From Candidatus Omnitrophota bacterium (GTDB taxonomy: Bacteria; Omnitrophota; Gorgyraeia; B26-G9; JBDRCZ01): a DNA stretch of 64,000 nt. The translations under genes and the position numbers were made by a program. This document shows positions 1 to 64,000 of the stretch, in pieces. Location: the NCBI GenBank assembly GCA_043821285.1, contig JBDRCZ010000073.1:3564-67563 (forward strand), given 5' to 3'. Positions within the stretch are counted from its first letter, which is position 1, and every line of letters begins with the position of its first letter. Under the pieces are notes generated by a model. That model worked only from the letters and a program-made list of their open reading frames with translations, had not been told where the DNA came from and made no database searches.

Positions 1-503
1 GTTCTGTCATTATCGCTTCTCTCGTAAGCGTTCCATCTATAGCAAATTTTCTGCAAATTTATCTGAATAAAGTAATCGGGCCAATCCTGTTAATTGTCGG
101 ATTGTTTCTTCTTGACGTTATCAGGTTCGGTTCATTTTCTTTTTCGTTGTCTCATGAAAGGCAGAGCAAGCTGGCTGAGTCAGGAGCTGGCGGAGCATTT
201 CTTCTCGGGATGCTTTTTGCCTTATCCTTTTGTCCTATTGCGGCAGCACTGTTTTTTGGGAGCCTTATCCCACTTGCATTGAACAGTAAAATGGGGATGA
301 CTTATCCTTTCATTTACGGTATAGGGACAGGAATTCCTGTTGCCATTTTTGCGCTGGGGATTGTTTTTGGTGTGAAGTCGTTTTCGAAATGGTTTCATAA
401 GACTACAAAGTTGGAATTGTGGGCAAGAAAGATTACAGGCGCGATATTTCTTGTGGTAGGGATATATTTTGTCTGGGCACATATTTTGATTAATTATCTA
501 TAA
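1..503 (+). CDS. CcdA/DsbD-like transmembrane thiol-disulfide transporter, 5' partial (frame open to window start)
   Basis: Reading frame of ORF 102..503 is open back to base 3. Hydrophobic helices; motif GMLFALSFCPIAA resembles the second Cys motif of the CcdA/DsbD TM domain. Sits immediately upstream of acr3, as in many ars operons. Confidence 0.4.
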   Translation, partial: SVIIASLVSVPSIANFLQIYLNKVIGPILLIVGLFLLDVIRFGSFSFSLSHERQSKLAESGAGGAFLLGMLFALSFCPIAAALFFGSLIPLALNSKMGMTYPFIYGIGTGIPVAIFALGIVFGVKSFSKWFHKTTKLELWARKITGAIFLVVGIYFVWAHILINYL

Positions 504-523
504 GGAAATGAGGATATAGAAAA

Positions 524-1708
524 ATGAGCGAAAATATTGAAAGAAATATGTCAGTCTTTGAGAAGTATCTTACTGTCTGGGTGTTTTTGTGTATCTGTGG
601 GGGTATTTTAATTGGAAAAATTGCGCCTGGAATGGCGAAGTTTCTTGACGGATTTTCTATTTATGTTAATGACGCTCCTGTTGTTTCTATTCCTATTGCT
701 ATATGTCTTTTCTTCATGATGTATCCTATTATGGTTAAGATTGATTTTGCAAAAGTTATCAAGGCTGGTAAGTCGCCAAAACCTGTTGGGCTGACTTTGT
801 TTGTTAATTGGTTGATAAAGCCTTTTACTATGTATGGTATTGCTTTTTTGTTTTTAGGAGTTTTCTTTAAGGGTTTTATTGGTGCTGAGGCGGTGGATTT
901 TGTAAGGCTTCCTCCTGGCGCAGTGGACTGGGTGGTAGGCTCTCTTCATGGAGCAGGCACGGTGGTGATGCAGGAAGGTATCAAGATGCTTCAGGTGCCT
1001 TTGTGGAGAAGTTATTTTGCTGGATGTATTCTTCTCGGGATTGCGCCTTGTACGGCTATGGTTTTGGTTTGGGGATTTCTTGCAAAAGGCAATGACGGGC
1101 ACACGCTTGTTATGGTAGCTATCAATTCTTTAACTATGCTTTTGCTTTACGGTGTTTTGGGTGGTTTTCTTCTCGGTGTTGGAAGGATGCCTGTTCCGTG
1201 GCAAGCGTTGCTGTTATCTATTGCTATCTATGTTGCGTTGCCGTTAGTTGCCGGATACTTTTCAAGAAAATGGATTATAGGCCATAAAGGGATAGATTGG
1301 TTCAATGAGAAGTTTTTGCATGTGCTTTCGCCAGCATCAATAATTGCTTTGCTTTTTACGTTGGTTCTTTTGTTCTCTTTTAAAGGGGCAGTTATCCTTG
1401 CTAAGCCGTTGACGATTTTATGGATTGCAATTCCTTTATTTATTCAGACATGCTTGATATTTGGTATAACATATTGGTTGGCGAAGAAATTGAGGTTGAG
1501 TTATGAGGATGCGGCTCCTTCGGCAATGATTGGTGCAAGCAATCACTTCGAAGTCGCTATTGCGACAGCAACTATGCTCTTTGGGCTTTCGTCAGGAGCG
1601 GCACTTGCGACAGTGGTGGGAGTGTTGATTGAGGTTCCTGTGATGCTGATGCTTGTTAAGGTGTGTCTGAAGACTAAGCATCTCTTTGGTGCTGAGGTGA
1701 AGACATGA
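524..1708 (+). CDS. acr3: arsenite efflux transporter, ACR3 family
   Basis: 394 aa polytopic membrane protein. N-terminal region ([28 protein letters not shown]) matches ACR3/ArsB (YqcL-type) signatures. Confidence 0.88.
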
Positions 1709-1783
1709 AGAAAGAAGAGAGAGTGTTAAATTAGCACTGTCCATCTTTCTCCGTTTTTCTTGTTGTTTTGCCCTGCATATATA

Positions 1784-2650
1784 TTAATTGAAAAGTTCGG
1801 ATTTTTGGGGGTCTCGGGGAGGATCGAGGCAATCTCGTTTGATAGTTCCCACCCAGCCTTCTGCATATGGATTGAGGTTTGGTGATTTGTAAGGGATTCT
1901 TTTGACGTCTATGCCGCATTGGTTGAATATTTCGTCAAATTCTTTTGAATACTTGTTGTCACCGTCCCGGACAAGGAGTTTTTGCGAGTTTTCCTTTGTT
2001 TCAAAGAAGAAGGATATTGTTTTGGCTTTTTTGTTGACCCATTCTTTGGTTGGATTCTTGGTTATGCCGGCTATGCGCACTTTTCGCGTATGGACGTTTA
2101 TAAAGAAGAGTGCGTGGAAGGTTTTTGGTCCCAGGGCTGTCCAGACGGTTTTAGTGAAGAAGTCGCAGGCCCAGAGGGTCTTGAAGTGGCGTTTGATGAA
2201 TTCGTCCCATGAGTCTTCGCCGCGTTTGGGTAAAGGGTCTATGCCGTTTTCAATCAGGATGTTCTTTACGGTGTTTCGGGATACGCTTTTAATACGGAGC
2301 TTCTTGAGTTCTCCCAAGATTCTTGTGTAGCCCCATTTGTTTTCTCTGGCGAGGCGGACTATAAGGGCCCGGATTTCTTCAGGGGTAGTTCGCGGTCGTC
2401 CGGCTTTTTTAGCTGTAATTTGATTGTCGGGGTAGCCGTTGACCCATCTTCGGAATGTGGAATAGCTCACGATTGAGATTGTCTTTTTTATACTTCCATT
2501 TAGGGGTAGGCCGAATTTTATGAGTTTGCGCCGTTCGCTTGCCGTTGCAATAATGCGCTTTGGGCACCGGATCCTTAGAATTTGGTTTTCAACTCTGAGA
2601 AATTCGATTTGCCGCTTGAGGTCACTGCGGACTACATTCCCTAAAAGCAT
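1784..2650 (-). mobile_element. DDE transposase (HTH + rve integrase core, IS481/IS3-like), C-terminally truncated remnant
   Basis: N-terminal HTH followed by a D..D..E core (DGDNKYSKEF...NPYAEGWVGTIKRDCLD). Protein stops right after the CLD motif, where full-length rve transposases continue for about 60-80 aa. No clear terminal inverted repeats seen. Confidence 0.7.
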
Positions 2651-2742
2651 GAGAAACTTCTGGAAAAATAAGCTATTTATTTTTAACCGCTTATAGCGGT
2701 CTCATAATTATTGCACCCCACTGGCAACTTCTGCCAAAAAAA

Positions 2743-3138
2743 TTATGATCTATGGCTACTTCTGAGGCTTCTTTCCGTTATCTGTTCTATCTTTCCATTA
2801 GCCAAAATGCGATCCCGTTCTTCCTGTGGTAGCTTTAGGAGGTTCAGAATCTGCGTTACGCGTACCCGCGATATTCCCAGTTTTAAGGCAAGTGTTGTCT
2901 GCGAAACATCTTCCTTTTTCATCAGTCGTTCAAATTCCATAGCTTGAGCTATCGGGTTTACATATGACTCGATATGCTTAAGGTGTCGAAGCCCTTTCTT
3001 TGTAATAATCCGATTTCTTGGTATAAAAGCGGGTTTCGGGCCTCTGAAGATGGTTTTGGTCTTATTGTGGAAGCGGTAGTAATACTGGAGGATCTCGGTA
3101 AGAACGTGCCCTGAATTTGTTCGCTGAGTGTATTGCAC
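2743..3138 (-). CDS. ParB-like HTH protein (lacks the canonical N-terminal ParB/Srx domain)
   Basis: Segment GISRVRVTQILNLLKLPQEERDRI matches the ParB HTH signature (SRSxVxNxLRLLKLPEE). 131 aa only; its start overlaps the start of the downstream methyltransferase on the other strand. Confidence 0.5.
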   Translation of the reverse strand: MQYTQRTNSGHVLTEILQYYYRFHNKTKTIFRGPKPAFIPRNRIITKKGLRHLKHIESYVNPIAQAMEFERLMKKEDVSQTTLALKLGISRVRVTQILNLLKLPQEERDRILANGKIEQITERSLRSSHRS

Positions 3139-4296
3139 GGGGAGGAGCTTAAGATAACCGGAAATGTATTTGATCCATTTTGTGGAAGTGGAACGACGTT
3201 ATTAGCGGCAAGAGATAATAGTTTAAATTCATTCGGAATAGATGTAAACCCCATTTCGGTTTTAGTTGCAAAAGTCGAGAATGAACAATATGGTGATATT
3301 GAGATTGAAAACGTTAGTTATGAGATAAGTAAAATCCGTGCACTTGCAAAGTCGGAAGAGGTTCTTTATACCCCCTTTGATCTCGCAGGTAAGGTTTTCA
3401 ATCGGGGAATACTTAATTCTTTATTACAATTGAAAAATTATATAAATAAGATTGCAAGCGAAAAGATACGAAATTTGATTTTTGTCGCTTGGCTTTCAAT
3501 TATCGAAAGTATTTCAAATGTTAAAAAAGAAGGAAACGGAATTAAATACAAAAATAGAAAGAGAACATCAAATGGTTATATAAATATAAACAAAGATATC
3601 TGGGAAGAACAGGTTTTCCCCGAAGATAAGTTCAACTTTGTTAAAAACAAGCTTTTAAACCATTTAGAGGTTATTTTGGCTGATATAAGTTATAACTATG
3701 GCAGTTGCGAAAAGAAACCTTATATTTTTAAAGGAAGCTGCTTGGAGTTTACTGAATTTTTTTTAGATGAAATTCAGTTTACCTTTTTTTCGCCACCCTA
3801 CTGCAACTGTTTTGATTATTTTGAAATTCATAAAGTTGAATTATGGCTTGGTGATTTTGTTCCCAGCAAAGAAGAATTCAGATTACTTAGAAACACTGGG
3901 TTTCGATCAAATACTAATTCACTTAATCATAAACTTATTATTAATAGTAATAAGTATCTCGAGAATTTAATTTCATTGTTTGATCGCGAAAAACTTTGGA
4001 ATAACCGAATTCCTAATGTTGTGAGGGGCTACTTTGATGATATGTATAGGTTTTTGACCAAACTATACCAACAAACCGTAAAAAATGGTTATGTTGGTAT
4101 AGTCGTGGGTAATTCTGCATATTCGGGCGTAATAATTCCATCTGACATTTTAATCGCTGATATTGCAAAAGAAATCGGATTTAAAGTAAAAAATATTTTT
4201 GTAACAAGGCATCTAACTACAAGTTCACAACAAAAACAAAAGTTAGAATATTTAAAAAATTATTTACGTGAAAGTATTGTATTATTAGAAAAATGA
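3133..4296 (+). CDS. DNA methyltransferase (N6-adenine or N4-cytosine, SPPY motif IV)
   Basis: Motif I DPFCGSGTT near the N-terminus and motif IV FFSPPYCNCFDY about 200 aa later. This is the alpha-like arrangement with an intervening target-recognition region. Confidence 0.85.
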   Translation: MHGEELKITGNVFDPFCGSGTTLLAARDNSLNSFGIDVNPISVLVAKVENEQYGDIEIENVSYEISKIRALAKSEEVLYTPFDLAGKVFNRGILNSLLQLKNYINKIASEKIRNLIFVAWLSIIESISNVKKEGNGIKYKNRKRTSNGYININKDIWEEQVFPEDKFNFVKNKLLNHLEVILADISYNYGSCEKKPYIFKGSCLEFTEFFLDEIQFTFFSPPYCNCFDYFEIHKVELWLGDFVPSKEEFRLLRNTGFRSNTNSLNHKLIINSNKYLENLISLFDREKLWNNRIPNVVRGYFDDMYRFLTKLYQQTVKNGYVGIVVGNSAYSGVIIPSDILIADIAKEIGFKVKNIFVTRHLTTSSQQKQKLEYLKNYLRESIVLLEK

Positions 4297-5622
4297 ACCT
4301 ATCCGCGAAATATATTCATGTTAAAGAGAATGTGCCGCAAAATATCAAGCGGAATGCAATTTTAAATATTAGCACAAATGGAGTGACGGCTTTTACCCAC
4401 GGGTTCCATAAATACCCAGCTAAGTTTATTCCTCTTATTCCACGATGGGCAATAAAAAAATATCTCAATGGAAGTAAGAACAAAACTATTCTTGATCCTT
4501 TTTGCGGATCTGGTACTACCTTAGTTGAAGGAATTTTAGCAGGGCACAACGCAATTGGTTTTGATATTGACCCATTATCTTCAATGATTTCGAAGGCTAA
4601 AACAACAAGAGTTGATGTGATTGGGCTAAATGAAGTGGCAAATTGGCTCATAAATGGAATTAAGAATAGGAAAAAAGGACTATTTAAACCCGATTGTGAA
4701 ACCATTGAGCATTGGTTCACAGACGATGCTATAAGAAAACTCTCAATAATTAGGACACTAATAAATCAAATTCCTGATAAATTCGGAACAGATAAAAAAA
4801 CAAAAGACATACAAAAGTTGCTTTTGATCTGTTTTTCTTCAATTATTAGACGTGTTTCAAATGCGGATGATGAATCACAAAAAACCTACGTATCTCATAC
4901 TAAAATTAAAGAACCCGAAGAAGTATTCGCCTTATTTCTTTCACAACTTAATCTTTTTATTGAAAGAATTTCAAGGTTTTCAGAAATTACAGATCCAAAG
5001 CTAACGAGTAAAGTTGTTTGTTCTTCAAGTATACAATCGTTGACAAAAAAAATAACAAAGCAAACCATCGATTTAGCGGTTACTTCCCCCCCCATACATT
5101 AAGGCAATTGATTATATTTATAATCAAATGGTTGAGCTATTCTGGGTTGGGGGTTTGTTTGATATGCAAACGCAGGGGAGACAAAATGTCAAGAAAAAAG
5201 ACTATATTGGTAACAAGCATTTGAAGAAAACTGAGTTCATAAATTATGATCCCTACAATAACCCATTACATATTAAGCGGTTGGATAAAAAACTTCAAAA
5301 GGTATTTGATAGCGATAAAAAGAATGGCCACAGGCATTCTTATGTAACTTTTAAATATTTTGATGATATGGAGAAGCATTTTTCAGAAATGGCGAAATGT
5401 TTAATAAAAGGTACTCATTATGTGATGGTAGTTGGAGATAGTTCAGTAAGCGAGATTTCTTTTGAAACTGCAGATTTTCTCGTTGCTTTAGCTGAGAGAA
5501 ATCAGTTTAAGGCTGTTGACAAATGGGGTTATAAAATTAAAAATCGGTATATGCGATTCGATCGAAAAGGCAGAGGCGGGATAATTGAAATTGATTGGGT
5601 GATTGATTTTGAAAAGAAATAA
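4293..5622 (+). pseudogene. second DNA methyltransferase (SPPY family), interrupted by a +1 frameshift in a C8 homopolymer (ORFs 4293..5102 and 5128..5622)
   Basis: LDPFCGSGTT motif I; the ORF ends AVTSPPIH*, immediately after the C8 run at 5086-5093. Removing one C gives TSPPYIKAIDYIYNQMVELFWV..., fusing in frame with ORF 5128..5622 into one MTase of about 442 aa. Confidence 0.8.
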
Positions 5623-5957
5623 TTTGACACTTGCCAAGTTTTATCCCAAAATTTGCATTAGAAATATTAAGCAGCAGTAACGTCTTTATAACTTAGTCGG
5701 TAAAAAAAGAATATCTGCAGCAAAAAGATACATGCAAATTTCGGGATACCAGAGTAACAAGTCTAAATCCTATACGGAGTTAGACTATCGGCCCTTCGGG
5801 CAAATTTTACCTAATGCAAAATTTGGGTTTATAGCAGTATATCTTTATTTTTACAAGTTTTACGCTCTCTCCGTCAATAAACACCGCGGTGTCCTTAAAA
5901 AATTAATCGTTTGCAGCCAAACAGTAGCGAATAGCTTATAATTTTCTAATTTATTAT

Positions 5958-5986
5958 TTGACAAAAGGACAGTTTTCGGTTAAAAT
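5958..5986 (+). promoter_or_regulatory. sigma70-type promoter upstream of the fdh operon (TTGACA-N17-TAAAAT)
   Basis: TTGACA at 5958-5963, 17-nt spacer, TAAAAT at 5981-5986; about 58 nt upstream of the ATG at 6045. Confidence 0.5.
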
Positions 5987-6044
5987 CTTACAAAAGTAAA
6001 ACATTGTTACAGTTTTCACAAACTCAGGAAGGATTGGAGTAATT

Positions 6045-7760
6045 ATGAATAAAAAAGCAATAAGCAGGATCCAGAAAATTATCGCGCAGTATCCGGATAA
6101 AAGGTCAGCTTTAATCCCGGCATTAGATGCGGCCCAGCGCGCGAATGACAATTATCTTTCAAGAGAAGATATCCGGGAAATCGCGAAAATCATGGCGATC
6201 AGTGAAAGTAATGCTTTTGGCGCGGCTACCTTTTATACAATGTTCAATACAAAACATACCGGGAAATATCATCTTCAGGTTGATACAAATGTGCCGGGGT
6301 TTTTAACCGGCGCAGATGAGATCTTTGCCTGCCTGGAAAATAAACTCAAGATAAAAAATGGTGAAACGACAAAAGACGGCCTGTTTACTTTATCAAAGGT
6401 TGAGGACCTGGCATCCTGCGGGACGTGTCCGGTTATTCAGGTGAATGATACTTATTATGAAAATCTGGACGTTGAAAAAACAGATAAATTAATCGAGGCG
6501 CTTAAAAGAGGGGAAGAACCGGAACCGGATACTTCCGCAAATTATGGTACAAAATGTGATATCCTTTTGAAAAACCGCGGGAAAAAAAATAGTACGGACA
6601 TCGCGGTTTATAAACAAGGCGGAGGTTATCGTTCTCTGGAAAAGGCGCTTAGACTAGGGCCTGCGGAAGTCGTGGAAATGGTTAAAGTTGCCATGATAAA
6701 AGGAAGAGGCGGTGCCGGTTTTCCGGCCGGGACAAAATGGGGGTTCCTGCCAAAAAATGACCCGCGGCCGGTTTATCTTATATGTAATGCTGACGAAGGT
6801 GAGCCGGGAACTTTTAAAGACCGCCAGATCATGCAGTATGATCCGCATTTACTGATTGAAGGCATGGCGGTTTCCGCATATGCTATTGGAGCAAAAACCG
6901 CGTTTATATACATCAGAGGTGAATTTAGATGGATTTCAGAGATACTTGAAAAAGCAGTTAAACAGGCAAAAGCCGATAAGAAACTGGGGCATGTTGAGAT
7001 AATCGTTCACCGCGGCGCCGGGGCTTATGTATGCGGAGATGAAACTGCTTTAATGGAGTCGCTTGAAGGAAAACGGGGAAACCCGCGGAATAAGCCGCCG
7101 TTTCCGGCAAACGTTGGATTATACGGTTGTCCGACAATTATAAATAACGTAGAAACGCTTGCCTGTATACCTTTTATTGTTGAAAGAGGTGCCGCGGCTT
7201 TTAAACAAATAGGGACAAGCGGTAATTTTGGACCGAAATTATTCGGCGTAAGCGGACATGTCCATAAACCAGGTGTTTATGAGTTTCCTTTAGGAACTTC
7301 CCTGACAGCTGTTCTTGAGGCGGCCGGAGGAGTTAAGGGCAGGATGAAAGCGGTTATTGTCGGAGGGTTATCTGTTCCGATCCTTAAATCAGAAGAGGCA
7401 AAGGGGCTGAACCTGGATTTTGATGCATGTCTTAAAGCCGGTACGATGCTTGGATCCGGCGGTGTAATCGTTATAAATGATACGACTTCAATCCCGGAGC
7501 TGGCACTTAGAACAATTAGTTTTTATGCCCATGAGTCATGCGGACAGTGCGTGCCGTGCCGGGAAGGAGCGAATCTTGTTAAAGGCAGGATGGAAAAACT
7601 GGTAAAGGGTAAAGGGACGATAACGGATATTGACCTTATTTTAGAGGTGTGTAAAAACGTTCAGGGTTTAACACTTTGTCCCTTAGGCGATGCCTTTGCA
7701 ATCCCGGTTGAAGCAATGGTATTAAAATTTAGAGAAGAATTTGAAGCTTTGGTAAAATAA
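6045..7760 (+). CDS. NAD(H)-binding diaphorase subunit, NuoE-like [2Fe-2S] domain fused to NuoF-like FMN/NAD/[4Fe-4S] domain (FdsB/HoxF-like formate dehydrogenase beta subunit)
   Basis: N-terminal thioredoxin-like ferredoxin region (ASCGTCPVIQVND); GRGGAGFPAGTKW (FMN/NADH site); ESCGQCVPCREG (NuoF 4Fe-4S motif). Confidence 0.85.
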   Translation: MNKKAISRIQKIIAQYPDKRSALIPALDAAQRANDNYLSREDIREIAKIMAISESNAFGAATFYTMFNTKHTGKYHLQVDTNVPGFLTGADEIFACLENKLKIKNGETTKDGLFTLSKVEDLASCGTCPVIQVNDTYYENLDVEKTDKLIEALKRGEEPEPDTSANYGTKCDILLKNRGKKNSTDIAVYKQGGGYRSLEKALRLGPAEVVEMVKVAMIKGRGGAGFPAGTKWGFLPKNDPRPVYLICNADEGEPGTFKDRQIMQYDPHLLIEGMAVSAYAIGAKTAFIYIRGEFRWISEILEKAVKQAKADKKLGHVEIIVHRGAGAYVCGDETALMESLEGKRGNPRNKPPFPANVGLYGCPTIINNVETLACIPFIVERGAAAFKQIGTSGNFGPKLFGVSGHVHKPGVYEFPLGTSLTAVLEAAGGVKGRMKAVIVGGLSVPILKSEEAKGLNLDFDACLKAGTMLGSGGVIVINDTTSIPELALRTISFYAHESCGQCVPCREGANLVKGRMEKLVKGKGTITDIDLILEVCKNVQGLTLCPLGDAFAIPVEAMVLKFREEFEALVK

Positions 7761-7879
7761 GGGAGTAGTGATAGAGCATATAAGTAGTGTTAAAAATGAA
7801 AGGAAATTATAATGAATAAATTAAAAATGGAAAGATTATTCCTAAGATTATTTTGTAATCTAATCAAGGAGGGAGACGT

Positions 7880-10615
7880 ATGTTGATAAAAATTGATGGA
7901 AAGGAAGTTGTCTTTGAAGAGGGAAAGACGATTCTTCAGGCTGCCCGGGAGAATGGGGTTTATATCCCAACGCTTTGTTATCATCAGAAGACCGGGCCGG
8001 GGAATAAGTGCCGGATTTGTGTGGTTAGGGTGGAAGGCATGCGCGGACTGCAGACCGCGTGTTCTGTTCCGGCAGCAGATGGAATGGTTGTTACTACTGA
8101 GACAGAAGAAATTATTGCTGCCAGAAAAATGATTGTTAATCTGCTGCTGGCAAACGGTCATCATGATTGTCTTGCGTGTGAGAAAAACGGCGGGTGTGAA
8201 CTGCAGGATGTTGCTTACAGACTGGGGATTGAAACGCCGGCTTTTATTATAGAGAGCGCGAAGACGGCGAAGGATGAGTCTTCGGAGATGATTGTGCGCG
8301 ATCATTCAAGATGTATACAGTGCGGACGCTGTATCGAAGCATGTAATAAAACGGTAGTGAATGAAGTCCTGGATTTTGGTTATCGCGGGCATGAAAGCCG
8401 GGTTATTTGTGATGATGATCAGCTGATGGGGAAGTCAAGTTGTGTTCAGTGTGGTGAATGTGTTCAGCTTTGTCCGGTCGGCGCAATAATTGACAAGAAA
8501 TCTATTGGCCAGGGACGGCTATGGGAAATGGAGAAGGTAAATACGACGTGCGGATATTGCGGCGTGGGCTGCCAGCTTACGCTTCATGTTGACCGGCAGA
8601 AAAATAAAATCGTAAAGGTGACCGGAAGAGAGTCTGTTCCGAATGAAGGAATGTTATGTGTTAAGGGCCGATATGGATATGAGTTTCCTTCCAGTGAAAA
8701 CAGGCTGAAATACCCGATGATCAAAAAAAACGGTAAGCAGGTGAGAGTAACATGGGAAGAGGCGCTGGATTATACGGCAGAGAAGATAAAATCTATCGTG
8801 GGCCGTGATGGTCCGGATGTCTTTTCTGCTTTTGGGTCAGGCCGGATAACCAATGAAAACAACTATGCGATGATGAAGTTTACGCGGGCGGTGATTAAGA
8901 CAAATAATGTCGACCATTGTGCCCGTACCTGACACGCTCCGACGGTGGCCGGTCTGGCTGCTGCTTTTGGCTCAGGCGCGATGACAAACTCTATTAAAGA
9001 AATCGGGGATGCGGAAGTATTGTTCGTTATTGGTTCTAATACAACCGAGGCACATCCGGTTATTTCTTATTTTATGAAAAGGGCGGTTAAAAAAGGCGGG
9101 ACACTTATTGTTAATGATCCGCGTAAGATTGATTTAACAAGATGGGCGACAATGCATGTTCAGCATAAAGTCGGTACGGACATCGCATATATTAACGGGA
9201 TTATCAACGAGATTTTTGCTCAGGGATGGGAAGATAAGGAATTCCTTAAGAATTGTACCGAAAACCCTGATGAAATCCGTGCCTGGGTTAAAGAGTATAC
9301 GCCGGAGAAGGCATCGGAGATTTGTGGTGTTCCGGTAGAGACCATTAAAAAAGTTGCCCGAATACTGGGGACTGCGAAGACGACCAGTGTATGCTATACC
9401 CTTGGGATAACTGAGCATATCTGCGGAACCGATAATGTCAAATCTATCGCAAATTTACAGATGGTGCTTGGTAACATGGGAAAATATGCCGGCGGGGTAA
9501 ACCCGTTAAGAGGACAGAACAACGTTCAGGGAGCCTGCGACATCGGCGCCCTGCCGAATGTCTATCATAATTATCAGAAGGTTGATGATCCTGCGGTTGC
9601 GCAGAAGTTTGAGAAAGCATGGGGTGTCGAAGGGTTATCAACGAAGGTTGGCTATAAGATGCCGACGATGCTCAGGAATGCCTTAAATGGCGGCACAAAG
9701 ATTCTCTATTGTGTAGGTGACAATACAGTACAGTCTGAACCGAACATGGCACATACGATTAAGGAACTGGAGGCATTGGAGTTTTTTATTGTATGTGACA
9801 TTTTCCCCAATATAACCACTCCTTATGCGGATGTCATTTTCCCTGATACCGCGTGGGGGGAGGAAGACGGTACGTTTACAAATTCAGAAAGAAGAATTCA
9901 AAGAGTGAAAGCAGCTTTAAAAGCACCCGGAGAAGCCTGTTCACATTGGTGGGTTCTTCAGGAGCTTGGTAAAAGACTTGGGGTTGACCTGGGCTTTACG
10001 TCTTCAGAGGCAGTGTGGGAAGATATGAGAAAAACCGCAACAAGTTATGCCGGAATTACATATAAGAGAATAGAAGAAGTCGGACTCCAGTGGCCGTGTC
10101 CAACCGAGGACCATCCGGGAACGCCTTTCCTGCATAAAAGCGGAAAGTTTGCCCGTGGTAAAGGATTGTTCTTTAAAACGAAATATGTTCTTCAGGCCGA
10201 ACCCCCGGATAATGACTATCCATTAATCCTCTCAACCGGAAGACGTTTATGGCACTATCATACAGCTACCCAGACAAGAAACTCAATTGGCCTTTCCGCG
10301 ATATTCCCTGAGGAATTACTGGAGATAAGTCCGGTTGATGCGAATAGGTTAGGTATAAAGACAGGTGATCTTGTGAAGGCCACCAGCCGCCGTGGTGAGA
10401 TTAAGGTAACCGCCTGGGTTACGGATAGATCTGCCCCGGGAGTTTGCTGGTGTTCATTTCATTTTTATGAAGCTTGCGGAAATACTTTAACTATCGATGA
10501 GTTTGATCCTTTGACCGAAACAGCCGAATATAAGGCCTGTGCGATTAAAGTGGAGAAGCTCAAAGATGGAAGTATTGATAGGGCAATTAAAGGCTGGCGA
10601 CAAGCAAGACCTTAA
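7880..10615 (+). CDS. fdhA: formate dehydrogenase alpha subunit, selenocysteine-containing (UGA-Sec at 8930-8932), with N-terminal 2Fe-2S/4Fe-4S ferredoxin domains and Mo/W-bis-PGD domain
   Basis: ORFs 7880..8932 and 8945..10615 are in the same frame, separated only by TGA. Context [28 protein letters not shown] aligns with E. coli FdhF ...CARV-U(140)-HGPSVAGL... N-terminus has NuoG-like CxxC...C clusters. Confidence 0.9.
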
Positions 10616-10640
10616 TCGTCCCGATTAATTATTGTAACTA

Positions 10641-10671
10641 AAAAAGGCCGCAATCTTGCGGCCTTTTTTTA
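10641..10671 (+). terminator. rho-independent terminator after fdhA
   Basis: AAAAAGGCCGCAATCTTGCGGCCTTTTTTT: perfect GC-rich stem, 4-nt loop, T-run. Confidence 0.7.
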
Positions 10672-10699
10672 TCCAAAATATTAAAAATCCGGGTTTGGT

Positions 10700-11425
10700 A
10701 TGAACGTTAATTATTTATACGATCAGTTAAAAACCGCACTGCGGGAGCAGACAGCCGGGCAGCAATTATATCATGAAACCGTATCAATCCGCTGTAGAAC
10801 CTTAACTGCCGATCAAGCGATTGGAAACCCGGAACATCAGGATTATCCGATTATTAAAGGAAAGGAAGTTATGGTTGAGGCCGGGTTTCTTGGGGCAAAA
10901 GGCCAGGCCTTTACTGACGAATTTGAAGCCAGAGACTATACAATTACTCAGTTGATAGATATGGAACTTGATAGCAATAAAAAAAGGGCCAGTTTTATTG
11001 CCGCATTTAATGCGGTTTATCGATATCTTAATCTGTGCGAAAAAACGCTTCATTGTAAGGATAAAGAACCGGTTCAGTGTGCGGAAGAGTTGATAAATAC
11101 CATCCCGGCCGGCGCGAAAGTCCTGTTAATCGGTTATCAGCCCCGTTTTATTGAAAAACTTTCAAGTGCGTTTCAGCTCAGAACTATTGATATGGACGAG
11201 GACAATATTGGCCGGGAGAGTTTTGGGGTTATTGTTGAGCCGCCGTGCCGTACCGCGGAGGCGATAGATTGGGGTAATCTGATACTTGCCACCGGCTCGA
11301 CGATTGTCAATGGAACGATTGTGACTTTTCTAAACAGCGATAAGCCGGTATTATTTTACGGGATAACAATTTCCGGCCCGGCAAGTTTATTATCTTTAAA
11401 AAGATATTGTTTTTGCGGACATTAA
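10700..11425 (+). CDS. DUF364/DUF4213-like Rossmann-fold protein (putative metal-chelation domain)
   Basis: C-terminal Rossmann-like segment (VLLIGYQP...ATGSTIVNGT) reminiscent of the DUF364 family. Family assignment from memory only. Confidence 0.35.
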   Translation: MNVNYLYDQLKTALREQTAGQQLYHETVSIRCRTLTADQAIGNPEHQDYPIIKGKEVMVEAGFLGAKGQAFTDEFEARDYTITQLIDMELDSNKKRASFIAAFNAVYRYLNLCEKTLHCKDKEPVQCAEELINTIPAGAKVLLIGYQPRFIEKLSSAFQLRTIDMDEDNIGRESFGVIVEPPCRTAEAIDWGNLILATGSTIVNGTIVTFLNSDKPVLFYGITISGPASLLSLKRYCFCGH

Positions 11426-11449
11426 CATAAAACCGGATGAGGTGGGAAT

Positions 11450-11635
11450 ATGTTGTCAAAGGATATGATTACGGCAATAGAGGAAATGGTTTTTGAAACG
11501 GATGGACGTCGAAAATTAACCTGTGCCAGTGTGTTTAAGGTTAGTTATGAATTTAAAATACTATTAGCAGAAATTGGTAAGTATTGTAATGAGAACGGAA
11601 TTAAAATAGCGGATTGTCAATTAGGTTGTTTTTAG
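11450..11635 (+). CDS. small hypothetical protein (61 aa, four Cys)
   Basis: ORF between DUF364-like and MobB-like genes; no recognisable family. Confidence 0.3.
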   Translation: MLSKDMITAIEEMVFETDGRRKLTCASVFKVSYEFKILLAEIGKYCNENGIKIADCQLGCF

Positions 11636-11639
11636 GAGA

Positions 11640-12089
11640 ATGTCTCTCATGCGCTCCCCGAAAATCATTGTTGTTGCCGGGGCACATTCTAATATTGGTA
11701 AAACTACGCTTGCCGGTCAATTGTCTGCTCTGCTCGATAAAGCGGTTCGGGTCAAAATCGGACATCACCCGATGAAAGAGCATGGTGATAAAAATTATTA
11801 TTACGCCGGCACAACGTTTTCTGAAATTCTCGCAGATAATCAGGGATGCCGGTTTTTGATCATTGAGAGTAATCAGATACTTAAACAGATTAAACCGGAC
11901 TGTTTGATATTTTTAACCGGACCGGGAAAGACTAAGCCGTCTGCGGAAGCGGCGCTTATCGCGGCGGATATTATCAGAGGGATGTATCTTGATACTGTCC
12001 AGCAGAGACGTATTGCCGCTGTATTGGGGATAAACATGGCCGCGGTCAGAAAAATAATTGAATTATCCGGCGCCTATCTTCAAAAATAA
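11640..12089 (+). CDS. P-loop protein, MobB-like (molybdopterin-guanine dinucleotide biosynthesis adaptor family)
   Basis: Walker A VVAGAHSNIGKTTL; size and context (between fdh and modABC) consistent with MobB. Confidence 0.5.
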   Translation: MSLMRSPKIIVVAGAHSNIGKTTLAGQLSALLDKAVRVKIGHHPMKEHGDKNYYYAGTTFSEILADNQGCRFLIIESNQILKQIKPDCLIFLTGPGKTKPSAEAALIAADIIRGMYLDTVQQRRIAAVLGINMAAVRKIIELSGAYLQK

Positions 12090-12101
12090 GAAGTATGACA
12101 A

Positions 12102-12905
12102 ATGTTTAAATTTTTCTCTAAGATAGTCTTTTTCGTTGTGATAAGCACTGTGTTCATATTGTTTGTTTCTCTGATTTTTTTCGGCGATAAAACAAAGCCG
12201 GAATTTCCCCGAAAACCAACGCTAATTGTCTATGCCGGGGCCGGGCTGATGAAGCCGATGGAGGAGATTTGTCAACGGTTTGGCAAAGATAATCGGGTAG
12301 AGGTGCGGGTGAACTATGGGGGATCCGGCGAGTTGCTCGGGCAGTTGTCCATGGGGAGAACCGGCGATGTTTTTGTTCCCGGGGCGGATAAATATATTGA
12401 TGATGCGAAAAAAAATAAATGGATTATTGTACCTACTATAACCCGGCTGGTAAAACACGTTCCGGTTATTGCTGTAGGTTATGGCAATCCGCGAAAAATC
12501 AAAGGATTAGATGATCTGATGCGTCCGGAAATAACCCTGGCATTAGGCGACCCGAATGCTTGTGCGATTGGACGTTTAGCGCAGGATATTTTTATAAAGA
12601 ACGGTATTAACAGTCAAATAAAAGCAAATACAAAGGTTGTTACACCTACCGTCAATCAATTATTAATGTATCTGCTGATAAACCAGGTGGATGCGGCAGT
12701 TATCTGGGAAGATATGGTCTCATGGTCAGAAAGCCGGCAAAAACTCTCGATCGTCCGTATAAACCAGGAACAAAATATCATTAAAACAGTTTCTGCGGCG
12801 GTTATATCCGGAAGTTTGCAGCCGCGTGCTGCAGAAAAGTTAATTAAATTTATGGCCTCTGATCAAGGGTATGCGATCTGGGGAAAATGGGGATTTGGCC
12901 GATGA
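12102..12905 (+). CDS. modA: molybdate/tungstate ABC transporter substrate-binding protein (ModA/TupA/WtpA-like)
   Basis: N-terminal signal/TM segment; LIVYAGAGL...NYGGSGEL...GDVFVPGADKY resembles the ModA fold; followed by permease and ATPase genes. Confidence 0.7.
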   Translation: MFKFFSKIVFFVVISTVFILFVSLIFFGDKTKPEFPRKPTLIVYAGAGLMKPMEEICQRFGKDNRVEVRVNYGGSGELLGQLSMGRTGDVFVPGADKYIDDAKKNKWIIVPTITRLVKHVPVIAVGYGNPRKIKGLDDLMRPEITLALGDPNACAIGRLAQDIFIKNGINSQIKANTKVVTPTVNQLLMYLLINQVDAAVIWEDMVSWSESRQKLSIVRINQEQNIIKTVSAAVISGSLQPRAAEKLIKFMASDQGYAIWGKWGFGR

Positions 12906-13744
12906 GGCATACGGACATACTTAAGAACGTGCTCTTAATATTTACGCTGCTGATTGTTCTGATTATAATGGTATCTGTTGCGGCATTGTTTTTTGTACGG
13001 AATTTCTCAGGGGTGTTAGAGAATATATTCAGTCAAGAGATTAGATATTCTCTGCGGTTGTCGATTGTTACCGGATGTGTATCAACGATACTGGTGATTT
13101 GTGCGGCTGTTCCGGTTGCTTATTTATTTTCAAGATACCGGTTCCCGGGACAGCAGATTATAAAGACGGTTTTATATCTGCCAATTGCTTTCCCGGAGAT
13201 TGTGTTAGGACTTTGTCTTTTGCTCTTTTTCGGGCATCCGGCAGTAAGAGGTTTTTTGTCTGTGCTCGGGGTTGATTTTGTTTTTTCAAAGCCTGGGATT
13301 ATTGTCGCGCAGTTTTTTACGGCATTCCCTTATGCGATACGTATAATTAAAACGGTGTTCGATAGTATTGACCCCCAGCAGGAATTAGTCTCAAGAAGTC
13401 TGGGGTATTCTCAGTTAAGGACAATATTCACGATAACCTTGCCGCTGGCAAAAAACGGCATTATCGCGGCTATGGCAATCTCGTTTGCACGTTGTGTCGG
13501 TGCTTTTGGCTCGGTTTTAATTCTGGCCGGCGGAACGCGTATGTATACAGAAACCCTGCCAATCGCCCTGTATTTAAATTTATCTTATGGAAATATGGAT
13601 CTAGCGATAGCCGCAGGCCTGATGCTCGTGGTGATCGCTTTTATCGGTATTTATATTATTGAGGCAATAGAATCGCGATCAGGGGATTCAATGTTTGGAA
13701 TTGTAATAGGCAATAGTGACAAGGTACTGTCAAAAATAAAATGA
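12887..13744 (+). CDS. modB: molybdate/tungstate ABC transporter permease
   Basis: Polytopic membrane protein with an ABC permease EAA-like region, overlapping the modA stop. Confidence 0.7.
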   Translation: MGIWPMRHTDILKNVLLIFTLLIVLIIMVSVAALFFVRNFSGVLENIFSQEIRYSLRLSIVTGCVSTILVICAAVPVAYLFSRYRFPGQQIIKTVLYLPIAFPEIVLGLCLLLFFGHPAVRGFLSVLGVDFVFSKPGIIVAQFFTAFPYAIRIIKTVFDSIDPQQELVSRSLGYSQLRTIFTITLPLAKNGIIAAMAISFARCVGAFGSVLILAGGTRMYTETLPIALYLNLSYGNMDLAIAAGLMLVVIAFIGIYIIEAIESRSGDSMFGIVIGNSDKVLSKIK

Positions 13745-13747
13745 AAG

Positions 13748-13974
13748 AAACCACAGAGGGCACAGAGAGTTATTTTAAAAATAAATAAGTCATTGATACG
13801 GTAACGGTTAAGGTAACGCACTATAACTACGTATAGCGTATTGAGTATTGAGTATTGAGTATTGAGTTTTTATTGTCATCCTTTTAGTTTTTGTGCTCAA
13901 TTCTCAATACTCAATACTCAATACAAAGATGTTACCGTAACCGACAAACCTTTTTCTCTCTGGTGGCTGTGGTT
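13748..13974. repeat. MITE-like element: terminal inverted repeats AAACCACAGAGGGCACAGAGAG / CTCTCTGGTGGCTGTGGTT around a long hairpin of TATTGAG x4 and its complement
   Basis: Inserted exactly in the modB-modC intergenic region. Internal palindrome GGTAACGGTTAAGGTAACG...GTATTGAG x4...CTCAATAC x3...GTTACCGTAACCG. Related copies at 54761-54833 and 62487-62836. Confidence 0.6.
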
Positions 13975-14014
13975 AATTATTTGACAGAACCATATTATAC
14001 GAGGAGAGGAGGAG

Positions 14015-15121
14015 ATGAATAAAGTCTCCGGGCATATCTTAGTAAAAGACCTTTATTTAACACTGGGTAATTTTTGCCTTAAGAAAATTGATCTAGAGGT
14101 AAACCCGGGCGATTACCACATGCTCCTGGGTCCTTCAGGCAGCGGGAAGTCATCTTTAATGAAATGTCTGCTCGGATTTTACCGTATTGATCGCGGCATG
14201 GTGTGGCTGGGTGCCCGGAACATAACGAATGAACGTCCTGAAAAGCGGCGAATGGGATATGTGCCGCAGAATTATGCGCTTTTTTCCCACATGAATGTGG
14301 AAGAGAATATTCGATACGGAATGAAAGCGGCTAATTTGACAAATCACCAAGCCGCGCAGTATCTTAATCGGCTGCTGGGTATCATGGGCATTGAGAATTT
14401 GCGGTTACGGGAAGTAGATTATTTGTCCGGAGGAGAAAAACAAAAAGTCGCGCTTGGCCGGGCCCTGGGCATGAAGCCGGAAACGATTTTGCTTGATGAA
14501 CCCTTTTCTGCGATTGATGAGGACAGTAAACGCCGATTGTGGTTTGAGCTCAAGCAGGTGATTAATGAGGTTGGTGTGACGACCTTACACATAACCCATA
14601 ATCTTGAAGAGGCTGAAACGCTCGGGGACCGATTGACGCTGTTAATCAATGGAGAAATTGTCCAAAGCGGGAAACGGGAGGAATTGTTTGAACATCCGGT
14701 AAATGAACGTGTTGCCCGGTATTTGAATTACCGGAATATTTTTTATGGGGTAATAAGGGATTACGATGATCACCAAATGTTTGTTTCTGAACATTTCTCT
14801 GTTTCATTAAACCGGAAGTTCCCAAGTAACATACCGGTGACGTTATGTATTCGCCAGCAGGATATAAAGATCGTCAGAGACAATGTTCCGCTTAAGGAAG
14901 AACTATCCGGCACGGTCTTCTCAGGAGAGATTGTAGAATTATTTCAACTTTCAGAATATAGTTTGATGTGGTTTAAGATTGACACCAGCCCCAATAAATA
15001 CGACTTTGAAGTAAAATTTCCGAGCTTTATTGATAAACGGCTGGCGCTTTTTACCGGCAAGCGGATTAAGGTTGCCTTTTGGGAATCAAGGGTTATTATT
15101 TTTGAAAACGAAAGGAGATAG
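14015..15121 (+). CDS. modC: molybdate/tungstate ABC transporter ATP-binding protein with C-terminal TOBE-like domain
   Basis: Walker A GPSGSGKSS, signature LSGGEKQKV, Walker B LLDEP; about 130 aa C-terminal extension typical of ModC/TOBE. Confidence 0.8.
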   Translation: MNKVSGHILVKDLYLTLGNFCLKKIDLEVNPGDYHMLLGPSGSGKSSLMKCLLGFYRIDRGMVWLGARNITNERPEKRRMGYVPQNYALFSHMNVEENIRYGMKAANLTNHQAAQYLNRLLGIMGIENLRLREVDYLSGGEKQKVALGRALGMKPETILLDEPFSAIDEDSKRRLWFELKQVINEVGVTTLHITHNLEEAETLGDRLTLLINGEIVQSGKREELFEHPVNERVARYLNYRNIFYGVIRDYDDHQMFVSEHFSVSLNRKFPSNIPVTLCIRQQDIKIVRDNVPLKEELSGTVFSGEIVELFQLSEYSLMWFKIDTSPNKYDFEVKFPSFIDKRLALFTGKRIKVAFWESRVIIFENERR

Positions 15122-15123
15122 CA

Positions 15124-16392
15124 ATGAATACTGATTATGAAGTGATGTGGAACGATTTGGGACTTGATATAGATAAGCACAATTTTCTTTTAGATTTTCT
15201 TGGAAATGCGTATAAGGACGTGTTTTTAAACCAGGCATACAGGCCTAAGGGGATGGAGTATCTTGATTTTGTTGTTTCCGAAGCGCACGGATTAAGGATA
15301 AAAGAGCTTGTTGACGCAAAAAAAGACGGAAGGAAGGTGATAGGTGTTTTCTGTTTGTATGTGCCCGAAGAAATAATCGTTGCTTTAAACGGTATATGCG
15401 TAGGACTTTGCGGCGGCGCTGATTTCGAGCCGGAATCCGTACAGGCACGGCTGGGCAGCAGGAATATATGTCCGCTTATCCAGTCTTTTATGGGGTTTAA
15501 GCTTGGAAAAGTATGCCCTTTCTTTGAAGTTGCGGACATTCTTGTAGGCGAGACGACATGTGACGGCAAGAAAAAAGTTTATGAGAGCCTTAATGATATA
15601 CAGAATACATATACCGTATGTATGCCCCCTAGATGCGATGATGCGGGTAAGGTTTATTTTAAAGGAGAACTGTTGAAACTTGTTGCTAAATTAGAAGAAA
15701 TCACAGGGAATAAACTTACAGCGGAAAACCTTGCAAAGGGGATAGAAAAAGTTAATACAAAAAGAAAAGCGCTTGAAAGGCTGTACTCTTTAAGGAAACA
15801 GAGAAATGTCCCACTATCCGGACTTGATACGCTTTTAATAAGTCAAATCGCTTTTTATGAAGATATTGACCGGTTTATCGCAAAAATAAATGAGCTTTGT
15901 GATGAGCTTGAATCTACCCGGGAAGGTATTAAAGGGTCTGAACACATGAAAAGAATAATGGTTACAGGCACGCCAATGGCTTTCCCGAATTGGAAGATTC
16001 ACCACCTTGTTGAGTCAACAGGTAATGCCCTGGTTGTGTGCGAGGAAGCATGTACCGGGACAAGATATTTTGAGAAAATTTTTGCATCAGCCAATGACCT
16101 TGAAAAAGATATGGAGGTTATCCTTGAGCATTACTCTAATATCCATTGTGCATGTTTTACGCCAAATGAAGAACGTGTGGAAGATATACTTCGTCTTGTT
16201 GAGGAATATAAAGTGGATGGTGTAATAGTCAATAACCTGACATTCTGTACAAATTATGCGGTTGAACATGCTAAAGTAGAAAAGACACTCAAAGAAAAAG
16301 GCGTATCCGTATTAAAGATAGAAACAGACTATTCAAACTCAGACGCAGAAAGTTTAAAAATAAGAGTAGAAGCTTTTATAGAAATGATTTAA
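15124..16392 (+). CDS. 2-hydroxyacyl-CoA dehydratase / benzoyl-CoA reductase subunit family protein (HgdB/BcrB/BadD-like, Cys-rich)
   Basis: 422 aa with multiple conserved Cys; immediately followed by the cognate activator ATPase. Confidence 0.65.
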   Translation: MNTDYEVMWNDLGLDIDKHNFLLDFLGNAYKDVFLNQAYRPKGMEYLDFVVSEAHGLRIKELVDAKKDGRKVIGVFCLYVPEEIIVALNGICVGLCGGADFEPESVQARLGSRNICPLIQSFMGFKLGKVCPFFEVADILVGETTCDGKKKVYESLNDIQNTYTVCMPPRCDDAGKVYFKGELLKLVAKLEEITGNKLTAENLAKGIEKVNTKRKALERLYSLRKQRNVPLSGLDTLLISQIAFYEDIDRFIAKINELCDELESTREGIKGSEHMKRIMVTGTPMAFPNWKIHHLVESTGNALVVCEEACTGTRYFEKIFASANDLEKDMEVILEHYSNIHCACFTPNEERVEDILRLVEEYKVDGVIVNNLTFCTNYAVEHAKVEKTLKEKGVSVLKIETDYSNSDAESLKIRVEAFIEMI

Positions 16393-16403
16393 AGAGCTTA
16401 AAA

Positions 16404-17213
16404 ATGAAAAAATATTTAGGTATAGATGCGGGATCGCGTTTTCTAAAATACGTTATTTTAGATACTGAAACAATTATAGACAGCGGAGTTGTCTCATCCG
16501 GTAATATAGATAAGACTTTATTTTCTAATCTTGTTGAGAATGTGGAAGGAATAGGTCTGACAGGATACGGAAGGTCGATGTTCCTGGAATTTTTACAGCA
16601 TTTTTCTGCAAAGAAAATCACCGAAATAAAGGCAGCAGCCTGCGGATTAAAATATCTTGGACAAAAAGCAGCAACTGTTATAGATATAGGAGGGCAAGAT
16701 ACAAAAATAATATATCTGGATGATGAATATTCCATAAAAGATTTTACAATGAACGATAAATGCGCGGCAGGGACAGGAAAATTTATTGAAATGGTCTTAA
16801 AAACCCTTGATTTGAACTTGGAACAGGCAAGGGATATTGACTGGGGCGGGGGAACAGACGTAAAGATAAACTCAACATGCGCAGTTTTTGCTGAGACAGA
16901 AATAATACAGCATTTATATGCCGGGGTTAAGCGGTTAGATATTTTTACGGCTGTTTTAAAAAGTATTGCTTCCAGAGTGATCATTCCTAACAGGTATATG
17001 ATTTCGGAACCTGTTGTGCTTTCCGGCGGTACAGCGTATTTCAAATCTTTACAAGATTGGCTTAAGGTAATATTAAAGACGGATATAGTAGTGCCGGAGA
17101 AATTCTGGTTTGTCAATGCAATAGGTGCAGCTAATTATGCATTGGAGTTTACTCAACAAGTCAAATATAGAGAGGAGGGAACTGGTGTTCCGGCTGGTCT
17201 TCAAAACCAGTAG
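16404..17213 (+). CDS. BadF/BadG/BcrA/BcrD-type ATPase, activator of 2-hydroxyacyl-CoA dehydratase (HgdC-like)
   Basis: GIDAGSRFLK...DIGGQDTKII...MNDKCAAGTGKF...STCAVFAETE closely matches the HgdC/CoA-substrate-specific enzyme activase family. The 3' 45 nt overlap tRNA-Sec. Confidence 0.85.
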   Translation: MKKYLGIDAGSRFLKYVILDTETIIDSGVVSSGNIDKTLFSNLVENVEGIGLTGYGRSMFLEFLQHFSAKKITEIKAAACGLKYLGQKAATVIDIGGQDTKIIYLDDEYSIKDFTMNDKCAAGTGKFIEMVLKTLDLNLEQARDIDWGGGTDVKINSTCAVFAETEIIQHLYAGVKRLDIFTAVLKSIASRVIIPNRYMISEPVVLSGGTAYFKSLQDWLKVILKTDIVVPEKFWFVNAIGAANYALEFTQQVKYREEGTGVPAGLQNQ

Positions 17214-17263
17214 CAGGCGGATAATACCGTCTGTGGCAGGTTCGATTCCTGCTCTCTCTGCCA
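17169..17263 (+). tRNA. selC: tRNA-Sec (anticodon UCA)
   Basis: 95 nt. 8-bp acceptor (AGAGAGGA / CTCTCTCT) + G discriminator + CCA. 6-bp D stem with 4-nt loop. 6-bp anticodon stem with loop CTTCAAA (UCA at 17201-17203). Long variable arm (CAGGCGG-ATAATA-CCGTCTG). T arm GCAGG-TTCGATT-CCTGC. Lies directly upstream of selA-selB. Confidence 0.85.
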
Positions 17264-17318
17264 ATTTGGATTTAGACTAAGGAATATTAAAAGAAAGAAT
17301 CTTGGCGCTCTTTGCGTC

Positions 17319-18731
17319 TTGGCGGGAAAAATGAATAAAAAAAACAATCAGTTACGCCGGCTTCCCGGGGTTGACGCGGTGCTGAATGAACCGGGCATAA
17401 AAAAGCTGATCACCGAATATGGCCGGGATATGGCGGTTTATTCTGCGCGTAAGGTAATCAGCGCTATGCGGGAAGAAATTAAATCCGGCGGGCTTGATTT
17501 TCAAAAAGATATATTATTCAACCGGATTAATGATACTGTTTACAAAATTGCGCGTGATCGGTTTAAACCGGTTATTAATGCAACCGGCATTCTGATTCAT
17601 ACTAATCTTGGCCGTGCCCCCCTGGGTGAGTACGCGGCCGCGGAGCTGGAAAAGACAATAGCCGGTTATACGAATCTGGAGTTTGATCTTGCCACGGGCC
17701 GCCGCGGACGGCGAAACGATTTGATTGCTCCGCTTATTAATTTTTTAACCGGGGCAGAAGACTCGCTTGTGGTAAATAACAATGCTGCGGCGCTGCTAAT
17801 TATTCTGCATACTTTTGCCCGCGGTAAAGAGGTTATTGTTTCGCGGGGCGAACTTGTGGAAATCGGTGATTCCTTCCGTATTCCCGATATGTTACGCGCG
17901 GCCGGGGCAAAGATGGTTGAGGTTGGCACGACGAATAGAACGCGCCTGTGTGATTATGAAAAGGCATTGACACCCAGGACCGCACTCATTTTAAAAGTAC
18001 ATAAGTCTAATTACGCGATTACGGGGTTTACCGAAGAAGTTTCGGTTAAAGATCTTTCCGGGTTTTCCCATAAACAGGCAATCCCTTTTGTATACGATAT
18101 CGGGTCGGGCCTGTTACGCAAACCAAAAGGCTTTACCCTTGAGAATGAGCCTGAGGTAAAAGGTGCAATTGGTCACGGCGCGGACATGGTGACGTTTAGC
18201 GGGGATAAACTGATTGGCGGGCCGCAGGCAGGAATCATTACCGGCAGAAAAGATTTAATCCGCCGCATTGCGCGCGCGCCGATGATGCGGGCACTGCGGG
18301 TAGGAAAACTCACCCTGGCCGCGCTTATTGTTACCTGCAGGCAGTATCTGAATGACAAAGAGCGCAAAAGTAAGACACCGTTATTTACCCTGCTTGAGCG
18401 CAGTAAAAGGCAGAGAAAAGAAATGGCCGTAAACCTTATGGAGGAGTTGAGGAAACAGAACATTGCCGCAACCATGGTAAAAAACAAAGGGTGCTGCGGC
18501 GGCGGTACTCTGCCGGAACTGTACATTGACAGTTTTGCCGTTTGTCTTAACTTCCCGTACCAAAACAATAAAGAACGTGTGCATGCTGCGGAAAAAACAT
18601 TTCGCGAACTTTTACGCATAGATAAACCGATTATCGCTATTTTACGTAAAGGTGAAATTCTTTTCGATGTGCTTGCCCTTTTGCCGCAGGATATACCGTA
18701 TATTGCCGAGCAAGCTGCCAAAACAAGATAA
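17319..18731 (+). CDS. selA: L-seryl-tRNA(Sec) selenium transferase
   Basis: KPVINATGILIHTNLGRAPL...NNNAAALLIILHTFARGKEVIVSRGELVEIGDSFRIPD...FSGDKLIGGPQAGII aligns along its length with E. coli SelA. Confidence 0.93.
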   Translation: MAGKMNKKNNQLRRLPGVDAVLNEPGIKKLITEYGRDMAVYSARKVISAMREEIKSGGLDFQKDILFNRINDTVYKIARDRFKPVINATGILIHTNLGRAPLGEYAAAELEKTIAGYTNLEFDLATGRRGRRNDLIAPLINFLTGAEDSLVVNNNAAALLIILHTFARGKEVIVSRGELVEIGDSFRIPDMLRAAGAKMVEVGTTNRTRLCDYEKALTPRTALILKVHKSNYAITGFTEEVSVKDLSGFSHKQAIPFVYDIGSGLLRKPKGFTLENEPEVKGAIGHGADMVTFSGDKLIGGPQAGIITGRKDLIRRIARAPMMRALRVGKLTLAALIVTCRQYLNDKERKSKTPLFTLLERSKRQRKEMAVNLMEELRKQNIAATMVKNKGCCGGGTLPELYIDSFAVCLNFPYQNNKERVHAAEKTFRELLRIDKPIIAILRKGEILFDVLALLPQDIPYIAEQAAKTR

Positions 18732-18740
18732 GGTTATGTT

Positions 18741-20681
18741 ATGAAACATTTGATTATGGGTACTGCCGGGCATGTTGACCATGGCAAAACCGCGCTGATA
18801 AAAATGCTTACCGGCATTGATTGTGATACCCATCCGGAAGAAAAGCGCCGCGGGATAACCATGAATTTAGGGTTTGCCTATTATGACCTTCCGGACTCCT
18901 CCCGGCTGGGGATTGTTGATGTTCCCGGTCACAGAAATTTTGTGCATACCATGGCCGCCGGCGCAAGCGGTATTGATTTTTTCCTATTAGTCATTGCCGC
19001 AGACAGCGGGATTATGCCTCAGACGCGGGAGCACGTGAAAATAATAGAGATGTTCGGGATTAAAAAGGGGATTATCGTGCTGAACAAGATTGACCTTATT
19101 GACGATGAATTGCGGGAGTTAAATCAGGAAGAGATCCGTGATTATTTTAAAGATACGTTGTTTGCCGGCCTTCCGGTAACCGGGGTCTCGGCAAAGACCG
19201 GAGCGGGGAAGGAAGATTTGCAGCAGGCTATTTTTAATCTCGCGCAAAGTGTCGATGAAAAAGTGATTGAAAAAATCTTCCGGATGTACATTGACCGTAT
19301 TTTTATTGTTGAAGGCTTCGGTACGGTAGTAACCGGCACGGTATTAGGCGGCCGGCTCTCGCCGGGGGATAGGGTTTATCTTTTACCATCGGAGAAAGAG
19401 CTTCGCATCCGGCGGATAGAGCATCACGGCCGGGAAGTTCAAGAGATCCGCGCCGGCGACAGAGCAGCCATAAACCTTGTGGGCTTAGACCGCAGCGATT
19501 TTAGCCGCGGCATGCTTATTTCCGACAGGATACTGGAACCGTCGACGATGATTGACGTGTACTGTTCTGTTTTTGATCAGGTTACCGGCCTTAATGTATG
19601 GACATCGGCTTTATTTCACTGCGGGACGAATGAAATACAATGCCGGGTGCATTTACTTGATTGCGACCGGCTAATGCCCAAAGAACAGGCGGTTGCGCAG
19701 ATCGTACTTTCAAAGCCGGCAGTTATCTTAAACAATGACCGTTTTATATTAAGGAATACCTCCTCTGACGCGACAATCGGCGGGGGAACGGTTATTGACG
19801 CGCATCCGCTGCATCACCGGCGCCGGACGCAAAGGATGGTCGAAGAAGTTAAGAAAAGGATTGACAGCAATCTGCCGGAGCTGATTTTCTCGGAAGTACG
19901 CAAGCGCTACCGGGTTGTTTCAGATAAAGAAATTGCAGACGTATTAAACCTCCCCGCGGACCAGGTACTGGAGGTAGTTCAGAAAGAGACAGCGGATGAT
20001 ATAGTTGTGTGCATTGATAATAATGAAGCGGTACTGCTGCTGCGAAACGAATATAAGAGAATGAAAGGCCGGGTGCTTAAACGCCTTGAGGTTTTCCATA
20101 ACAATAATCCCTATGATGAGCGAGGAATGACGTTTGAAGCGTTCATAAGTGTTTTTGGATTTCAGGCAGAGGCGGCCGGAGAAATGTTTATGAAATGTCT
20201 GTTAGCGTCATTAGAAAAAAACAACAGCATAAAAAAGGCCGGTAATACCTGGGCGCTTAACAGCCATACGGTTACAATTGAGGCAGGCATGGAGCAGGAC
20301 ATCGCGTGCATAGAAAATTATCTAAAAAACTCAGGGCTTAGAACGCCGCTTATCTCGGAAATAATTCCCTATGCCAAGGCAAAACGCGCTATTCATGAAA
20401 AGAAACTTCGTCAGATCCTGCATTATTTAGCAAGCCGGGCTAAAATATATGAGATTGAAGGCAATTTTATTCATGCCTCAGTCGTGGATGCGTGCCGGGC
20501 AAAACTGTTAAACAGCCTGAAGGATAAATCCGGAGGCATAACCGTTGCGCAATTCAGGGATATTATTAAAGGAAACCGTAAAATGTGTCTTTTGCTGCTT
20601 GGCCAATATGATGCTGAAGAAATTATCGTACGACAGGGGGATGTGCGGGTTTTGACCGAAAAGGGCGCAGGGTACGTGTAG
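18741..20681 (+). CDS. selB: selenocysteine-specific translation elongation factor
   Basis: GTPase motifs [17 protein letters not shown] followed by about 400 aa of winged-helix mRNA-binding extension; adjacent to selA. Confidence 0.93.
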
Positions 20682-20884
20682 ATAATAAGGTTCTTTCTTG
20701 GCTGGGCTGCAAGATGTAACCTATTGGAGAGTAAAAATAAAAGACGACGCCACGGATTTTCACAGATTGAACACTGATAAAAAATGAGGTTAAAAAATAG
20801 ATCTTCCGTGTATGAATATACCCTGTCTCTTGCTGTAGTGTATATTCATTACGAATGAACCTAATAAGGGAATAGGGTGCTGCT

Positions 20885-21973
20885 ATGAAAATCAGCAGAA
20901 ATATTTTTGCCAAACAATCGGGCGTTATCGCAGCCGGCGCAGTTATCGGGATTCTGGCGGTATTATTACAGAAATTCGGTAATCCGGGAAATATGGGAAT
21001 TTGTGTGGCGTGTTTTACCCGCGATATTGCCGGGTCATTAGGACTGCACCGCACGGCTGCGGTACAGTATCTGCGTCCGGAAATTTTTGGGATTATATTA
21101 GGTGCTTTTATTACCGCACTGATATTTAGCGAGTTTAAGCCGCGGGCAGGAACTTCTTCCATGATAAAGTTTTTTTTAGGCGCGTTTGCCATGATCGGCG
21201 CGCTGGTTTTTCTTGGCTGCCCGTGGCGGCTTTCGCTTCGCCTTGCAGCCGGTGACGGCCAGGCGCTGTTTGGGTTAGCGGGGTTGGTTAGCGGTATTTG
21301 GGCGGGTACGCGTTTTTTTGCTTTTGGATATAACCCCGGTACCTGGAGCAAAGCAAAGCCTTCTACCGGACTTTTGCTGCCTTTTTTTATCACAGGAATT
21401 TTGATTTTAAGCTTTGTATATCCGCCATTAAAAGAACAGGCCAAAAACGGTCTATTTTTCTACAGCATTGCCGGACCGGGAAGTATGCATGCGCCAATAT
21501 TAGTATCGCTTATTTTCGGAATGATTATCGGTTTTTTTCTTCAGCGCAGCCGGTTTTGCACGATCGGAGGGATACGTGATTTTCTCCTGTTTAAACAAAC
21601 CCATTTGTTAACCGGAGTAATCAGCCTGATAATATTTGCTTTTATCATGAATATTGTATTTGGATATTTTAAACCCGGGTTTATAAATCAACCCATAGCA
21701 CATTCAGAGGTAATATGGAACTTTTTAGGGATGATGCTTGCGGGCTTATCTTTTACGCTCGCGGGCGGCTGCCCGGGAAGACAGCTTGTTTTAGCCGGTG
21801 AAGGCGACGGTGATGCAGGGGTATTCTTTTTAGGTATGCTTAGCGGGGCAGGATACGCGCATAATTTTATGCTCGCGGCCACACCGCAAGGAGTCAGTCT
21901 AAACGGAAAGATTGCAGTGATTACCGGGTTGATAATCGTGCCGTTAATTGCCTGGGGTATGCGGGAAGAGTGA
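20885..21973 (+). CDS. yedE: YedE/YeeE family membrane protein (putative selenium/thiosulfate transporter)
   Basis: 362 aa polytopic membrane protein with the YedE family features (GNMGICVAC... and repeated halves); followed by a TusA-like yedF. Confidence 0.8.
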   Translation: MKISRNIFAKQSGVIAAGAVIGILAVLLQKFGNPGNMGICVACFTRDIAGSLGLHRTAAVQYLRPEIFGIILGAFITALIFSEFKPRAGTSSMIKFFLGAFAMIGALVFLGCPWRLSLRLAAGDGQALFGLAGLVSGIWAGTRFFAFGYNPGTWSKAKPSTGLLLPFFITGILILSFVYPPLKEQAKNGLFFYSIAGPGSMHAPILVSLIFGMIIGFFLQRSRFCTIGGIRDFLLFKQTHLLTGVISLIIFAFIMNIVFGYFKPGFINQPIAHSEVIWNFLGMMLAGLSFTLAGGCPGRQLVLAGEGDGDAGVFFLGMLSGAGYAHNFMLAATPQGVSLNGKIAVITGLIIVPLIAWGMREE

Positions 21974-22015
21974 GCGGCTAAGGGAATTTATTTGTTATGA
22001 ATATCGGAGGTTGGG

Positions 22016-22237
22016 ATGCGTGAAACTGTTGATGCCCGCGGTTTTTTATGTCCGCAGCCGTTAATGATGCTGGTTAAAAAAATGAAAGAAATCCCAAACG
22101 GGTCTTTTGACATTTTAATTAATGACGAGACCGCGAAAGAAAACGTATGCCGGACCATCACCGGCCGGGGCGGGAAGATCGGTGGTATCGTTAATGCTGG
22201 TGAGTATTATCGGATTTCTGTTTTGAGCGGGGAATAG
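22016..22237 (+). CDS. yedF: TusA/YedF-like sulfur/selenium carrier protein (CPxP motif)
   Basis: 73 aa, GFLCPQP = CPxP active-site motif of the TusA/SirA family. Confidence 0.75.
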   Translation: MRETVDARGFLCPQPLMMLVKKMKEIPNGSFDILINDETAKENVCRTITGRGGKIGGIVNAGEYYRISVLSGE

Positions 22238-22241
22238 GAAC

Positions 22242-23408
22242 ATGGTTTTTAACACAAAGCATAGTATTATTTATGCGGATAACGCGGCAACAACATGGCC
22301 AAAACCGCAGTGCGTCATTGGAGCCATGCGGAATTTCTTTTTTAATGTTGGGGCAAGTCCCGGCCGGTCCGGGCACCGTATGTCGCTTAATTCCGCACAA
22401 ATACTTTTTGCCGCGCGGGAGGAGATTGCTGATTTTTTCGGGCTTAATAATTCCCAGAACGTTATTTTTACTCTAAACGCGACGTATGCCCTGAATATTG
22501 CGATTAAAGGGATACTCAAAAAAGGGGCACATGTGATTGTCTCGTCTTTTGAGCATAATTCAGTTATCCGGCCGCTGACTTATCTTAAAGAGCGGGAAAA
22601 AATATCGATTACCCGCATTCCGCAAGATTCCAGACGGCAGTTTGCGCTAAAAGCGTTTGAACAATCTTTCCGGGCAAACACACAGCTTGTTATAATAAAT
22701 CATGCCTCAAACGTGACCGGCGCAATTATGCCGGTAAAAAAGATTGGACAAATATGCAAAAAGAAGAAGGTCCCGTTATTAGTCGATGCCGCGCAAACCG
22801 CCGGGGCAATCCCGATTAACGTAAAAGATGAGGCAATTGATCTGCTCGCGTTTACCGGGCATAAAAGCCTTATGGGTCCGCAGGGGACCGGCGGGCTCTG
22901 CATAGCCGGCTGCCAGCCCCAGACACTTTTTCACGGAGGCACGGGAAGCTATTCAGAGCAAGAATCCCATCCGGATTTTATGCCGGATAGATTAGAGGCC
23001 GGTACGCCGAATATCATCGGGATTGCCGGATTACGCGCGGGCATACAGTACCTCAAAGATACGGGTATTGATACAATCGTTAAAAAAGAGCGGCTTCTTG
23101 CGGAAAAATTAGTTAATGGTCTGCGTGCCTGCAAGAATGTTATGGTTTGTGGAACGGATACTTTGGAAGAGCGGCTGCCGATATTATCTTTTAATATAAA
23201 AGGTAAGCGAGCCGATGAAGTGGGTGTCCGGTTAGACAAAGAGTTTAATATCATGACGCGTGTGGGGCTTCATTGCGCGCCTGCGGCGCATAAAGCAATA
23301 GGCACGTTTCCTCACGGTACAGTAAGAATAAGCCTGAGTTTTATGAATACTGAGGACAGCGCGGACCGGATCATCTCAGCGGTACGGACAATTGCAGAAA
23401 GAGCATGA
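22242..23408 (+). CDS. cysteine desulfurase / selenocysteine lyase-like aminotransferase class V
   Basis: NifS/CsdA-like; SFEHNSV, TGHKSLMGPQGTGGL (PLP-Lys region), catalytic Cys region; located in the selenium cluster. Confidence 0.8.
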   Translation: MVFNTKHSIIYADNAATTWPKPQCVIGAMRNFFFNVGASPGRSGHRMSLNSAQILFAAREEIADFFGLNNSQNVIFTLNATYALNIAIKGILKKGAHVIVSSFEHNSVIRPLTYLKEREKISITRIPQDSRRQFALKAFEQSFRANTQLVIINHASNVTGAIMPVKKIGQICKKKKVPLLVDAAQTAGAIPINVKDEAIDLLAFTGHKSLMGPQGTGGLCIAGCQPQTLFHGGTGSYSEQESHPDFMPDRLEAGTPNIIGIAGLRAGIQYLKDTGIDTIVKKERLLAEKLVNGLRACKNVMVCGTDTLEERLPILSFNIKGKRADEVGVRLDKEFNIMTRVGLHCAPAAHKAIGTFPHGTVRISLSFMNTEDSADRIISAVRTIAERA

Positions 23409-23608
23409 TAATTCTTGTATTTGAGTCAACGTATTTTCTCATGCGTGCCCAGAAAAGTTTAATGCAGCGCAATATCAGGCATGAGGTTATTCCTACACCC
23501 CGGGATATCTCTTCAGATTGCGGCATGGCAATCAGAGTAGATGCTGACGTAAAAGAGAGCGCAATAGAGACATTACGTAAGGCAAACGTTAAGGTTATGA
23601 TGAAATAA
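23405..23608 (+). CDS. DUF3343-like small protein (putative Se/S carrier associated with selD/cysteine desulfurase)
   Basis: 67 aa; sits between the cysteine desulfurase and selD, a position and size typical of DUF3343. Family recalled, not searched. Confidence 0.45.
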   Translation: MIILVFESTYFLMRAQKSLMQRNIRHEVIPTPRDISSDCGMAIRVDADVKESAIETLRKANVKVMMK

Positions 23609-23621
23609 AAGAGAGTATACT

Positions 23622-24665
23622 ATGGACGTTGATTTGCTTGCGACAATTGAGAGCGGAGGATGCTCCGCGAAGATATCCGCGCAGGCCCTGCGCGAGGCCC
23701 TGCGTGGTCTGCCTAAGATTACTGATGAACGGCTGCTCGTTAACATTGACACACACGATGATGCCGGCGTATATAAACTCACCGAAGATATTGCACTTAT
23801 TCATACCACTGATTTTTTCCCGCCGGTTTGTTCAGAGCCGTATGAATTCGGACAGATCGCCGCGGCTAATTCCTTAAGTGATGTATATGCTATGGGCGGA
23901 AAAGCAATCTCCGCGCTTAACCTGGTAATGTTCCCGTCAAAAAAGATGTCACTTGAAGTTTTAAAGGAAATACTGCGCGGCGGCAGTGATATGCTCCAGC
24001 AGGCGGATGCAGTAATCGCCGGCGGGCATACGATTGATGATGACCCTTTAAAATACGGTCTTGCGGTTACCGGCATCGTACATCCTGAAAGAATAATAAC
24101 AAATACTGCGGCACAGCATGGCGATATACTTGTACTTACAAAACCTCTGGGGGTTGGGATTATTATTAGCGCTAGGAAACTGAACATAGTTAGTGACGAA
24201 CACTATGATGTTGCATTAAATACCATGAAACAGCTCAATGCAAAAGGCGCGCAAATCATGCAGCAGTTCAATGTAAAAGGAGCAACCGATATTACCGGCT
24301 TCGGCCTGCTCGGGCATGCCTTAAAGATGGCTTATGCGAGCAGAGTGACCATGGAAATTCATGCGGATAAACTTCCTTTTTTACCGGGCGCTTACGAACT
24401 TGCCGAGCGCGGATGTTTACCGTGCGGGGTGTTTAAAAACCAGCAGTTTACAGAACAGGACACAGAGATTTCAGAAGGTGTTGATTTTAATAAAATCATG
24501 ATTGCATCTGACGCACAGACTTCCGGCGGCCTGCTCATTTCAATTGCTGCGGCTAAAGCAGAGGATTTAGTATTAGCCTGTCATAAGGCCGGATATCACG
24601 AAGCCCGAATAATTGGCAAAGTAACAAACAAAAAACAAAAATTTCTCCTATTCCGGCAACAATAG
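23622..24665 (+). CDS. selD: selenophosphate synthetase (selenide, water dikinase), Cys-type
   Basis: N-terminal SGGCSAKIS (matches E. coli GAGCGCKIS, Cys not Sec); DDAGVY, TTDFF, AGGHTIDD, PLGVGII align with E. coli SelD. Confidence 0.93.
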   Translation: MDVDLLATIESGGCSAKISAQALREALRGLPKITDERLLVNIDTHDDAGVYKLTEDIALIHTTDFFPPVCSEPYEFGQIAAANSLSDVYAMGGKAISALNLVMFPSKKMSLEVLKEILRGGSDMLQQADAVIAGGHTIDDDPLKYGLAVTGIVHPERIITNTAAQHGDILVLTKPLGVGIIISARKLNIVSDEHYDVALNTMKQLNAKGAQIMQQFNVKGATDITGFGLLGHALKMAYASRVTMEIHADKLPFLPGAYELAERGCLPCGVFKNQQFTEQDTEISEGVDFNKIMIASDAQTSGGLLISIAAAKAEDLVLACHKAGYHEARIIGKVTNKKQKFLLFRQQ

Positions 24666-25235
24666 TACTTTGTCAAATTAATTTTTAGCCTGTCAGAGCA
24701 CAGGAGCAATCGAGATGACTTTTCCCGTGCAATGCGGTATTTTTTAGCTTATTATTATTTATAGACGTAGTACATACATGTCCAAATCAGCTAAAAGAAG
24801 TCAAAGCAAAGTTGAAGTTCAGATTTTGGGAGTTTAGATTTATCACAGACAATAATAGGGGACATACTATATAATTTGTCAAACCAAAATGAAGGCAATA
24901 GGAAAGTTGAGAGAAAAATTAAATATTTTAATTTAGAGTCATTGTCTCTGTTGGTTATCGTGTTAATTCAAAACGCGGTACTGAGTTCCGGATTTGGGTA
25001 ACAGAGGTATTAAAACAGCACCGTGATTGATTTTTTAATTGTTGCATTTGCGATTTTCATGGTGGTGAAAGGAATTAACAATCTGAAAAAGAAGCAGGGT
25101 TAACTTTGGGAAAGGAGGACGTCATGAAAATGAATTGGCAAGCTGTAAAGAATGTTTTTGTACTAGTCGGATGACCGGAAAAAGCAAAACATTTTCCGGG
25201 TATGAAGATACCCCGTATTTTGTGACGGGGCATCT

Positions 25236-25610
25236 TCATTTGCGGATTAATACACGGTTTTTTAAGGTCTTTGCTTTAAAGAATTTTTTCGTGAATTCTC
25301 TGGCCTGTTTCGAATTAAAAGACTGGCAGGAAAATATATTTATGTAAGCCGTGTTCCAGAGCTCAGAAAAATGGCCGGTTATAGAACTAGTTTCAATAAA
25401 CTGCAGAAGAGAATACCCCTTGGTGAAATCACTGCTTAATCCGAAATAGGGCAGTAAGGTCTTTCCGTATTTTTTCATTTTAATCAAAGTGCATAATTTG
25501 TCTACATAAATTTGCAGTTTTTTGCGCGAACTAATAATTTTAGGATCACAGTCGAACAAGTCCAGCACTAATTCCATGCCGTAATTTTTTCTTTTTTCTG
25601 ATTTTTTCAT
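25236..25610 (-). CDS. S-adenosylmethionine decarboxylase-like pyruvoyl enzyme paralogue
   Basis: LVLDLFDCD and IETSSITGHFSE resemble the small bacterial AdoMetDC family (ES-S cleavage motif variant). Confidence 0.55.
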   Translation of the reverse strand: MKKSEKRKNYGMELVLDLFDCDPKIISSRKKLQIYVDKLCTLIKMKKYGKTLLPYFGLSSDFTKGYSLLQFIETSSITGHFSELWNTAYINIFSCQSFNSKQAREFTKKFFKAKTLKNRVLIRK

Positions 25611-26563
25611 TATTTCATCCTCTCCTTTATGTAATTAGGTAAGGCAAATGAAGCCTTATGTATTTCGGGGTTGTAGTAACGGGCATTTAGTTTTAATTGC
25701 GCATAACGTGTTGTGATACGGTGGAAATTAAGTTTATCGACTGAGATACTTGGTGAAGCATATACAATCGTGAACATTCCCCCGATATAGGTGGGAATGG
25801 ATGTAGTATAGGGGTTGACATATTTAAATAGCCTTTTAATTTTTCTAACTGCTAAAATAAGTTCGGATATTTGTGTTGTGCTCGAACCGCTTTGGCGGAC
25901 AATAATGCCTTTTGCGGTTATGATTTTTTTCAGATTTTTGTAGAAGGTTTTTGAAAAAAGCACTTTTGCCGGGCCTATCGGATCAGGAGAATCGATAATC
26001 ACCACATCGAATTTTTCCTGAGTTTTTTTAATAAACTCTGCCCCGTCATCAATAATAATAACCGACCGCTGATCACGGAAGGCATTTTTGCAGATTGAAG
26101 ACAGATATTTTTTGCAGACGGAAATCACGGTGGGATCAAGTTCTACCAGACAGGCTTTTTTTACGGGATGTTTTAAAACTTCACGCAGAATGCCGCCATC
26201 TCCTCCGCCGATGATTAATATGTTTTTCGGCGCCGGGTGTGAAAAGAGTGGCAGATGCGACATCATTTCGTGATAAATAAATTCGTCTTTTTCCGTAGTC
26301 TGAATTATGCCGTCAAGCACTAAGGCTTTTCCAAAACGGTAAGTATCATAGATGTTAATGCGCTGGAATTTGCTTCGTTCGGTAAAGATCGTATCTTTTA
26401 TCGCCAGTCCCAGCTGCATATCCTGATATAAGGCTTCTCGGTACCAATTATTATACATAGTCGAATATGCCCCGTTTGACATCCATGATCTGGATCTTTT
26501 TCGGTTTAAAACCGTTTTTAAAAACGGATATTGCCTTATAGGGACTTGCGTTACCGCAGACAA
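25610..26563 (-). CDS. speE: spermidine synthase (true start probably at the internal Met near 26458)
   Basis: DGIIQTTEKDEFIYHEMMSH, IIGGGDGGILREV, DSPDPIGPA, IPTYIGG align with E. coli SpeE. Longest ORF overlaps speH by about 110 nt, so the internal start MYNNWY is more likely. Confidence 0.9.
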   Translation of the reverse strand: MSAVTQVPIRQYPFLKTVLNRKRSRSWMSNGAYSTMYNNWYREALYQDMQLGLAIKDTIFTERSKFQRINIYDTYRFGKALVLDGIIQTTEKDEFIYHEMMSHLPLFSHPAPKNILIIGGGDGGILREVLKHPVKKACLVELDPTVISVCKKYLSSICKNAFRDQRSVIIIDDGAEFIKKTQEKFDVVIIDSPDPIGPAKVLFSKTFYKNLKKIITAKGIIVRQSGSSTTQISELILAVRKIKRLFKYVNPYTTSIPTYIGGMFTIVYASPSISVDKLNFHRITTRYAQLKLNARYYNPEIHKASFALPNYIKERMK

Positions 26564-26834
26564 ATATATCTAATGCGGCATATTTGAATTCCGGCCAGGT
26601 GTGAATAGTTATGTGCGACTCTTTTATAACCGCAACTCCGGATATCCCGTTAAAAGGAGAAAAACGATGTAAGTCTATGCTTAGTAGTGTCACATCGCAG
26701 GCTTTGACTGCCGCAAGTAAAGTTTTCTTGACTAATTTTACCGAATTAATATTTTTTGCCCCCCACAACTCAATTAAGAGATGGGTGCCGGCGTATGTTA
26801 TATTATCATTTTTACAATAAAATCCTTTTTTCAT
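26451..26834 (-). CDS. speH: S-adenosylmethionine decarboxylase proenzyme (small pyruvoyl type)
   Basis: IELWGAK...GVAVIKESHITIHTWPE...DIFVCG matches Bacillus-type SpeH, including the ES/H cleavage motif. Confidence 0.85.
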   Translation of the reverse strand: MKKGFYCKNDNITYAGTHLLIELWGAKNINSVKLVKKTLLAAVKACDVTLLSIDLHRFSPFNGISGVAVIKESHITIHTWPEFKYAALDIFVCGNASPYKAISVFKNGFKPKKIQIMDVKRGIFDYV

Positions 26835-27088
26835 TTTATCCGTTATTATCCTTTTATCGTCCCACCTTCTTTTCTTTCGGGATTAGCTATTCTCCCCTGA
26901 TAAAATAATATATAAAAACAGAATAAATTTCAAGTAAAAAATTACAAATGAACAATTTTTTCACTTTATCTGTTTCTGTGGTAAAACCGCAGACTTTTAA
27001 TTTTTAAGATAAAAAAGTCAATATAACAATATTTCTATGCTATAATATTTATATCCCCTGATGATAAGAAGTTCTGGAAAAAGTTTAT

Positions 27089-28081
27089 ATGTGCACGATC
27101 GGCATGCGAGTTTGTTTTATGTTAGCAATAAAAAGTGTTTTTATTGTATTTATAATTTTATTTACGAAGTCTATTATATTTGCGTTACCGGAAGGGGTAA
27201 TTGTGGACAAGTTAAAAATGCATGTTGAAACACTTTCTTCTGAAATTGGTGAAAGAAATGCTTATGATTTTGAGAGCCTTGAGCGGGCCAGAAAATATAT
27301 AACGGATAAATTTAAGGAATATGGATATTGCGCAGCTTATGAAGAGTATAATATTGACCACATCCCGGATAAAAAATTTTATAATATTATTGCCGAAAAG
27401 AAAGGAGAGGCAAAACATAACGAGGTAATTATTATAGGGGCGCATTATGACTCATGTCCCGGGACAGTTGGGGCAGATGATAATGCCACCGGAGTGTCAA
27501 TGCTGCTTGAACTGGCAAGGGTACTTAATAAGATTAAATTTAGCCGGACGATAAAATTTATCGCGTTTGTTAATGAAGAACCGCCTTTTTTTAAAACTGA
27601 ACACATGGGCAGCTTCATTTATGCCCGAGGGGCAAAAAGACGCAAAGAAAAGATTGTTTACATGTTTGCACTGGAAAGCATTGGCTACTATGTAGAAGAA
27701 AAAAACTCACAGCACTATCCTCCGGGGCTTTCGTTTTTTTATCCGGATAAGGGAAATTTTATTGCTTTTGTCAGTAATCTTGGCGGGATTTTTTCTCTAA
27801 AGAAATGCGCAAATATTTTTCGCCGGCATAGCACTCTGCCGGCAGAAGTTCTTGCGGCACCGGCAATACTCAGCGGAGTGGATTTTTCTGACCACTGGTC
27901 ATTCTGGCAGCATAATTATCCGGGGATAATGATTACCGATACTGCCTTTTACCGCAACCCGTATTATCATACAATAATGGACACACCGGAAACAGTTAAT
28001 TATAGAAAATTAGCCGAGCTTTTTGAAGGATTAAAACAGGTGTTGATAGAATTATCGGGGAAAGTAGAAAGTAAAAAATAA
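27089..28081 (+). CDS. M28 family zinc peptidase (secreted/membrane-anchored aminopeptidase-like)
   Basis: N-terminal hydrophobic segment; IIGAHYDSCPG...GADDNATGVSMLLELAR...NEEPPF metal-ligand motifs of M28. Confidence 0.8.
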   Translation: MCTIGMRVCFMLAIKSVFIVFIILFTKSIIFALPEGVIVDKLKMHVETLSSEIGERNAYDFESLERARKYITDKFKEYGYCAAYEEYNIDHIPDKKFYNIIAEKKGEAKHNEVIIIGAHYDSCPGTVGADDNATGVSMLLELARVLNKIKFSRTIKFIAFVNEEPPFFKTEHMGSFIYARGAKRRKEKIVYMFALESIGYYVEEKNSQHYPPGLSFFYPDKGNFIAFVSNLGGIFSLKKCANIFRRHSTLPAEVLAAPAILSGVDFSDHWSFWQHNYPGIMITDTAFYRNPYYHTIMDTPETVNYRKLAELFEGLKQVLIELSGKVESKK

Positions 28082-28114
28082 TTTTGCTGCAACGAACTGT
28101 TACTCCCAGCACTA

Positions 28115-29446
28115 TCAGCTTTTTAAGCCGTCGGTGCTGGCTGTGAAATTCGAATCTGATACCGTGTAAAGTTTATCAAGCGGACTTTCGGGGGCGTAGG
28201 ACATATCCCTTAACACGTGCGTGTAGACCATTGTTGTTTCAACGTTTTTATGTCCTAATAAGGATTGAATTTCTCTGATATTTACCCCATTCATTAAAAG
28301 GTGGGTGGCAAAACTGTGTCTTAGCGTATGCACGCTGGCATGTTTAACAATTCCGGCTTTTCTAACTGCCTCTCTCACTGCATTCTGTACAGCCTTTTCG
28401 CTTATATGATGGCGTCTTACTTTCCCGCCACGTGGATCAATGGACAACTTGGATGAAGGAAAAACATATTGCCAGCCCCAATCCATCGCGGCAGCAGGAT
28501 ATTTACGCATAAGCCCATCCGGCAAATATACGGCGCCGCATCCTGCCTTAATATCCTTGCGATGTATCGTTTTTACTTCCTCCAAATACTGACATAATTT
28601 TCCTTTAATACACTTTGGCAGTATAGTTGTCCGGTCTTTATCCCCTTTGCCGCTGCGAACAAATATCAGTCCAGCACCAAAATCAATATCTTTTACCCGT
28701 AAGCGTGCAAGTTCCATCAGCCGAAGACCTGAACCGTACAATAACTGTAAAATCAAGAGGTGTTTTCCCGCCATATGTCTGAATAACTCCTTAACTTCCT
28801 CAACCGTTAAAACAACCGGCAGTTTAAGTCCACGTTTGGCTCTGACCGTTTGCCCCAGGTTTTTAAGCTCCGTCCCCAGCACAAGTCTGAAAAAGAAAAG
28901 TAAGGCATTGAATGCCTGATTCTGAGTCGAAGATGAAACCCGCTGTTTTATTGCTAAATGGCTCAGGAAATCATGCACATCCCCCGATTCAAACCCACAA
29001 ACCTTAATATCCTTCTGTTTGACCTTAATAACATAATCGTAAAAACGGTTGAACCAAGCGAGGTATGAACGTTCGGTTCTATAAGAATAATGCTTTATGC
29101 GCATTGCTTCGCGCGCTTTGTTAAGCATATGGGTTTGATTCAAATGTTCTTTGCTTGCGACTTGAGGTTTGTTTGGATAAAGACCTGAAGCATCGCCTTT
29201 AAGGAAATGCCCAATATATAAACGCAGAGCTTGCTGGGCCTGCTCTAACTGCCAATCAGCAGCCTTTTCATCTGCCTTCAAGATAAGCAAAAAGCGCTCA
29301 GTGCGTAAATTCTGATGGAGGCTTTCATTGTTATTTGAAAAAGATAGAAATTTGCTTACCCAAAAGGCATAGTAAGGAACATTCTTTTCCGGGGCAAGCT
29401 TGCGGGAAAGCAAAAAATCTTGAAACTCCGGCAAAACATTGGACAT
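28115..29446 (-). CDS. intI: integron integrase IntI (tyrosine recombinase) with about 105-aa N-terminal extension; canonical 338-aa form would start at the Met at 29131
   Basis: C-terminal HTLRHSFATHLL...GHKNVETTMVYTHV catalytic region. IntI-specific additional segment (DPRGGKVRRHHISEKAVQNAVREAV). N-terminal AMRIKHYSYRTERSYLAWFNRF matches the IntI1 LRVRHYSLRTEQAYVHWVRAF box. Divergent from an attI/cassette array. Confidence 0.9.
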   Translation of the reverse strand: MSNVLPEFQDFLLSRKLAPEKNVPYYAFWVSKFLSFSNNNESLHQNLRTERFLLILKADEKAADWQLEQAQQALRLYIGHFLKGDASGLYPNKPQVASKEHLNQTHMLNKAREAMRIKHYSYRTERSYLAWFNRFYDYVIKVKQKDIKVCGFESGDVHDFLSHLAIKQRVSSSTQNQAFNALLFFFRLVLGTELKNLGQTVRAKRGLKLPVVLTVEEVKELFRHMAGKHLLILQLLYGSGLRLMELARLRVKDIDFGAGLIFVRSGKGDKDRTTILPKCIKGKLCQYLEEVKTIHRKDIKAGCGAVYLPDGLMRKYPAAAMDWGWQYVFPSSKLSIDPRGGKVRRHHISEKAVQNAVREAVRKAGIVKHASVHTLRHSFATHLLMNGVNIREIQSLLGHKNVETTMVYTHVLRDMSYAPESPLDKLYTVSDSNFTASTDGLKS

Positions 29447-29540
29447 CTTTCACCTTCTTTATGTAGAAATTTCCTAAATATATCAATATGCGTATATTAT
29501 GATATTATATAACAAATACGGATATTCGTCAAGAAGTATC

Positions 29541-29570
29541 TTGACATTTGTGCTCAAATGATGATAAAAT
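29541..29570 (+). promoter_or_regulatory. candidate cassette promoter Pc (TTGACA-N18-TAAAAT) facing the cassette array
   Basis: TTGACA 29541-29546, TAAAAT 29565-29570, located in the attI region between intI and the first cassette. Confidence 0.5.
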
Positions 29571-29633
29571 ATACAATGTTTAAGGCTGCGCAGATAATAA
29601 AAAGAAAAAAATAAGACACTTCGTCTATTTATT

Positions 29634-29640
29634 GTTAGAT
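29634..29640 (+). other. attI core recombination site GTTAGAT
   Basis: Only GTTRRRY core between Pc and the first cassette ORF; first cassette starts here. Confidence 0.45.
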
Positions 29641-29745
29641 GTGAAATATATTGATTTATAAAATGAAAAAAATATCTTTTTAGTTGTTTTTATAGCTTCA
29701 CTTTGTTGTGGAGTAAACACCGAAAATGCACACACGGAGGAAATT

Positions 29746-30192
29746 ATGAAAACTATGGAAATTAGCTGGCAACGACTTATAAATGAAAGCGGTCAAACGT
29801 GTGAACGCTGTGGATTGACAGAAAAGGAACTTCAAACGGCAACTCAGAAACTCAAAGAATGCCTTACTCCTTTAGGGATAACAGTTATTTTAAAACAAAA
29901 GGTGCTTGATTCTGAAACATGTGCAAAAGACGTTTCTCAATCTAATCGGATTTGGATTAACGAACACTCCCTTGAAGAATGGTTAAGTGCAAAAGTCGGT
30001 AAAAGCCTTTGTGGTTTTTGCTGCGAAGATCTTGGTGATAATGTGGAATGCCGAACTGTAACCATTGATGGGGAAACGTATGAAGCAATACCAGCTAAAT
30101 TGATCATAAAAGCTGGGCTTCTTGCCGCTTCAGAGTTGATTAATGTTGAGTCATCTGAACCATGTTGTCCTAAGGCGACAGAATGTAAGTGA
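29746..30192 (+). CDS. cassette 1: Cys-rich thioredoxin-fold-like protein (ArsD/DUF2703-like)
   Basis: 148 aa; Cys pairs CERC, CGFCC and C-terminal CCPKATECK. Overall layout reminiscent of ArsD-type metallochaperones; weak call. Confidence 0.35.
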   Translation: MKTMEISWQRLINESGQTCERCGLTEKELQTATQKLKECLTPLGITVILKQKVLDSETCAKDVSQSNRIWINEHSLEEWLSAKVGKSLCGFCCEDLGDNVECRTVTIDGETYEAIPAKLIIKAGLLAASELINVESSEPCCPKATECK

Positions 30193-30201
30193 TAAAAGCG
30201 C

Positions 30202-30269
30202 ATCTAACTTGGCGATGAACCGAACTTGAAAAGCTGGCGCTTTTCAAGTCGGTTATCTTTATGTTATGA
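30202..30269 (+). other. attC site 1
   Basis: ATCTAAC...CGAACTTGAAAAGC/GCTTTTCAAGTCGG...GTTATGA. Confidence 0.7.
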
Positions 30270-30281
30270 GTAAATAAAAAT

Positions 30282-30878
30282 ATGTTTGAAAATAAAAAAA
30301 TGAAGATTTTAAAGAATGCTCTGCAAGCTTTATTAAGCTGTGATAAACAACTATATGGTAAACTTCGTCGTTGCAAGCCTGATATTTACGGTGACAATAG
30401 AGATATTGCTCTCGCTTTAGTGTTAGAAAGTAAGGGCATTTTGGATAGCTTTGATACTAAAATTTATTCATCTCCCCATGAGATGGACCAAGTTTTAGAA
30501 AAATTTGAAAAAGACCATGGTATTTTTGCCGAACTCAAAAGTATTATCGAAGATTTAGATGGTTCAGAGAACCTATATTATCAACTACAAAAAGTTGATG
30601 AAATAATTCTTTCTCTAATTCCGCAAGAAACCCAAGAAAAATATCCCAAACAACTATATTTTCTTCGCCTAAATATATTAGATGAATTTTTAAAATCTAT
30701 GCGCCAAGGCAAAATGGTAATTTTCGATCCTCAAAAGACTGACGAAGAAGAAAAAGTTCTTTGTCACTTTTGTCAACTTGTTGCAAACAAATTTTATAAA
30801 GATTGTGATAAATATGAACAACAACCAGTGGAATTTAGCATAAAAAAATTAGAAGAATATTTAAAAAATAATAAATAA
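30282..30878 (+). CDS. cassette 2: hypothetical soluble protein
   Basis: 198 aa, no recognisable family; followed by attC. Confidence 0.5.
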   Translation: MFENKKMKILKNALQALLSCDKQLYGKLRRCKPDIYGDNRDIALALVLESKGILDSFDTKIYSSPHEMDQVLEKFEKDHGIFAELKSIIEDLDGSENLYYQLQKVDEIILSLIPQETQEKYPKQLYFLRLNILDEFLKSMRQGKMVIFDPQKTDEEEKVLCHFCQLVANKFYKDCDKYEQQPVEFSIKKLEEYLKNNK

Positions 30879-30880
30879 AC

Positions 30881-30959
30881 TCATAACAACGCACTGCACC
30901 TGACTGTTACCCGCCGCCTTTCGGCGTCGGCTACCAGCAGGTGAGTTTGGATGTTATGC
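30881..30959 (+). other. attC site 2
   Basis: TCATAACAACGCACTGCACCTGACTG...CAGGTGAG...GTTATGC; near-identical 5' half to attC 8. Confidence 0.7.
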
Positions 30960-30975
30960 CTCACAGGAAGAATAA

Positions 30976-31479
30976 ATGAACGAAAAAATAACAGGAATCG
31001 CCTATATAGAAGCACAGATTCTACATCAAGCTAGCGCACAAGGTTTGTTGTCTCCAGCAGTACGTTCTATTGAAGCCGAATACGGATTGCAACACGGTTC
31101 TTTAGGAAGTGGAGTATTTCTGGAAACCAGAATTATCTCTCTACTGTACTCTCTTATTGTCGTACCAAAAGAGTTCTGGAAGCTTAGTAAGAACCATCCT
31201 GTATATACAAGGATTAAGGAATCTTGGTCACTTGAATCGGTTAACATCATCGTAGACAAGAGTCATTGGGAAGAACCAATTTATAGATTCATGCATCACC
31301 TGAGAAACGCTATAGCTCATGCGAATTTTGAATTTAAGAGCGGAGATTTTGAGTTCTGGGACCAATACAGGGACAAACCAGAAACATACAGAGCTAGGTT
31401 GTCCACGCAAGTCATACAGGGTTTTTTAGAAGTGGTAGGGTCACTGTTAGCAAATCTAAAGAATGAAATAAAGGCATAA
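30976..31479 (+). CDS. cassette 3: HEPN-domain protein (Rx4H motif LRNAIAH)
   Basis: 167 aa; conserved R-X4-H (RNAIAH) in a predicted helical context typical of HEPN superfamily members found in abortive-infection/toxin modules. Confidence 0.5.
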   Translation: MNEKITGIAYIEAQILHQASAQGLLSPAVRSIEAEYGLQHGSLGSGVFLETRIISLLYSLIVVPKEFWKLSKNHPVYTRIKESWSLESVNIIVDKSHWEEPIYRFMHHLRNAIAHANFEFKSGDFEFWDQYRDKPETYRARLSTQVIQGFLEVVGSLLANLKNEIKA

Positions 31480-31548
31480 CAACTTCATCCAGCGGATTTT
31501 GCTCCGCCGCTTTGCGGCTCCACAAAACCGCTGATGTCGGCGTTAGAA
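31474..31548 (+). other. attC site 3
   Basis: GCATAACAACTTCATCCAGCGG...CCGCTGATG...GTTAGAA. Confidence 0.7.
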
Positions 31549-31561
31549 GAAATAAGAAAAA

Positions 31562-32086
31562 ATGATCTGGAAAGTTTTGGATGTATTATTCGTCATCGCG
31601 GCACTTGTTGCATATATAACTACTATTTATTTTTTGTTCTCTATTTACGAGAATCCCGGGCGACTACAGCATGATAATTCGCGAAAAGGATACTGGGGAT
31701 TTATTTGTACATTATTTGTCCTTATTTTCTTCTTTGCCGGAGGTATCCACACATTACTCTTTTTTGTACCAGATAAATGGGGATGGGTAAATGATGAAGG
31801 AGAATGGATATCAGTAAAATGGATTATTTCGTTAATAGTAGGGGGAATACTATATATCTTTGCCTTAACCCGTGTACCCAAGCTGTTTCTGCGGAGTAAG
31901 TTAATCGACGAAATTGAGTATGGATCCAACATAACTGAACTCGAAAAGTATGAAAAAAACCATACATTAGGAGAGTACGCTGAAACACATTGGACGATCG
32001 AACAAATTGAGAAGAAACGAAAAGAATATGCTAGTCTTGCATCATATTTGGAAGCGCGGAAAAAAGAAATAGAAAATTTTAAATAG
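31562..32086 (+). CDS. cassette 4: hypothetical membrane protein (N-terminal TM helices, charged C-terminal domain)
   Basis: 174 aa; three predicted hydrophobic helices then K/E-rich tail. Confidence 0.5.
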   Translation: MIWKVLDVLFVIAALVAYITTIYFLFSIYENPGRLQHDNSRKGYWGFICTLFVLIFFFAGGIHTLLFFVPDKWGWVNDEGEWISVKWIISLIVGGILYIFALTRVPKLFLRSKLIDEIEYGSNITELEKYEKNHTLGEYAETHWTIEQIEKKRKEYASLASYLEARKKEIENFK

Positions 32087-32095
32087 AATTAAAAA

Positions 32096-32170
32096 ATCCA
32101 ACAAGGCAATCCAGCTGACCTTATTCCGCGCCTCCGGCGCTCCATAAGGCAGCTGATTTTAATGTTAAAT
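32096..32170 (+). other. attC site 4
   Basis: ATCCAACAAGGCAATCCAGCTG...CAGCTGATT...GTTAAAT. Confidence 0.7.
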
Positions 32171-32210
32171 TTGAGAAAAAATAGTACTTTAATCTAAAAG
32201 AGGGTTGTAA

Positions 32211-32630
32211 ATGTTATTTAATCTGTTTAGTTGGGTTTTCTGTATAGGGTTGGCTATTCTTTACATGTTTATTTCTATAATGGCGAACAAATGGAGTATC
32301 CTACTATTCGTTGATATGAAGGAAGAAACACCATTATTATTTCAAAAAAAACCTTATGTTTACCTTGTTGCGAGAACTATTTTTTTCTTAGTTGCATTGA
32401 GTATTGGAATTTGTTTAAATTCTGCACCTTGGTATTCGATCTTATTTGCATTAATAATTATTCATATAGTTTCACGTGTTTATGGACGCAGTAGAGGATT
32501 TGATCACTATCGCTTTATATTTAGAGAAATGGCTGAATACGAGACAGATGCCCAAAAACGCAGTTTTTTTGAGGGACTTTCAAAAAAAACAAATCAGCAA
32601 ATACTGGAAATGTTTTGTCGGCATCGGTAG
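32211..32630 (+). CDS. cassette 5: hypothetical membrane protein
   Basis: 139 aa, three predicted TM helices; about 100-nt untranslated tail before attC. Confidence 0.5.
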   Translation: MLFNLFSWVFCIGLAILYMFISIMANKWSILLFVDMKEETPLLFQKKPYVYLVARTIFFLVALSIGICLNSAPWYSILFALIIIHIVSRVYGRSRGFDHYRFIFREMAEYETDAQKRSFFEGLSKKTNQQILEMFCRHR

Positions 32631-32733
32631 AACTAAAAAAAGGAGACAGACACATTTTTATTAAAAATAGCTCTTAATTTATAAAACTCTGCGGTACACT
32701 GCGTTCCCTGCGGTTAAAAAAATATAAAAAAGC

Positions 32734-32799
32734 ATTTAACAATCTAATCCAGCGGACCGTAAAACTGGCGTTTTCCGGCCGCTGATTTAAGCGTTAGGC
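32734..32799 (+). other. attC site 5
   Basis: ATTTAACAATCTAATCCAGCGGACCG...CGGCCGCTGATT...GTTAGGC (canonical R' core). Confidence 0.7.
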
Positions 32800-32808
32800 A
32801 TAAATAAA

Positions 32809-33408
32809 GTGAAAAAATCACATAAAAAGATATTCCAAGGAGCTTTAAAAAATCTTATCAAGGGGGAAAAAATAGTTAGGAAGAATATAAAAAAAGAATC
32901 GAGAGAAAAACAATTATTCTGGCTTTGCCTTAGAATATTCATTAGTCATTCCAAGGCTATAATTTTGTTATGCGAGAAGAAACATAATCTCGAAGCTTTG
33001 ATGGTTTTACGGCCACTTATTGAACTCACCGTGAATACGCGTTGGTCTCTGCAAAAGGAAGAGAATTTACAAAAATTCATGGAACACACTGAATACGAGT
33101 TCAAGGATGATCTCCCTAAAATGGGAGAGCCTTGGACGATCAACTTATGGGAGAAAATGAAAGCCATAGGATTTTCTAAACAGTATTATGATACTGTAGT
33201 GAAGAAGTTGCATGAAGTATTGCACTGTAATCCTACACTGATAGCTCGAACACATCACAAAAATATGACAGCCATGGATAGCGAAGCCATTTTCTCAGTC
33301 GCAGCACAGTTTTCTGGTCATTTACTAAAAGTTGCAAATACTCTTTATCCGAATGGTCCATTTATAAAACATAATGACATTTTACAGGAGATAAGATATA
33401 AAAAATAA
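32809..33408 (+). CDS. cassette 6: hypothetical protein
   Basis: 199 aa, basic N-terminus, no recognisable family. Confidence 0.5.
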   Translation: MKKSHKKIFQGALKNLIKGEKIVRKNIKKESREKQLFWLCLRIFISHSKAIILLCEKKHNLEALMVLRPLIELTVNTRWSLQKEENLQKFMEHTEYEFKDDLPKMGEPWTINLWEKMKAIGFSKQYYDTVVKKLHEVLHCNPTLIARTHHKNMTAMDSEAIFSVAAQFSGHLLKVANTLYPNGPFIKHNDILQEIRYKK

Positions 33409-33416
33409 TAAAAAAC

Positions 33417-33484
33417 TTCTAACAAAGCACTACAGCGAATTCGTACCGCTGGTGCGCTACGAATCGCTGAGTTTTACGTTATGT
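33417..33484 (+). other. attC site 6
   Basis: TTCTAACAAAGCACTACAGCGAATTCGTACCGCTGGTGCGCTACGAATCGCTGAG...GTTATGT; classic bulged palindrome. Confidence 0.75.
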
Positions 33485-33507
33485 ATAAATAAATTAAGGA
33501 ATAAATT

Positions 33508-33948
33508 ATGGATTGTAATGATTTTATAGTACCTATAATTACTGGTATTTTTGCATTGTCGGGTGCTTTTGTTGGCTGCTATTTAGAAAGAAAAACCAGA
33601 CATCAAATTCGGCTTTTAGAAAAAAGAAGTGAAGTGTTTTCTGAATTTTTAAAAATATTAAATAAATGTATTGAAGATGCATCTATTTATTTTAGAAAAG
33701 GGCCAGAAAAAGGTTCTGAAAGAGAGCAAAAACTTATTGATATTTATTCCCCAGCACTTGACTATATTAATGTAGTAAGACTATTCTTAAATGAATACCT
33801 CAGAAATACTTTTGAAGAATTAGTCAGAGGGATATATGCAATACATTCCTCAAAGGATATTGGGGATAAGAGATTGTTGACTATGATTCAAAAAAAGAAA
33901 GATCTTCAAAAACTTTTAGAGAAGCAAATGAGAAATCCAAAATGGTAA
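33508..33948 (+). CDS. cassette 7: hypothetical single-pass membrane protein with coiled-coil-like soluble domain
   Basis: 146 aa, N-terminal TM helix. Confidence 0.5.
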   Translation: MDCNDFIVPIITGIFALSGAFVGCYLERKTRHQIRLLEKRSEVFSEFLKILNKCIEDASIYFRKGPEKGSEREQKLIDIYSPALDYINVVRLFLNEYLRNTFEELVRGIYAIHSSKDIGDKRLLTMIQKKKDLQKLLEKQMRNPKW

Positions 33949-33959
33949 TTAAATTGAAA

Positions 33960-34045
33960 ACATAACAAATCAATGCAGCGAATTTTTACCAGCCCCGCTA
34001 AAAAGCATCGGGTCTGGTAAAAATCGCTGATTTCTGATGTTATAG
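33960..34045 (+). other. attC site 7
   Basis: ACATAACAAATCAATGCAGCGAATTTTTACCAG...CTGGTAAAAATCGCTGATT...GTTATAG. Confidence 0.7.
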
Positions 34046-34059
34046 GAAAAGGAGATAAA

Positions 34060-34593
34060 ATGGCAATTATTGACAATTTATTAAATATTACGCCTTTTAA
34101 TTGGATTGAGATTCTTAGCGCTTTGATTGCCGGCGGAATAATTGGTATAGAAAGACAGCTTTCAGGAAAACCTATTGGAATCAGAACAAGCATTCTTATT
34201 TGTATAAGCACGTATATATTCGCAACGTTCTGCAGTCTAAACCCTCAAGGAATTCCTAACCCAGCATATATAATTGGACAAATAATTACAGGAATAGGAT
34301 TTCTCGGAGCTGGCGTAATTCTTACACGAGATGGTATTGTTCTGGGAGTGACTTCAGCAGCTTGCATTTGGATACTAGCGGCAATAGGCATAACTATTGG
34401 ATTAAATTATCCGTATACAGGAGTTAAATTAGCATTATTGGCTGTTATTTTATTAACCGGTATCGATAAACTAGAGAAACATATCCCCTTTTTGCACAAA
34501 GGGCCTTATAAAAAACAAAATACAGATAAAAAAAACCTACAACAACGCACTGCACCTGACTGCTTTTCCGCTGCGCTCCAAAGCGGCAGGTGA
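34060..34593 (+). CDS. cassette 8: MgtC/SapB family membrane protein (C-terminus encoded by the attC site)
   Basis: GIERQLSGKPIGIRTSILICI...TGIGFLGAGVI matches MgtC signatures; ORF runs into attC 8. Confidence 0.7.
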   Translation: MAIIDNLLNITPFNWIEILSALIAGGIIGIERQLSGKPIGIRTSILICISTYIFATFCSLNPQGIPNPAYIIGQIITGIGFLGAGVILTRDGIVLGVTSAACIWILAAIGITIGLNYPYTGVKLALLAVILLTGIDKLEKHIPFLHKGPYKKQNTDKKNLQQRTAPDCFSAALQSGR

Positions 34594-34608
34594 GCTCTAA
34601 CGTTAGAA
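34537..34608 (+). other. attC site 8
   Basis: CTACAACAACGCACTGCACCTGACTG...CAGGTGAGC...GTTAGAA; paralogue of attC 2. Confidence 0.7.
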
Positions 34609-34632
34609 GTAAATAATAAAAATGGAGGTATC

Positions 34633-34989
34633 ATGAAAAGATTAAAAACGAGTATAATTTTATTTGCCGTATTATTGCTAATTCCCTTATCAAGCAAGCT
34701 TTTCTCACAATCAACAGGCATAAATCAATATTTCGAAAAGGATGCAGGATATGATATCTATTATGATGCTAACGATTCAGATCTCAATGTTTTGAAAAGG
34801 GTAAGAATCATTAACTTAATTGAGATTGGGGAGGCTAAATTTTTAGAAATTACAGGAACTGGTTTTAGTGGTAAAGAGAAAAAGGGATATATTCGTTTTA
34901 ATAGCATCAAGGCTATATTGCCAAATGGCTATTTTAATCCTGAGCAATCTTTCCCGGAAAATAATTCAAAAAGGACTTCTAACGAATAA
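34633..34989 (+). CDS. cassette 9: hypothetical secreted protein (signal peptide)
   Basis: 118 aa, N-terminal hydrophobic signal-like segment; stop codon lies inside the attC. Confidence 0.5.
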   Translation: MKRLKTSIILFAVLLLIPLSSKLFSQSTGINQYFEKDAGYDIYYDANDSDLNVLKRVRIINLIEIGEAKFLEITGTGFSGKEKKGYIRFNSIKAILPNGYFNPEQSFPENNSKRTSNE

Positions 34990-35049
34990 AGCGTTTAATT
35001 CGATTGAGGGAACGGAGTGAGCGAACATCGATTTAAACGCTGGTTGAAC
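34977..35049 (+). other. attC site 9 (last of the array)
   Basis: TTCTAACGAATAAAGCGTTTAATTCGAT...ATCGATTTAAACGCTG...GTTGAAC. Confidence 0.6.
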
Positions 35050-35303
35050 AAGCCTGCTTCGCTGCCGATGATGAGTAATTGCGTATTAAATATTCAAGCA
35101 GATGGGGACGCTGATGAAAGTATGAAAGTTTGATAAGAGAAGCAAGTTTTTAAAAAATCCATTCTCCCGCAAAGACGCAAAGAAATACTTAATGGGCAGA
35201 AAGGGACATTGATGAGAGAATGAAAGTTTTGATGCAAAGAAGGGTATTGTTTTTTTATTAGAAAAAAACACCTTTTTTTACCACGAAATACCCGAAAAGC
35301 AAA

Positions 35304-35346
35304 GGGGACAAACTATATAGTTTGTCCCCTTCTTCTATTTTTTGCT
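35304..35346. terminator. terminator-like perfect hairpin GGGGACAAACTATATAGTTTGTCCCC followed by T-rich tract
   Basis: 12-bp perfect stem, 3-nt loop, then TTCTTCTATTTTTTG; located after the cassette array. Confidence 0.4.
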
Positions 35347-35512
35347 TCGCAAAAAATAAAGGCAATCATGTGTAATTCCCCCCATTAGTCAAAGAATTTT
35401 TAAGTTAGCGATAAGCTCTTTGTTAACAAATTTAGTTTCATTTCTTTGCGCCCTTGGCGGCTTGGCGGGATAATTATTGTGTAATAAATTCCATTTTTTT
35501 AGCTAACTGATA

Positions 35513-36097
35513 AAAATAACAGATAAAGACAATAACACCTACAATTACACTTATGATAATGCTGGCAGGCTGGAGCAGGAAAATAAAAAATCCCCAACAG
35601 GCAGTGATATTTACACCCGCAGCTATAGTTATGACCCAGCCGGCAACAGAATTATTGAAACCCGGGACGGGCAGAATATTACCTACAGCTATAATGCCGG
35701 CAATCAATTAATATTAAGAGCTTTATTGATGAATACAATTACGTATAATGCTAATGGGAATTTGCTGCAGGAGTCAGGCACAGTTACAGGGGTAAAAACA
35801 TACATTTATGACTATGAAAACCGGCTGACAAATGTAAGCCTGCCTGGCGGTATGTATGAAAGTTACACCTATTCTGGTAACGGCAGAAGAATTTCTGTAA
35901 ACACTAATGGCAATGTGGTAAAATATATCTATGATGGTGCATTGCCAATAATTGAGCGGGATGCAGCGGGCACGACCTTAACCGCATATACCAAAATACC
36001 CGGAGCACCCGGCGGTATTGGGGGATTGATTTCGGCACACGACTCAATACACAATACTATTATCATTGCAGCCATCTTGGCAATGTTAATCAAATAA
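35513..36097 (+). pseudogene. RHS/YD-repeat protein internal fragment (no start; frame breaks near 36060-36115)
   Basis: Continuous YD-repeat frame: TYNYTYDNAGRLEQ...YSYDPAGNRIIETRDGQNITYSYNAGNQL...YIYDYENRLTNV...YIYDGALPIIERDAAGTTLTAYT. Frame then shifts; the H(L)GNVNQISDNSGAVV signature is only in another frame. Confidence 0.6.
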
Positions 36098-36114
36098 GTG
36101 ACAACAGTGGAGCA

Positions 36115-37149
36115 GTGGTACAGACGTATGATTATGATGCATTTGGGAATGTAGTTTTAGAAAGTGGTTCTTTGACTAATGAATATAAATATAAGAGCAA
36201 GGAAACCTCCCCGAATACCGGCCTTGTATATTTTGGTGCAAGGTATTATAATTCGCTCACGGGTAGATTTATCAATCCTGACACACTTGGTATGGTAGAT
36301 GGGCCGAATATGTATTTGTATTGTGAGAATGATTCGGTGAATTACATTGATCCATGGGGATTGTTTATAGGGATTGGTATCGGGATAGATATTTTGCCAA
36401 ATACTGATTATTTAAAAGATATAGGGGATACTAATAAAATAGAAAAATGCAGTGTAAATGATGGCAAGTCCAAAGCAGAACATAAAAAAGGTAAGAGGGG
36501 AAGCTCAAAAGGAAAGCATCAAAAAGGACAAGCTAGAAAAAAGAAGGATAATCGTGGTGGAGAAAAAGGAGATAAATATGCGCAATGTAACTTAGGATGG
36601 TGCTATAAAAATGGATTTGGTATAAGAAAAGATTACTCAAAAGCCTTGTACTGGACTAGAAAGTCCGCTGTTGACGGCAATGAAAAAGGACAATACAATT
36701 TAGGTTTAGATTATTATTATGGTGATGGTGTGAAATCCGATAAAAAAAAGGCTGTTTTTTGGTTTAAAAAGGCAGCTTTACAAAAACATAAGCTTGCACA
36801 GTATTATTTGGGTTTGGCATATGAAAATGGTGATGGAGTAAAAAGAGATATGTGTAAAGCTATTAAATAGTATAAAAGGTCTGCTGACCAGGGAGACGAA
36901 GATGCACAGAATATATTAGGTTTTTATTACCATGAAGGTAAATGGGTGAAGAAAAATTATGAAAAAGCAGTAGAATGGTATCGCCTTGCTTCAAAGCAGG
37001 GCAATGAAGTTGCGCAATATAATTTAGGATTATGTTATTTATATGGGGATGGGGTTAAAAAGAGTAAGAAATTAGCAATAAAGTGGTTAAGTTTAGCTAC
37101 AACAAATGGTCATAAAAAGGCATTTAATATTTTAAAAACAATAAAATAG
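36115..37149 (+). pseudogene. RHS C-terminal boundary (YFGARYYNSLTGRFINPD...DPWGL) fused to a lysine-rich linker and Sel1 repeats, interrupted by an in-frame amber codon at 36868-36870
   Basis: DPxGL core-tip boundary motif at ...NYIDPWGL. Downstream Sel1-type repeats (QYNLGLDYYYGDGVKSDKKKAVFWFKKAA etc.). Repeat frame continues across TAG (KAIK*YKRSADQGD) where Sel1 consensus has Trp (TGG); ORF 36946..37149 is the tail. Confidence 0.55.
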
Positions 37150-37267
37150 GTAATCGTTCAGCTTTGAAAAGTAGTGATGGGTTATATTTATTTTTAAATA
37201 ATTTTTTAGTATAACAACGCAATTAAGAGATCATAAAAAACGTTATCGTAATTGATCGAGAAATAAT

Positions 37268-38380
37268 ATGAATATCTTGTATCTTAGTGCTACCGGGAAG
37301 ATTATTGGCGGGGGAGAAGTAAGTCTCTTTAATTTACTTAAAAATTTGGATCGAAATAGATTTAATCCCTATCTAATTGCTCCGGAAGAAGGCGATTTTA
37401 CAGAGAAAGTCAGTGCATTAAACATTCCGGTTATTTTTCTTTCTGTGAAAAAGGTAAAAAATCCATTTAATATTTTGCACTCAATAGAAAACATTAAACA
37501 TCTCTCACACATTATTAAAAAACATAAAATAAACCTTGTGCATGCAAATGTTAGTGCGGGGATTTCTCTTTTGTGTGCAATTGCTGCGCGGATTAGAAAG
37601 ATCCCGTTTGTCTGGCATGTCCGGGTGATTTATTCGGGGCATCTCTTGGATTTGATACTTAGTTTATTAGCAATAAAGATTATTCTAATATCGGAGGCAG
37701 TAAAGAAAAGGTTCCGGTGGTTTAAAAAACAGGATAAATTTATGGTTGTTTATAATGGGGTGGATTTACAAAAATTTAATCCGACAGTTGATAAAATGCA
37801 CTTTCGCCAGAAGATTGGCTGTGCGGAGGATGAGTTTTTGGTTGGTAGTGTTGGCCGTTACCACCCCTTCAAAAGCTATGAGTATTTTGTAAGAGCAGCA
37901 AGCATGGTTTTGAAAGAGTGGCCAAAGGCAAAATTTTTAATCGTTGGTCTTAACTGTAGTCAGGATAATAAATATTTACAGTACTTACGGAATTTGGCAG
38001 GACAATTAGAGATAGAAGATAGAGTCATATTTATGGAGGAGCAACATAATATCCCAGATGTGTTTGCGGCATTGGATGTATTTGTCCTAACCAGTTTAGA
38101 AGAACCGTTTGGCCGGGTGTTAATTGAAGCCATGGCCTCAGGGAAACCCGTGGTTGCGTTTAAAGGTGGTGCCGTATCAGAGATTATTGAAAATGAAAAA
38201 ACCGGATTTGTTGTGAGCGCGAAAGATACGGCGGCAATGGCGGAAAAGATAATTTATCTTTTGCAAAATAAAGATATAGCGAAAACGTTTGGTCACCGAG
38301 GGAGAATACGCGCGGAGGAATTATTCAGCATTAAAACACATACAGTAAAAATCGAAGAGATATATCAGGGGATAAGGTAG
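37268..38380 (+). CDS. glycosyltransferase family 4
   Basis: C-terminal EEPFGRVLIEAMASGKPVVA...E-x7-E GT4 signature. Confidence 0.85.
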   Translation: MNILYLSATGKIIGGGEVSLFNLLKNLDRNRFNPYLIAPEEGDFTEKVSALNIPVIFLSVKKVKNPFNILHSIENIKHLSHIIKKHKINLVHANVSAGISLLCAIAARIRKIPFVWHVRVIYSGHLLDLILSLLAIKIILISEAVKKRFRWFKKQDKFMVVYNGVDLQKFNPTVDKMHFRQKIGCAEDEFLVGSVGRYHPFKSYEYFVRAASMVLKEWPKAKFLIVGLNCSQDNKYLQYLRNLAGQLEIEDRVIFMEEQHNIPDVFAALDVFVLTSLEEPFGRVLIEAMASGKPVVAFKGGAVSEIIENEKTGFVVSAKDTAAMAEKIIYLLQNKDIAKTFGHRGRIRAEELFSIKTHTVKIEEIYQGIR

Positions 38381-38543
38381 TATCAGAAAAACAACCACAG
38401 ATTGTGCAAATAGTTTGTTGATAAAAATAACTGAAAGATCCGCCAGCGCTTTGTGGCGGAATTGGCGTTTGCCAAACAGACTGACGGACAGGGATTAAAT
38501 TCCCGGACATGTCTTTTGGCGGGTCATTTAAAAAGATTAAACG

Positions 38544-39356
38544 ATGAAAATTATATGTAATTTATGCGGGCAGGATAAATATAAGGTTTTAGAAATTATT
38601 GCCGCATATGAGGTCGTAAGGTGTGAAGACTGCGGCTTAATCTATATTAATCCCTTTCCGGAAACTAAAAAACTTTTTAGTCATTATAATCAGGAGTATT
38701 ATCAACCGTGGTTAGAGCAACAAAGTCTACGGCAGAAGATGTGGCAGCAAAGAGTAAAAAAGATTCAAGCCTTGAAATCCACGGGAAAATTATTAGATGT
38801 TGGATGTGGTACAGGTATATTCTTAAACACCGCAAAAAGCCAAGGCTGGGATGTGTACGGGACCGAGGTCTCGGAATATGCCGCACAGCGGATAAAAAAT
38901 ACTTTTGGCATAGAAGTGTTTGTCGGTAAGCTTGAAGATGCCCGTTTCCCGGAGAATTTTTTTGATGTCATTACCTTTTGGCATGTGTTGGAGCATACCA
39001 CGGATCCTTTGGGGAACTTAATTGCGGCGCGAAAACTGCTTAGCCCAGGGGGAATGCTGGTTGTTGTGGTCCCGAACATTAACAATTATATCTATAAAAT
39101 TGCCTATAGGATGATTAAGTTTAAAAGACCAGCGCTTTTTTCCTTGGCAAATCGTGAAATCCATCTCTACTTTTTTTCTGTGGATACGCTCAAAAAAATG
39201 ATGGAAAAAGCAGGACTTGTTCCGGTAAAGTTTGATTTAGACAAAGAAAGGATTTTTGTTGGTGAGCGGATTATTGATAATTTTGCCTGGGCGCTCTTTA
39301 AACTGACCGGACTTAATTTGGGACTGGCATTTGAGGTATATGCTAAGAAAAGATAG
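38544..39356 (+). CDS. class I SAM-dependent methyltransferase with N-terminal Cys4 zinc-ribbon
   Basis: CNLCGQ...CEDCGL then LDVGCGTGIF (motif I); paralogue of 42344..43288. Confidence 0.8.
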   Translation: MKIICNLCGQDKYKVLEIIAAYEVVRCEDCGLIYINPFPETKKLFSHYNQEYYQPWLEQQSLRQKMWQQRVKKIQALKSTGKLLDVGCGTGIFLNTAKSQGWDVYGTEVSEYAAQRIKNTFGIEVFVGKLEDARFPENFFDVITFWHVLEHTTDPLGNLIAARKLLSPGGMLVVVVPNINNYIYKIAYRMIKFKRPALFSLANREIHLYFFSVDTLKKMMEKAGLVPVKFDLDKERIFVGERIIDNFAWALFKLTGLNLGLAFEVYAKKR

Positions 39357-39358
39357 TT

Positions 39359-40603
39359 ATGCGTATTGAGGATAAAACAGAAAGTAAAGTGGTTGAAGTT
39401 GAAAAAACGCAATACATAATACAAAATTGCATGAGCGTGCGCAATAAAAATATTTACTATAAAACCATTCGACCAGCAGCAAAAAATATTTATTATTCTT
39501 TTTGTGCGGGTTTATTAAGGATTGTTGCTTTTTTGTTATTTTGGATACGGCCTAAGGCAATAACTGCGGAGCAGATAGATAAAATTTTATTAATTAAATT
39601 GGAGCGTATCGGGGATTTGGTGCTTTCAACCCCCGCCATCCGTGCGATAAAAGAAAAATTTCCGCATGCCGATATTGCATTGATTGTTAATTCATATACT
39701 CAGGCAGTAATAGAAAACAATCCTTATGTTGATGAAATTATCGTATATGGCCGTGCAGAGGGACATAAAAGTTTAATTAAAAGAATAGATTTTATTAAGC
39801 AGCTGCGGAGTAAAAAATTTGATCTGGGGATTGATTTGACAACCAGAGATTTTTTCTTTTTGCCGGCCTGGCTGCTGTGTTTTAGCCGGGCAAAGATTAC
39901 GTTAGGCCTGGATAATTTTGGCCGGGGTTTTTTGTTTAATCTCAAAGTAAGGCCGGATAAGCGGCCTAAGCCGTTAACAAAAGAAGTATTGCATATTTTA
40001 GACCCTTTGGAGATAAGTGGTTTGGATAATAAACCCCGTGTTTTTCTCTCGGAAAATAATAAAAATTATATTAATGAACTCTTAGATGAACAGGGTATAG
40101 GAGAAAATGATATATTAGTATGTATCCATCCCGGGGGGGTGTTTGAGACAAAATATTGGACAAAAGATGGTTATGCGAAAGTAGCGGAGTATTTATTCAA
40201 ACAGTATCAGGCAAAAGTATTTTTTATCGGCAGTAAACAGGAAGCAGTACGGGCGGATGAGATCATCGCTCGGATAGAAAAAAAACCGGTTAATTTGACT
40301 GGGAAGATTTCTTTGGGGCAGGTGAGCGCGTTAATTGCCAAATGCCGGCTTTTTATTGGGAATAATTCCGGACCTCTACACATTGCCGCAGCGCTTGGTA
40401 TCCCCACGATTTCTTTTTTAGGACCTTCGGTCCCGGAGAGATGGTCGCCAAATGAGGAAAAAGATATTGTGTTTAAAATAGATCTGGACTGCCGGCCTTG
40501 TGAATTAGGATATTGCTATCGAAAAGATTTGGCATGTATGAACAGTATTTTACCGGAGGAGGTTATTGCTGCTGTTGACAGGCAATTACGTTTGTTACAG
40601 TAG
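39359..40603 (+). CDS. glycosyltransferase family 9 (LPS heptosyltransferase-like)
   Basis: ILLIKLERIGDLVLSTPAIRAIKEKFPHADIALIV N-terminal GT9 signature; C-terminal GNNSGPLHIAAALG. Confidence 0.85.
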   Translation: MRIEDKTESKVVEVEKTQYIIQNCMSVRNKNIYYKTIRPAAKNIYYSFCAGLLRIVAFLLFWIRPKAITAEQIDKILLIKLERIGDLVLSTPAIRAIKEKFPHADIALIVNSYTQAVIENNPYVDEIIVYGRAEGHKSLIKRIDFIKQLRSKKFDLGIDLTTRDFFFLPAWLLCFSRAKITLGLDNFGRGFLFNLKVRPDKRPKPLTKEVLHILDPLEISGLDNKPRVFLSENNKNYINELLDEQGIGENDILVCIHPGGVFETKYWTKDGYAKVAEYLFKQYQAKVFFIGSKQEAVRADEIIARIEKKPVNLTGKISLGQVSALIAKCRLFIGNNSGPLHIAAALGIPTISFLGPSVPERWSPNEEKDIVFKIDLDCRPCELGYCYRKDLACMNSILPEEVIAAVDRQLRLLQ

Positions 40604-40635
40604 GACGCGGAGTGAATCACTGGGTAGTAAAATAC

Positions 40636-40675
40636 TGAATGACAAATTCCAAATGATAAATGAATCATTTAACAG
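40636..40675. repeat. intergenic hairpin repeat family (TGAATGACAAATTCCAAATG...CAAATGAATCATTTAACA), copy 1
   Basis: Shared 30-40 nt core with copies at 44680, 47027, 48053, each immediately after a gene stop. Confidence 0.55.
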
Positions 40676-40745
40676 AAAAATAAAAGAAAGTTCAATGAGA
40701 GTAATAAAAAGTTTAAAAACATAACCAGAACCATGTGAGGTTAAT

Positions 40746-41264
40746 ATGGAGAAAAGTTTAAAATTAAACTTGGGCTCAGGAGATAGGGCTTTGGCAGGGT
40801 ATGTTAATGTTGATATTAATCCTTCTGCCCCGGGGGTGAATAGGCTCTATGATTTGAATAATTATCCATGGCCGTTTGAAGATAATAGTGTAGATGAAGT
40901 GTTTATGGACCAGTGCCTGGAGCATCTCATCGACCATAACCGCGCAATGAAAGAAATTTACCGCATTTTAAAAAAAGGAGGTATAGCAACAATACTTGTG
41001 CCGCACTTTACCTGGCAGTTTGCATATACTGACCCGACACATAAACATTTTTTTGCCTATAATACGTTCTTTTATTATGCTGGCCGCGGCGGAGGTTTTG
41101 GGTTTGAATTTTCATCATGTAAGGTGCGCCTGATCTTTGGCAAACGTCTGTCCGTCTGGAACTACATTCTTGAACCAATATTTAATTTATTTCCTAATGT
41201 GTATGAACAAAGTCCATTAAGAATATTTCCCGCGTTGAAAATAGAGACAGTGCTAAGAAAGTGA
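40746..41264 (+). CDS. SAM-dependent methyltransferase (Methyltransf_11/23-like)
   Basis: LNLGSGDRALAGYVNVD motif I-like; DQCLEHL; small 172 aa. Confidence 0.7.
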   Translation: MEKSLKLNLGSGDRALAGYVNVDINPSAPGVNRLYDLNNYPWPFEDNSVDEVFMDQCLEHLIDHNRAMKEIYRILKKGGIATILVPHFTWQFAYTDPTHKHFFAYNTFFYYAGRGGGFGFEFSSCKVRLIFGKRLSVWNYILEPIFNLFPNVYEQSPLRIFPALKIETVLRK

Positions 41265-41273
41265 TTATACGAT

Positions 41274-42344
41274 ATGGACAATAGTAACGTTAAAAAAATT
41301 TTAGTAGTAGAACTAGCAGGAATCGGGGATTTGGTTATGGCAACCCCGGCGCTTAAGGCGTTAAGGGAAAAATTCCCGGATGCCTATGTCGGAATCTTAG
41401 TTATTGGCCGCGCCGTAGAACTTGCTGAAGGTTTGCCTTATGTAAATGAGGTGTTTGTGTTTGATATTGAATATACCGGGATAGATAATTTGTTTCGTAA
41501 TAAAGCGGTTTTTAAAACATATAAGACGATCCGAGAATTGCATTGTAAAAGATTTGATCTGCTGATTAATTTAGAACATATAAGTACCTGGCCGGGGGCT
41601 TTGAAAATGGCGGCGCTTTTTTCAATGATTGGGGCAAGATATAAACTTGGCCGGGATACCGACGGCCGCGGGTTCTTTTTTAATTTAAAAGTACCAGAAA
41701 GTGTCAGAGACCACAAACATGAAGTTGAAGCAAATCTTGAGGTTGTGCGGTTACTGGGAGCAGATGTCAGTGAGGTAAAACTTGAGGCTCCGGTTTTTGA
41801 TGAAGATAGAAAATATGTGGATGATTTTTTCAGCGCGTATGATTTGGGCAAAAAATATTTGCTTATTGGTTTAAATCCCGGCTCTTTTCGTTTTTATGAC
41901 CGCTGGCCTTGTGATCGATGGGTCAGGTTGTGTGAGTGCTTGATTGAAAAATATAAGTGTATAATAGTTGTTACTGGTGGAGAGAGTGAGAAGGGGCTGG
42001 TAGGGGACATAACAACACGACTTAAAGATAAACCAGTAGTACCAGCAATAAATTTTACCCTGAAACAGTTAGCCGCACTAATAGAACGATTGGATTTGTT
42101 TATTACCGGTGATAGCGGTCCAATGCATATTGCCGCCGCCGCCGGGACCCGGTTAATTGCCCTTTTTGGCCCGGGGGATGTGCATAAATTTTCTCCTTAT
42201 ACTAGCCGGGATAAATATATAATTATTAGAAAAGAAATAAATTGCCCGCGTCCCTGTTATAAATTTAAATGTCAGAATAATCAGTGTATGGGGCTAATTA
42301 CGGTTCAAGACGTTTCGCAGGCAGCAGAGGAGTTGTTAAAATAA
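41274..42344 (+). CDS. glycosyltransferase family 9 (heptosyltransferase-like)
   Basis: ILVVELAGIGDLVMATPALKALREKFPDAYVGILV; GDSGPMHIAAAAG. Confidence 0.85.
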   Translation: MDNSNVKKILVVELAGIGDLVMATPALKALREKFPDAYVGILVIGRAVELAEGLPYVNEVFVFDIEYTGIDNLFRNKAVFKTYKTIRELHCKRFDLLINLEHISTWPGALKMAALFSMIGARYKLGRDTDGRGFFFNLKVPESVRDHKHEVEANLEVVRLLGADVSEVKLEAPVFDEDRKYVDDFFSAYDLGKKYLLIGLNPGSFRFYDRWPCDRWVRLCECLIEKYKCIIVVTGGESEKGLVGDITTRLKDKPVVPAINFTLKQLAALIERLDLFITGDSGPMHIAAAAGTRLIALFGPGDVHKFSPYTSRDKYIIIRKEINCPRPCYKFKCQNNQCMGLITVQDVSQAAEELLK

Positions 42345-43288
42345 TGCCGAAGTATGTAAATTGTAATCTTTGCCAGAGCAAGGAGACTAAAGTTTTAATT
42401 AAAGAAGATTTGTTTGATATTGTAGAGTGTAGAATCTGCGGACTAATTTATCAAAACCCCAGGTCAACTCAAGATGAAATACTGGACCAGTTTGTTTCGG
42501 ATCGTGTTGTTGCGGAACATAAAAAACAAGTCTGGTATGATGCCAAAATTAATTTATTTAGAAAAAATCTTAAAAAGATTGAAAGCTATGTACAAAAAGG
42601 CAGACTCTTAGATGTTGGCTGCGGCTATGGCACGTTTTTAACCGAGGCAAAAAATCATGGCTGGCAGGTACAGGGGGTTGAGATTGCTAAAGCGGCACAT
42701 GACTATTGCAAAGAAAAACTGGGACTGGAGGTATTTAGCGGGACGTTAAAAGAGGCGCATTTCTCTGATCAGTACTTTGATGTGGTTACCTTGTGGGAAG
42801 TGCTTGATCTTGTGCCGGATCCCCTGAGGGAATTCAAAGAAGTAAAAAGAATATTAAAGCCGGACGGCATAATTGCCTTAAGATTATATAATGCTGCATT
42901 TCATGTTTTTGTTCAGCGTTTATTGAAACGTGTGCCATATATTGTGAGAAGCTTAAAAATCAGCCCAACAATTTTTCACCGGTATAGTTTTTCCGCAAAA
43001 ACTATAACAAAATTTCTGGAAGAGGCTGGGTTTGGGAATATACGGATAATGCCCTCTGAACTTACCAGTGCAGACCCTTATGCTACTGGCGGGGTGTTCG
43101 GTGTGTTTGGGGTGAGGATAATAAAAATGTTAACTTATGGTTTATCTAAACTCGTTTTTTACTTAAGTGTCGGGAGAGTGGTTGTGGGTCCGTCGTTTTT
43201 GGTTTTTGCCAAAATACAAAAGACACAAAAACAAATTTTACCACAGAGGACACAGAGCTCACAGAGAAAAAAAGGATATGGGAAGTAA
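42344..43288 (+). CDS. class I SAM-dependent methyltransferase with N-terminal Cys4 zinc-ribbon; 3' end reads into a CACAGAG repeat
   Basis: Start ATG overlaps the GT9 stop (TAATG). CNLCQS...CRICGL, LDVGCGYGTFL. Last about 15 codons (QRTQSSQRKKGYGK) are encoded by the ACCACAGAGGACACAGAGCTCACAGAG repeat. Confidence 0.8.
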   Translation: MPKYVNCNLCQSKETKVLIKEDLFDIVECRICGLIYQNPRSTQDEILDQFVSDRVVAEHKKQVWYDAKINLFRKNLKKIESYVQKGRLLDVGCGYGTFLTEAKNHGWQVQGVEIAKAAHDYCKEKLGLEVFSGTLKEAHFSDQYFDVVTLWEVLDLVPDPLREFKEVKRILKPDGIIALRLYNAAFHVFVQRLLKRVPYIVRSLKISPTIFHRYSFSAKTITKFLEEAGFGNIRIMPSELTSADPYATGGVFGVFGVRIIKMLTYGLSKLVFYLSVGRVVVGPSFLVFAKIQKTQKQILPQRTQSSQRKKGYGK

Positions 43289-43504
43289 AATAGAAGTCGG
43301 GACAATTGGGGAAACATTATTCGATCGCTATCTACATCAATATGACTATGATAAGCATTATTGTATTTGGGCACGAAGCACTACGGATGGCACAGAATAA
43401 AAGAAAAAGGTGACGATCCTCTTCAATGCAGATGGTCGGAAAATGCAGCGCATTTTCCGGGTATGAAGATACCCCGCAACTTGCTGCGGGGGAGATTCAT
43501 TAAT

Positions 43505-44674
43505 ATGCCAAAAATTAAAGTACTCCATATTATTACCAGACTTGATAAAGGCGGTTCCGCAGAGAATACCTTGTTTACCGTGGCTAAATTGGATAAGGAG
43601 CGGTTTGATACAGTGTTAGTCAGCGGCATAACCCACGACCCGGATAATCAGGTTACGGATTTTATTAGAAAAGAAAATATAAATTACGTGTTAATCCCGG
43701 AATTGGTTAGGGAAATAGCTCTGCTTAAAGATATAAAGGCGTTTTTTAAAATATTAAATTTTATCCGCAAAGAAAGATTTGATATTGTTCATACCCATAG
43801 TTCTAAGGCTGGTATGCTCGGCCGCTGGGCGGCAAAATTAGCTGGGGTTAAAATAATTATTCATACCCCGCACGGGCATATATTTTATGGTTATTTTAAT
43901 TACTTTTTAACACAGGTGTTTATTTTTTTAGAAAAAATAACTGCTAAAATTACCGATAGAATTATTACCTTGACCAAAAGAGGAAAAGAAGAGCATATCA
44001 AATATGGCATTGCTTGTGCGGATAAGCTCGTACCAGTGTATAGTGGTATTGAAATTGAAAAGTTCCGCAATTATCAGATAGATAAAATAAAACAAAAAAA
44101 GATATTGAAAGCGGATAAAAAGACCGCGATTATTGGTACGGTCAGCCGGCTGGAATCAGTTAAAGGCGGTGTGTATTTTATCAGTGCCCTGCCAGAAATT
44201 ATAAAAACCTTCCCAAAGTTAAAGGTATTTATTATTGGCGGCGGGACAGAAAAGGAAAATCTTGAAAGATTGACACGGAAATTAGGTGTCGCAAAAAATG
44301 TGGTTTTTATGGGGGAGTGCCAGGATATAAGCTGGTCGGTTTCTACCTTTGATGTGTTTGTCCTCTCATCCTTGAACGAAGGCATGGGCAGATGCCTGCT
44401 CGAGGCCCAGGCCTTAGGCGTGCCTGTGGTTGCCACCAGGGTTGGCGGCATTCCCGAGGTAGTTAAAGACGGGGTAACCGGATTTTTGGTCCCCCCGCAG
44501 AATTCAGAGGCAATTGCTGAGGCAGTGATAAAATTGCTTAAAGATGATTTTCTAAGAGAACAAATGTCAAGACAGGCCAGAGAAAATATTGATTATAGAT
44601 TTAGCGTCGAGGCAATGGTTGCGCGTATTGCCGGGGTTTATGAGGAAATGATCAGACGCAACATATTAGGGTAA
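43505..44674 (+). CDS. glycosyltransferase family 4 (probable start at MPKIKVLHI, longest ORF starts 43361)
   Basis: VLHIITRLDKGG N-terminal GT4 motif; C-terminal EGMGRCLLEAQALGVPVVAT...GFLV. Confidence 0.8.
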   Translation: MPKIKVLHIITRLDKGGSAENTLFTVAKLDKERFDTVLVSGITHDPDNQVTDFIRKENINYVLIPELVREIALLKDIKAFFKILNFIRKERFDIVHTHSSKAGMLGRWAAKLAGVKIIIHTPHGHIFYGYFNYFLTQVFIFLEKITAKITDRIITLTKRGKEEHIKYGIACADKLVPVYSGIEIEKFRNYQIDKIKQKKILKADKKTAIIGTVSRLESVKGGVYFISALPEIIKTFPKLKVFIIGGGTEKENLERLTRKLGVAKNVVFMGECQDISWSVSTFDVFVLSSLNEGMGRCLLEAQALGVPVVATRVGGIPEVVKDGVTGFLVPPQNSEAIAEAVIKLLKDDFLREQMSRQARENIDYRFSVEAMVARIAGVYEEMIRRNILG

Positions 44675-44679
44675 ATCTG

Positions 44680-44803
44680 TAATGACAAAATCCAAAATCC
44701 AAATTTCAAATGAATCATTTAACAAAAAAATGATAAATGAAAAGAATATTTTGCAAAAGAATCGGTTTTTTAAGATTAAAATATTTGGAGATTCATTTGG
44801 ATT
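44680..44803. repeat. intergenic hairpin repeat family, copy 2 (inverted halves CAAAATCCAAATTTCAAATGAATC / GATTCATTTGGATTTTG)
   Basis: Same core as 40636 and 47027; the two halves pair as a long hairpin. Confidence 0.55.
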
Positions 44804-44848
44804 TTGCCTGCCCGCCGATGCTTTGTGGAGGGTCATTTGAGATTTGTC

Positions 44849-46309
44849 ATGTATATAATTGCTATATTGTGCTGCATTTGCCAGATATCTGCTGCTGAAG
44901 AGCTGCAGCAGGTGTCGGCAATACTTCATGTCAGCTCTACAGTTAGTGATGGGAAATTGTCCATAGCGGAAATTGTTCAGCTTGCTAAGCAGAATAATGT
45001 GAAAGTGGTTGTTTTAAACGACCATGACTTTATACGCTGGGAGTACGGGCTCTGGCCTTTACGTAATGTCATAAAAAGAACTATTGCCAGAAACGACGTA
45101 TTTAGCTACGGGATAAACAAATACCTTAAAGAAATAGCAGATGTGCAGAAGAAAAATCCGGATATGGTCATAATCCCCGGGATTGAATCCGCACCCTTCT
45201 ATTACTGGACCGGAACACCCTTTAAAAATAACCTGACATTAAATGACTGGCATAGGCATATGTTAGTTGTTGGATTAGATAACGTGCAGGATTATAAATA
45301 TTTGCCTTTGGTTTCAAATAAAAATAGTATTAACCGCCAATTTTGTGTTCTTTTGCTCTGGCCGATGCTGGGGTTACTTTTGGGAATTTTATGTTTGCGT
45401 AAAAAAGAGTTTGTGTATAAAGATGTTCAGGGGAGAACTTTTGCCCCGTGTTTAGGCAAGTGGCGGGTTCCTGGAATAGTTATCATAGGTTTTAGTGTGT
45501 TGGGGTTGATTAATAATTTCCCTTTTGTAAAATTTCAATACGACCAGTATCATGGAAAACAAGGCACTGGTCCTTATCAGGTGCTGATTGATCATGTGAA
45601 TGATAAAGGCGGGCTTTGCTTTTGGGCGCACCCGGAAGCCGGTTATGCAAAAAAGATCGATAATATTGAAGTACAAACTAACCCTTATCCGGAATGTTTA
45701 CTGGAAACAGAAAATTATTCAGGGGTGGCCTTGTTTTGTGAAGGATATAAAAAGATCGGTCCTCCGGGGGGGATATGGGATAAAGTACTCTTAGAGTATT
45801 GCCAGGGTAAAAGAAATTCACCGATCTGGGCTATTAGTGAGCTGGATTTTGACACGCATGGCGAGTTTTCTGATTATATCGAAGATTTGCGCACTATTCT
45901 TCTAATTCAGGCATTAAATAAATTAGCAGTACTTAAGGCAATGAAAAATGGTAAAATGTATGCACTGCGGGGTAGAGGAGAGTTTGAGCTCACTCTGGAT
46001 GCATTTGTTGTAGGCGATAGTCTTTCAAATGCTCAAGGCATATCAGGAGATGAGATATGTATTAAAGGCAGACCGATAATAAAAATAAGCGGCGGGTTTG
46101 ACCATGCTCCTGCCACGGAGGTGCCAATTAAAATCGCATTAATCCGCGGTGGAACAGTTTTGCAGGAATTTAACGCGAACAGTCCGTTTAGCATAGATTA
46201 TATGGACGATTATTATAAAAGAGGCGAGAAAAATTATTACCGCTTAGTCATTAATTATCAAAACCGGAGGATTGTCACAAATCCGGTGTTTGTGAAGTTT
46301 GAGTTTTGA
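44849..46309 (+). CDS. PHP-domain-like metal-dependent phosphoesterase with N-terminal signal/TM segment (longest ORF starts 44804)
   Basis: LHVSSTVSDG and VLNDHD resemble PHP motifs I/II; FWAHPE later. Tentative. Confidence 0.4.
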   Translation: MYIIAILCCICQISAAEELQQVSAILHVSSTVSDGKLSIAEIVQLAKQNNVKVVVLNDHDFIRWEYGLWPLRNVIKRTIARNDVFSYGINKYLKEIADVQKKNPDMVIIPGIESAPFYYWTGTPFKNNLTLNDWHRHMLVVGLDNVQDYKYLPLVSNKNSINRQFCVLLLWPMLGLLLGILCLRKKEFVYKDVQGRTFAPCLGKWRVPGIVIIGFSVLGLINNFPFVKFQYDQYHGKQGTGPYQVLIDHVNDKGGLCFWAHPEAGYAKKIDNIEVQTNPYPECLLETENYSGVALFCEGYKKIGPPGGIWDKVLLEYCQGKRNSPIWAISELDFDTHGEFSDYIEDLRTILLIQALNKLAVLKAMKNGKMYALRGRGEFELTLDAFVVGDSLSNAQGISGDEICIKGRPIIKISGGFDHAPATEVPIKIALIRGGTVLQEFNANSPFSIDYMDDYYKRGEKNYYRLVINYQNRRIVTNPVFVKFEF

Positions 46310-46337
46310 GATTAGTGTTTTTATGATATAATAAAAA

Positions 46338-47030
46338 ATGATATTATCCGTACATCAACCACAATATTTGCCTTGGCTGGGTTATTTTGATAAAATATTA
46401 AACAGTGACGGTTTTGTGTTTTTGGATACGGTCCAGTATAAACACCGGGAATATCAAAACCGAAATAAGATCCGTACAAAAGACGGGTGGATATGGCTAA
46501 CTGTGCCGGTGATCACAAAAGGCTGCGGCCGGCAGAAGATTTCCGAGGTTTGTATCGATAATTGTATTAACTGGCAGAAGAAACATTGGCAGAGTTTAAA
46601 GTCCTGCTATGGACATACCCCGTTTTTTAAACAGTATTGCGGGTTCTTTGAAAATATTTACTCTGTAAAATGGGAGAAACTTATTACGCTAAATGTTCAT
46701 ATTACTAAATTCATCATCCAAGAGTTTGGGATTAAAACCCAGGTACACTTTGAATCAGAACTAGGCATCGCGGCTGCAAAGACTGAGCGAATTATTGAAA
46801 TATGCCGAAAGTTAAAAGCAGATACTTATCTCTCCGGAATTGGCGGTAAAGATTATCTGGAGGAGGAAAAATTAGAACAAGCCGGGATTGAACTTAGATA
46901 CCAGGATTTTGTCCACCCGGTATATCCGCAGCAGCACATGAAAGACCCTGGTGATTTTTTGCCGTATATGTCTGTGGTGGATTTGTTGTTTAATGAAGGG
47001 AATGGCAGCATTTTGAAAAATGCTGAATGA
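46338..47030 (+). CDS. WbqC-like family protein
   Basis: MILSVHQPQYLPWLGYFDKI N-terminus characteristic of WbqC; polysaccharide locus. Confidence 0.7.
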   Translation: MILSVHQPQYLPWLGYFDKILNSDGFVFLDTVQYKHREYQNRNKIRTKDGWIWLTVPVITKGCGRQKISEVCIDNCINWQKKHWQSLKSCYGHTPFFKQYCGFFENIYSVKWEKLITLNVHITKFIIQEFGIKTQVHFESELGIAAAKTERIIEICRKLKADTYLSGIGGKDYLEEEKLEQAGIELRYQDFVHPVYPQQHMKDPGDFLPYMSVVDLLFNEGNGSILKNAE

Positions 47031-47195
47031 CAAATTCCAAATGTCAAATATCAAATGAATCTCTTAACAAAAAATGCCCCGCCAAAAAACACGGCGAGCA
47101 GGCAAATGTAAAAGTTTTCCAAAAAGCTGATTGTTTTTAGAAGATTAAAATATTTAAAGATTCATTTGGATTTTGGAATTTAACATTTGGAATTC
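47027..47195. repeat. intergenic hairpin repeat family, copy 3 (stop codon of WbqC-like gene embedded)
   Basis: TGACAAATTCCAAATGTCAAATATCAAATGAATCTCTTAACA ... AAATATTTAAAGATTCATTTGGATTTTGGAATTTAACATTTGGAATTC. Confidence 0.55.
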
Positions 47196-47236
47196 TTTTC
47201 CGATTCTAGCCCCGAGCTTTATCGCGGAGGAAAAGT

Positions 47237-48052
47237 ATGTACGAAGAATATTGGCAGTTGAAAGAGAAACCGTTTGAAAATACGCCGAACCCGCGCTTTC
47301 TCTATAATTCTAAAGAGCATGAGGAAGGGCTCTCCCGGTTGATTTATGCGGTTAGCGAGGGAAAAGGCGCGGCAATGTTAACCGGGTTATTTGGCTGCGG
47401 AAAAACTCTTTTGGGACGCACGTTGCTTAGCGAGTTAGATAAAGATATATATAAAACGGCATTTATTGCTAACCCCTATTTAAGTTATGAAGAGATGCTG
47501 CTGCATATCGTTTATAAATTAGGCGGGAAAGACCTGCCGGTTAAAAAATCTGACATCATGGTCAATACAATTATTGAAAGATTGGAGGAAATTCTGGAAA
47601 ATAATATGCGTGACGGTAAAAAAACAGTAGTGATTATAGATGAAGCGCATGTAATCCGTGACCGGCAGGTATGGGAAGAATTAAGACTTATTCTTAATTT
47701 TCAATTGGAAGATCGATATCTGCTGACGCTTTTGCTGTTGGGCCAGCCGGAGTTAAAAGAAATTATTGATGCAAACAAACAGTTTGTACAGAGGATTGCG
47801 GTTAAATGCCATCTGCAAAGCTTAAATGAGCAAGAAACTAAAGAGTATATCCTGCACCGCCTGAATGTTGCCGGCAGAAGCCATCCTTTGTTTACTGACG
47901 CCGCGCATAGAATGATATATAAAAGGTCAGGAGGGATTCCGCGGAGAATAAATCATATCTGTGATTTAGCCCTGTTTTCCGGGTTTGGTAAGGAGTTTTC
48001 TCTGATTAATGAAGAAGTTATAAATGATGTTTCTGCGGATCTTGAAGGATGA
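47237..48052 (+). CDS. ExeA/GspA-like AAA ATPase (XrtA/PEP-CTERM-system-associated ATPase family)
   Basis: Walker A GLFGCGKT, Walker B VVIIDEAH; family typical of exopolysaccharide/exosortase loci. Confidence 0.7.
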   Translation: MYEEYWQLKEKPFENTPNPRFLYNSKEHEEGLSRLIYAVSEGKGAAMLTGLFGCGKTLLGRTLLSELDKDIYKTAFIANPYLSYEEMLLHIVYKLGGKDLPVKKSDIMVNTIIERLEEILENNMRDGKKTVVIIDEAHVIRDRQVWEELRLILNFQLEDRYLLTLLLLGQPELKEIIDANKQFVQRIAVKCHLQSLNEQETKEYILHRLNVAGRSHPLFTDAAHRMIYKRSGGIPRRINHICDLALFSGFGKEFSLINEEVINDVSADLEG

Positions 48053-48095
48053 CTAAAGAATGCCAAATGACAAATGTCAAAATCTAAAGGAATCA
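48053..48095. repeat. intergenic hairpin repeat family, copy 4 (partial)
   Basis: AAGAATGCCAAATGACAAATGTCAAAATCTAAAGGAATCA directly after the ExeA-like stop. Confidence 0.45.
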
Positions 48096-48392
48096 GCTAA
48101 TAATTAAACTTGATTATTCCCTATAGCTTGATAGAGGGTGATCTTTTGGAGGGAAAGTTTGAAAACCTACGGTTTTCAAATGGATAAAAAATTTCCGGTG
48201 CTGCATTGCCTCATCAGCTTGGCAAAATACCCGGTAGTCTTGCTACCGGGATAGTCAAGCTGAAGGAAATTTTTCATCCATTTATTTGTGATTTAAAGAT
48301 TTATTTGCAATTTGGGATTATATTAGGTTGTTTAGATTAGCGGTATATTGCAGAACCAGTAATACGATAAAGGAAAATAGAAAGGGCAAAAT

Positions 48393-49007
48393 ATGAATAT
48401 ATTGGCGATTGGGGCGCATCCGGATGATATTGAGTTTGGCTGCGGAGGGATGCTGCTTAAGTGTGCCGGGCGGAGGCATAATGTGCATCTGTTGATTTTG
48501 ACTGCCGGCGGAATGGGCGGAATTACCGATATTCGGAAAAAAGAACAGGAACAAGCGGCAAGATTTCTGCAGGCTAAACAGGTTATCTGGGGTGAGTTTA
48601 AGGATACAGAAGTGCCGCTTGATAAAACCTTAATCTCTGCCGTGGAAAATGCAATATCTGATGTCCTGCCGGATATTGTCTTGTTTAATTATATCGATGA
48701 TATCCATCAGGACCACCGGGTATTAGCTCAAGCCGCGACGTCGGCAACAAGATATATAAAGGAAGTGTTATACTATGAAGTGCCGACAACTCATAATTTC
48801 CACCCGGAAATTTTTGTCGATATCGGCGATGTGCTGGAAAAAAAGATTGAACTCTTAAAAATCCATGCCTCCCAGGTTGATAAAACCAGGGTGGAAAATC
48901 TGACAATTTTAGAAAGCGCGCGCTCTTGTGCCAATTTCCGCGGGTATCAGGGGAGAGTAAAGTATGCCGAAGGATTCAAAGCAATCCGGATAATGAAAGA
49001 AATATAG
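48393..49007 (+). CDS. PIG-L/LmbE family N-acetylglucosaminyl deacetylase
   Basis: MNILAIGAHPDDIEFGCGG...HQDH. Confidence 0.8.
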   Translation: MNILAIGAHPDDIEFGCGGMLLKCAGRRHNVHLLILTAGGMGGITDIRKKEQEQAARFLQAKQVIWGEFKDTEVPLDKTLISAVENAISDVLPDIVLFNYIDDIHQDHRVLAQAATSATRYIKEVLYYEVPTTHNFHPEIFVDIGDVLEKKIELLKIHASQVDKTRVENLTILESARSCANFRGYQGRVKYAEGFKAIRIMKEI

Positions 49008-49009
49008 GA

Positions 49010-50035
49010 ATGCAAAAATTACTTATTTTTTTGACGGCATTTTTAATTGTATATTTTTCCACCCCATTATTTAAAAATCTTGCATTAAAATTTAATATTG
49101 TCGATAGACCGGGACGAAGAAAAATACACAAAAAGGTTACCGCGCTTTTGGGGGGTGGTGCGGTTTACTTTGGGGTAATAATTACGTTATTTGTTAATAT
49201 TGCTCAACTGCCGTTTTTGCCGGGGATAGTAATTGGGGCAACATTGATCTTTGTTGTCGGATTATTTGACGATATGAGAAATCTATCTGCCCAGTTGAGA
49301 CTTTTCGTACAGTTGGCGGCGGTGGTGATACTGATGTTGTTTGGGACACGGCTTAGTTTTTTGCCAAATAATGTATTGGGATATACGGGAGAAATTCTTT
49401 TGACGATAATTTGGATTATCGGGATTACGAATGCGGTGAATTACTTAGACGGGATAGACGGACTTGCCGCGGGCACGACCGCGGTAAGCGCGGCCTTTTT
49501 TGCGATTATCGCCTATCAAACTGGTCAGCCGGGTGTCTGCGGGATAAGCCTGGCACTCATGGCTGGTTGTTTGGCTTTTTTGCCGCATAATTTTAGTAAA
49601 GCAAAAATATTTTTAGGCGATGCAGGCAGTACCTTTATTGGGTTTATTCTCGCAAGTATTGCTGTAGTGGGGAACTGGGCGGAAGATAATGTGGTAAAAA
49701 TAACCGTGCCGATTTTGATTTTGGCCATCCCGATTTTTGATATGATTTTTACAACAATAATGCGGATTAAAGAAGAAAAAGTAAACACGATTGTTGAGTG
49801 GCTGAAATATGGGGGACGGGATCATTTTCATCACCGCTTGATTGACCTGGGATTGTCGCATGTGGAAACCGTAGGTTTTATTTGTTTTGTTGCGGGTTCA
49901 TTTGGCATAAATGCGATTATGGTGAGTAATGAAAAGGCAGTTGTTGGGCTGCTTTCGATTATCCAGGCGGGTATTATTTTTGCCGGAATTGGCGTGCTTA
50001 TGGTTATTGGCAAAAGAAGGAGCCACAAGGGATAA
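49010..50035 (+). CDS. polyprenyl-phosphate N-acetylhexosamine-1-phosphate transferase (WecA/MraY superfamily)
   Basis: Polytopic membrane protein with DDxxN-like LFDDMRN, NAVNYLDGIDGLA motifs; start at MQKLLIF after the PIG-L stop. Confidence 0.8.
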   Translation: MQKLLIFLTAFLIVYFSTPLFKNLALKFNIVDRPGRRKIHKKVTALLGGGAVYFGVIITLFVNIAQLPFLPGIVIGATLIFVVGLFDDMRNLSAQLRLFVQLAAVVILMLFGTRLSFLPNNVLGYTGEILLTIIWIIGITNAVNYLDGIDGLAAGTTAVSAAFFAIIAYQTGQPGVCGISLALMAGCLAFLPHNFSKAKIFLGDAGSTFIGFILASIAVVGNWAEDNVVKITVPILILAIPIFDMIFTTIMRIKEEKVNTIVEWLKYGGRDHFHHRLIDLGLSHVETVGFICFVAGSFGINAIMVSNEKAVVGLLSIIQAGIIFAGIGVLMVIGKRRSHKG

Positions 50036-50257
50036 TAAAAAAAATACGAATTGCTAATTGGGATTATAAATACGCATTGCGTATTGAGTATCGAGTATTG
50101 AGCATAAAAAATAAAAAGACGACAATAAAAAATGCAATACACAATACAAAAAATTATGTAACCATAAGTGAACAAAAGAATCGAATATCCGCATAGTATA
50201 CCGGCGGATTAAATTCCCCGCCATGTATTTTGGCGGGTTATTTAAGGAGGTGGAGAG

Positions 50258-50449
50258 ATGAAAAACTTGATTTTTGCCTGTCTGGTTTTGGGTGGAACCG
50301 CTGTGGTGCTGGCAATAGTTTCAAGGATGATAATGATGCCTCTTGAGCTTGTGCCGCGTGGGATCGGGGCACGGGGGTTTTTGGTGTTTGCAAATACCTG
50401 TTTTCTTATTGCGATACTTGCGATTTTATTGCCAGGGAAAGAAAAATAG
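50258..50449 (+). CDS. small membrane protein (63 aa, two TM helices)
   Basis: Good RBS GGAGGTGGAG 5 nt upstream; preceded by the GGATTAAATTCCCCGCC...TTTTGGCGGGT repeat. Confidence 0.35.
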   Translation: MKNLIFACLVLGGTAVVLAIVSRMIMMPLELVPRGIGARGFLVFANTCFLIAILAILLPGKEK

Positions 50450-50579
50450 TTTTACGGAAAACTCAAGGTGTATATTTTTTTATTATTTCGGTAATGGTTA
50501 GGATAAGAATTATCCGCCGGCTTGACGGAAGATTTTCTCTCTCCCGCTAAAGCGGGAGAGAGAAAATCTAGAGATAGAA

Positions 50580-50948
50580 ATGAACAGGTTAGTTTTGGTA
50601 GTTGCCGCGGTATTGTTTTTGCTGAGCATTTTGTCATACACAAAATGCTCAAATACTTTTGAAGAACCTCTGGCGGATAGGGTAGAGGAAACGGCAAAAC
50701 AAAAAGCGGATAGTGATAAATGTTCCGAAGAGGCGGTGGATTGTTTAAAATGCCACGTTACGGCACCGGAATGTCATAGTGATATGAAAATAAGTGATAA
50801 AAAAGTAACCGGACAGGTATGTTATCCATGTCATACGGATAAAGAAACAATAAAGCAGATAAAAGATAGGGACCGGATACACAAGACGCATATTTTTGAA
50901 AATAAAATGACCTGTGTGAAATGCCATGATTTTACTGAAAAAGAATAA
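50580..50948 (+). CDS. triheme c-type cytochrome (three CxxCH motifs in 122 aa)
   Basis: N-terminal signal/anchor; CLKCH, CYPCH, CVKCH; immediately upstream of resB/ccsA. Confidence 0.7.
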   Translation: MNRLVLVVAAVLFLLSILSYTKCSNTFEEPLADRVEETAKQKADSDKCSEEAVDCLKCHVTAPECHSDMKISDKKVTGQVCYPCHTDKETIKQIKDRDRIHKTHIFENKMTCVKCHDFTEKE

Positions 50949-50950
50949 AT

Positions 50951-52039
50951 ATGCCGATCAAACAAACAAAGATCTGGAGATATTTTTCTTCAATACGGCT
51001 GGCGGTCTGGCTGCTGGCGATGCTCACCGTATTTTCCCTAATTGGCACAATTATCCCTCAGAATAAAGAACCCGCAGAGGATATTCTAAGGTATGGCTGC
51101 GTTGTATATAAAATCTTCCATAAGAGCGGACTGTTGGATGTTTTTCATGCCCCATGGTTTATCCTTCTTCTCTTGTTACTGGCACTCAATTTAATCGCTT
51201 GCCTAGGCAACCGTCTGCCGCTGAAAAAACATTTGCTGGGCACAGTTATTGTCCATGCGAGTATTTTAATTATCCTGGCCGGCGTATTAATCGGAGTATT
51301 TTATGGACAAAGAGGGTATGTGCGGATATTTGAGGGGCAAAGTAGAAATTTTTTTTTATCGAGAAATAACAAAGTGTTTTTAGATTTTTCTCTGCACCTT
51401 GAGGAATTTGTTTATGAAGATTATATCAACCCAAAAGAAAAAATATTAATTTATGATCGAGATCGCCGGTTGTGCGCGGCAATTCCTACAGAAATCGGTA
51501 CAGAGTCAGTGGTCCCCGGTAGTGGTGAGCGGGTTAAAATTTTGCAATACCTGCCGGATTTTACAATGCATCTTCCAACAAAAAAAGTAACAACAAGGTC
51601 TGCGGAGCCGAAAAACCCAGCGATAAAAATTCAAGTTGAAAATAAAAAGGGGGAACTTAAAACATCATGGGTGTTTGCTGTTTATCCAGAGGGATGTAAG
51701 ATAGGTAACGGTTTAAAATTTGAGTATCATTGGATGCCGCGCCGGCCGAAAGATTTTCTCAGCAAAATTAGTATTATTAAACATGGTCAAAAGGTAAAGA
51801 GTACAGATATCCGTGTGAATTCCCCGCTTAGATTTGACGGGTATACAATTTTGCAGTCGAGCTATGATAAAAAACAGCATCAATGGTCAGGACTGCAGGT
51901 GGTAAAAGACCATGGTACCCAGGTAGTTTATACGGGATTTGTTTTACTTATTTTGGGACTGGTGATTACCTTCTATGTAAGAATTACAAAACCAGAGAAT
52001 TTAGACGATAGACAAGAGAGCATAGACAAAAAGTATTAA
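50951..52039 (+). CDS. resB: cytochrome c biogenesis protein ResB/Ccs1 (system II)
   Basis: N-terminal IWRYFSSIRLAVWLLAMLTVFSLIGTIIPQ matches the ResB family; large periplasmic domain, C-terminal TM. Confidence 0.85.
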   Translation: MPIKQTKIWRYFSSIRLAVWLLAMLTVFSLIGTIIPQNKEPAEDILRYGCVVYKIFHKSGLLDVFHAPWFILLLLLLALNLIACLGNRLPLKKHLLGTVIVHASILIILAGVLIGVFYGQRGYVRIFEGQSRNFFLSRNNKVFLDFSLHLEEFVYEDYINPKEKILIYDRDRRLCAAIPTEIGTESVVPGSGERVKILQYLPDFTMHLPTKKVTTRSAEPKNPAIKIQVENKKGELKTSWVFAVYPEGCKIGNGLKFEYHWMPRRPKDFLSKISIIKHGQKVKSTDIRVNSPLRFDGYTILQSSYDKKQHQWSGLQVVKDHGTQVVYTGFVLLILGLVITFYVRITKPENLDDRQESIDKKY

Positions 52040-52177
52040 CGACAAATGACGAGATCAGAATGACGTTATACACAGATGAAAAAACTAAAAAATCCGTGCA
52101 ATATCTGTGGCTAAAAAAATATTTAAACAACATTTTTTAAATTTGCGATCAACTGTGCTCTTTAAATCTGTGGCTGC

Positions 52178-52996
52178 TTGTTAGCAGTAATTTTTGAGAG
52201 AAGGCAATTTTTCATAGGGGAAAACATGTTTTCTATGTATCTGAATATTGGGTTTGCGGCGTATTTTTTAGCAATGGTTTTTTATACTGCCGGGTTGTTT
52301 TTTAGAAATAGAGTTTTACCCGCTCTGGCTAGAGGAGCGATGATTGTTGGGATTTTTAGTTTGACGATATACCTGGTAATACGCTGGATAGCTGCCCAGC
52401 AGCCGCCTTTGAGTAATATGTTTGAATCGTTGGTTTTATTTTCCTCGGCGATTGGTGTTGTGTTTATTTTTGTGGATTTGAAATATAAAACTAAAAGTAT
52501 TAGCGTACTGGTTGTGTTAATAAGTCTCGTGGCGTTGGGATATGCTGGTTTATTCGATAAAGACATAACCCCGCTGCTTCCCGCTTTAAAAAGTAATTGG
52601 CTGACCATTCATGTGTTGACCTGTTTTATTGGGTATGCAGCTTTCACCGTGGCATTTGTTTCAAGCCTCGTCTATTTAATAGAGAGGTGCGGTAATATGA
52701 TGCTCGAAGAGATAAGTTATAAAATGATTGCGTTTGGTTTTCTGTTTCTAACATTAGGGATAATCAGCGGGGCGGTTTGGGCAAATGTTACCTGGGGTAG
52801 TTATTGGAACTGGGACCCGAAGGAAACATGGTCTTTAATAACCTGGTTTGTTTACGCAATATATCTGCATCTTCGCCTTAGAAAAAGCTGGCAGGGGGGG
52901 GGAACTGCCTGGATTTCAATTGTGGGTTTTTCCGCCATGCTGTTTACATATTTTGGGGTAAATTATTTCATGTCAGGACTACATAGTTATTTATAA
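52178..52996 (+). CDS. ccsA: cytochrome c biogenesis protein CcsA/ResC (system II heme handling)
   Basis: WGSYWNWDPKETWSLITW = WGxxWxWD tryptophan-rich motif; polytopic. Confidence 0.9.
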   Translation: MLAVIFERRQFFIGENMFSMYLNIGFAAYFLAMVFYTAGLFFRNRVLPALARGAMIVGIFSLTIYLVIRWIAAQQPPLSNMFESLVLFSSAIGVVFIFVDLKYKTKSISVLVVLISLVALGYAGLFDKDITPLLPALKSNWLTIHVLTCFIGYAAFTVAFVSSLVYLIERCGNMMLEEISYKMIAFGFLFLTLGIISGAVWANVTWGSYWNWDPKETWSLITWFVYAIYLHLRLRKSWQGGGTAWISIVGFSAMLFTYFGVNYFMSGLHSYL

Positions 52997-53143
52997 TCCC
53001 AAAATTTGCATTCTTGTCCAGTTACCATATTGCGCAGCCTTTTTTGTCCAGGCAACTGCTTTTGTTTCATCAGTGAAATGCTCTCCGTGGTCATAAAATT
53101 GTACACCGAGATTATTATCCATTTCATTTTCCCCTCCTAGTTC

Positions 53144-53611
53144 TTAAAATAAGGAAAGTTGGTTGAGAAAAGTAGTGACACTACCAGAACTTTTGTCTGG
53201 AGAAATGGATAGTGCAGTTGCCGTTAAAATTAAAATATCCTTAGTAACATTGACTGCATTTTTCGGAATAACAAGGTTTATGATAACCGCTTTTTGCTCG
53301 CCGCTATTTAACGGCCCGATGATATTTCCCTCGGGAAAAGATGTTTCCCAGTTATTTGACGATACTGCCTCCAGCCGGTAAATGCCTAAAGAATACCCGT
53401 TGTTTTTTACGGTGAAGACATATGTGAGAGTTTTTCCGGGATAGCCTGATTGGCTCTCCGGAGCAATGACCATAACCCCTGAAGTAATTTCTTTTATCGT
53501 AACCGTGACAGAGATAGAACTTGCCCCAGCAGCTAAAGCACAAGTTGGACAGGTACTAGCAATTATCAAATATATAATTAACATGCTGATAAAATTATTT
53601 CTAACAATCAT
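53144..53611 (-). CDS. small secreted beta-rich protein, paralogue of 55087..55569 and of the subtilase C-terminal domain
   Basis: Signal peptide; starts ISVTVTIKEITSG, like IVVTVTIENVSIEV (55087 ORF) and the C-terminal about 150 aa of the 1433-aa protease. Confidence 0.5.
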   Translation of the reverse strand: MIVRNNFISMLIIYLIIASTCPTCALAAGASSISVTVTIKEITSGVMVIAPESQSGYPGKTLTYVFTVKNNGYSLGIYRLEAVSSNNWETSFPEGNIIGPLNSGEQKAVIINLVIPKNAVNVTKDILILTATALSISPDKSSGSVTTFLNQLSLF

Positions 53612-53763
53612 AAAAGTTGCCTTTTTTTAAATGAGTAGACAATTTACGAAGTGTTAACTTCGCAAATTGTAGGACTATGTCCGTCTGCGAATTTAATCCG
53701 CCAGCGCTTTATGGCGGATATTCAAAGGTACCGCATAACTTATTGCCGAAGGCAATAAGTTAT

Positions 53764-54693
53764 TCATTCGAGCTTAATCCGCATGAATCGTGCCCGTCCT
53801 TCATCAGGCTCAATAAATATAAGTGCTTCCCATTTTTTATTAACATCGATACTTTTTTTCGGAATATTTATGGTCACAATTAATTCTGCGCGTTTCCCGG
53901 GTTTAATTTTTAGAGTTCTTTTATTGGTCTTAAGCCATGTTATCTCCGGTATCCAGGAGTATCCCGGAGAAGGGACAATCTGTTCGCGGGATTTATCAAC
54001 CGCGATTATCTGAGAGGTTATTTTATATTTATGGACGTTATGATCATTATTATAAATCGTAACAATGTTTTTTTGTTTTGTCCCGGATGTTAGATCTTTA
54101 AAAATAACTGTGCTTGGGACAATTCCGCATGTCCCATCGGGCGTTTCCTGTAACCCGCTTTGGCTTTCGGTTTCAAGTTGGTAACGGGGATAAACGGCTA
54201 AAGTGAGCATTTCACCTTTTTCAGCACTACCCGCAATCCCCAATGATATTGTCCAGTGCTGATTATAGTATTTTTCTTCCTGGGGTATCTTAAAATACAT
54301 GCGTACTTTTTCTCTGCTCTGCGGAGGAACCGTTACTTCATCTTTGTCAAACCAGAACCATGCCGGATCAGGTATCTCTAAATAACCTTTAAGCCACTTT
54401 TTATTACCCACGGCTGAAGGTTTGAAGGTGGTTATTTTATAGGTATGGGGCAAGTCATCTTTGTTTTCAATAAGCAGGGTAATTCCTGATTTTTCTTCAA
54501 GGTCGTAAGTTTCCCCTAATTTGACCTGTTGAATTAGCAGCCCCCCCGGCTGAACACTTAACCCCATACTTGGGGCTGCTTTTTCTTCCGCCGCATAAAT
54601 GCTATTGTAACATAAAAATAATATTAGTATTAAAAGAAATCCATTTTTCATATAATTATCCCTACATTTTTCTAAGCAACCACAGATTTTCAC
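53764..54693 (-). CDS. hypothetical secreted protein (309 aa)
   Basis: Cleavable signal peptide (LILILFLCYNSIYAAEE); no recognisable family. Confidence 0.5.
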   Translation of the reverse strand: MKICGCLEKCRDNYMKNGFLLILILFLCYNSIYAAEEKAAPSMGLSVQPGGLLIQQVKLGETYDLEEKSGITLLIENKDDLPHTYKITTFKPSAVGNKKWLKGYLEIPDPAWFWFDKDEVTVPPQSREKVRMYFKIPQEEKYYNQHWTISLGIAGSAEKGEMLTLAVYPRYQLETESQSGLQETPDGTCGIVPSTVIFKDLTSGTKQKNIVTIYNNDHNVHKYKITSQIIAVDKSREQIVPSPGYSWIPEITWLKTNKRTLKIKPGKRAELIVTINIPKKSIDVNKKWEALIFIEPDEGRARFMRIKLE

Positions 54694-54760
54694 AATTGTT
54701 ATTTTTTAGCCGCGGATTAACACTGATGAAAAACACGGATTTTTAATTATTTTTATTTTT

Positions 54761-54833
54761 AACCACAGAGAGCACTGAGTTTCACAGAGAATTTTATATT
54801 GATTTATATGCCCTCTGTGTACTCCGTGGTTTA
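54761..54833. repeat. short copy of the CACAGAG MITE-like repeat (AACCACAGAGAGCACTGAGTTTCACAGAG ... CCCTCTGTGTACTCCGTGGTTTA)
   Basis: Terminal inverted repeats matching those of the element at 13748-13974 but without the heptamer hairpin. Confidence 0.5.
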
Positions 54834-55086
54834 TTTACATTGATTTTTTCAGATAACAATCTGCGTAATCTGTCTCATCCGTGGTTACTTTTCAGTTTTT
54901 TATAACATTTTTGACAGCAGCGAATATTATACAATATTTTTTATTGTAATAACATGAATAATATTTGTTATTATCCAGCTGCTTTTAGTTTTTATACTCG
55001 ATACTCAATACGGATATTGTTACCGTGATACCTTTCTGTTCCCCGCCCCCGCAAAGGGGGCGGGGATAGTTTTAGCCAGCTGTCAA

Positions 55087-55569
55087 TTACGAAGCTGCAG
55101 CCGTAACCGTTACAGTGATTGTCTGCTGTGTGTAATCAGTAGTTGGTGATGGTGAATTAAATTCCAGTCCAAAATTGTATGAAGCACCAGACGCGAGACC
55201 TGAAGTTAACGAAACACCACCAGTTGTGATATTTGTATTGTAAGGACCACCCGCTGCGCCAAAGTCCATGGCAAACACATCCGCCCCCGCGGCAGCTCCT
55301 GCTGTCCAGGCAGAACTGTTACTTATCGCAATTGTAAGATCTTCGGTGACATTACCATTGTTAAGCGCGACACAGGGATCTTGTGTTGCAATATCACCTG
55401 CGGAAATAGTGCCGATTGGCCAGGCACTAGGAGTAACTTCAATAGAAACATTTTCTATTGTTACTGTAACCACGATTGTATCATCGGCAGCCTCTGCTCG
55501 GATTACTCCAAAACCAGCTATAAGCACCAAAGCAGTCAAACATATAAGCATTTTTTTCATTTTTTTCAC
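55087..55569 (-). CDS. small secreted beta-rich protein (160 aa), paralogue of the subtilase C-terminal domain
   Basis: Signal peptide MKKMKKMLICLTALVLIAGFGVIRAEA; VTPSAWPIGTISAGDI versus VNPNAWPVGIVAFNEI near the C-terminus of the 1433-aa protein; both end in ITVTVTA / IIVTVGA. Confidence 0.55.
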   Translation of the reverse strand: MKKMKKMLICLTALVLIAGFGVIRAEAADDTIVVTVTIENVSIEVTPSAWPIGTISAGDIATQDPCVALNNGNVTEDLTIAISNSSAWTAGAAAGADVFAMDFGAAGGPYNTNITTGGVSLTSGLASGASYNFGLEFNSPSPTTDYTQQTITVTVTAAAS

Positions 55570-55733
55570 CTCCTTTCAGTATTCATTATTCATTCGTCAT
55601 TTTTTCTATTCTCTCTCTATTTTTTTATTCCGGTTAATCCGGTTTATTTTATTATTGTATTGCGTCGTGCATATTGCGTTTTTTATTTCTTTCACGCAAT
55701 ACCCAATGCTCAATACACAATACGTATTTAGAA

Positions 55734-58700
55734 CTATAATGCCTGTTCTGCTCCGACGGTTACAATTATTGCCTGTTCGCTTGTATCCGAGGTTGAAATT
55801 GGCGCTTGAAATTGAAACCATAAATCTACGGTATCACCGGGGATAATATTTGTGCCGTTTTTAGATAAAGACGGGTCCCCGAATTTATTTTCATCTGCCA
55901 CAACCGGCACACCGGAGAGAATAATATCATCGTTTTTAAATAAACTGGCTGTGGGACTATCCGAACTACCACAGAAGAGCCCACGCAAGACATAAGTTTC
56001 ACTGCCGGCTGTTACATCCGGCAGCCAGGTGGGGGCACTAAATGTTATGTTTAAAGTAAAAGTTTCATTTACTGAACCACTATTTGTTACGGTGATCGCG
56101 CTTTCTTCTGTAGATTGGGTGATTTCATTGAAAGCAACTATACCAACCGGCCAGGCATTTGGATTAACCGAGACATTTAAGACAAAAGGCGCGGTCATAA
56201 AATTTGGTACCGGGTAATTTCCACCAGCAACCTCAGACATCCATTGCTCGATTACCGAATAACTGCCTTGGGTAAAAGCCAGGATATATTCCGCCTCATT
56301 TGTTGGCAGAGCGGAGGTAGTATCATATCTTATTCTTAGCGCTTCGGCCCCAGCTTCATACCAGCAGCCAACATCTTGCAGAGAAGTAGTTAGGGGATTA
56401 GGAAAATATACCCAAGAGATTAATAGGTTATCCACGCTGTCAGCGGTTAATGAATTATCATATATGGCAACATATTTTTCTTGTTCGCCCAAGGTCTCAA
56501 AATTAGTCCAGTTATTTGGGGTTAAAGTGTTAGTTAAGGCATCGGTCCCGTTACCAATATGGTACCGGTCATCTTCAGAACTTACACCTAAACAGCCGGA
56601 AATCGGGGAAAAGATTGTTGAAATATCGTCAATGTTTAAATCAAATCCCGTGAGTTTATAGACAAGATAGTCTGCTTCTTCGGTCCGCATGTCAATAGAT
56701 ATATCAAAACTGGTTGTTGTTGTTTGTTCATGATAAACAGTATTGATTATCTCAACATTTGTGTTTATTGAGTCTTCGACGACATTCCATGGGGAGCCGG
56801 GGTTACTTCCGGCAGTATCATCTTCAAAATCTTCGGTAAAATAATGCGTTGGCCCGGAATAGATATCAAGATCATCAACATAACATAATGCGTCAAAGTG
56901 GTCTTGGTTAGGTGAGCCGGAGATCCACAGGCCGGTATCCATGTCTATCTTGCTGATATTTGCTAACGCGTTCCAGAAGTTTACATTAACTGTTTTGGGA
57001 TTGGTCATATCATCAATGTAAACAGACATCTTATCGGTGATACAGTCAAAGATGATTTTAAAATGATACCATTGGTCAGGGTTATAGGCCATGATTGTGT
57101 TTTGCACACCATTATAATAACCAATACTCCCGCTTAAAAAATAGATATCTAAGCCAGCTAATCCGGAACTATTTTTCAGCATAATATCAAATGAATCCTT
57201 ATCTATTTGGCTGCGGCAGCGTGCCCAGAATTCAAGCGTGCCCTGAGTAATCGGGCTAAAATCTGCACTTATGCGGCACCCTTTGGCACTATTATTTGTA
57301 CCAAGATCATCATCATCAAGCATGCAGGATTGCCCTCCGGGGATTGCCTTGGTTAGCTCGCTCTTTAGTGTGACTACCCCAGAAGATGAATTTTCGCCTT
57401 CAATAAACGAAAAAGAATGAAAATTAATCCCGCTTAAATTATCAGTGGTAATCTCAGCTCTGCCATTTGTATCATTATCCAAAATTCCGGTAAAATTAAA
57501 ACTGTTGCTGGCGTCTTTTTGATACAAATATAACAAAGAATTATCCGGAGGAGTTTTTCCGTCATATACCGCAATTAGGTGTTTGTTTTCTAACACATAA
57601 TCATCGTTCCCATCATTATTATAATCAAGCCGGTAGGCGGATACTCCGGTTTGTGGATAGAGGTGGAAGTGTTTTTGGGTATTTAGGATAGGCCCGGCAA
57701 CATTTATATCTGCTAAATAAACGTCCGGGGCTTGTCCGCTGCTATCCCATGAGGCGCGATAATAACCGTTTCCTTGGTCAAGCAGACTAAGTGTAGTTAC
57801 CGTGGAACCATTACTGAGTTTCAAATCTGCGGTAACATCTGCCCCGGTAAGGGGGCTGCCATCGGAAACAACATAGGCTTCAATATACACGGGATCAGTA
57901 GAGTCAAAAAATTTCTCTTCTTGAGAATATCCCGCATCCTGGTATATCTTCCCAATCAGATTATTTTCATAATTAGGGGTAAAAACTAAGGAGTACTTTT
58001 GTGGAGCCGAAGGGATGTTATAGCCATATATTTCAATTGTCCAGTTACCCGGGGTAATACTGCTGCTTACAGTGACTTGTTCGACATTATTAGTATGGTC
58101 TTCTTGGGTTTGCACGGCCGGGGCCGCCGGGTTAGCCGGGTCAAGTGTCCAGGGGTAATAACGTACATTATTCGGGTCAGTTACAATTAGGTCTAAGTCA
58201 TTAATTAGGGCAAAAGCCGCACCTTCTGTTGCGGCGGGATCATCCCAAACTAAGGTTATTTTTACCGCCATTGTCCCTTCAGGTACGTATAACGAATAGG
58301 TATCAGTAATATTATGGGAAACGTCGTCTTCAACAATACTCTGGGTTCTTAATTTATCAATCGAATCTTTAATTTGAATTCCTCCATAACCAAAGCTGTA
58401 GTCAGGACCGGTACTGCCTAAATCCTGAGCGCCATGGATTAATAGCCCTTTGATTGTCGAAGGCAGGGGGTCTTGGCCGGAGGAGAGGTTACGGTAATCC
58501 TGAATTATTAACGAGACACATCCGGAAACACAGGGTGCGGCCATTGAGGTACCATAATAGACGCCATAGTTATCCGCGGGAAAGGTAGATTTGATTCCGC
58601 CATCTCCGCCGACTTCATCACCCGGGGCAACCAGGTCAGGTTTAATTCGGCCGTCATCCATTGGTCCCCAGCCGCTAAAAATGGTCATACTATTATCATC

Positions 58701-60035
58701 AGAGTGTATTGCTCCGACACAGAGCATATTTTTTCCGGTAGACGGAGGACCAATAGTATCATAATCACCAGCAACATTATCCCGGTCATTTCCCGCAGCA
58801 AAAACAACCGAAATCCGCTTACCGTATAACCCGGTAACAATATCATCATATTCTGGCGCATCAAAGCCATAGTATCCGTAATACTGCGGATAGGCCGGCG
58901 GACCGATTAAATTATACCCCCAGGAATTCTGGGATAATTCAATCCCGTAAGTGGTAATTGCCCCTAAGTGGTCACCAATATTATTATCCCAAAGGTAGGA
59001 AACAATATCTACTTCTGGTGCCATACCTTTCCACTGAAATGCCGCACCGCCTTTAGAGGAACTTAAGGTGCCATCTCCGCCTAAAGTTCCGGCAACGTGA
59101 GTTGCGTGAGTATCAACCCCGGCACTATCAACAATAATGACCCGGCTGCCAAAATCATCATGCGTACTATCCACATCCCCACCGTCCCAAATCCCGGAAT
59201 CAACGTCTAAGCCGCTTAAATTATAAGGGGCATTTTGCACAATGTCTGCGCCAACATTTAGCCGTGAGCCGTCATTGAGTGCTTTTTTTGCTGGTCGTTC
59301 GTCAATAATCCAGCGCACAATATCTTCCTGAGCAATATCTTGTAACTTGTCAGGAAATATCGTGACCGTGAGTTGATGAGCAGATATAGATTCGTGTTTA
59401 ATCTGCGCGCCAAGTTCCATAAGAGTTATTTTTGCCTGTTCCAAAGAGACGTCTTTAAAAATTGAAACCTCCAGATTTACGCTACCGTCTTGGTTTATTG
59501 CCCAGGGAGCAATCTCCCCGCTTAAAAGAGGAGGAAATATTTTATCTTCGGCAAGAATCCGGCCAATCCAGCGGACGTTTGAATTTTTGAACTGCGCGGG
59601 CATTATCCCGCGAGGCACAGAAGCAAGCCAGCTATTATACGGGATATAATTTAGTAAATTTATCTTTGCATTTTTCAATATACCTTTTTGTTGATTATCC
59701 GGGGTATTGTGAAATTGCAGAAAAACGTGTACGCGTTCATGCGGGGAAGTGCGGATATGAGATTGAATTGTAATAGCAATATCTTCCGGCGGGGTAAATG
59801 TCCGGGATTTAAGTTGTATTTTTAATTTATCAGGCTGATTAGGATTTTTAATAAGTTTTACGGGTTTCATCGAGCCTGGTCCTGGATTTTTGAATTGCGG
59901 ATTATGTTGTTTTTGCTCAAGCCGGATTATTTCTTCTGCAGACAAATTCTGGCTATCAATAAAAAATAAAAGCAGCAGAAATACCGCTAAAAATTTAAAA
60001 ACAAATCCTATTTTTCTTGTATTAGTTTTTTGCAT
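55734..60035 (-). CDS. large secreted multidomain S8 (subtilisin-like) serine peptidase, 1433 aa
   Basis: Signal peptide; catalytic triad motifs VIIVDSAGVD (Asp), HATHVAGTLGG (His), GTSMAAPCVSG (Ser); about 900 aa of additional beta-rich domains. Confidence 0.88.
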   Translation of the reverse strand: MQKTNTRKIGFVFKFLAVFLLLLFFIDSQNLSAEEIIRLEQKQHNPQFKNPGPGSMKPVKLIKNPNQPDKLKIQLKSRTFTPPEDIAITIQSHIRTSPHERVHVFLQFHNTPDNQQKGILKNAKINLLNYIPYNSWLASVPRGIMPAQFKNSNVRWIGRILAEDKIFPPLLSGEIAPWAINQDGSVNLEVSIFKDVSLEQAKITLMELGAQIKHESISAHQLTVTIFPDKLQDIAQEDIVRWIIDERPAKKALNDGSRLNVGADIVQNAPYNLSGLDVDSGIWDGGDVDSTHDDFGSRVIIVDSAGVDTHATHVAGTLGGDGTLSSSKGGAAFQWKGMAPEVDIVSYLWDNNIGDHLGAITTYGIELSQNSWGYNLIGPPAYPQYYGYYGFDAPEYDDIVTGLYGKRISVVFAAGNDRDNVAGDYDTIGPPSTGKNMLCVGAIHSDDNSMTIFSGWGPMDDGRIKPDLVAPGDEVGGDGGIKSTFPADNYGVYYGTSMAAPCVSGCVSLIIQDYRNLSSGQDPLPSTIKGLLIHGAQDLGSTGPDYSFGYGGIQIKDSIDKLRTQSIVEDDVSHNITDTYSLYVPEGTMAVKITLVWDDPAATEGAAFALINDLDLIVTDPNNVRYYPWTLDPANPAAPAVQTQEDHTNNVEQVTVSSSITPGNWTIEIYGYNIPSAPQKYSLVFTPNYENNLIGKIYQDAGYSQEEKFFDSTDPVYIEAYVVSDGSPLTGADVTADLKLSNGSTVTTLSLLDQGNGYYRASWDSSGQAPDVYLADINVAGPILNTQKHFHLYPQTGVSAYRLDYNNDGNDDYVLENKHLIAVYDGKTPPDNSLLYLYQKDASNSFNFTGILDNDTNGRAEITTDNLSGINFHSFSFIEGENSSSGVVTLKSELTKAIPGGQSCMLDDDDLGTNNSAKGCRISADFSPITQGTLEFWARCRSQIDKDSFDIMLKNSSGLAGLDIYFLSGSIGYYNGVQNTIMAYNPDQWYHFKIIFDCITDKMSVYIDDMTNPKTVNVNFWNALANISKIDMDTGLWISGSPNQDHFDALCYVDDLDIYSGPTHYFTEDFEDDTAGSNPGSPWNVVEDSINTNVEIINTVYHEQTTTTSFDISIDMRTEEADYLVYKLTGFDLNIDDISTIFSPISGCLGVSSEDDRYHIGNGTDALTNTLTPNNWTNFETLGEQEKYVAIYDNSLTADSVDNLLISWVYFPNPLTTSLQDVGCWYEAGAEALRIRYDTTSALPTNEAEYILAFTQGSYSVIEQWMSEVAGGNYPVPNFMTAPFVLNVSVNPNAWPVGIVAFNEITQSTEESAITVTNSGSVNETFTLNITFSAPTWLPDVTAGSETYVLRGLFCGSSDSPTASLFKNDDIILSGVPVVADENKFGDPSLSKNGTNIIPGDTVDLWFQFQAPISTSDTSEQAIIVTVGAEQAL

Positions 60036-60708
60036 TCTTTTAAAAAATTTAAACCACAGAGCACATAGTGCTTACTTTTTTATCTGTCTTAATCCGTGTT
60101 TATCAGGGGTTTTATTTTTTAGCCACGGATTTGCACGGATAAAACACAAATTTTCAAATCATCCAGTTTTTCTTCGCGTCCTTCGTGCACTTAGTGGTAA
60201 AATTTTCTTTCTTTTTTTACAACAAATCACACGAGTGATTAACCATGTAGAACATATAGAACTTGTAAAATTAAACGTGTGTTTTCTATCTCTGTGCGCT
60301 CTGTGGTAAATCATTTTCCACGTGTGCTTATTTAGCTAATTTAAAATGACTTTAATTTTTATACATAAATATTATCTTATTCTCAGAACAGTACCTTAAA
60401 ACAGATAAGCTGCTTACTTAACTATAAGAACAGGTTTGATTTATTCTGCAAGAAAAGGCAGCTAAATTTACGTGAAAACATATATTTTTATACGCTACTA
60501 TAAAGTGTAGCATATAATTTGATTTTGTCAAGGAGAAGAAGGAAATTTTTATTGAAAAAATTTCCTTTTGGTTGTATACTTAATTAATATTCTTAACAGG
60601 CACGAAGATTTAAGAGAATAAAATAAATGCAATCTGAGTAATTGTAGTTGCTCTAAAAATATAGGAAAGTTTTTGACATAATCAGATACTTATTAGGACC
60701 GCAAAACT

Positions 60709-62400
60709 ATGGATACACAAAAAATACCTGCCAATTTTATCACCGAGATTATTGACGAAGATTTAAGAGAGAATAAAAACCAGGGCCGGGTGCATACCCG
60801 TTTTCCCCCGGAACCAAACGGCTATCTGCACATTGGGCATGCCAAATCTATCTGCCTTAACTTTGGTATTGCCCGGACATACCGCGGACTTTGTAACCTT
60901 CGCTTTGATGATACTAATCCGAGTAAAGAAGATATTGAGTACGTAGACGCCATTAAAGAAGACGTACGTTGGTTGGGGTTTGACTGGGAGGAGCGGCTTT
61001 ATTATGCCTCGGATTATTTTACGAAACTTTATGAATATGCCGTAGAGCTGATTAAAAAGGGCAAGGCCTATGTTTGCGATCTAAGTATAGATGAGATTAG
61101 AGCGTACCGGGGAACGCTGACTGAACCGGGAAAAGACAGCCCCTATCGCTGCCGTACAATTGAAGAAAATTCAGACCTGTTCACGCGCATGCGTAACGGA
61201 GAATTTGAGGATGGCACACGGGTGTTACGGGCAAAGATTGATATGACAGCTCCTAATCTTTGTATGCGCGACCCGGCGCTTTATCGAATCAAACAGGTGA
61301 AACATCACCGCACCGGAGATAAATGGTGCATATATCCAATGTATGATTTTGCCCACTGTCTTAGTGATTCTATTGAAGGAATTACCCATTCTATCTGTAC
61401 CCTGGAATTTGAAAATAACCGTCTATTATACGACTGGATACTATATGCCTTGGAAGTACATCATCCTCAGCAGATTGAATTTGCCCGGTTAAATCTCAGT
61501 CATACGATTTTAAGTAAACGCAAGCTGTTGGAGTTAGTGGCTGAAGGACATGTCAGCGGGTGGGATGACCCGCGCATGCCAACTATTGCCGGACTGCGCC
61601 GGCGCGGCTATACCCCGGAGGCAATCCGTAATTTTTGCGAGTGCATTGGCGTGGCAAAGTTTAACAGTATTATTGATTTGGTCGTACTCGAAAACGCCTT
61701 GCGTGAAGATTTAAACAAGCGGGCGCCGCGGGTTATGGCGGTTTTGCGTCCGGTAAAAGTTGTGATTGATAATTATCCCGAAGGCAAAGTAGAAGAGCTG
61801 GAAGCAGTGAATAATCCTGAGGACGCAAGTATGGGTGTAAGAAAGGTGCCGTTTGCGCGGGTGCTATACATTGAAAGAGAAGATTTTCGTGAACACCCGC
61901 CAAAGAAATTTTTTCGCCTGGTGCCCGGCCGCGAAGTAAGACTGCGTTATGCATATTTCATCAAATGTGTGAATGTTGTAAAAGATGAGCATAGCGGTGA
62001 AGTGATTGAATTACACTGCACTTATGACCCGGCAACCCGCGGAGGGGATTCTCCCGATGGCCGTAAGGTTAAGGCGACATTGCACTGGGTTAGTGCAGAA
62101 CAGGCAATTGAAGCCGAAGTACGGCTGTATGACCATTTATTTTTAACCCGTAACCCGAATGAAACAAAAGAGGGCACGGATTATAAATCCAATCTGAACC
62201 CAAAGTCTTTAGAGACGCTAAGCTCATGCAAAATAGAGCCAAGTATAAAGGAAGCAATCCCGGGCAGCTATTATCAATTTGAGCGGCAGGGCTATTTTTG
62301 TCTGGATACAAAAGACACAACCAAAGACAAAATAGTATTTAACCGCAGCGTATCCTTACGCGACACCTGGGCGAGAATAGAAAAAAGAGAGAAAGCTTAG
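60709..62400 (+). CDS. glnS: glutaminyl-tRNA synthetase
   Basis: [17 protein letters not shown] (HIGH), class I fold, C-terminal anticodon-binding beta-barrels; length 563 aa typical of GlnRS. Confidence 0.93.
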
Positions 62401-62486
62401 AAAGATAAATTTATCTCTTTGCCAAAATCACAATATGCTACGAATTTTGTCATTGTCGATGGTATACTAAAAAAACAATAATAATT

Positions 62487-62836
62487 AACCACAGAGGGCA
62501 CAGAGTGAAAATAAATGCATTATAGGGGTCAGACCGCGCTTGTCCTAGTGTGCAGGGAATTACGAAAGTAGGCATGCTATTCTCTTAATTCATTACATAA
62601 AAAATCATAAATTGTGAATTCATTTATTAATTGTTATAAATAAAAAAATAATCACACGGAGACGCAGAGACACGGAGAAAAAATATAAATCAGGAATAAT
62701 ACAAATGATAGAAATAAGCAGAAGAAAGTTTATTAAAAATCCAAATATAAGAAAACAATTAAATAGGCCTACAAGTTATTATTTGGTATAAATGACGACT
62801 AGTTAAAAACTCTGTGTGCCCTGCGGCTCCGTGTGA
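62487..62836. repeat. CACAGAG MITE-like repeat, long copy (AACCACAGAGGGCACAGAG ... CTCTGTGTGCCCTGCGGCTCCGTGTG)
   Basis: Same terminal repeats as 13748-13974; internal CACGGAGACGCAGAGACACGGAG. Confidence 0.5.
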
Positions 62837-62848
62837 GAATAAAAAATT

Positions 62849-62916
62849 TTATAACAAAGCGCTGCAGTGCATTCGTACCGCTTGGGCGCTACGAATTGCT
62901 GAGCGTTGCGTTATAG
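62849..62916 (+). other. orphan attC-like site (about 85% identical to attC 6 of the integron)
   Basis: TTATAACAAAGCGCTGCAGTGCATTCGTACCGCTTGGGCGCTACGAATTGCTGAGCGTTGCGTTATAG versus TTCTAACAAAGCACTACAGCGAATTCGTACCGCTGGTGCGCTACGAATCGCTGAGTTTTACGTTATGT. Confidence 0.65.
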
Positions 62917-62971
62917 GAAAATAAATAATGTTTGAAAGCCTATCAGTTTTCAAATCGGTTATTTTCGTGTT

Positions 62972-64000
62972 ATGGAGATAAGAATTAATAAAATTTGCCT
63001 GTCTTTTTTTATGCTTATACACCTTTTCACTGTCAATTGTTTTGCCGAATCTTCTAACCATAACCCTTTTGGGATAGGGACATTTCTCAGTTGGAACGAT
63101 TCTTGGAATAATTATATGTATAAAGATGAAAAAGATATTAATCGAGCGATTAATTCTTTAAAGGATCTAGGTATTTCCATTATCCGGAATGAATTCTCAT
63201 GGAATGAAATCGAAATAAAAAAGGGCGTTTTCGATTTTAAACGATATGACTATATTGTAAAGGTATGTCGGCAAAACAATATCGAAATTTTAGGTATCTT
63301 GGGGTATACCGCACCCTGGACCGGCCAAGCGTGGAATGATGCTCCCCAGGACGAAACGCTTTTCTTGAATTATGTGCAAATAGTGGTTGATCGTTATAAA
63401 GGCTCAGTAAAATATTGGGAGTTTTGGAATGAACCAGATACGCCAATATACTGGAATCCGCAAGATGAGATGAAAACTTATACACATTTACTCAAAAAGG
63501 TCTATGCGACTATAAAAAAGACCGAGCCTTCTGCCGTAGTTGTTTTAGGCGGATTAGTTAAAAATCCATATTTTTCGCTCAAGAGAATTTTATCATCTGG
63601 AGGAGAGAACTATTTTGATATTTTCAATGTTCATCCCTATGTGGCGCCTCAAGGTAGTAATGGTTTAAAGAAAATAACCTCTTTACTGAAAAATATAGCT
63701 AAAGAATTTGATAAGAGAAACTTAAACAAAAAAATCTGGATAACTGAGATAGCTTGCCCTGGTACAAATCAAATTAACGCTTGTAGGTGGTGGCTTGGTA
63801 AATGCCAAAATGAGACCGAACAAGCAGAATTCTTAAGGCAGATATATTCTTTGTTGTCTGCTCATGAAAATCTTGAGAAAATATTTTGGGCAATGTTTCG
63901 GGATACGGATCATTTTAAGGATGGAATCGATTCTTTTGGTTTAATACGCTGGAATTATACGCCCAAACCAGCCTATTTTAGATATAAGCAGATTATTGAA
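62972..64000 (+). CDS. clan GH-A glycoside hydrolase (GH5/GH39-like), 3' partial, with signal peptide
   Basis: Open frame from ATG 62972 to window end, missing from the ORF track because there is no stop. WEFWNEPD (acid/base NEP) and IWITEIACPG (nucleophile TE) motifs; N-terminal hydrophobic signal. Confidence 0.7.
   Translation, partial: MEIRINKICLSFFMLIHLFTVNCFAESSNHNPFGIGTFLSWNDSWNNYMYKDEKDINRAINSLKDLGISIIRNEFSWNEIEIKKGVFDFKRYDYIVKVCRQNNIEILGILGYTAPWTGQAWNDAPQDETLFLNYVQIVVDRYKGSVKYWEFWNEPDTPIYWNPQDEMKTYTHLLKKVYATIKKTEPSAVVVLGGLVKNPYFSLKRILSSGGENYFDIFNVHPYVAPQGSNGLKKITSLLKNIAKEFDKRNLNKKIWITEIACPGTNQINACRWWLGKCQNETEQAEFLRQIYSLLSAHENLEKIFWAMFRDTDHFKDGIDSFGLIRWNYTPKPAYFRYKQIIE

Follow-up and report, generated by a model that had tools for sequence, protein, structure and literature searches.

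Our analysis of the window, that is, the whole 64,000-nucleotide stretch of a Candidatus Omnitrophota contig studied here, confirms that positions 7880-10615 form one gene, fdhA, which is predicted to encode a soluble formate dehydrogenase with an in-frame UGA read as selenocysteine (Sec). Taking all lines of evidence together, we hold it to be highly likely that this single Sec-decoded gene specifies a catalytic subunit of the FdsA/MeFDH1-alpha type, which operates with a NuoE-NuoF partner as a non-bifurcating, NAD(P)-linked enzyme. Read-through at codon 351, the choice of metal (W or Mo), the use of NAD or NADP, the direction of catalysis and the absence of bifurcation are elements of this account that we infer. 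The features of the locus are as follows:

5958-5986, + strand: promoter-like site TTGACA-17-TAAAAT (11/12), 59 nt before the start of the fdhB-like gene; a consensus match only
6045-7760, + strand: fdhB-like diaphorase subunit (571 aa) in which NuoE and NuoF are fused, with an FMN/NAD(P)H site and a [4Fe-4S] motif (C499/C502/C505/C545)
7867-7872, + strand: Shine-Dalgarno-like AGGAGG, 7 nt 5' of the ATG at 7880
7880-10615, + strand: fdhA, catalytic alpha subunit; a single 911-codon gene with a NuoG-like N-terminus ([2Fe-2S] and [4Fe-4S] sites) followed by a molybdopterin/tungstopterin domain
8930-8932, + strand: UGA codon 351, predicted from sequence, alignment and homologous sites to be read as selenocysteine, the active-site Mo/W ligand
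8943-8963, + strand: predicted SECIS hairpin, stem 8943-8950 with 8956-8963, 8 bp in this sequence
10648-10673, + strand: terminator-like hairpin CCGCAA-TC-TTGCGG with a T-run, 33 nt after the fdhA stop (repeat family D1, by eye)

The reading frame and active site of fdhA

Direct reading of the sequence places a TGA at 8930-8932, and this is the sole internal stop in the 912 codons that run in one frame from 7880 to 10615; the flanking residues match those quoted in an earlier sequence-only reading of this DNA, which had taken the two listed open reading frames to be one gene. These pieces (7880-8932 and 8945-10615) share a common frame. In a search against TIGR01591 (Fdh-alpha), the NCBIfam equivalog for formate dehydrogenase alpha subunits of the FdhF/FdhA type with a curated cut-off of 666.25 bits, the upstream piece corresponds to profile positions 1-127 and the downstream piece to 130-672. 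When joined, with a Cys placed at the stop, the protein matches the profile from 1 to 672 in one stretch (residues 222-891) with 765.6 bits, whereas the separate halves, at 149.8 and 588.2 bits, both lie below the cut-off. The frame and the family match are thus continuous across the TGA, which bears out the one-gene claim. Pfam searches recovered the NuoG-like 2Fe-2S/4Fe-4S N-terminus as it had been described, in the form of Fer2_4 (residues 3-75), NADH-G_4Fe-4S_3 (82-119) and a Fer4 dicluster (144-203), followed by the catalytic Molybdop_Fe4S4 (217-269), Molybdopterin (275-699) and Molydop_binding (782-888) domains.

The proposed alignment of the residues around the TGA with the Sec140 region of E. 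coli FdhF was confirmed by BLASTP against the RefSeq protein: the TGA aligns with Sec140, H352 with His141 and R544 with Arg333, while C223, C226, C230 and C259 align with the [4Fe-4S] cysteines C8, C11, C15 and C42. The same codon also aligns with the catalytic Cys of two solved NAD-dependent formate dehydrogenases (9wxb_B and 7qv7_S). The sequence-only reading had held that homologues with a gap at this position would speak against Sec; none of 107 homologous sites shows a gap, the catalytic codon being TGA in 84 and TGC/TGT in 23. The TGA-type homologues come from independent assemblies across many phyla, and Cys occupies the catalytic position in 109 of 112 full-length database homologues. 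Sec in place of Cys would change the metal ligand but not the type of mechanism. Elsewhere in the window TGA serves as an ordinary stop, terminating 14 of the 46 family-supported ORFs and occurring in-frame only once, in fdhA, which argues that its presence there is not due to chance. Same-frame TGA junctions at 34591 and 41262, considered as further Sec sites, turned out to lie between ordinary neighboring genes of different families.

A soluble rather than a respiratory membrane-bound enzyme had been proposed, and three observations agree with this: the fdhA translation lacks a twin-arginine N-terminus, family scans of the window found no membrane subunit, and the best solved full-length relatives are the cytoplasmic, NAD-dependent FdsA and MeFDH1 alpha.

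The SECIS hairpin and the selenocysteine genes

A bacterial SECIS had been expected within about 40 nt of the UGA, and the hairpin at 8943-8963 is well placed to be that element. Its stem begins 10 nt after the UGA in the 8-bp form, or 12 nt when the conserved 6-bp core (8945-8950 with 8956-8961) is considered, as against a spacing of about 11 nt expected for a bacterial SECIS, whose loop should also carry the G and U conserved in E. coli (G23, U24). The apical loop GGUCU (8951-8955) spans nt 22-26 from the U of the UGA (G22 G23 U24 C25 U26), which is the same offset as in the E. coli fdhF SECIS (taken from an E. coli 42-mer with an exact match in 5419 genomes).

The identification of this hairpin as a bacterial SECIS is supported by covariation and by a contrast between Sec-type and Cys-type genes. 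First, the core is paired throughout a set of 23 sequences (100% of cells) and in 96% of cells for 75 other Sec-type genes, as opposed to 17-61% for slid controls of the stem, and the pair 21-33, which falls at synonymous codon positions, is represented by five base-pair types (CG34/GC27/GU4/UA4/AU3). Second, the stem with its GGUCU loop is found in 64 of 76 Sec-type genes against 2 of 20 Cys-type genes (Fisher p = 9e-10); likewise, the Gly codon of the loop is GGT in 68/76 and 6/20 of these genes, respectively, control Gly codons showing no bias. A covariance model built without the window has this site as its sole match in the 64 kb (76.5 bits), and is a weak discriminator, giving 28-70 bits to Cys-type genes because it captures coding conservation.

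The Rfam SECIS_3 family (RF01989) yields a local match of 43.6 bits (E = 2e-9), below its gathering score of 63; at the gathering threshold Rfam reports only the tRNA-Sec and no SECIS in the window, and a SECIS in 0 of 14 Sec-type relatives. The full match of model positions 1-59 to 8927-8985 agrees in the UGACAC start, the upper stem and the GUC loop, but at least four lower-stem pairs are non-standard here and the U that bulges out in the model has a pairing partner. The RNA folding suggested as a check is uninformative when applied to single sequences: the energy is no better than that of shuffled sequences (z-scores of +0.23 and -0.12), the proven E. coli element itself reaches just z = -0.91, and the minimum-energy fold in two relatives does not show the conserved hairpin. 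This clade lacks the bulged U of E. coli fdhF (U17): its own U at that position is base-paired, to either G or A. Such a bulge is a trait of E. coli-type elements and is not known to be universal.

Downstream of fdhA lie the following genes:

10700-11425, + strand: DUF364 protein, conserved beside fdhA in the closest relative
11450-11635, + strand: 61-aa Cys-rich ORF, conserved beside fdhA in the closest relative
11640-12089, + strand: small P-loop protein with GAHSNIGKT, conserved beside fdhA in the closest relative
12102-15121, + strand: molybdate/tungstate-type ABC transporter comprising a ModA-like binding protein, a permease and an ATPase (best match WtpC)
17167-17263, + strand: selC, tRNA-Sec with anticodon UCA (ARAGORN; Rfam RF01852, 62.8 bits, gathering score 47)
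17319-18731, + strand: selA (TIGR00474, 514.2 bits, cut-off 267.9)
18741-20681, + strand: selB (TIGR00475, 353 bits, cut-off 242.25)
20885-21973, + strand: YedE-type transporter, selenium supply
22242-23408, + strand: cysteine desulfurase/Sec-lyase-like protein, selenium supply
23405-23608, + strand: Se/S-carrier protein, selenium supply
23622-24665, + strand: selD, Cys type (GGCSAK)

The window therefore holds selC, selA, selB and selD, all above curated thresholds and 6.5-14 kb downstream of fdhA; the SelB protein is 100% identical to NCBI MFH1777478.1. Neither the DUF364 protein nor the small P-loop ORF could be assigned a function from PDB and Pfam searches. We found no FdhD or MobA gene in the window, no FdsD or FdsC gene, and neither att-like repeats of the selC 3' end nor long direct repeats bounding the cluster. 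The phylum in which this Sec-plus-FDH gene cluster occurs is one in which selA and selD have been reported, in a preprint, to be nearly absent (1 of 176 complete Omnitrophota genomes).

Proposed electron transfer and competing interpretations

Based on these observations, we propose that the fdhA product would be the catalytic subunit, of the FdsA/MeFDH1-alpha type, of a cytoplasmic Mo- or W-bis-pyranopterin formate dehydrogenase. For the Mo or W cofactor, the genomic context consists of the nearby molybdate/tungstate-type ABC transporter. The UGA at codon 351 would be recoded through recruitment by the hairpin at 8943-8963 of SelB-GTP-Sec-tRNA(Sec) to a ribosome paused there, with selC providing the tRNA, and selA, selB and selD the proteins for selenocysteine synthesis and delivery. 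The selenol would ligate the metal beside His352 and Arg544, and electrons from formate would travel along the alpha subunit's five Fe-S sites, enter the partner at its [4Fe-4S] cluster and FMN, and from there reach NAD(P)+; flow in reverse would serve CO2 reduction. Ferredoxin and electron bifurcation would play no part in this scheme.

The partner subunit bears on this last point. A domain search recovered the NuoE/NuoF fusion ahead of fdhA as described earlier, with NuoE-like PF01257 (residues 9-154), Complex1_51K (213-376), SLBB and NADH_4Fe-4S (486-568); its domains are limited to the NuoE-like, FMN, SLBB and N3-type [4Fe-4S] units, and its motifs are GRGGAGFP, GAGAYVCGDE and CGQCVPC...C545. 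However, it is not a textbook diaphorase, since alignment to NDUFV2 shows that three of the four canonical cysteines of the NuoE-like [2Fe-2S] site are replaced (D80, G85, D121 and C125), a degeneration common to 13 close loci. Bifurcating beta subunits are distinguished by extra Fe-S domains, a Phe at the FMN site and an SLBB region that carries GGPSG (Losey et al., 2020; PMC7311640). By these features the partner, with Tyr in GAGAYVCG, VGGLSVP instead of GGPSG and no extra Fer4 domain, displays the non-bifurcating pattern of that study (PMC7311640). Hence, of the two possibilities raised by the sequence-only reading, a simple NAD(P)-linked enzyme is favored over a confurcating one on sequence grounds, and the fdhA product is probably NAD(P)-linked. 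No Moco-type riboswitch or other RNA was found upstream of the operon.

The alternative that fares best is an electron-bifurcating or confurcating enzyme akin to HylABC-FdhF2 or HytA-E/FdhA, in which formate oxidation would drive the reduction of NAD(P)+ and of ferredoxin at the same time, with no change to Sec decoding. The NuoF-like part indeed scores about equally well against bifurcating HydB/NfnB chains (~310-330 bits) and FDH beta subunits (260-291 bits), and many related fdhA loci adjoin weaker-matching partners that carry GAGAFVCG and GGPSGGC, the bifurcating pattern. Nevertheless, we consider this interpretation unlikely: in addition to the Tyr, the missing GGPSG and the want of a further Fe-S domain, there is no separate HydC-like subunit, the NuoE-like [2Fe-2S] site is degenerate, and the non-bifurcating pattern is common to 13 close relatives.

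A more radical possibility is that the TGA is a true stop, arising from pseudogenization, a nonsense mutation or an assembly error, in which case the complete enzyme would not be produced. Between ABH952_07920 and the DUF364 gene, the public record lists three locus tags but just two protein accessions, and the one feature there without a protein product could therefore be fdhA marked as a pseudogene; moreover, the exact sequence of either half or of the NuoEF protein was not found in the protein collection. Against this, the TGA falls precisely on the catalytic codon in 84 assemblies that are independent of one another and span many phyla, where it is accompanied by a conserved, covarying hairpin that the Cys-type genes are without. 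Apart from the TGA, fdhA shows no defects across 911 codons and has the complete Sec machinery alongside, making a true stop very improbable. Slightly less credible still is the production of two polypeptides, a 350-aa Fe-S protein that ends at the TGA and a molybdopterin protein translated from a new start at GTG 8945 or ATG 8978. Gene callers do deliver such pieces in the relatives P0041, P0047, P0057, P0058, P0060, P0080, P0088 and P0091 (with MAGL.../MTNS... starts), but in this arrangement the Molybdopterin domain would be broken at profile position 128 of 672, with loss of the metal ligand; further, neither internal start is preceded by a ribosome-binding site, that is, a purine-rich stretch comparable to AGGAGG, and all Cys-type homologues are single chains. 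Finally, although a simple terminator scan ranked the hairpin at 8943-8963 first (9 pairs followed by CTTTTGG), the chance that it serves as an intrinsic terminator or attenuator following a genuine stop codon is negligible. What resembles a T-run is just a Phe-Gly codon pair, TTT GGC, which in most relatives reads TTC GG; the coding sequence that contains the hairpin is conserved; and its loop and distance from the UGA match the E. coli fdhF SECIS.

Broader context and comparison with known systems

No bacterial selenoprotein is more widespread than FdhA, and gene clusters that combine fdhA with sel genes have already been described (PMC5029168). The Sec assignment in this fdhA, being that of the commonest bacterial selenoprotein, is accordingly an ordinary one, and it leaves the understanding of Sec-dependent formate dehydrogenases unchanged. 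Its value is for annotation: the locus should be called as one 911-codon selenoprotein and not as two fragments or a pseudogene, and the same correction is due for eight fragment clusters among the closest database matches and for 83 TGA-type loci. The Candidatus Omnitrophota MAG thereby gains a predicted route between formate and NAD(P)H and a predicted capacity for selenocysteine decoding. The former is relevant to the proposal of an acetogenic and fermentative metabolism in Omnitrophota (PMC10066038).

We also entertain a wider hypothesis, to which we would give somewhat less than even chances: the fdhB-fdhA pair may belong to an uncharacterized, multi-phylum clade of Sec-dependent, non-bifurcating NAD(P)-linked formate dehydrogenases without the four-Cys NuoE-like [2Fe-2S] site, and may lie here in an approximately 19-kb cluster, with the Mo/W transporter and a complete Sec kit, that this Omnitrophota lineage acquired horizontally. 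If the horizontal-cluster part of this hypothesis is true, the whole Sec trait would be kept for one enzyme.

Among characterized systems, E. coli FdhF (FDH-H; PDB 1aa6) shares the whole catalytic module with the fdhA product (40% identity, residues 217-896 against 1-690), and the GGUCU loop of its SECIS is encoded by the same V-A-G-L peptide. However, FdhH is without the NuoG-like N-terminal extension and has hydrogenase-3 of the formate hydrogenlyase complex, rather than a flavoprotein, as its electron acceptor; its SECIS stem is interrupted by a bulged U and its loop is 4 nt long, as against the continuous stem and 5-nt loop seen here. The Bfu-type complexes (HylABC-FdhF2, HytA-E/FdhA and HydABC) resemble the system in combining a NuoF-like flavoprotein partner with a NuoG-like Fe-S domain, and some of them contain Sec formate dehydrogenase subunits, but the hallmarks of their bifurcating beta subunits are missing from the partner described here.

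The best solved matches of the alpha subunit are R. capsulatus FdsABGD (6tg9/6tga; also 9wxb) and M. extorquens MeFDH1 (7e5z/7vw6), with 647 and 611 bits over residues 3-892. It aligns full-length to 6tg9_A and 7e5z_A, and its cofactor chain follows the same general plan as theirs. MeFDH1 beta (7e5z_B) is also a NuoE-NuoF fusion and the only solved chain that matches the partner end to end (8-564); its [2Fe-2S] cluster lies off the electron relay (PMC10869683). The differences are a Cys active site in those enzymes as opposed to the predicted Sec here, the replacement of three of the four NuoE-like [2Fe-2S] cysteines in our partner, and the modest identity of that partner to FDH beta subunits. 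In functional terms, the closest analogue is probably the NADP-dependent formate dehydrogenase of Moorella thermoacetica, whose alpha subunit contains Sec and W and whose beta subunit is NuoE/F-like; with it are grouped, as closest functional analogues, the Sec-containing formate dehydrogenases of syntrophs and acetogens.

The fdhA reading frame and codon 351

The internal stop of fdhA is present as a tga at window positions 8930-8932, and translation of 7880-10615 in a single frame yields 912 codons with one internal stop. The two pieces in the ORF list (7880-8932 and 8945-10615) lie in the identical frame and divide the NCBIfam profile TIGR01591 (formate dehydrogenase subunit alpha) between them, the upstream piece covering positions 1-127 and the downstream one 130-672. 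Neither half separately reaches the curated cut-off of this model (666.25), whereas the joined protein, with a Cys at the stop, matches it in one stretch (profile 1-672) at 765.6 bits. This bears out the proposal of the sequence-only reading that the two annotated ORFs are one gene, and our translation reproduces the residues it quoted around the TGA. TGA ends 14 of the 46 window ORFs with a family match, and among these it occurs in frame once only, in fdhA; thus, UGA normally terminates translation in this organism, and its in-frame presence in fdhA is a specific event. The gene has the following surroundings, with no site comparable to the AGGAGG seen in the sequence upstream of starts internal to fdhA:

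5958-5986, promoter-like site
6045-7760, + strand, partner subunit, an fdhB-like NuoE-NuoF fusion
7 nt before the ATG at 7880, Shine-Dalgarno-like AGGAGG
7880-10615, + strand, fdhA, codon 351 being UGA
10648-10673, hairpin with T-run, 3' of the fdhA stop

FdhA displays, in order, the Pfam domains Fer2_4, NADH-G_4Fe-4S_3, 4Fe-4S dicluster, Molybdop_Fe4S4, Molybdopterin and Molydop_binding, the first three being the NuoG-like N-terminal Fe-S domains noted previously. The best solved full-length relatives (residues 3-892), namely 9wxb_B, 6tg9_A (R. capsulatus FdsA) and 7e5z_A (MeFDH1 alpha), are cytoplasmic NAD-dependent enzymes with a catalytic Cys (CARVCHSPT) opposite the FdhA TGA; FdhF of the Thermoanaerobacter kivui HDCR likewise has an aligned Cys. 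In E. coli FdhH (BLASTP with the RefSeq genome copy of fdhF, annotated as selenocysteine-containing; residues 1-690 against FdhA 217-896, 40% identity) this position is Sec140, as had been proposed, while His141 and Arg333 correspond to H352 and R544, and the [4Fe-4S] ligands to C223/C226/C230/C259. The translated N-terminus lacks a twin-arginine motif and family scans of the fdh cluster found no membrane or cytochrome subunit, which, with the cytoplasmic best relatives, agrees with the earlier view of a soluble rather than a membrane-bound respiratory enzyme.

The full-length relatives recovered in the protein search are at most 76% identical, and among those with the motif the site is Cys in all 79 (in 109 of 112 with a looser motif pattern, where the remaining three are truncated entries). 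The closest protein matches (78-88% identity) are fragments of 544-557 aa beginning directly after the site; such fragments are the usual gene-caller products of TGA-type genes. DNA loci were fetched from GTDB species genomes (25), via exact protein look-up (2) and from metagenomes (80). Across 107 sites, window included, codon 351 reads TGA in 84 and TGC/TGT in 23; the gap that the sequence-only reading had named as evidence against it occurs in none, and so its interpretation stands on this point.

Selenocysteine machinery and the SECIS hairpin

Genes for selenocysteine synthesis and metal uptake lie downstream of fdhA:

12102-15121, molybdate/tungstate-type ABC transporter
17167-17263, tRNA-Sec (ARAGORN; Rfam 62.8 bits, gathering score 47)
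17319-18731, selA (514 bits, cut-off 268)
18741-20681, selB (353 bits, cut-off 242)
20885-21973, YedE-type selenium transporter
22242-23408, cysteine desulfurase/Sec-lyase-like gene
23405-23608, Se/S-carrier protein
23622-24665, selD, Cys type

The ABC transporter has a binding protein accepted by the ModA model and an ATPase nearest to WtpC, so that the two do not discriminate molybdenum from tungsten. Between this transporter and selC (15124-17213) lie a double-cubane-cluster anaerobic reductase (NF040772, 429 bits, cut-off 350) and its ATP-dependent activase. The acyl-CoA dehydratase-activase-like CDS (16404-17213) overlaps the tRNA-Sec gene by 47 nt on the same strand; since its family match stops at residue 243-246 of 269, the shared stretch may be no more than an incidental tail.

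A SECIS hairpin had been expected within about 40 nt downstream of the UGA, and the minimum-energy fold of 8930-8995 indeed includes one, with an 8-bp stem (8943-8950/8956-8963) and a GGUCU loop (8951-8955). Its stability is not greater than that of shuffled sequence (z = +0.23; 42-nt version, z = -0.12), a test that tells nothing here, as even the E. coli fdhF element, which is established by experiment, scores only z = -0.91. Comparative evidence from the aligned sequences settles the question of the predicted element where folding stability could not. When the window is aligned to 22 TGA-type genomes, no sequence breaks the pairing of the 6-bp core (columns 19-24 and 30-35). Its pair 21-33 appears as CG, GU, UA and AU and falls, on both sides, at the synonymous third position of a codon (Val and Ala). 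Among 75 distinct Sec-type sequences, window excluded, 96.2% of core cells are paired; sliding the 3' arm as a control lowers this to 17-61%. Pair 21-33 is distributed as CG34/GC27/GU4/UA4/AU3. The complete stem with the GGUCU loop is found in 64 of 76 Sec-type versus 2 of 20 Cys-type genes (Fisher p = 9e-10). The loop Gly codon is GGT in 68/76 and 6/20, respectively; two downstream control Gly codons show no bias.

The 42-mer of the E. coli fdhF SECIS is matched, nearly always exactly, in 5419 of 5426 E. coli genomes, where it falls in a gene that the annotation calls selenocysteine-containing fdhF. Its GGUCU likewise occupies nt 22-26 from the U of the UGA over the same V-A-G-L peptide; however, it has a bulged U and a 4-nt loop, whereas the fdhA clade has a 5-nt loop and no bulged U. 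Rfam SECIS_3 aligns over its full length to 8927-8985, but its 43.6 bits fall short of the gathering score (63) and several lower-stem pairs are non-standard; none of 14 Sec-type relatives reaches that score either, which reflects a narrow curated model and not the absence of the element. We also built a covariance model on the 75 other sequences; it has one significant site in the 64-kb window, the fdhA SECIS (76.5 bits), but we give it little weight because it also gives Cys-type genes 28-70 bits and mostly mirrors coding conservation. A simple terminator scan flags the hairpin too; that reading is rejected since the T-run is merely Phe-Gly codons and is missing in most relatives. Three metagenomic TGA-type fdhA loci (L047, L052, L063) lack the standard register and instead have GTAGCGGGGCTAC, a sequence able to fold into a 5-bp stem around a 3-nt GGG loop; this may be a variant SECIS.

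The partner subunit and the predicted reaction

Family domains of 6045-7760 confirm the NuoE/NuoF fusion reported ahead of fdhA: a protein of 571 aa with a NuoE-like thioredoxin-fold domain (9-154) fused to a NuoF-like module comprising an FMN domain (213-376), SLBB and an N3-type [4Fe-4S] domain (486-568). Among solved chains, only the beta subunit of MeFDH1, a tungsten FDH, matches it from one end to the other. Bifurcating NuoF-like subunits differ from non-bifurcating ones by additional Fe-S domains, a GGPSG motif and, at the FMN site, Phe in place of Tyr (Losey et al., PMC7311640); these three features were scored here, from a list that also has HydB positions 232/234. The partner shows none of the three: it lacks an additional domain, reads GAGAYVCGDE at the FMN site and carries VGGLSVP where GGPSG would stand, a pattern common to 13 loci with partners 57-79% identical. 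More distant fdhA loci adjoin partners with the bifurcating GAGAFVCG and GGPSGGC; hence, the features discriminate within this data set. By these features the enzyme is probably a simple formate:NAD(P)+ oxidoreductase, and electron bifurcation is unlikely. Of the earlier suggestion of an NAD(P)-linked or confurcating enzyme, the first part is retained and the second disfavoured.

Alignment to NDUFV2 reveals that three of the four canonical [2Fe-2S] cysteines of the NuoE-like domain are replaced (D80, G85, D121; window 6270-6440, codons 76-132). C125 remains, and SCGTC supplies an additional Cys, C128. This degenerate pattern is kept across the 13 close partners, whereas more distant ones retain C-x4-C...C-x3-C. 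Loss or re-ligation of the cluster would be tolerable, since the corresponding cluster of MeFDH1 lies off the electron relay (PMC10869683).

Genomic setting and comparison with known systems

One cluster (window about 5100-24700) takes in the fdh, Mo/W-transport and selenium genes; its G+C is 41-48% (the higher G+C spanning ~6-24.7 kb) against 33-41% around it. Fragmented DNA methyltransferase and ParB-HTH/HTH_32 genes flank it upstream (1784-5622), and a tyrosine integrase (28115-29446) lies about 3.5 kb downstream. FdhA relatives of 70-80% identity come from MAGs labelled with many different phyla. Together, these features suggest that the cluster may have spread horizontally, but a repeat search found no direct repeats bounding it. 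Each of three consecutive ORFs (3133-4296, 4293-5102, 5128-5622) contains parts of an N6/N4 DNA methyltransferase, as if one or two genes had been disrupted.

Following fdhA (10700-12089) are a DUF364 protein, a 61-aa ORF ending CQLGCF and a 149-aa P-loop protein (GAHSNIGKT). The DUF364 and P-loop genes have no family assignment or PDB relative, and could be cofactor-insertion helpers. In the closest fdhA relative (L026, 10295-11678) the DUF364 and P-loop genes are also 3' of fdhA (72% and 64% identity), and a TPP riboswitch (14025-14150, - strand, 70.4 bits) precedes thiS/thiG/thiH. Past the integrase, a run of small genes at 29746-34000, with DUF2703, DUF5677 and a HEPN (pEK499_p136) domain protein among them, may carry defence or mobile-element cargo. 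Elsewhere in the window are an ACR3 family arsenite efflux transporter by NCBI (MFH1777461.1; SBF by Pfam) at 524-1708, adjoined by a DsbD_2-like fragment (102-503), and a very large (1433-aa) subtilase-family S8 protease (55734-60035, - strand); very long Omnitrophota proteins are discussed in a 2026 preprint.

SelB and GlnRS (60709-62400) are 100% identical to MFH1777478.1 and MFH1777524.1. In the NCBI records ORF 5164-5622 is ABH952_07920/MFH1777466, the DUF364 protein is MFH1777469 and the next two genes are ABH952_07945 and ABH952_07950. Between ABH952_07920 and the DUF364 gene there are three locus tags for two protein accessions; one feature there thus lacks a protein product, and this could be fdhA or another gene.

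With 822 organisms, FdhA has the widest distribution of all bacterial selenoproteins, is often clustered with sel genes where it is the sole selenoprotein, and belongs to a Sec trait that moves horizontally (Peng et al. 2016, PMC5029168). Among 176 complete Omnitrophota genomes in a 2026 preprint, selA and selD occur in one, and published acetogenesis models for the phylum include variants without FDH (PMC10066038). The original observation is confirmed and its interpretation supported, narrowed to the non-bifurcating option. The gene is accordingly a further, correctly identified case of a well-known selenoprotein and of sel-gene clustering, with added colour from the reported rarity of selA and selD in the phylum, the hints of horizontal spread and the degenerate NuoE-like [2Fe-2S] site.

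Follow-up and report, generated by a model that had tools for sequence, protein, structure and literature searches.

Compact bacterial loci that bring the genes for selenocysteine (Sec) decoding together with selenium-delivery genes were described by Lin et al. 2015 (PMC5322559), who linked YedE, YedF, DUF3343 and Sec-lyase (NifS-like) proteins to selenium. In the clusters of Slackia heliotrinireducens, Coprococcus comes and Lachnospiraceae (their fig. 3 and table 1), selA, selB, selC and selD are accompanied by genes for YedE, a SirA/TusA-like protein, a Sec-lyase-family protein and DUF3343, with a "2-hydroxyglutaryl-CoA dehydratase subunit" and an "activase" in the neighbourhood. The same set was found here in a different phylum, within a stretch of 64,000 nucleotides (the window) from a Candidatus Omnitrophota metagenome-assembled genome (MAG). 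Eight parts, tRNA-Sec (UCA), selA, selB, yedE, a gene for a 73-aa TusA-type protein, csd, DUF3343 and a Cys-type selD, lie on a single strand (+) and begin 6.5 kb past a Sec-containing fdhA. The locus differs from those of Lin et al. (PMC5322559) in having its own gene order and in being joined to an fdhB-fdhA/Mo-W transport block; neither the LysR_Se regulator nor a two-domain YedF was seen in the block.

All of the ORFs of the block are intact, and GenBank already names the proteins accordingly (MFH1777475-83, NCBI pipeline). SelA, SelB, SelD, YedE, Csd and DUF3343 each scored above curated profile cut-offs, upholding the assignments of an earlier note made on this DNA. We consider it very probable that the block is a functional Sec-decoding and selenium-supply locus that serves the neighbouring formate dehydrogenase, a Sec-containing and NAD(P)H-linked enzyme.

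Sec decoding and the adjacent formate dehydrogenase

The alpha subunit gene fdhA (7880..10615, + strand; TIGR01591, 766 bits, cut-off 666) has an in-frame TGA (8930-8932) at the conserved position, within HCART-U-HAPT. The sequence 3' of this codon folds into a SECIS-like hairpin with the loop GGUCU at +22 to +26 and a U at +17, the positions of the SelB-binding nucleotides in the E. coli fdhF SECIS; in both genes the UGA is immediately followed by a SelB-binding hairpin with a GGUC-type loop. Apart from fdhA, no credible gene with an in-frame TGA was found in the window, and the claim that the whole Sec trait lies beside its only visible selenoprotein gene was borne out within it. Upstream of fdhA is a NuoE-NuoF fusion (6045..7760, +; PF01257, PF01512, PF10589 and NuoF/NuoE models), which gives the enzyme its NAD(P)H/FMN/Fe-S partner subunit. 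Downstream, also on the + strand, are genes of metal-cofactor supply, namely a DUF364 gene (10700-11425; PF04016), a P-loop MobB-like ORF identified by eye only (11640-12089), and the genes of a molybdate/tungstate-type ABC transporter: modA (12102-12905; PF13531, TIGR01256), modB (12887-13744; PF00528, TIGR01581) and modC (14015-15121; PF00005, WtpC-like match). Profile searches of the block found no FdhD. The Mo/W cofactor and transport genes, which complete a formate dehydrogenase super-locus, were also omitted from the boundary drawn in the earlier note.

The tRNA-Sec gene selC (17169..17263, +) was called by both ARAGORN, as tRNA-SeC(tca) at 17167-17263, and Rfam RF01852, whose match to 17168-17260 (62.8 bits, gathering score 47) was the sole Rfam match in the window; the anticodon UCA occupies 17201-17203. 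The cloverleaf comprises a 7-bp acceptor, a 5-bp D stem with a 4-nt loop, a 6-bp anticodon stem, a 7-bp variable arm and a 5-bp T stem, followed by G73 (G17260) and an encoded CCA. Across four related tRNAs, compensatory changes were found in all five helices (six pairs), and 96% of cells were paired as opposed to 39-51% with the partners slid. The 8/5 structure that had been claimed fared less well. With a 7-bp acceptor starting at 17169, an eighth pair can be formed only as U17168·G17260, which shows no covariation in the four related tRNAs (three U·G, one mismatch), and the 8/5 fold is probably wrong. Instead, selC probably fits the unusual 7/5 (12-bp) class of bacterial tRNA-Sec (Santesmasses et al. 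2017, PMC5330540; "Cloacimonetes type" cited there), with which it shares seven residues between the 5-bp T stem and the conserved G73, a position directly beside selAB and, as in some members, an encoded CCA. Unlike that class, it has no evident bulged nucleotide in the acceptor or anticodon stem, and its -1:73 U·G could still make eight pairs. SelB does not typically recognise a 12-bp acceptor/T helix, which counts against a functional locus; 12-bp tRNAs-Sec adjoining selAB are documented (PMC5330540).

The selA ORF (17319..18731, +; TIGR00474, 514 bits, cut-off 268; PF03841, PF12390) opens at TTG 17319, with GenBank placing the start at ATG 17331, and carries the PLP-lysine motif SGDKLIGGPQAG. 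It is followed after 10 nt by selB (18741..20681, +; TIGR00475, 353 bits, cut-off 242; PF25461, PF09107), the Sec-specific elongation factor, in which a beta-barrel domain and C-terminal winged helices accompany the GTPase motifs G1/G3/G4. The selenide, water dikinase gene selD (23622..24665, +; TIGR00476, 367 bits, cut-off 125; NF002098, 319 bits) encodes the motif GGCSAK and is therefore of the Cys type, as the earlier note had it. That note had made its reading depend on a tRNA-Sec call and on profile support for SelA, SelB and SelD, all of which were obtained. The same four components, with a Cys-type SelD, serve fdhF in E. coli, where, in contrast, the sel genes are scattered, selD has no linked csd or DUF3343 and the tRNA-Sec is 8/5 with G1-C72.

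Selenium-delivery genes

The putative selenium transporter gene yedE (20885..21973, +; TIGR04112, 466 bits, cut-off 200) encodes cysteines at positions 40, 43, 112 (GCP), 225 and 296 (GCP). It shares its membrane family (PF04143), conserved cysteines and a TusA-like partner gene immediately 3' with the YeeE/TsuA-YeeD thiosulfate uptake system (PMC7449682); however, the protein reached only 47 and 36 bits against the TsuA models (cut-offs 400 and 645), whereas it far exceeded the cut-off for the YedE selenium model, and it presumably transports a selenium species. The partner gene (22016..22237, +; PF01206, 48 bits), named yedF in the earlier note, is indeed TusA-like and has a CPxP motif (CPQP, at Cys12). 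However, it has a TusA domain only, and identity with the two-domain YedF was rejected (TIGR03527, 38 bits, cut-off 110); its product is akin to the short SirA-like protein that partners YedE (E. coli-type yedF). A TusA-like gene stands behind yedE in 65 of 76 related loci.

The csd gene (22242..23408, +; TIGR01977, 456 bits, cut-off 377) encodes a group II NifS-like cysteine desulfurase/selenocysteine lyase of the EF2568 (SclA) family, with Lys208 in an HK motif and Cys345 in RVGLHCA. With Enterococcus faecalis SclA (EF2568), the characterised TIGR01977 member, which prefers Sec over Cys (10.1101/2020.02.07.939272), it has in common the family, the RXGXHCA motif, the PLP lysine and a gene beside selD; it differs in scoring below the cut-off of the SclA-specific model (NF040779, 347 against 525 bits) and in carrying Asn at the residue matching H100, and in E. 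faecalis the selenium goes to the molybdenum hydroxylase cofactor, not to Sec. The small DUF3343/"Se_S_carrier" protein (23405..23608, +; PF11823, 69 bits, cut-off 25) has a single cysteine, Cys39; the first 4 nt of its gene are shared with the end of csd, and its stop lies 14 nt before the selD start. Among 61 related loci, 19 have csd and DUF3343 downstream of yedE. The order yedE-yedF-csd-DUF3343-selD recurs in L070, and a Spirochaetes MAG (L032) holds fdhA, tRNA-Sec, selA, selB, selD, yedE, yedF, csd and DUF3343 together.

These genes could instead constitute a sulfur relay, in which Csd, the TusA-like protein and DUF3343, possibly with YedE, would provide persulfide sulfur for the sulfido ligand/dithiolene of the Mo/W-bisPGD of FdhA, their position being dictated by fdhA and the Mo/W genes and not by selD. 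TusA affects Moco biosynthesis in E. coli; the Mo/W transport, MobB-like and DUF364 genes share the block, though without FdhD, whilst in a close relative (L017) FdhD and MobA lie directly ahead of yedE, and the Csd motif is generic to group II cysteine desulfurases. Nor is there a selenium-specific branch of DUF3343 (PMC5322559). Set against this are the near confinement of the TIGR04112 YedE family to SelD-containing organisms (PMC5322559), the Sec preference of the characterised Csd relative, the short distance from DUF3343 to selD and the csd-DUF3343 pairs which adjoin selD in the absence of any fdh (L070, L016, L052 and L164). We therefore favour selenium delivery and regard a sulfur relay as improbable.

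The double-cubane protein and its activase

Directly upstream of selC (15124-17213) are two genes which the boundary of the earlier note (17169-24665) excludes; that interval does hold the Sec trait, but comparative context ties this pair to it. The first (15124..16392, +; NF040772, 429 bits, cut-off 350) encodes a double-cubane [8Fe-9S] cluster protein (DCCP), which matches PDB 6ENO_A over its full length (E 1e-125) and has approximately the seven-Cys pattern. The second (16404..17213, +; TIGR00241, 192 bits, cut-off 125) encodes its activase, a BcrAD/BadFG ATPase (DCCP reductase); the homologous domain stops near residue 245 of 269, a length also given in GenBank, and the tail and stop codon of the ORF reach approximately 45 nt into the tRNA-Sec gene. 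In Carboxydothermus hydrogenoformans DCCP/DCCP-R (PDB 6ENO, 7YYL; PMC7317905, PMC9351452) the ATPase partner likewise adjoins, but that enzyme has no assigned physiological substrate, and the papers discuss no selenium link; here the pair abuts selC.

The occurrence of DCCP and activase inside csd–DUF3343–yedF–selD operons of unrelated lineages fits the published genome-level correlation, in which 955 of 970 DCCPs come from SelD-containing genomes (10.1101/2022.07.06.499078). The order is csd-DUF3343-yedF-DCCP-DCCP-activase-DsrE-selD in WOR-3 (L164 and L165), yedE-TusA-DCCP-activase-csd-YedF-DUF3343-selD in a Thermodesulfobacteriota locus (L016) and LysR/DCCP-activase-YedF in L161, and in a gut contig (L145) the pair is embedded among selenium-delivery genes. 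Of the 43 DCCP loci that span 5 kb or more, 22 have at least one selenium gene, and the Slackia STRING table ties dehydratase subunits and activase to YedE, YedF and DUF3343 (PMC5322559). The next gene is selD in 19 of 33 close DCCP relatives, although these pairs form a single clade (69-95% mutual identity) and count as one event; only 2 of 80 yedE loci have a DCCP.

It is nevertheless quite possible, if not what we favour, that the pair are unrelated neighbours whose role lies with the Mo/W ABC transporter or in an anaerobic reduction of some kind, in which case the adjacency to selC would be coincidental. The DCCP gene starts 3 nt past the ABC ATPase gene, a coupling equally tight; an ABC ATPase gene often precedes those of distant homologues (L146, L147, L150, L155 and L159), modE/modABC come next in the DCCP-selD clade, one homologue (L163) has no selenium gene nearby, and DCCPs have no known physiological role (PMC7317905). 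However, the embedded arrangements and the correlation with SelD oppose this, and together they suggest that DCCP and activase form an ATP-driven selenium-reducing step.

Organisation of the locus and the route of selenium

Within the block the intergenic gaps are 10, 43, 5, -4 and 14 nt, with 203 nt between selB and yedE as the only long one, suggesting one or two transcription units, selC-selA-selB and yedE-yedF-csd-DUF3343-selD. Promoter-like (36 against 31±5 shuffled) and terminator-like (18 against 15.5±4) matches in the region did not exceed expectation, and so it is the spacing that points to this operon structure. The long gap contains an inverted repeat (20812..20849; 13-nt arms separated by 12 nt) that lies 36 nt ahead of yedE, matches no Rfam family and is a possible operator or hairpin. 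A terminator-like hairpin with a T run (24725..24747, +), 60 nt past selD, is likely to end the transcription unit, although the evidence is weak.

A recently acquired or shuffled island, with an accidental gene order and some members perhaps inactive, would be consistent with the GC content (0.41-0.48 over 6-24 kb, 0.33-0.41 in the remaining window), with the tyrosine integrase and gene remnants 0.3-4.8 kb downstream of selD, with the variable gene order of the closest relatives and with the horizontal transfer of whole Sec traits proposed by Lin et al. (PMC5322559). However, every ORF is intact with its catalytic motifs, and transfer would not in itself render the unit non-functional. Furthermore, the closest relatives, L017 and L021 (50-72% protein identity), share the fdh-sel-yedE association, pointing to inheritance within the lineage. 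We give this explanation little credence and retain that of one functional unit.

For such a unit, the SelD, SelA and SelB steps follow established family biochemistry and the motifs found, whilst we infer those of YedE/YedF, SclA/DUF3343 and DCCP. YedE, a 10-TM YeeE/YedE-family channel, would import a selenium species, which the small TusA-like YedF may take on its CPxP cysteine, by analogy with YeeE thiosulfate uptake (PMC7449682). The SclA-family PLP enzyme may remove selenium from free selenocysteine, or handle bound selenium, as perselenide, and the single-Cys DUF3343 protein would pass it on. SelD would convert selenide and ATP to selenophosphate, with which SelA would turn Ser-tRNA-Sec, formed by serylation, into Sec-tRNA-Sec; SelB·GTP would bind this and the hairpin after the fdhA UGA (8930), placing Sec at the Mo/W active site. 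DCCP and its ATPase, probably part of the same supply line, would use ATP to drive a low-potential reduction that yields selenide for SelD.

This is a real and well-supported arrangement, though one of an already described type. The earlier note saw in it support for the link of YedE, YedF, DUF3343 and NifS-like proteins to selenium; the genes are indeed co-located, but the link was already published, and the locus illustrates the findings of Lin et al. 2015 (PMC5322559) instead of adding to them. Its one less ordinary point is the iron-sulfur reductase pair directly upstream of the block, which may provide this bacterium with reduced selenium for its formate dehydrogenase.

The selenocysteine machinery and its formate dehydrogenase

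The region 17169-24665 had been read in an earlier note as a complete selenocysteine (Sec) trait together with its selenium-delivery genes; this interpretation is upheld by profile scores and motifs, and the underlying observation holds in all but two details, the fold of the tRNA and the subtype of yedF. Seven ORFs lie 3' of the tRNA-Sec gene (selC), all on the same (forward) strand, and each scores above the curated cut-off for the family to which it had been assigned. SelA (17319/17331-18731; TIGR00474, 514 bits, cut-off 268) has an N-terminal tRNA-binding domain (PF12390, residues 12-51) and the PLP-lysine motif SGDKLIGGPQAG. SelB (18741-20681; TIGR00475, 353 bits, cut-off 242) carries intact GTPase motifs, NKID among them, as well as PF25461 and a winged-helix domain (PF09107) at residues 593-638. 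SelD (23622-24665; TIGR00476, 367 bits, cut-off 125) contains the motif GGCSAK and is of the Cys type, as had been proposed.

The only tRNA called by ARAGORN in the 64-kb window was tRNA-SeC(tca) at 17167-17263, and the only Rfam family was tRNA-Sec (RF01852, 17168-17260, 62.8 bits, gathering score 47), confirming a tRNA-Sec with a UCA anticodon (tca, 17201-17203). The 8/5 fold (acceptor-stem/T-stem base pairs) that had been attributed to it is probably wrong. The T stem, GCAGG/CCUGC, is followed by the seven residues UCUCUCU, G17260 and an encoded CCA; as only seven residues separate the 5-bp T stem from the conserved G before CCA, the acceptor stem would comprise 7 bp beginning at A17169. 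An eighth pair could be formed only as U17168·G17260, which would make C the discriminator and leave the CCA incomplete. The gene was aligned with three related genes from fetched comparison loci (L021, L032 and L017), and 96% of cells in the resulting cloverleaf are paired, compared with 39-51% when the partners are slid. Compensatory changes occur at six pairs across the four sequences, with both the 7-bp variable stem and the 6-bp anticodon stem represented. The candidate 1:72 pair of an 8/5 fold does not covary, being U·G in three of the four and G×G in the other, and its G is invariant in all four, like a discriminator G73. Judged from these features, the tRNA-Sec most likely belongs to the known 7/5 class, which has been published and includes a 'Cloacimonetes type' 7+5 tRNA-Sec (PMC5330540, section 10).

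The genes upstream extend the block beyond the region originally described, with everything from 6045 to 24665 lying on the forward strand. A NuoE-NuoF fusion (6045-7760) is followed by fdhA, a DUF364 gene, a P-loop MobB-like ORF (identified by eye), modA/B/C-type ABC genes (12102-15121) and then a double-cubane protein and its activase. fdhA consists of two ORFs, 7880-8932 and 8945-10615, which form one frame split by a TGA (8930-8932) within HCART-U-HAPT; once the stop is replaced, the product of 911 aa reaches 766 bits against TIGR01591 (cut-off 666). RNA folding places a hairpin immediately after the UGA with a GGUCU loop at +22 to +26 and a U at +17, the positions at which nucleotides of the E. 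coli fdhF SECIS are contacted by SelB. The fold energy is no better than that of shuffled sequences (z 0.12), and the SECIS assignment therefore rests on motif position. Two further TGA junctions, at 34591 and 41262, were rejected as Sec codons because the same-frame ORFs are unrelated neighbours (MgtC-like and lipoprotein genes, and methyltransferase and heptosyltransferase genes, respectively), and a scan of the window for Cys-near-TGA motifs returned only off-frame or natural-stop hits. With no other credible TGA gene in the window, fdhA is the only visible selenoprotein gene, in agreement with the earlier note, and it ends 6.5 kb from selC.

The intergenic gaps of the sel block are 10, 203, 43, 5, -4 and 14 nt. 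A scan for promoters and terminators as signs of co-transcription was uninformative, as the counts did not exceed those of shuffled sequences; one terminator-like hairpin lies 60 nt past selD. No riboswitch or known RNA other than the tRNA-Sec was found at the Rfam gathering threshold, either in the 203-nt gap between selB and yedE or elsewhere in the window. This gap, the only long one in the sel block, contains a 13-nt inverted repeat (ATGAATATACCCT / AGTGTATATTCAT, 12-nt spacer, 20812-20849) located 36 nt 5' of the yedE start and with no Rfam match, which may act as an operator or form an RNA hairpin.

Some features of the surrounding sequence were also recorded. The gap between modB and modC (13745-14014) holds a long palindrome of tandem GTATTGA heptamers (arms 13838-13866 and 13896-13924, 97% complementary), nested within an outer inverted repeat (13749-13768 / 13955-13974); further copies of the heptamer repeat occur at 50074-50102 and 55695-55723, where none would be expected by chance, and the repeat looks like a dispersed REP/MITE-like element. 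Downstream of selD, at 24900-25100, are two apparent gene remnants recognised by eye, a RhuM-like fragment (…VGYRVNSKRGTEFRIW…) and the C terminus of an MscL-like channel (…DFLIVAFAIFMVVKGINNLKKKQG, ending at a stop). Approximately 3.5 kb beyond selD the sequence becomes island-like, with a tyrosine integrase on the minus strand (28115-29446), then DUF2703 and a series of small ORFs, HEPN and DUF5677 domains among them, the GC content falling to 0.33-0.37 between 28115 and 34000. The fdh-Mo/W-sel block (6000-24000) has a GC content of 0.41-0.48 compared with 0.33-0.41 in the remaining window, a difference that either horizontal acquisition or mere conservation of coding sequence could account for.

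Selenium delivery and the conservation of the cluster

The assignments of yedE, of an aminotransferase class V cysteine desulfurase/selenocysteine lyase and of a DUF3343 gene were all borne out. YedE (20885-21973) scores 466 bits against TIGR04112 (cut-off 200) and is distinct from the TsuA/YeeE thiosulfate type, matching the TsuA models at 47 and 36 bits (cut-offs 400 and 645); on its sequence it can be placed in the selenium-type family as a putative selenium transporter. The desulfurase gene, csd (22242-23408), encodes a protein scoring 456 bits against TIGR01977, the model of the EF2568/SclA family (cut-off 377), with the PLP lysine K208 in an HK motif and the group II catalytic cysteine C345 in RVGLHCA; the exception-level model for SclA proper, NF040779, gives 347 bits against 525. 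The DUF3343 (Se_S_carrier) gene (23405-23608; PF11823, 69 bits, cut-off 25) encodes a protein with one cysteine, Cys39 in SSDCG, and a search for a solved structure among its sequence relatives found none.

The description of yedF as TusA-like with a CPxP motif was correct (22016-22237; PF01206, 48 bits, cut-off 28.6; CPQP), but its subtype was not. The two-domain YedF model, TIGR03527, describes an N-terminal SirA/TusA domain followed by a C-terminal DsrE-like domain with CGxC, and the 73-aa product, which comprises the TusA domain alone, reaches 38 bits, short of the cut-off of 110. The predicted product is a short TusA/SirA-like partner of YedE. A split YedF with DUF3343 as its second part was considered and rejected, the second domain of TIGR03527 being DsrE-like (PMC5322559).

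The distribution of this arrangement was followed in 80 genome loci fetched around YedE relatives, the best of which, from Desulfobacterota MAGs, is just 60% identical. A TusA-like gene lies 3' of yedE in most of the informative loci (65 of 76), Csd and DUF3343 follow yedE in 19 of 61, and selD is found within 10 kb of yedE in 10 of the 80. One locus, L070, has the same order as the window, yedE-yedF-csd-DUF3343-selD, and a Spirochaetes locus, L032, brings together fdhA, tRNA-Sec, selA, selB, selD, yedE, yedF, csd and DUF3343. The closest relatives overall, L021 and L017 (NuoEF 72% identity; SelD 64% and 56%; SelA 53% and 50%), likewise combine fdh, FdhD/MobA/FocA, yedE, DUF3343, selC, selA, selB and selD. 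In L017 a transglutaminase-like gene (4054-5061) sits between tRNA-Sec and selA; a 'transglutaminase-like enzyme' is among the STRING partners of YedF (Lin et al. 2015, PMC5322559). The association of fdh, sel and selenium-delivery genes is real and conserved, but it has already been described, YedE, YedF and DUF3343 having been proposed as selenium genes by Lin et al. (PMC5322559).

The main rival explanation for csd, the TusA-like gene and DUF3343 is that they relay sulfur to the Mo/W cofactor; this is disfavoured because in other lineages the same genes adjoin selD without any fdh. The evidence best supports an ordinary bacterial Sec pathway that receives its selenium from the customary putative delivery proteins. 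YedE and the TusA-like YedF would import and capture selenium, which Csd would mobilise and DUF3343 carry onward, these steps being proposed by analogy and gene context. The core steps rest on established biochemistry: SelD would produce selenophosphate, SelA would convert Ser-tRNA-Sec to Sec-tRNA-Sec, and SelB together with the SECIS would place Sec at UGA 8930 of FdhA.

The double-cubane protein and its activase

Directly upstream of selC lie two genes absent from the earlier note. The first (15124-16392) starts 3 nt after the ABC ATPase gene and encodes a double-cubane [8Fe-9S] cluster protein (DCCP; NF040772, 429 bits, cut-off 350), which matches the crystallised Carboxydothermus protein (6ENO_A) over its full length (E 1e-125) and has a cysteine pattern, C77 to C375, that fits a loosened form of the published seven-Cys spacing. 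Score, cysteine pattern and adjacent ATPase all place the predicted protein in the double-cubane family. The second gene (16404-17213; TIGR00241, 192 bits, cut-off 125) adjoins it and encodes the activase. Homology of the activase stops near residue 245 of 269, and the ORF, which has no earlier stop, runs approximately 45 nt into the tRNA-Sec gene to a TAG (17211-17213) just past the anticodon stem; the GenBank product is also 269 aa. A promoter-like site (17110-17138) within the 3' end of the activase gene could drive selC independently. If the tRNA 5' end were processed from a read-through transcript, the activase mRNA would be cut before its stop codon and become a non-stop message, and the overlap could thus make activase output fall as selC maturation rises.

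Structures of double-cubane proteins have been solved, and the proteins act in vitro on acetylene, hydrazine and azide, with no known physiological function (PMC7317905). A link to selenium has been noted previously: 955 of 970 occur in SelD-containing genomes, for which Haft and Gwadz considered either a role in selenium-compound processing or an Se-bridged cluster (10.1101/2022.07.06.499078), and DCCP/DCCPR are classed as putative genes of selenium metabolism in a subsequent preprint (PMC10418091). A 'dehydratase subunit' and an 'activase' also appear without comment beside YedE, YedF and DUF3343 in the STRING table of Lin et al. (PMC5322559).

In the 33 close metagenomic relatives whose loci extend far enough downstream, the gene following DCCP is selD in 19 and the activase in 8, and in one locus, L087, the neighbour was verified as a genuine SelD. 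This adjacency was rejected as broad evidence, since all 19-20 cases belong to one clade (69-95% mutual identity) and were counted as a single event; weight was placed instead on independent operons. In two WOR-3 loci (L164/L165) the order is csd-DUF3343-YedF-DCCP-DCCP-activase-DsrE-selD, preceded in L165 by selB and a LysR regulator, and in Thermodesulfobacteriota ORM2a (L016) it is yedE-TusA-DCCP-activase-csd-YedF-DUF3343-selD. The window and these operons of other lineages put DCCP and activase physically between the selenium carriers and SelD. Further contexts of DCCP genes were found at loci L119, L145, L156/L158 and L160; L163, in which DCCP occurs without Se genes, is a counter-example.

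The nearest relative of the window DCCP (65% identity) is in locus L161, which reads LysR/DCCP-activase-YedF, the YedF here being of the TusA+DsrE form. This unit (L161, 1-10635) adjoins a xanthine-dehydrogenase-type molybdenum hydroxylase cluster (XdhC, MoCoBD, FAD_binding_5, Fer2), a hint that DCCP is connected not only with Sec but also with selenium-dependent molybdenum hydroxylases. At L087 (11373-15937) the SelD that follows DCCP is of the NF010705 (PRK14105) type and is succeeded by a ModE-like regulator and modABC, so that the Se, Mo/W and double-cubane trio recurs in an order unlike that of the window.

We tentatively suggest, at somewhat less than even odds, that DCCP and its activase are an essential part of selenium assimilation, acting as an ATP-driven, very low-potential reductase converting bound or oxidised selenium to selenide for SelD. 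Its substrates may be Se(0), a selenotrisulfide or a perselenide carried by Csd, YedF or DUF3343.

Significance of the locus

The locus is an instance of a well-described arrangement whose genes have already been annotated accordingly: the nine proteins encoded at 15124-24665 all match exactly the consecutive GenBank entries MFH1777475-MFH1777483 (Candidatus Omnitrophota MAG), named in order double-cubane reductase, activase, SelA, SelB, YedE family putative selenium transporter, TusA family, class V aminotransferase, DUF3343 and SelD. Knowledge of YedE, YedF, DUF3343 and NifS-like proteins is unchanged by it. As a clean and complete example from a poorly studied phylum, it lends itself to use as a compact, transferable 'Sec cassette' in which a 7/5-type tRNA-Sec is accompanied by its own SelA and SelB, and it illustrates in textbook fashion that a genome can retain the Sec trait for the sake of a formate dehydrogenase. 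The value for discovery is limited to the DCCP/activase pair, the selenium link of which had already been flagged bioinformatically (10.1101/2022.07.06.499078). The placement of this pair between selenium carriers and SelD turns the question of its role into a direct biochemical experiment, and the proposed reduction of selenium, if true, would be the first physiological role for double-cubane proteins.

What the first reader, a model, noticed from the sequence alone, without database searches (positions are those of the whole stretch)
53144..60035. 1433-aa subtilase whose C-terminal domain has two stand-alone secreted paralogues in the same cluster
The last about 150 residues of the S8 protease (...NPNAWPVGIVAFNEITQS...IIVTVGA) resemble the whole 160-aa protein at 55087..55569 (VTPSAWPIGTISAGDIATQ...ITVTVTA) and, more loosely, the 155-aa protein at 53144..53611 (ISVTVTIKEITSG...). 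All have signal peptides and lie on the same strand with a fourth secreted protein (309 aa). A protease plus free copies of its own terminal beta-sandwich domain suggests three possibilities: substrate/cargo proteins; a dockerin-like anchoring or sorting domain; or a processed pilin/adhesin-like system. None matches a system I can name.
Basis: partly seen in the sequence, partly recalled or inferred. Interest (0 to 1): 0.6.

Follow-up and report, generated by a model that had tools for sequence, protein, structure and literature searches.

The report
Protease docked by strand-sharing surface module
A secreted protease in an uncultured Omnitrophota bacterium ends in a domain that its small neighbour carries whole, and this pairing, plus an Ig-like helper protein, recurs in many uncultured lineages and looks like an undescribed way of mounting enzymes on the cell surface.

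Summary
The main observation holds. The last ~140 residues of the 1433-aa S8 protease are homologous to the whole 160-aa protein (hhalign probability 98.6%, E 8e-16; 83-85 bits against the family HMM). The 155-aa protein is not a clear paralogue. It shares the N-terminal beta-strand motif and only a weak, above-composition Ig-like similarity.

The cluster belongs to a large family with no Pfam, NCBIfam or PDB sequence match (2,653 clusters at 50% identity). Members occur in CPR/Patescibacteria, Omnitrophota, Fibrobacteria, Lentisphaerae and a Bathyarchaeia MAG. A three-part set recurs:
- a large secreted protein with a variable passenger (S8 protease most often) that ends in the domain without its first strand;
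- a small protein made of the full domain plus a conserved strand just after its signal peptide;
- a PapD/WxLIP-like Ig partner (the 309-aa protein here).

The same N-terminal strand also heads unrelated bodies: CARDB-like, PKD, ice-binding-like and dockerin-bearing adaptors.

The closest known analogues are Gram-positive WxL clusters and the tip, shaft and chaperone arrangement of chaperone-usher pili. My inference is beta-strand complementation that docks or polymerises these proteins to display the protease. This is not shown. I rate it a new variant of a known kind, of moderate to high interest.

The parts
55734..60035 (-). Large component: a 1433-aa secreted S8 subtilase. It has a signal peptide, a pro-region, the S8 catalytic domain, Ig/LamG-like spacer domains and the C-terminal docking domain.
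   Evidence: ORF. Pfam Peptidase_S8 E 2.7e-35 (residues 306-551) and Sialidase-like CBM (residues 942-1036). The catalytic motifs DSGI, HATHVAG and GTSMAAP can be read in the sequence. The orthologue P0079/L008 (1430 aa) lies in an Omnitrophota single-cell genome.
58383..59120 (-). S8 catalytic domain of the protease (residues 306-551).
   Evidence: Pfam PF00082, 122.5 bits.
55737..56162 (-). C-terminal beta-sandwich domain of the protease (residues ~1292-1433). It is homologous to the 160-aa protein but lacks that protein's first (N-terminal) strand.
   Evidence: hhalign probability 98.6%, E 7.9e-16. HMM match covers profile positions 33-158 and scores 83-85 bits. The N-terminal-strand PSSM upstream of the domain scores -19.8, which is background level.
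55087..55569 (-). Small component: the 160-aa secreted protein (157 aa in the NCBI call), made of a signal peptide, the conserved N-terminal strand and the full beta-sandwich domain.
   Evidence: ORF, with a strong AGGAGG ribosome-binding site. The word-index search found 10 homologues and the exhaustive search found 2,653 representative clusters. AF2 mean pLDDT is 84, with the core (residues 43-159) above 90 and residues 27-42 not paired.
55456..55485 (-). N-terminal strand motif 'DDTIVVTVTI' of the small protein, directly after the predicted signal-peptide cleavage site. This is the proposed donor or connector strand.
   Evidence: It is the most conserved segment of the family: I32, V34, T35 and V36 are invariant among 10 homologues, and T35 and V36 are conserved in at least 90% of 133 members. 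DSSP assigns it no strand in the AF2 monomer. PSSM score 22.5.
55040..55066 (.). GC-rich hairpin (11 bp stem, 10 G-C pairs) 20 nt downstream of the small-protein gene. It may attenuate or stabilise the transcript.
   Evidence: inverted repeat I17. There is no T-run on the coding (minus) strand, so it is not a canonical intrinsic terminator.
53764..54693 (-). Partner component: a secreted protein with two tandem PapD-like/ASH-type Ig domains (309-aa ORF; the likely start at 54651 gives 295 aa).
   Evidence: Pfam Cep192_D7, FixG_C and fn3_5, plus a faint WxLIP_PGBD hit. AF2 mean pLDDT 91. Foldseek matches tandem ASH proteins, FimC/DraB chaperones and WxLIP structures 9i1y and 9i25_C. Its first domain is homologous to the membrane-anchored partner in CPR loci (hhalign probability 96.8%, E 2.6e-10).
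53144..53611 (-). Accessory component: the 155-aa secreted protein, made of the same N-terminal strand motif on a CARDB-like Ig body.
   Evidence: ORF. The PSSM score of 19.0 is the highest in the window outside the small-subunit family. Pfam gives weak CARDB and Ig_VWA7 hits. The orthologue is L008 11406-11867. Similarity to the domain family is weak.
53495..53524 (-). N-terminal strand motif 'ASSISVTVTI' of the 155-aa protein.
   Evidence: PSSM score 19.0, at residues 30-39, just after the AxA-type site.
54678..54886 (.). Five copies of the short motif ACCAC[G/A]GA (one mismatch allowed), in both orientations, in the intergenic DNA upstream of the partner gene. They are possible regulatory sites.
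60052..60129 (.). Three copies of the same motif (one mismatch allowed) just upstream of the protease gene.

Best explanation
The four genes encode a cell-surface display and assembly module built on a shared beta-sandwich domain.

Components:
- The S8 protease is the cargo. Its C-terminal copy of the domain lacks the first beta-strand, so it can only accept a strand.
- The 160-aa protein is the same domain plus a conserved N-terminal strand that is exposed once the signal peptide is cut. It can both donate and accept.
- The 155-aa protein carries only the donor strand, on a different Ig body.
- The 309-aa protein has two PapD/WxLIP-like domains. I propose it is the helper that caps, stabilises or anchors the incomplete domains, as WxLIP does for WxL domains and PapD-like chaperones do for pilins.

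Proposed mechanism (inferred): after Sec export, the N-terminal strand of a small subunit inserts into the strand-less domain of the protease or of another small subunit. This builds a complex or short fibre with the protease at the distal end and a donor-only protein at the proximal end.

Shown here: the homology, the conserved gene triad, the systematic absence of the first strand from the fused copies, the presence of that strand on unrelated bodies, and the PapD/WxLIP-like fold of the partner.

Inferred only: the strand insertion itself, the stoichiometry (complex versus filament), and how the assembly crosses or attaches to the Omnitrophota envelope.
For: 1. Homology between the protease tail and the small protein: hhalign probability 98.6%, E 7.9e-16; 83-85 bits against the family HMM.

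2. Conserved synteny in distant lineages. L001/L002 and L004 carry S8 protease, ~160-aa, ~293-aa and PKD-protein genes in that order. In about 30 of the 34 GTDB loci, a large protein ending in the domain lies next to a stand-alone copy.

3. The partner is conserved. The 309-aa family is homologous to the CPR ~205-aa membrane-anchored Ig protein (probability 96.8%, E 2.6e-10).

4. The fused copies lack the first strand. The PSSM median is -10.0 for 30 large proteins and +18.3 for 37 small ones; background median is -12.6.

5. The strand is portable. Among 1,289 ORFs, nearly all of the top ~45 PSSM scores are small subunits or cluster neighbours that carry the motif right after their signal peptide. 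These include the window 155-aa protein, an ice-binding-like protein in L022, and Cys-rich CPR proteins; the two exceptions are low-scoring ORFs of 70 and 297 aa (L008 11642-11854 and L031 4853-5746), and the L002/L004 PKD proteins carry the motif too but score only 2.7, below that range. In L022 the same ice-binding passenger occurs once with the C-terminal domain and once with the N-terminal strand.

6. In CPR loci the strand-bearing Cys-rich protein ends in a dockerin (9 of 13 proteins). The next gene encodes a membrane protein with a cohesin domain (7 of 9). The strand therefore sits on an adaptor whose other end is a known connector.

7. In the AF2 model of the small protein the conserved N-terminal strand is unpaired. 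The model's best PDB matches are mostly donor-strand fibre subunits: CS20 and CS17 pili, TasA, Fim, Pap and Csu subunits, archaeal bundling pili, threads and cannulae. These matches are weak (E 8e-4 to 6e-2).

8. The partner's AF2 model (pLDDT 91) matches FimC/DraB chaperones and WxLIP, including the WxLIP-long-WxL complex 9i25, at E ~1e-8. Weak sequence hits point the same way: WxLIP_PGBD in 9 of 31 members (best 3.2e-5), PapD_N in 3 of 31, FaeE chaperone E 0.058, and EfmWxLIP1 E 0.16.

9. Passengers vary (S8 in 10 of 40, C25, Gly-rich, ice-binding, LamG), as expected for a generic display module.

10. Published AF2 work on WxL clusters predicts a WxLIP strand that completes the WxL beta-sandwich (PMC10599100).
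Against: - No structure or multimer prediction of any complex could be run.
- Foldseek matches of the small-subunit model are weak (TM 0.3-0.5). Only one of the five AF2 models was confident, and the alignment held just 10 sequences.
- Some large proteins in other loci have a beta-like stretch just upstream of the domain (for example 'QIKITYP' and 'SLVITYT'). This could supply the missing strand in cis.
- One natural tandem protein (P0154) keeps a first strand on its first copy of the domain.
- The Omnitrophota partner has no membrane anchor, and no outer-membrane usher or secretin is encoded in the cluster. Export across a diderm envelope is therefore unexplained.
- The small/large domain has no detectable sequence relation to WxL, TasA or chaperone-usher pilins.
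Confidence: 0.5

Rival explanations
1. The small protein is the major subunit of a true long donor-strand-exchange pilus or fibre. The protease is the tip subunit, the 155-aa protein is the terminator or anchor, and the 309-aa protein is a periplasmic PapD-like chaperone. This is a filament-forming special case of the best explanation.
For: - Most of the top 50 Foldseek hits of the small-protein model are donor-strand fibre subunits.
- The acceptor-only, donor-plus-acceptor and donor-only arrangement matches the FimH/PapG, FimA/PapA and PapH roles.
- The small gene has a strong ribosome-binding site and is followed by a stable hairpin, as major pilin genes often are.
- The partner matches FimC/DraB (E ~2e-8), and its last domain-1 strand aligns with the G1-strand region of FaeE.
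Against: - No usher or other outer-membrane pore gene lies in the cluster. It is flanked by genes I read, by eye and without a family search, as cytochrome-c biogenesis genes and a glutaminyl-tRNA synthetase.
- The fold retains a C-terminal strand, unlike chaperone-usher pilins, which lack it.
- In CPR loci the partner is membrane-anchored and has a single domain. That looks more like an anchor (WxLIP-like) than a recycling chaperone.
- There is no direct evidence of polymerisation.
Confidence: 0.25
2. The domain is an envelope-binding or cell-wall-binding anchor that works like the WxL domain, by non-covalent attachment to peptidoglycan or another envelope polymer. The small protein and the protease bind the envelope independently. 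The Ig partner stabilises them, and the paralogues do not exchange strands.
For: - The gene triad is the same as in WxL clusters: a small domain-only protein, a large protein with the C-terminal domain, and an Ig-like partner that is membrane-anchored in monoderm CPR (PMC9772566, PMC10599100).
- The partner resembles WxLIP by fold and gives weak PF06030 hits.
- The family is enriched in CPR, which are monoderm-like organisms with exposed cell walls.
Against: - It does not explain why the conserved N-terminal strand is missing from the fused copies.
- It does not explain why that strand is grafted onto unrelated bodies, including a dockerin-bearing adaptor.
- There is no match to Pfam WxL.
- The WxL chain of 9i25 is not among the top 50 structural matches of the small-protein model.
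- In diderm Omnitrophota, peptidoglycan lies beneath the outer membrane.
Confidence: 0.15
3. The C-terminal domain is a secretion or sorting signal (like a type IX secretion CTD or a PEP-CTERM-type tag) recognised by an export machine. The small proteins are simply other cargo.
For: - The domain always sits at the extreme C-terminus of large secreted enzymes, including gingipain-like C25 peptidases.
- NCBIfam gives weak choice-of-anchor D and T hits.
Against: - The mature stand-alone proteins are essentially only the domain, so they would be a signal without cargo.
- The family is abundant in CPR and occurs in an archaeal MAG, which lack outer membranes.
- NCBIfam finds no T9SS or sortase-type signal on the protease.
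- At ~120-150 residues, with a dedicated Ig partner, the domain is unlike known sorting tags.
Confidence: 0.05
4. The small proteins are substrates, inhibitors or folding chaperones specific to the S8 protease.
For: - The genes sit next to the protease gene on the same strand.
- S8 is the most common identifiable passenger (10 of 40 large proteins).
Against: The same small protein and partner pair accompanies non-protease passengers: ice-binding-like, LamG_3, Gly_rich_2 and C25. Also, the homology is to the protease's non-catalytic tail, not to its pro-domain.
Confidence: 0.04

Closest known systems
WxL / Csc cell-surface-complex gene clusters of Firmicutes (small WxL, large WxL and WxLIP = DUF916-DUF3324-TM, sometimes with a small LPXTG protein)
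   Same: - The cluster logic is identical: a small secreted protein that is only the domain, a large secreted protein with variable N-terminal functional domains and the domain at its extreme C-terminus, and a conserved Ig-like partner (PMC9772566, PMC10599100).
- The partner here matches the solved WxLIP structures 9i1y and 9i25 by fold (E 3-4e-8) and gives weak PF06030 hits.
- In CPR loci the partner ends in a transmembrane helix, like WxLIP.
- Published AF2 models have a WxLIP strand completing the WxL sandwich, which is strand complementation.
   Different: - No sequence match to Pfam WxL in 133 small proteins or 22 fused copies, and no dual WxL motif.
- The organisms differ: CPR, Omnitrophota, Fibrobacteria, Lentisphaerae and a Bathyarchaeia MAG rather than Lactobacillales and Bacillales.
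- The Omnitrophota partner has no transmembrane helix.
- The passengers are often enzymes (S8, C25) rather than host adhesins.
- The portable N-terminal strand on other proteins, and the cohesin-dockerin adaptor, are not described for WxL clusters.
Chaperone-usher pili (Fim, Pap, Csu, CS pili)
   Same: - A two-domain tip protein whose C-terminal pilin-type domain lacks the N-terminal extension, shaft subunits with an N-terminal donor strand, and a two-Ig-domain PapD-like helper.
- The small-subunit model's best PDB hits are chaperone-usher pilins.
- The partner model hits FimC and DraB, with a weak FaeE sequence match over the G1-strand region.
   Different: - No usher gene is present.
- The fold appears to keep its C-terminal strand, and the variable element is the first (N-terminal) strand.
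- The family is widespread in monoderm CPR and occurs in an archaeal MAG, where no outer membrane exists.
- The CPR partner is a single membrane-anchored domain.
- There is no significant sequence similarity to the pilin or PapD families.
Chaperone-free donor-strand fibres: TasA (Bacillus), archaeal bundling pili AbpA, Sulfolobus threads and Pyrodictium cannulae
   Same: - Sec-secreted ~150-200-aa beta-rich subunits that donate an N-terminal strand to the next subunit. They need no usher and occur in monoderms and archaea (PMC9245690).
- These structures (8aur, 7ueg, 7pnb, 9h8b, 9bab) are among the top Foldseek hits.
   Different: - No hit to Pfam TasA/Peptidase_M73 and no dedicated SipW-type signal peptidase gene in the loci.
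- Those systems are not described with enzyme-tipped large proteins carrying a strand-less copy of the subunit, or with a PapD/WxLIP-like partner.
Cohesin-dockerin scaffolding (cellulosome-type)
   Same: It works as a modular plug-and-socket system that mounts diverse enzymes on the cell surface. In the CPR versions of this cluster, true cohesin and dockerin domains are part of the same operon.
   Different: The domain studied here is neither a cohesin nor a dockerin by sequence. The proposed plug is a single beta-strand rather than a Ca-binding dockerin. The window's own cluster has no cohesin or dockerin.

Membership tests
Subtilase (MEROPS/Pfam S8) | Match to the Peptidase_S8 profile above the curated threshold | tested here: met
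   PF00082, 122.5 bits against a cutoff of 21.8, E 2.7e-35, residues 306-551.
Subtilase (MEROPS/Pfam S8) | Asp-His-Ser catalytic triad motifs | tested here: met
   The motifs 'DSGIWD', 'HATHVAGT' and 'GTSMAAP' are in the translated sequence. I read them by eye and did not align them residue by residue to a reference.
WxL cluster (Firmicutes) | The small and large proteins carry the WxL domain (Pfam PF13731, dual Trp-x-Leu motifs) | tested here: not met
   No PF13731 hit at E<=1 appears among the families listed for 133 small proteins (25 commonest of 107) or the 21 families matched by 22 fused C-terminal copies. No PDB sequence hit to the WxL chain.
WxL cluster (Firmicutes) | Gene triad: small domain-only protein, large protein with the domain at its C-terminus, and an Ig-like partner, all adjacent | tested here: met
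   Found in the window, in L001/L002, L004, L006, L008 and L022, and in 27 CPR-type loci.
WxL cluster (Firmicutes) | The partner is WxLIP (DUF916/PF06030 + DUF3324 + C-terminal TM helix) | tested here: inconclusive
   PF06030 hits in 9 of 31 partners, best E 3.2e-5; the window protein's own hit (13.6 bits) is below the 27.3-bit cutoff. Some homologues have precomputed PF06030 hits. Foldseek to 9i1y and 9i25_C gives E 3-4e-8, no better than to other PapD-like proteins. A transmembrane helix is present in the CPR partners but absent from the window protein.
Chaperone-usher pilus | Outer-membrane usher gene in the operon | tested here: not met
   The cluster holds only the four genes described. 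I read the flanking ORFs, by eye and without a family search, as cytochrome-c biogenesis genes and a glutaminyl-tRNA synthetase. No usher-sized gene recurs among neighbours in 34 loci.
Chaperone-usher pilus | PapD-like two-domain periplasmic chaperone | tested here: inconclusive
   The AF2 model shows two beta-sandwich domains. Foldseek to FimC and DraB gives E ~2e-8. PapD_N hits in 3 of 31 partners, best E 2e-4. FaeE gives E 0.058. All of these fall below family thresholds.
Chaperone-usher pilus | Tip subunit's pilin domain lacks the N-terminal extension that shaft subunits carry | tested here: met
   PSSM for the N-terminal strand: small proteins median +18.3; large proteins' copies median -10.0, equal to background.
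Chaperone-usher pilus | Donor-strand exchange between subunits | not testable with these tools
TasA / archaeal bundling pilus family | Match to Pfam PF12389 (Peptidase_M73/TasA), with a tapA/sipW-type operon | tested here: not met
   PF12389 is not among the families listed for 133 members. No signal-peptidase gene is among the recurrent neighbours. Only a weak Foldseek hit to 8aur (E 2.7e-3).
Type IX secretion C-terminal domain | Match to T9SS CTD models on the cargo's C-terminus | tested here: not met
   NCBIfam and Pfam scans of the protease show no T9SS CTD hit. The family is also common in CPR, which I take from general knowledge (not tested here) to lack an outer membrane.

The most novel reading that the evidence does not exclude
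This is a previously unrecognised, usher-free fibre or docking system based on donor-strand complementation. It is widespread in CPR/Patescibacteria and Omnitrophota and also found in Fibrobacteria, Lentisphaerae and a Bathyarchaeia MAG. Any protein can be mounted by carrying either a strand-less acceptor domain at its C-terminus or a ~10-residue donor strand at its mature N-terminus. The small protein acts as the polymerising link, a PapD/WxLIP-like protein acts as chaperone or anchor, and in CPR a cohesin-dockerin pair ties the structure to the membrane. For these small-celled lineages (my assumption, not tested here, is that many are host-attached) it could be a main way of presenting proteases and adhesins to hosts or substrates.
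Probability: 0.3. Interest if true: 0.8.

Novelty: new variant of a known kind. Interest (0 to 1): 0.62.

Why it matters
CPR/Patescibacteria and Omnitrophota are very small cells, and from general knowledge (not tested here) many are thought to depend on other cells, so their biology likely rests on surface structures that are almost unknown. This family is large: 2,653 clusters at 50% identity, and 1,108 with E<=1e-10. It has no curated annotation, and it is organised in a conserved operon with a clear modular grammar: acceptor domain, donor strand and Ig helper. If strand complementation is confirmed, three things follow.
- It would define a new family of surface-assembly proteins that link enzymes such as S8 and C25 proteases to the cell.
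- It would extend the WxL and chaperone-usher principle well beyond Firmicutes and Proteobacteria.
- It would offer a compact, genetically encodable strand-and-socket pair for protein display.

It would also give functional names to thousands of 'hypothetical proteins' in metagenomes.

Tried and rejected
- Compositional artefact: rejected for the protease/160-aa pair. For the 155-aa protein the signal is weak but exceeds all 300 shuffles.
- Sequence links to known families: none for the small/large domain. Pfam on 133 small proteins and 22 fused copies, NCBIfam, and PDB sequence profiles gave only scattered generic Ig-like hits.
- The search for related loci with the 11-sequence alignment failed for lack of a conserved stretch. 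A tighter 7-sequence alignment worked.
- Homologues of the 155-aa protein: the word-index search returned only the protein itself. Its orthologue was found only through synteny in L008.
- A dedicated signal peptidase (SipW-like) as the conserved CPR neighbour: rejected. That neighbour is an Ig-like, membrane-anchored protein.
- The protease as a maturation enzyme for the small protein, as gingipains are for type V pili: considered unlikely because passengers vary, but not excluded.
- The hairpin after the small gene as a canonical terminator: not supported, because there is no T-run on the coding strand.
- Literature searches for a description of this module in CPR or Omnitrophota found nothing relevant.

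Full report
**What is in the window.** Four ORFs lie head to tail on the minus strand between a ResB/CcsA-like pair and a glutaminyl-tRNA synthetase gene on the plus strand; I named those flanking genes by reading the translations, not from a family search. They are:
- a 1433-aa protein at 55734..60035;
- a 160-aa protein at 55087..55569;
- a 309-aa protein at 53764..54693 (NCBI aa);
- a 155-aa protein at 53144..53611.

The small protein is 100% identical to a hypothetical protein of a Candidatus Omnitrophota MAG. The large protein is an S8 subtilase (PF00082, E 2.7e-35). It has readable Asp/His/Ser motifs and LamG/Ig-like spacer domains. All four begin with a hydrophobic, AxA-terminated leader. 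I read this from the sequence; no signal-peptide predictor was available.

**Checking the observation.** The protease tail and the 160-aa protein align by BLASTP at E 1e-5 over 49 residues. A profile of ten homologues of the small protein matches the tail at hhalign probability 98.6%, E 7.9e-16, over 119 columns. A 133-member family HMM gives the tail 83-85 bits. Homologues P0009 and P0010 of the small protein carry the same insertion as the protease tail, which bridges the two forms. So the main observation is real homology.

The 155-aa protein is different:
- Pairwise comparisons are not significant, and hhalign probability is 36.7%.
- Its mature sequence scores 13.9 bits against the family HMM, where 300 shuffles reach at most 9.8.
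- Without its N-terminal strand it scores 7.8 bits (shuffle maximum 5.8).
- Its L008 orthologue scores 19.8 and 10.5 bits.

It shares the N-terminal strand and a generic CARDB-like Ig body. It is not a demonstrated paralogue.

**The family and its context.** The word-index search found only 10 relatives of the small protein. An exhaustive HMM search of 1.84 billion representatives found 2,653 at E<=1e-3 and 1,108 at E<=1e-10. Most are 150-190-aa stand-alone proteins. Some are 900-1430-aa proteins with the domain at the extreme C-terminus, including S8 and gingipain-like C25 peptidases. No Pfam, NCBIfam or PDB sequence relative exists beyond scattered generic Ig-like hits.

A GTDB scan returned 34 loci. 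Most come from CPR/Patescibacteria. Others come from an Omnitrophota single-cell genome with a near-copy of this cluster (L008), Fibrobacteria, Lentisphaerae and a Bathyarchaeia MAG. In about 30 of these loci, a large protein ending in the domain lies directly next to a stand-alone copy. Metagenomic relatives L001/L002 and L004 repeat the order S8 protease, ~160 aa, ~293 aa, then a PKD protein. In L006 the large protein is a LamG_3 protein.

**The third component.** Clustering of neighbours shows two versions of a partner. CPR-type loci (27) encode, just downstream of the small protein, a ~205-aa protein with a signal peptide, one Ig-like domain and a C-terminal transmembrane helix. Diderm-type loci (the window, L002, L004, L006, L008, L022) encode the ~300-aa two-domain protein instead. 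The two versions are homologous over the first domain (hhalign probability 96.8%, E 2.6e-10).

AF2 models the window partner confidently (pLDDT 91) as two beta-sandwiches. Foldseek places it among tandem PapD-like/ASH proteins (E 1e-12 to 1e-9), the pilus chaperones FimC and DraB (E ~2e-8), and the recently solved E. faecium WxLIP, including its complex with long WxL (9i1y and 9i25_C, E 3-4e-8). Weak sequence signals agree:
- WxLIP_PGBD in 9 of 31 partners (best E 3.2e-5) and PapD_N in 3 of 31.
- The best PDB profile hits are the FaeE chaperone (E 0.058, over its G1-strand region) and EfmWxLIP1 (E 0.16).

**Two connectors.** The most conserved part of the small proteins is a beta-prone stretch right after the signal peptide. 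It reads 'DTITVTVT' in the Omnitrophota type and 'ATVTATVTVQ' in CPR. In the AF2 monomer this stretch is not paired with the core. The fused copies lack it. A PSSM for the strand scores a median of +18.3 upstream of the core in 37 small proteins and -10.0 in 30 large proteins, the same as background.

The strand also heads other secreted proteins in the same clusters. Among 1,289 ORFs, nearly all of the top ~45 PSSM scores belong to small subunits or cluster neighbours with the motif at the mature N-terminus; two low-scoring ORFs that fit neither description are the exceptions. These neighbours include:
- the window 155-aa protein (19.0) and its L008 orthologue (21.0);
- an ice-binding-like protein in L022 (27.0);
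- CARDB-like CPR proteins;
- Cys-rich CPR proteins.

The L002/L004 PKD proteins carry a weaker copy of the motif and score only 2.7, below that range.

In L022 the ice-binding passenger occurs once with the C-terminal domain and once with the N-terminal strand. The Cys-rich CPR proteins end in a dockerin (9 of 13), and the next gene encodes a membrane protein with a cohesin (7 of 9). There the strand sits on an adaptor whose other end is a known connector.

Passengers of 40 large proteins are varied: S8 in 10, fervidolysin-type prodomain in 5, Gly_rich_2 in 5, C25 in 2-3, plus ice-binding, LamG_3 and others.

**Mechanism.** These facts fit a plug-and-socket scheme. Large proteins carry an acceptor-only domain. 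Small proteins carry donor plus acceptor. Accessory proteins carry the donor only. A PapD/WxLIP-like partner handles the incomplete domains.

The Foldseek hits of the small-subunit model point the same way, but they are weak (E 8e-4 to 6e-2, TM 0.3-0.5). They are mostly donor-strand fibre subunits: CS20 and CS17, TasA, Fim, Pap and Csu subunits, archaeal bundling pili, threads and cannulae.

I therefore propose beta-strand complementation that docks the protease to one or more small subunits, giving a complex or short fibre. The 155-aa protein would sit at the proximal end and the 309-aa protein would act as chaperone or anchor.

The insertion itself, the stoichiometry and the route across the Omnitrophota outer membrane are all inferred.

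Points against the scheme:
- Some large proteins have a beta-like stretch just upstream of the domain.
- One tandem protein keeps a first strand on its first copy.
- There is no usher or secretin gene in the cluster.
- The alignment behind the small-subunit model is shallow.

**Comparison with known systems.** The gene-cluster logic equals that of Firmicute WxL/Csc clusters: small WxL, large protein with a C-terminal WxL domain, and WxLIP. For those clusters, AF2 predicts a WxLIP strand that completes the WxL sandwich (PMC9772566, PMC10599100). It also mirrors chaperone-usher pili, with a tip protein whose pilin domain lacks the N-terminal extension, a shaft subunit and a PapD-like chaperone.

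Membership fails on defining features. There is no WxL domain match, no usher, and no TasA-family match or SipW. The partner's relation to WxLIP or PapD is at fold level only. I found no paper describing this module.

**Verdict.** The core observation is confirmed, and the second 'paralogue' only loosely. This is best filed as a new variant of a known kind: a WxL-like or chaperone-usher-like strand-complementation display module. It belongs to a very large, unannotated family concentrated in CPR and other uncultured lineages. Interest 0.62. Confidence in the display-by-strand-complementation mechanism is about 0.5.

Noticed in passing
window 54678-54886 and 60052-60129: The short motif ACCAC[G/A]GA (one mismatch allowed) clusters in both orientations in the intergenic DNA upstream of the 309-aa gene (5 copies in ~210 bp) and just upstream of the protease gene (3 copies). 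The window holds 19 matches against 10.1 +/- 3.0 expected, and no shuffle reached 19. It may be a shared regulator-binding site for the cluster.
   Followed up: partly
window 55040-55066: A perfect 11-bp GC-rich hairpin (TCCCCGCCCCC / GGGGGCGGGGA) lies 20 nt after the stop codon of the 160-aa gene. A 390-bp AT-rich spacer follows before the next gene. The T-run is on the opposite strand, so any role as a terminator for the cluster is unclear.
   Followed up: partly
L009-L040 (CPR loci), e.g. L009 11144-12145 and 12173-14986; L010 6796-7446 and 7450-8466: In CPR versions of the cluster, two further genes follow the partner gene. The first is a Cys-rich secreted protein ('VCGNxxxExGExCD') with a Pro/Thr linker and a C-terminal dockerin. 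The second is a membrane protein with a zinc-ribbon-like segment and a cohesin domain. This looks like a cohesin-dockerin pair in Patescibacteria used for something other than cellulosomes.
   Followed up: partly
L022 2728-3966 and 6540-7169 (Lentisphaerae MAG): Two ice-binding-like (PF11999) proteins lie in one locus. One ends in the C-terminal domain. The other starts with the N-terminal strand motif. The locus also holds two tandem copies of the two-Ig partner gene (4749-5624 and 5621-6523).
   Followed up: partly
L025 2511-2753 and 2760-3902; L024 10496-10735 and 10732-11886; L011 10950-11240: Small 80-100-aa ORFs encode a signal peptide plus the strand motif ('ASSASVHVTVQV...') and sit directly before the large-protein ORF. 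In L025 the two ORFs are in the same frame, separated by a single stop codon. This could be read-through, a sequencing error or a pseudogene, in which case that large protein would carry both connectors.
   Followed up: no
L006 432-1232 (minus strand): A prepilin peptidase (A24) gene lies next to the LamG_3 protein that carries the C-terminal domain in this locus. It is probably unrelated, but it is the only secretion-related neighbour I saw.
   Followed up: no
window 55268-55846 (+) and 55381-55731 (+): Two long ORFs (192 and 116 aa) run antisense to the 160-aa gene and the protease stop region. Their low-complexity translations suggest they are artefacts of the Thr/Val/Ala-rich coding strand rather than genes.
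   Followed up: no
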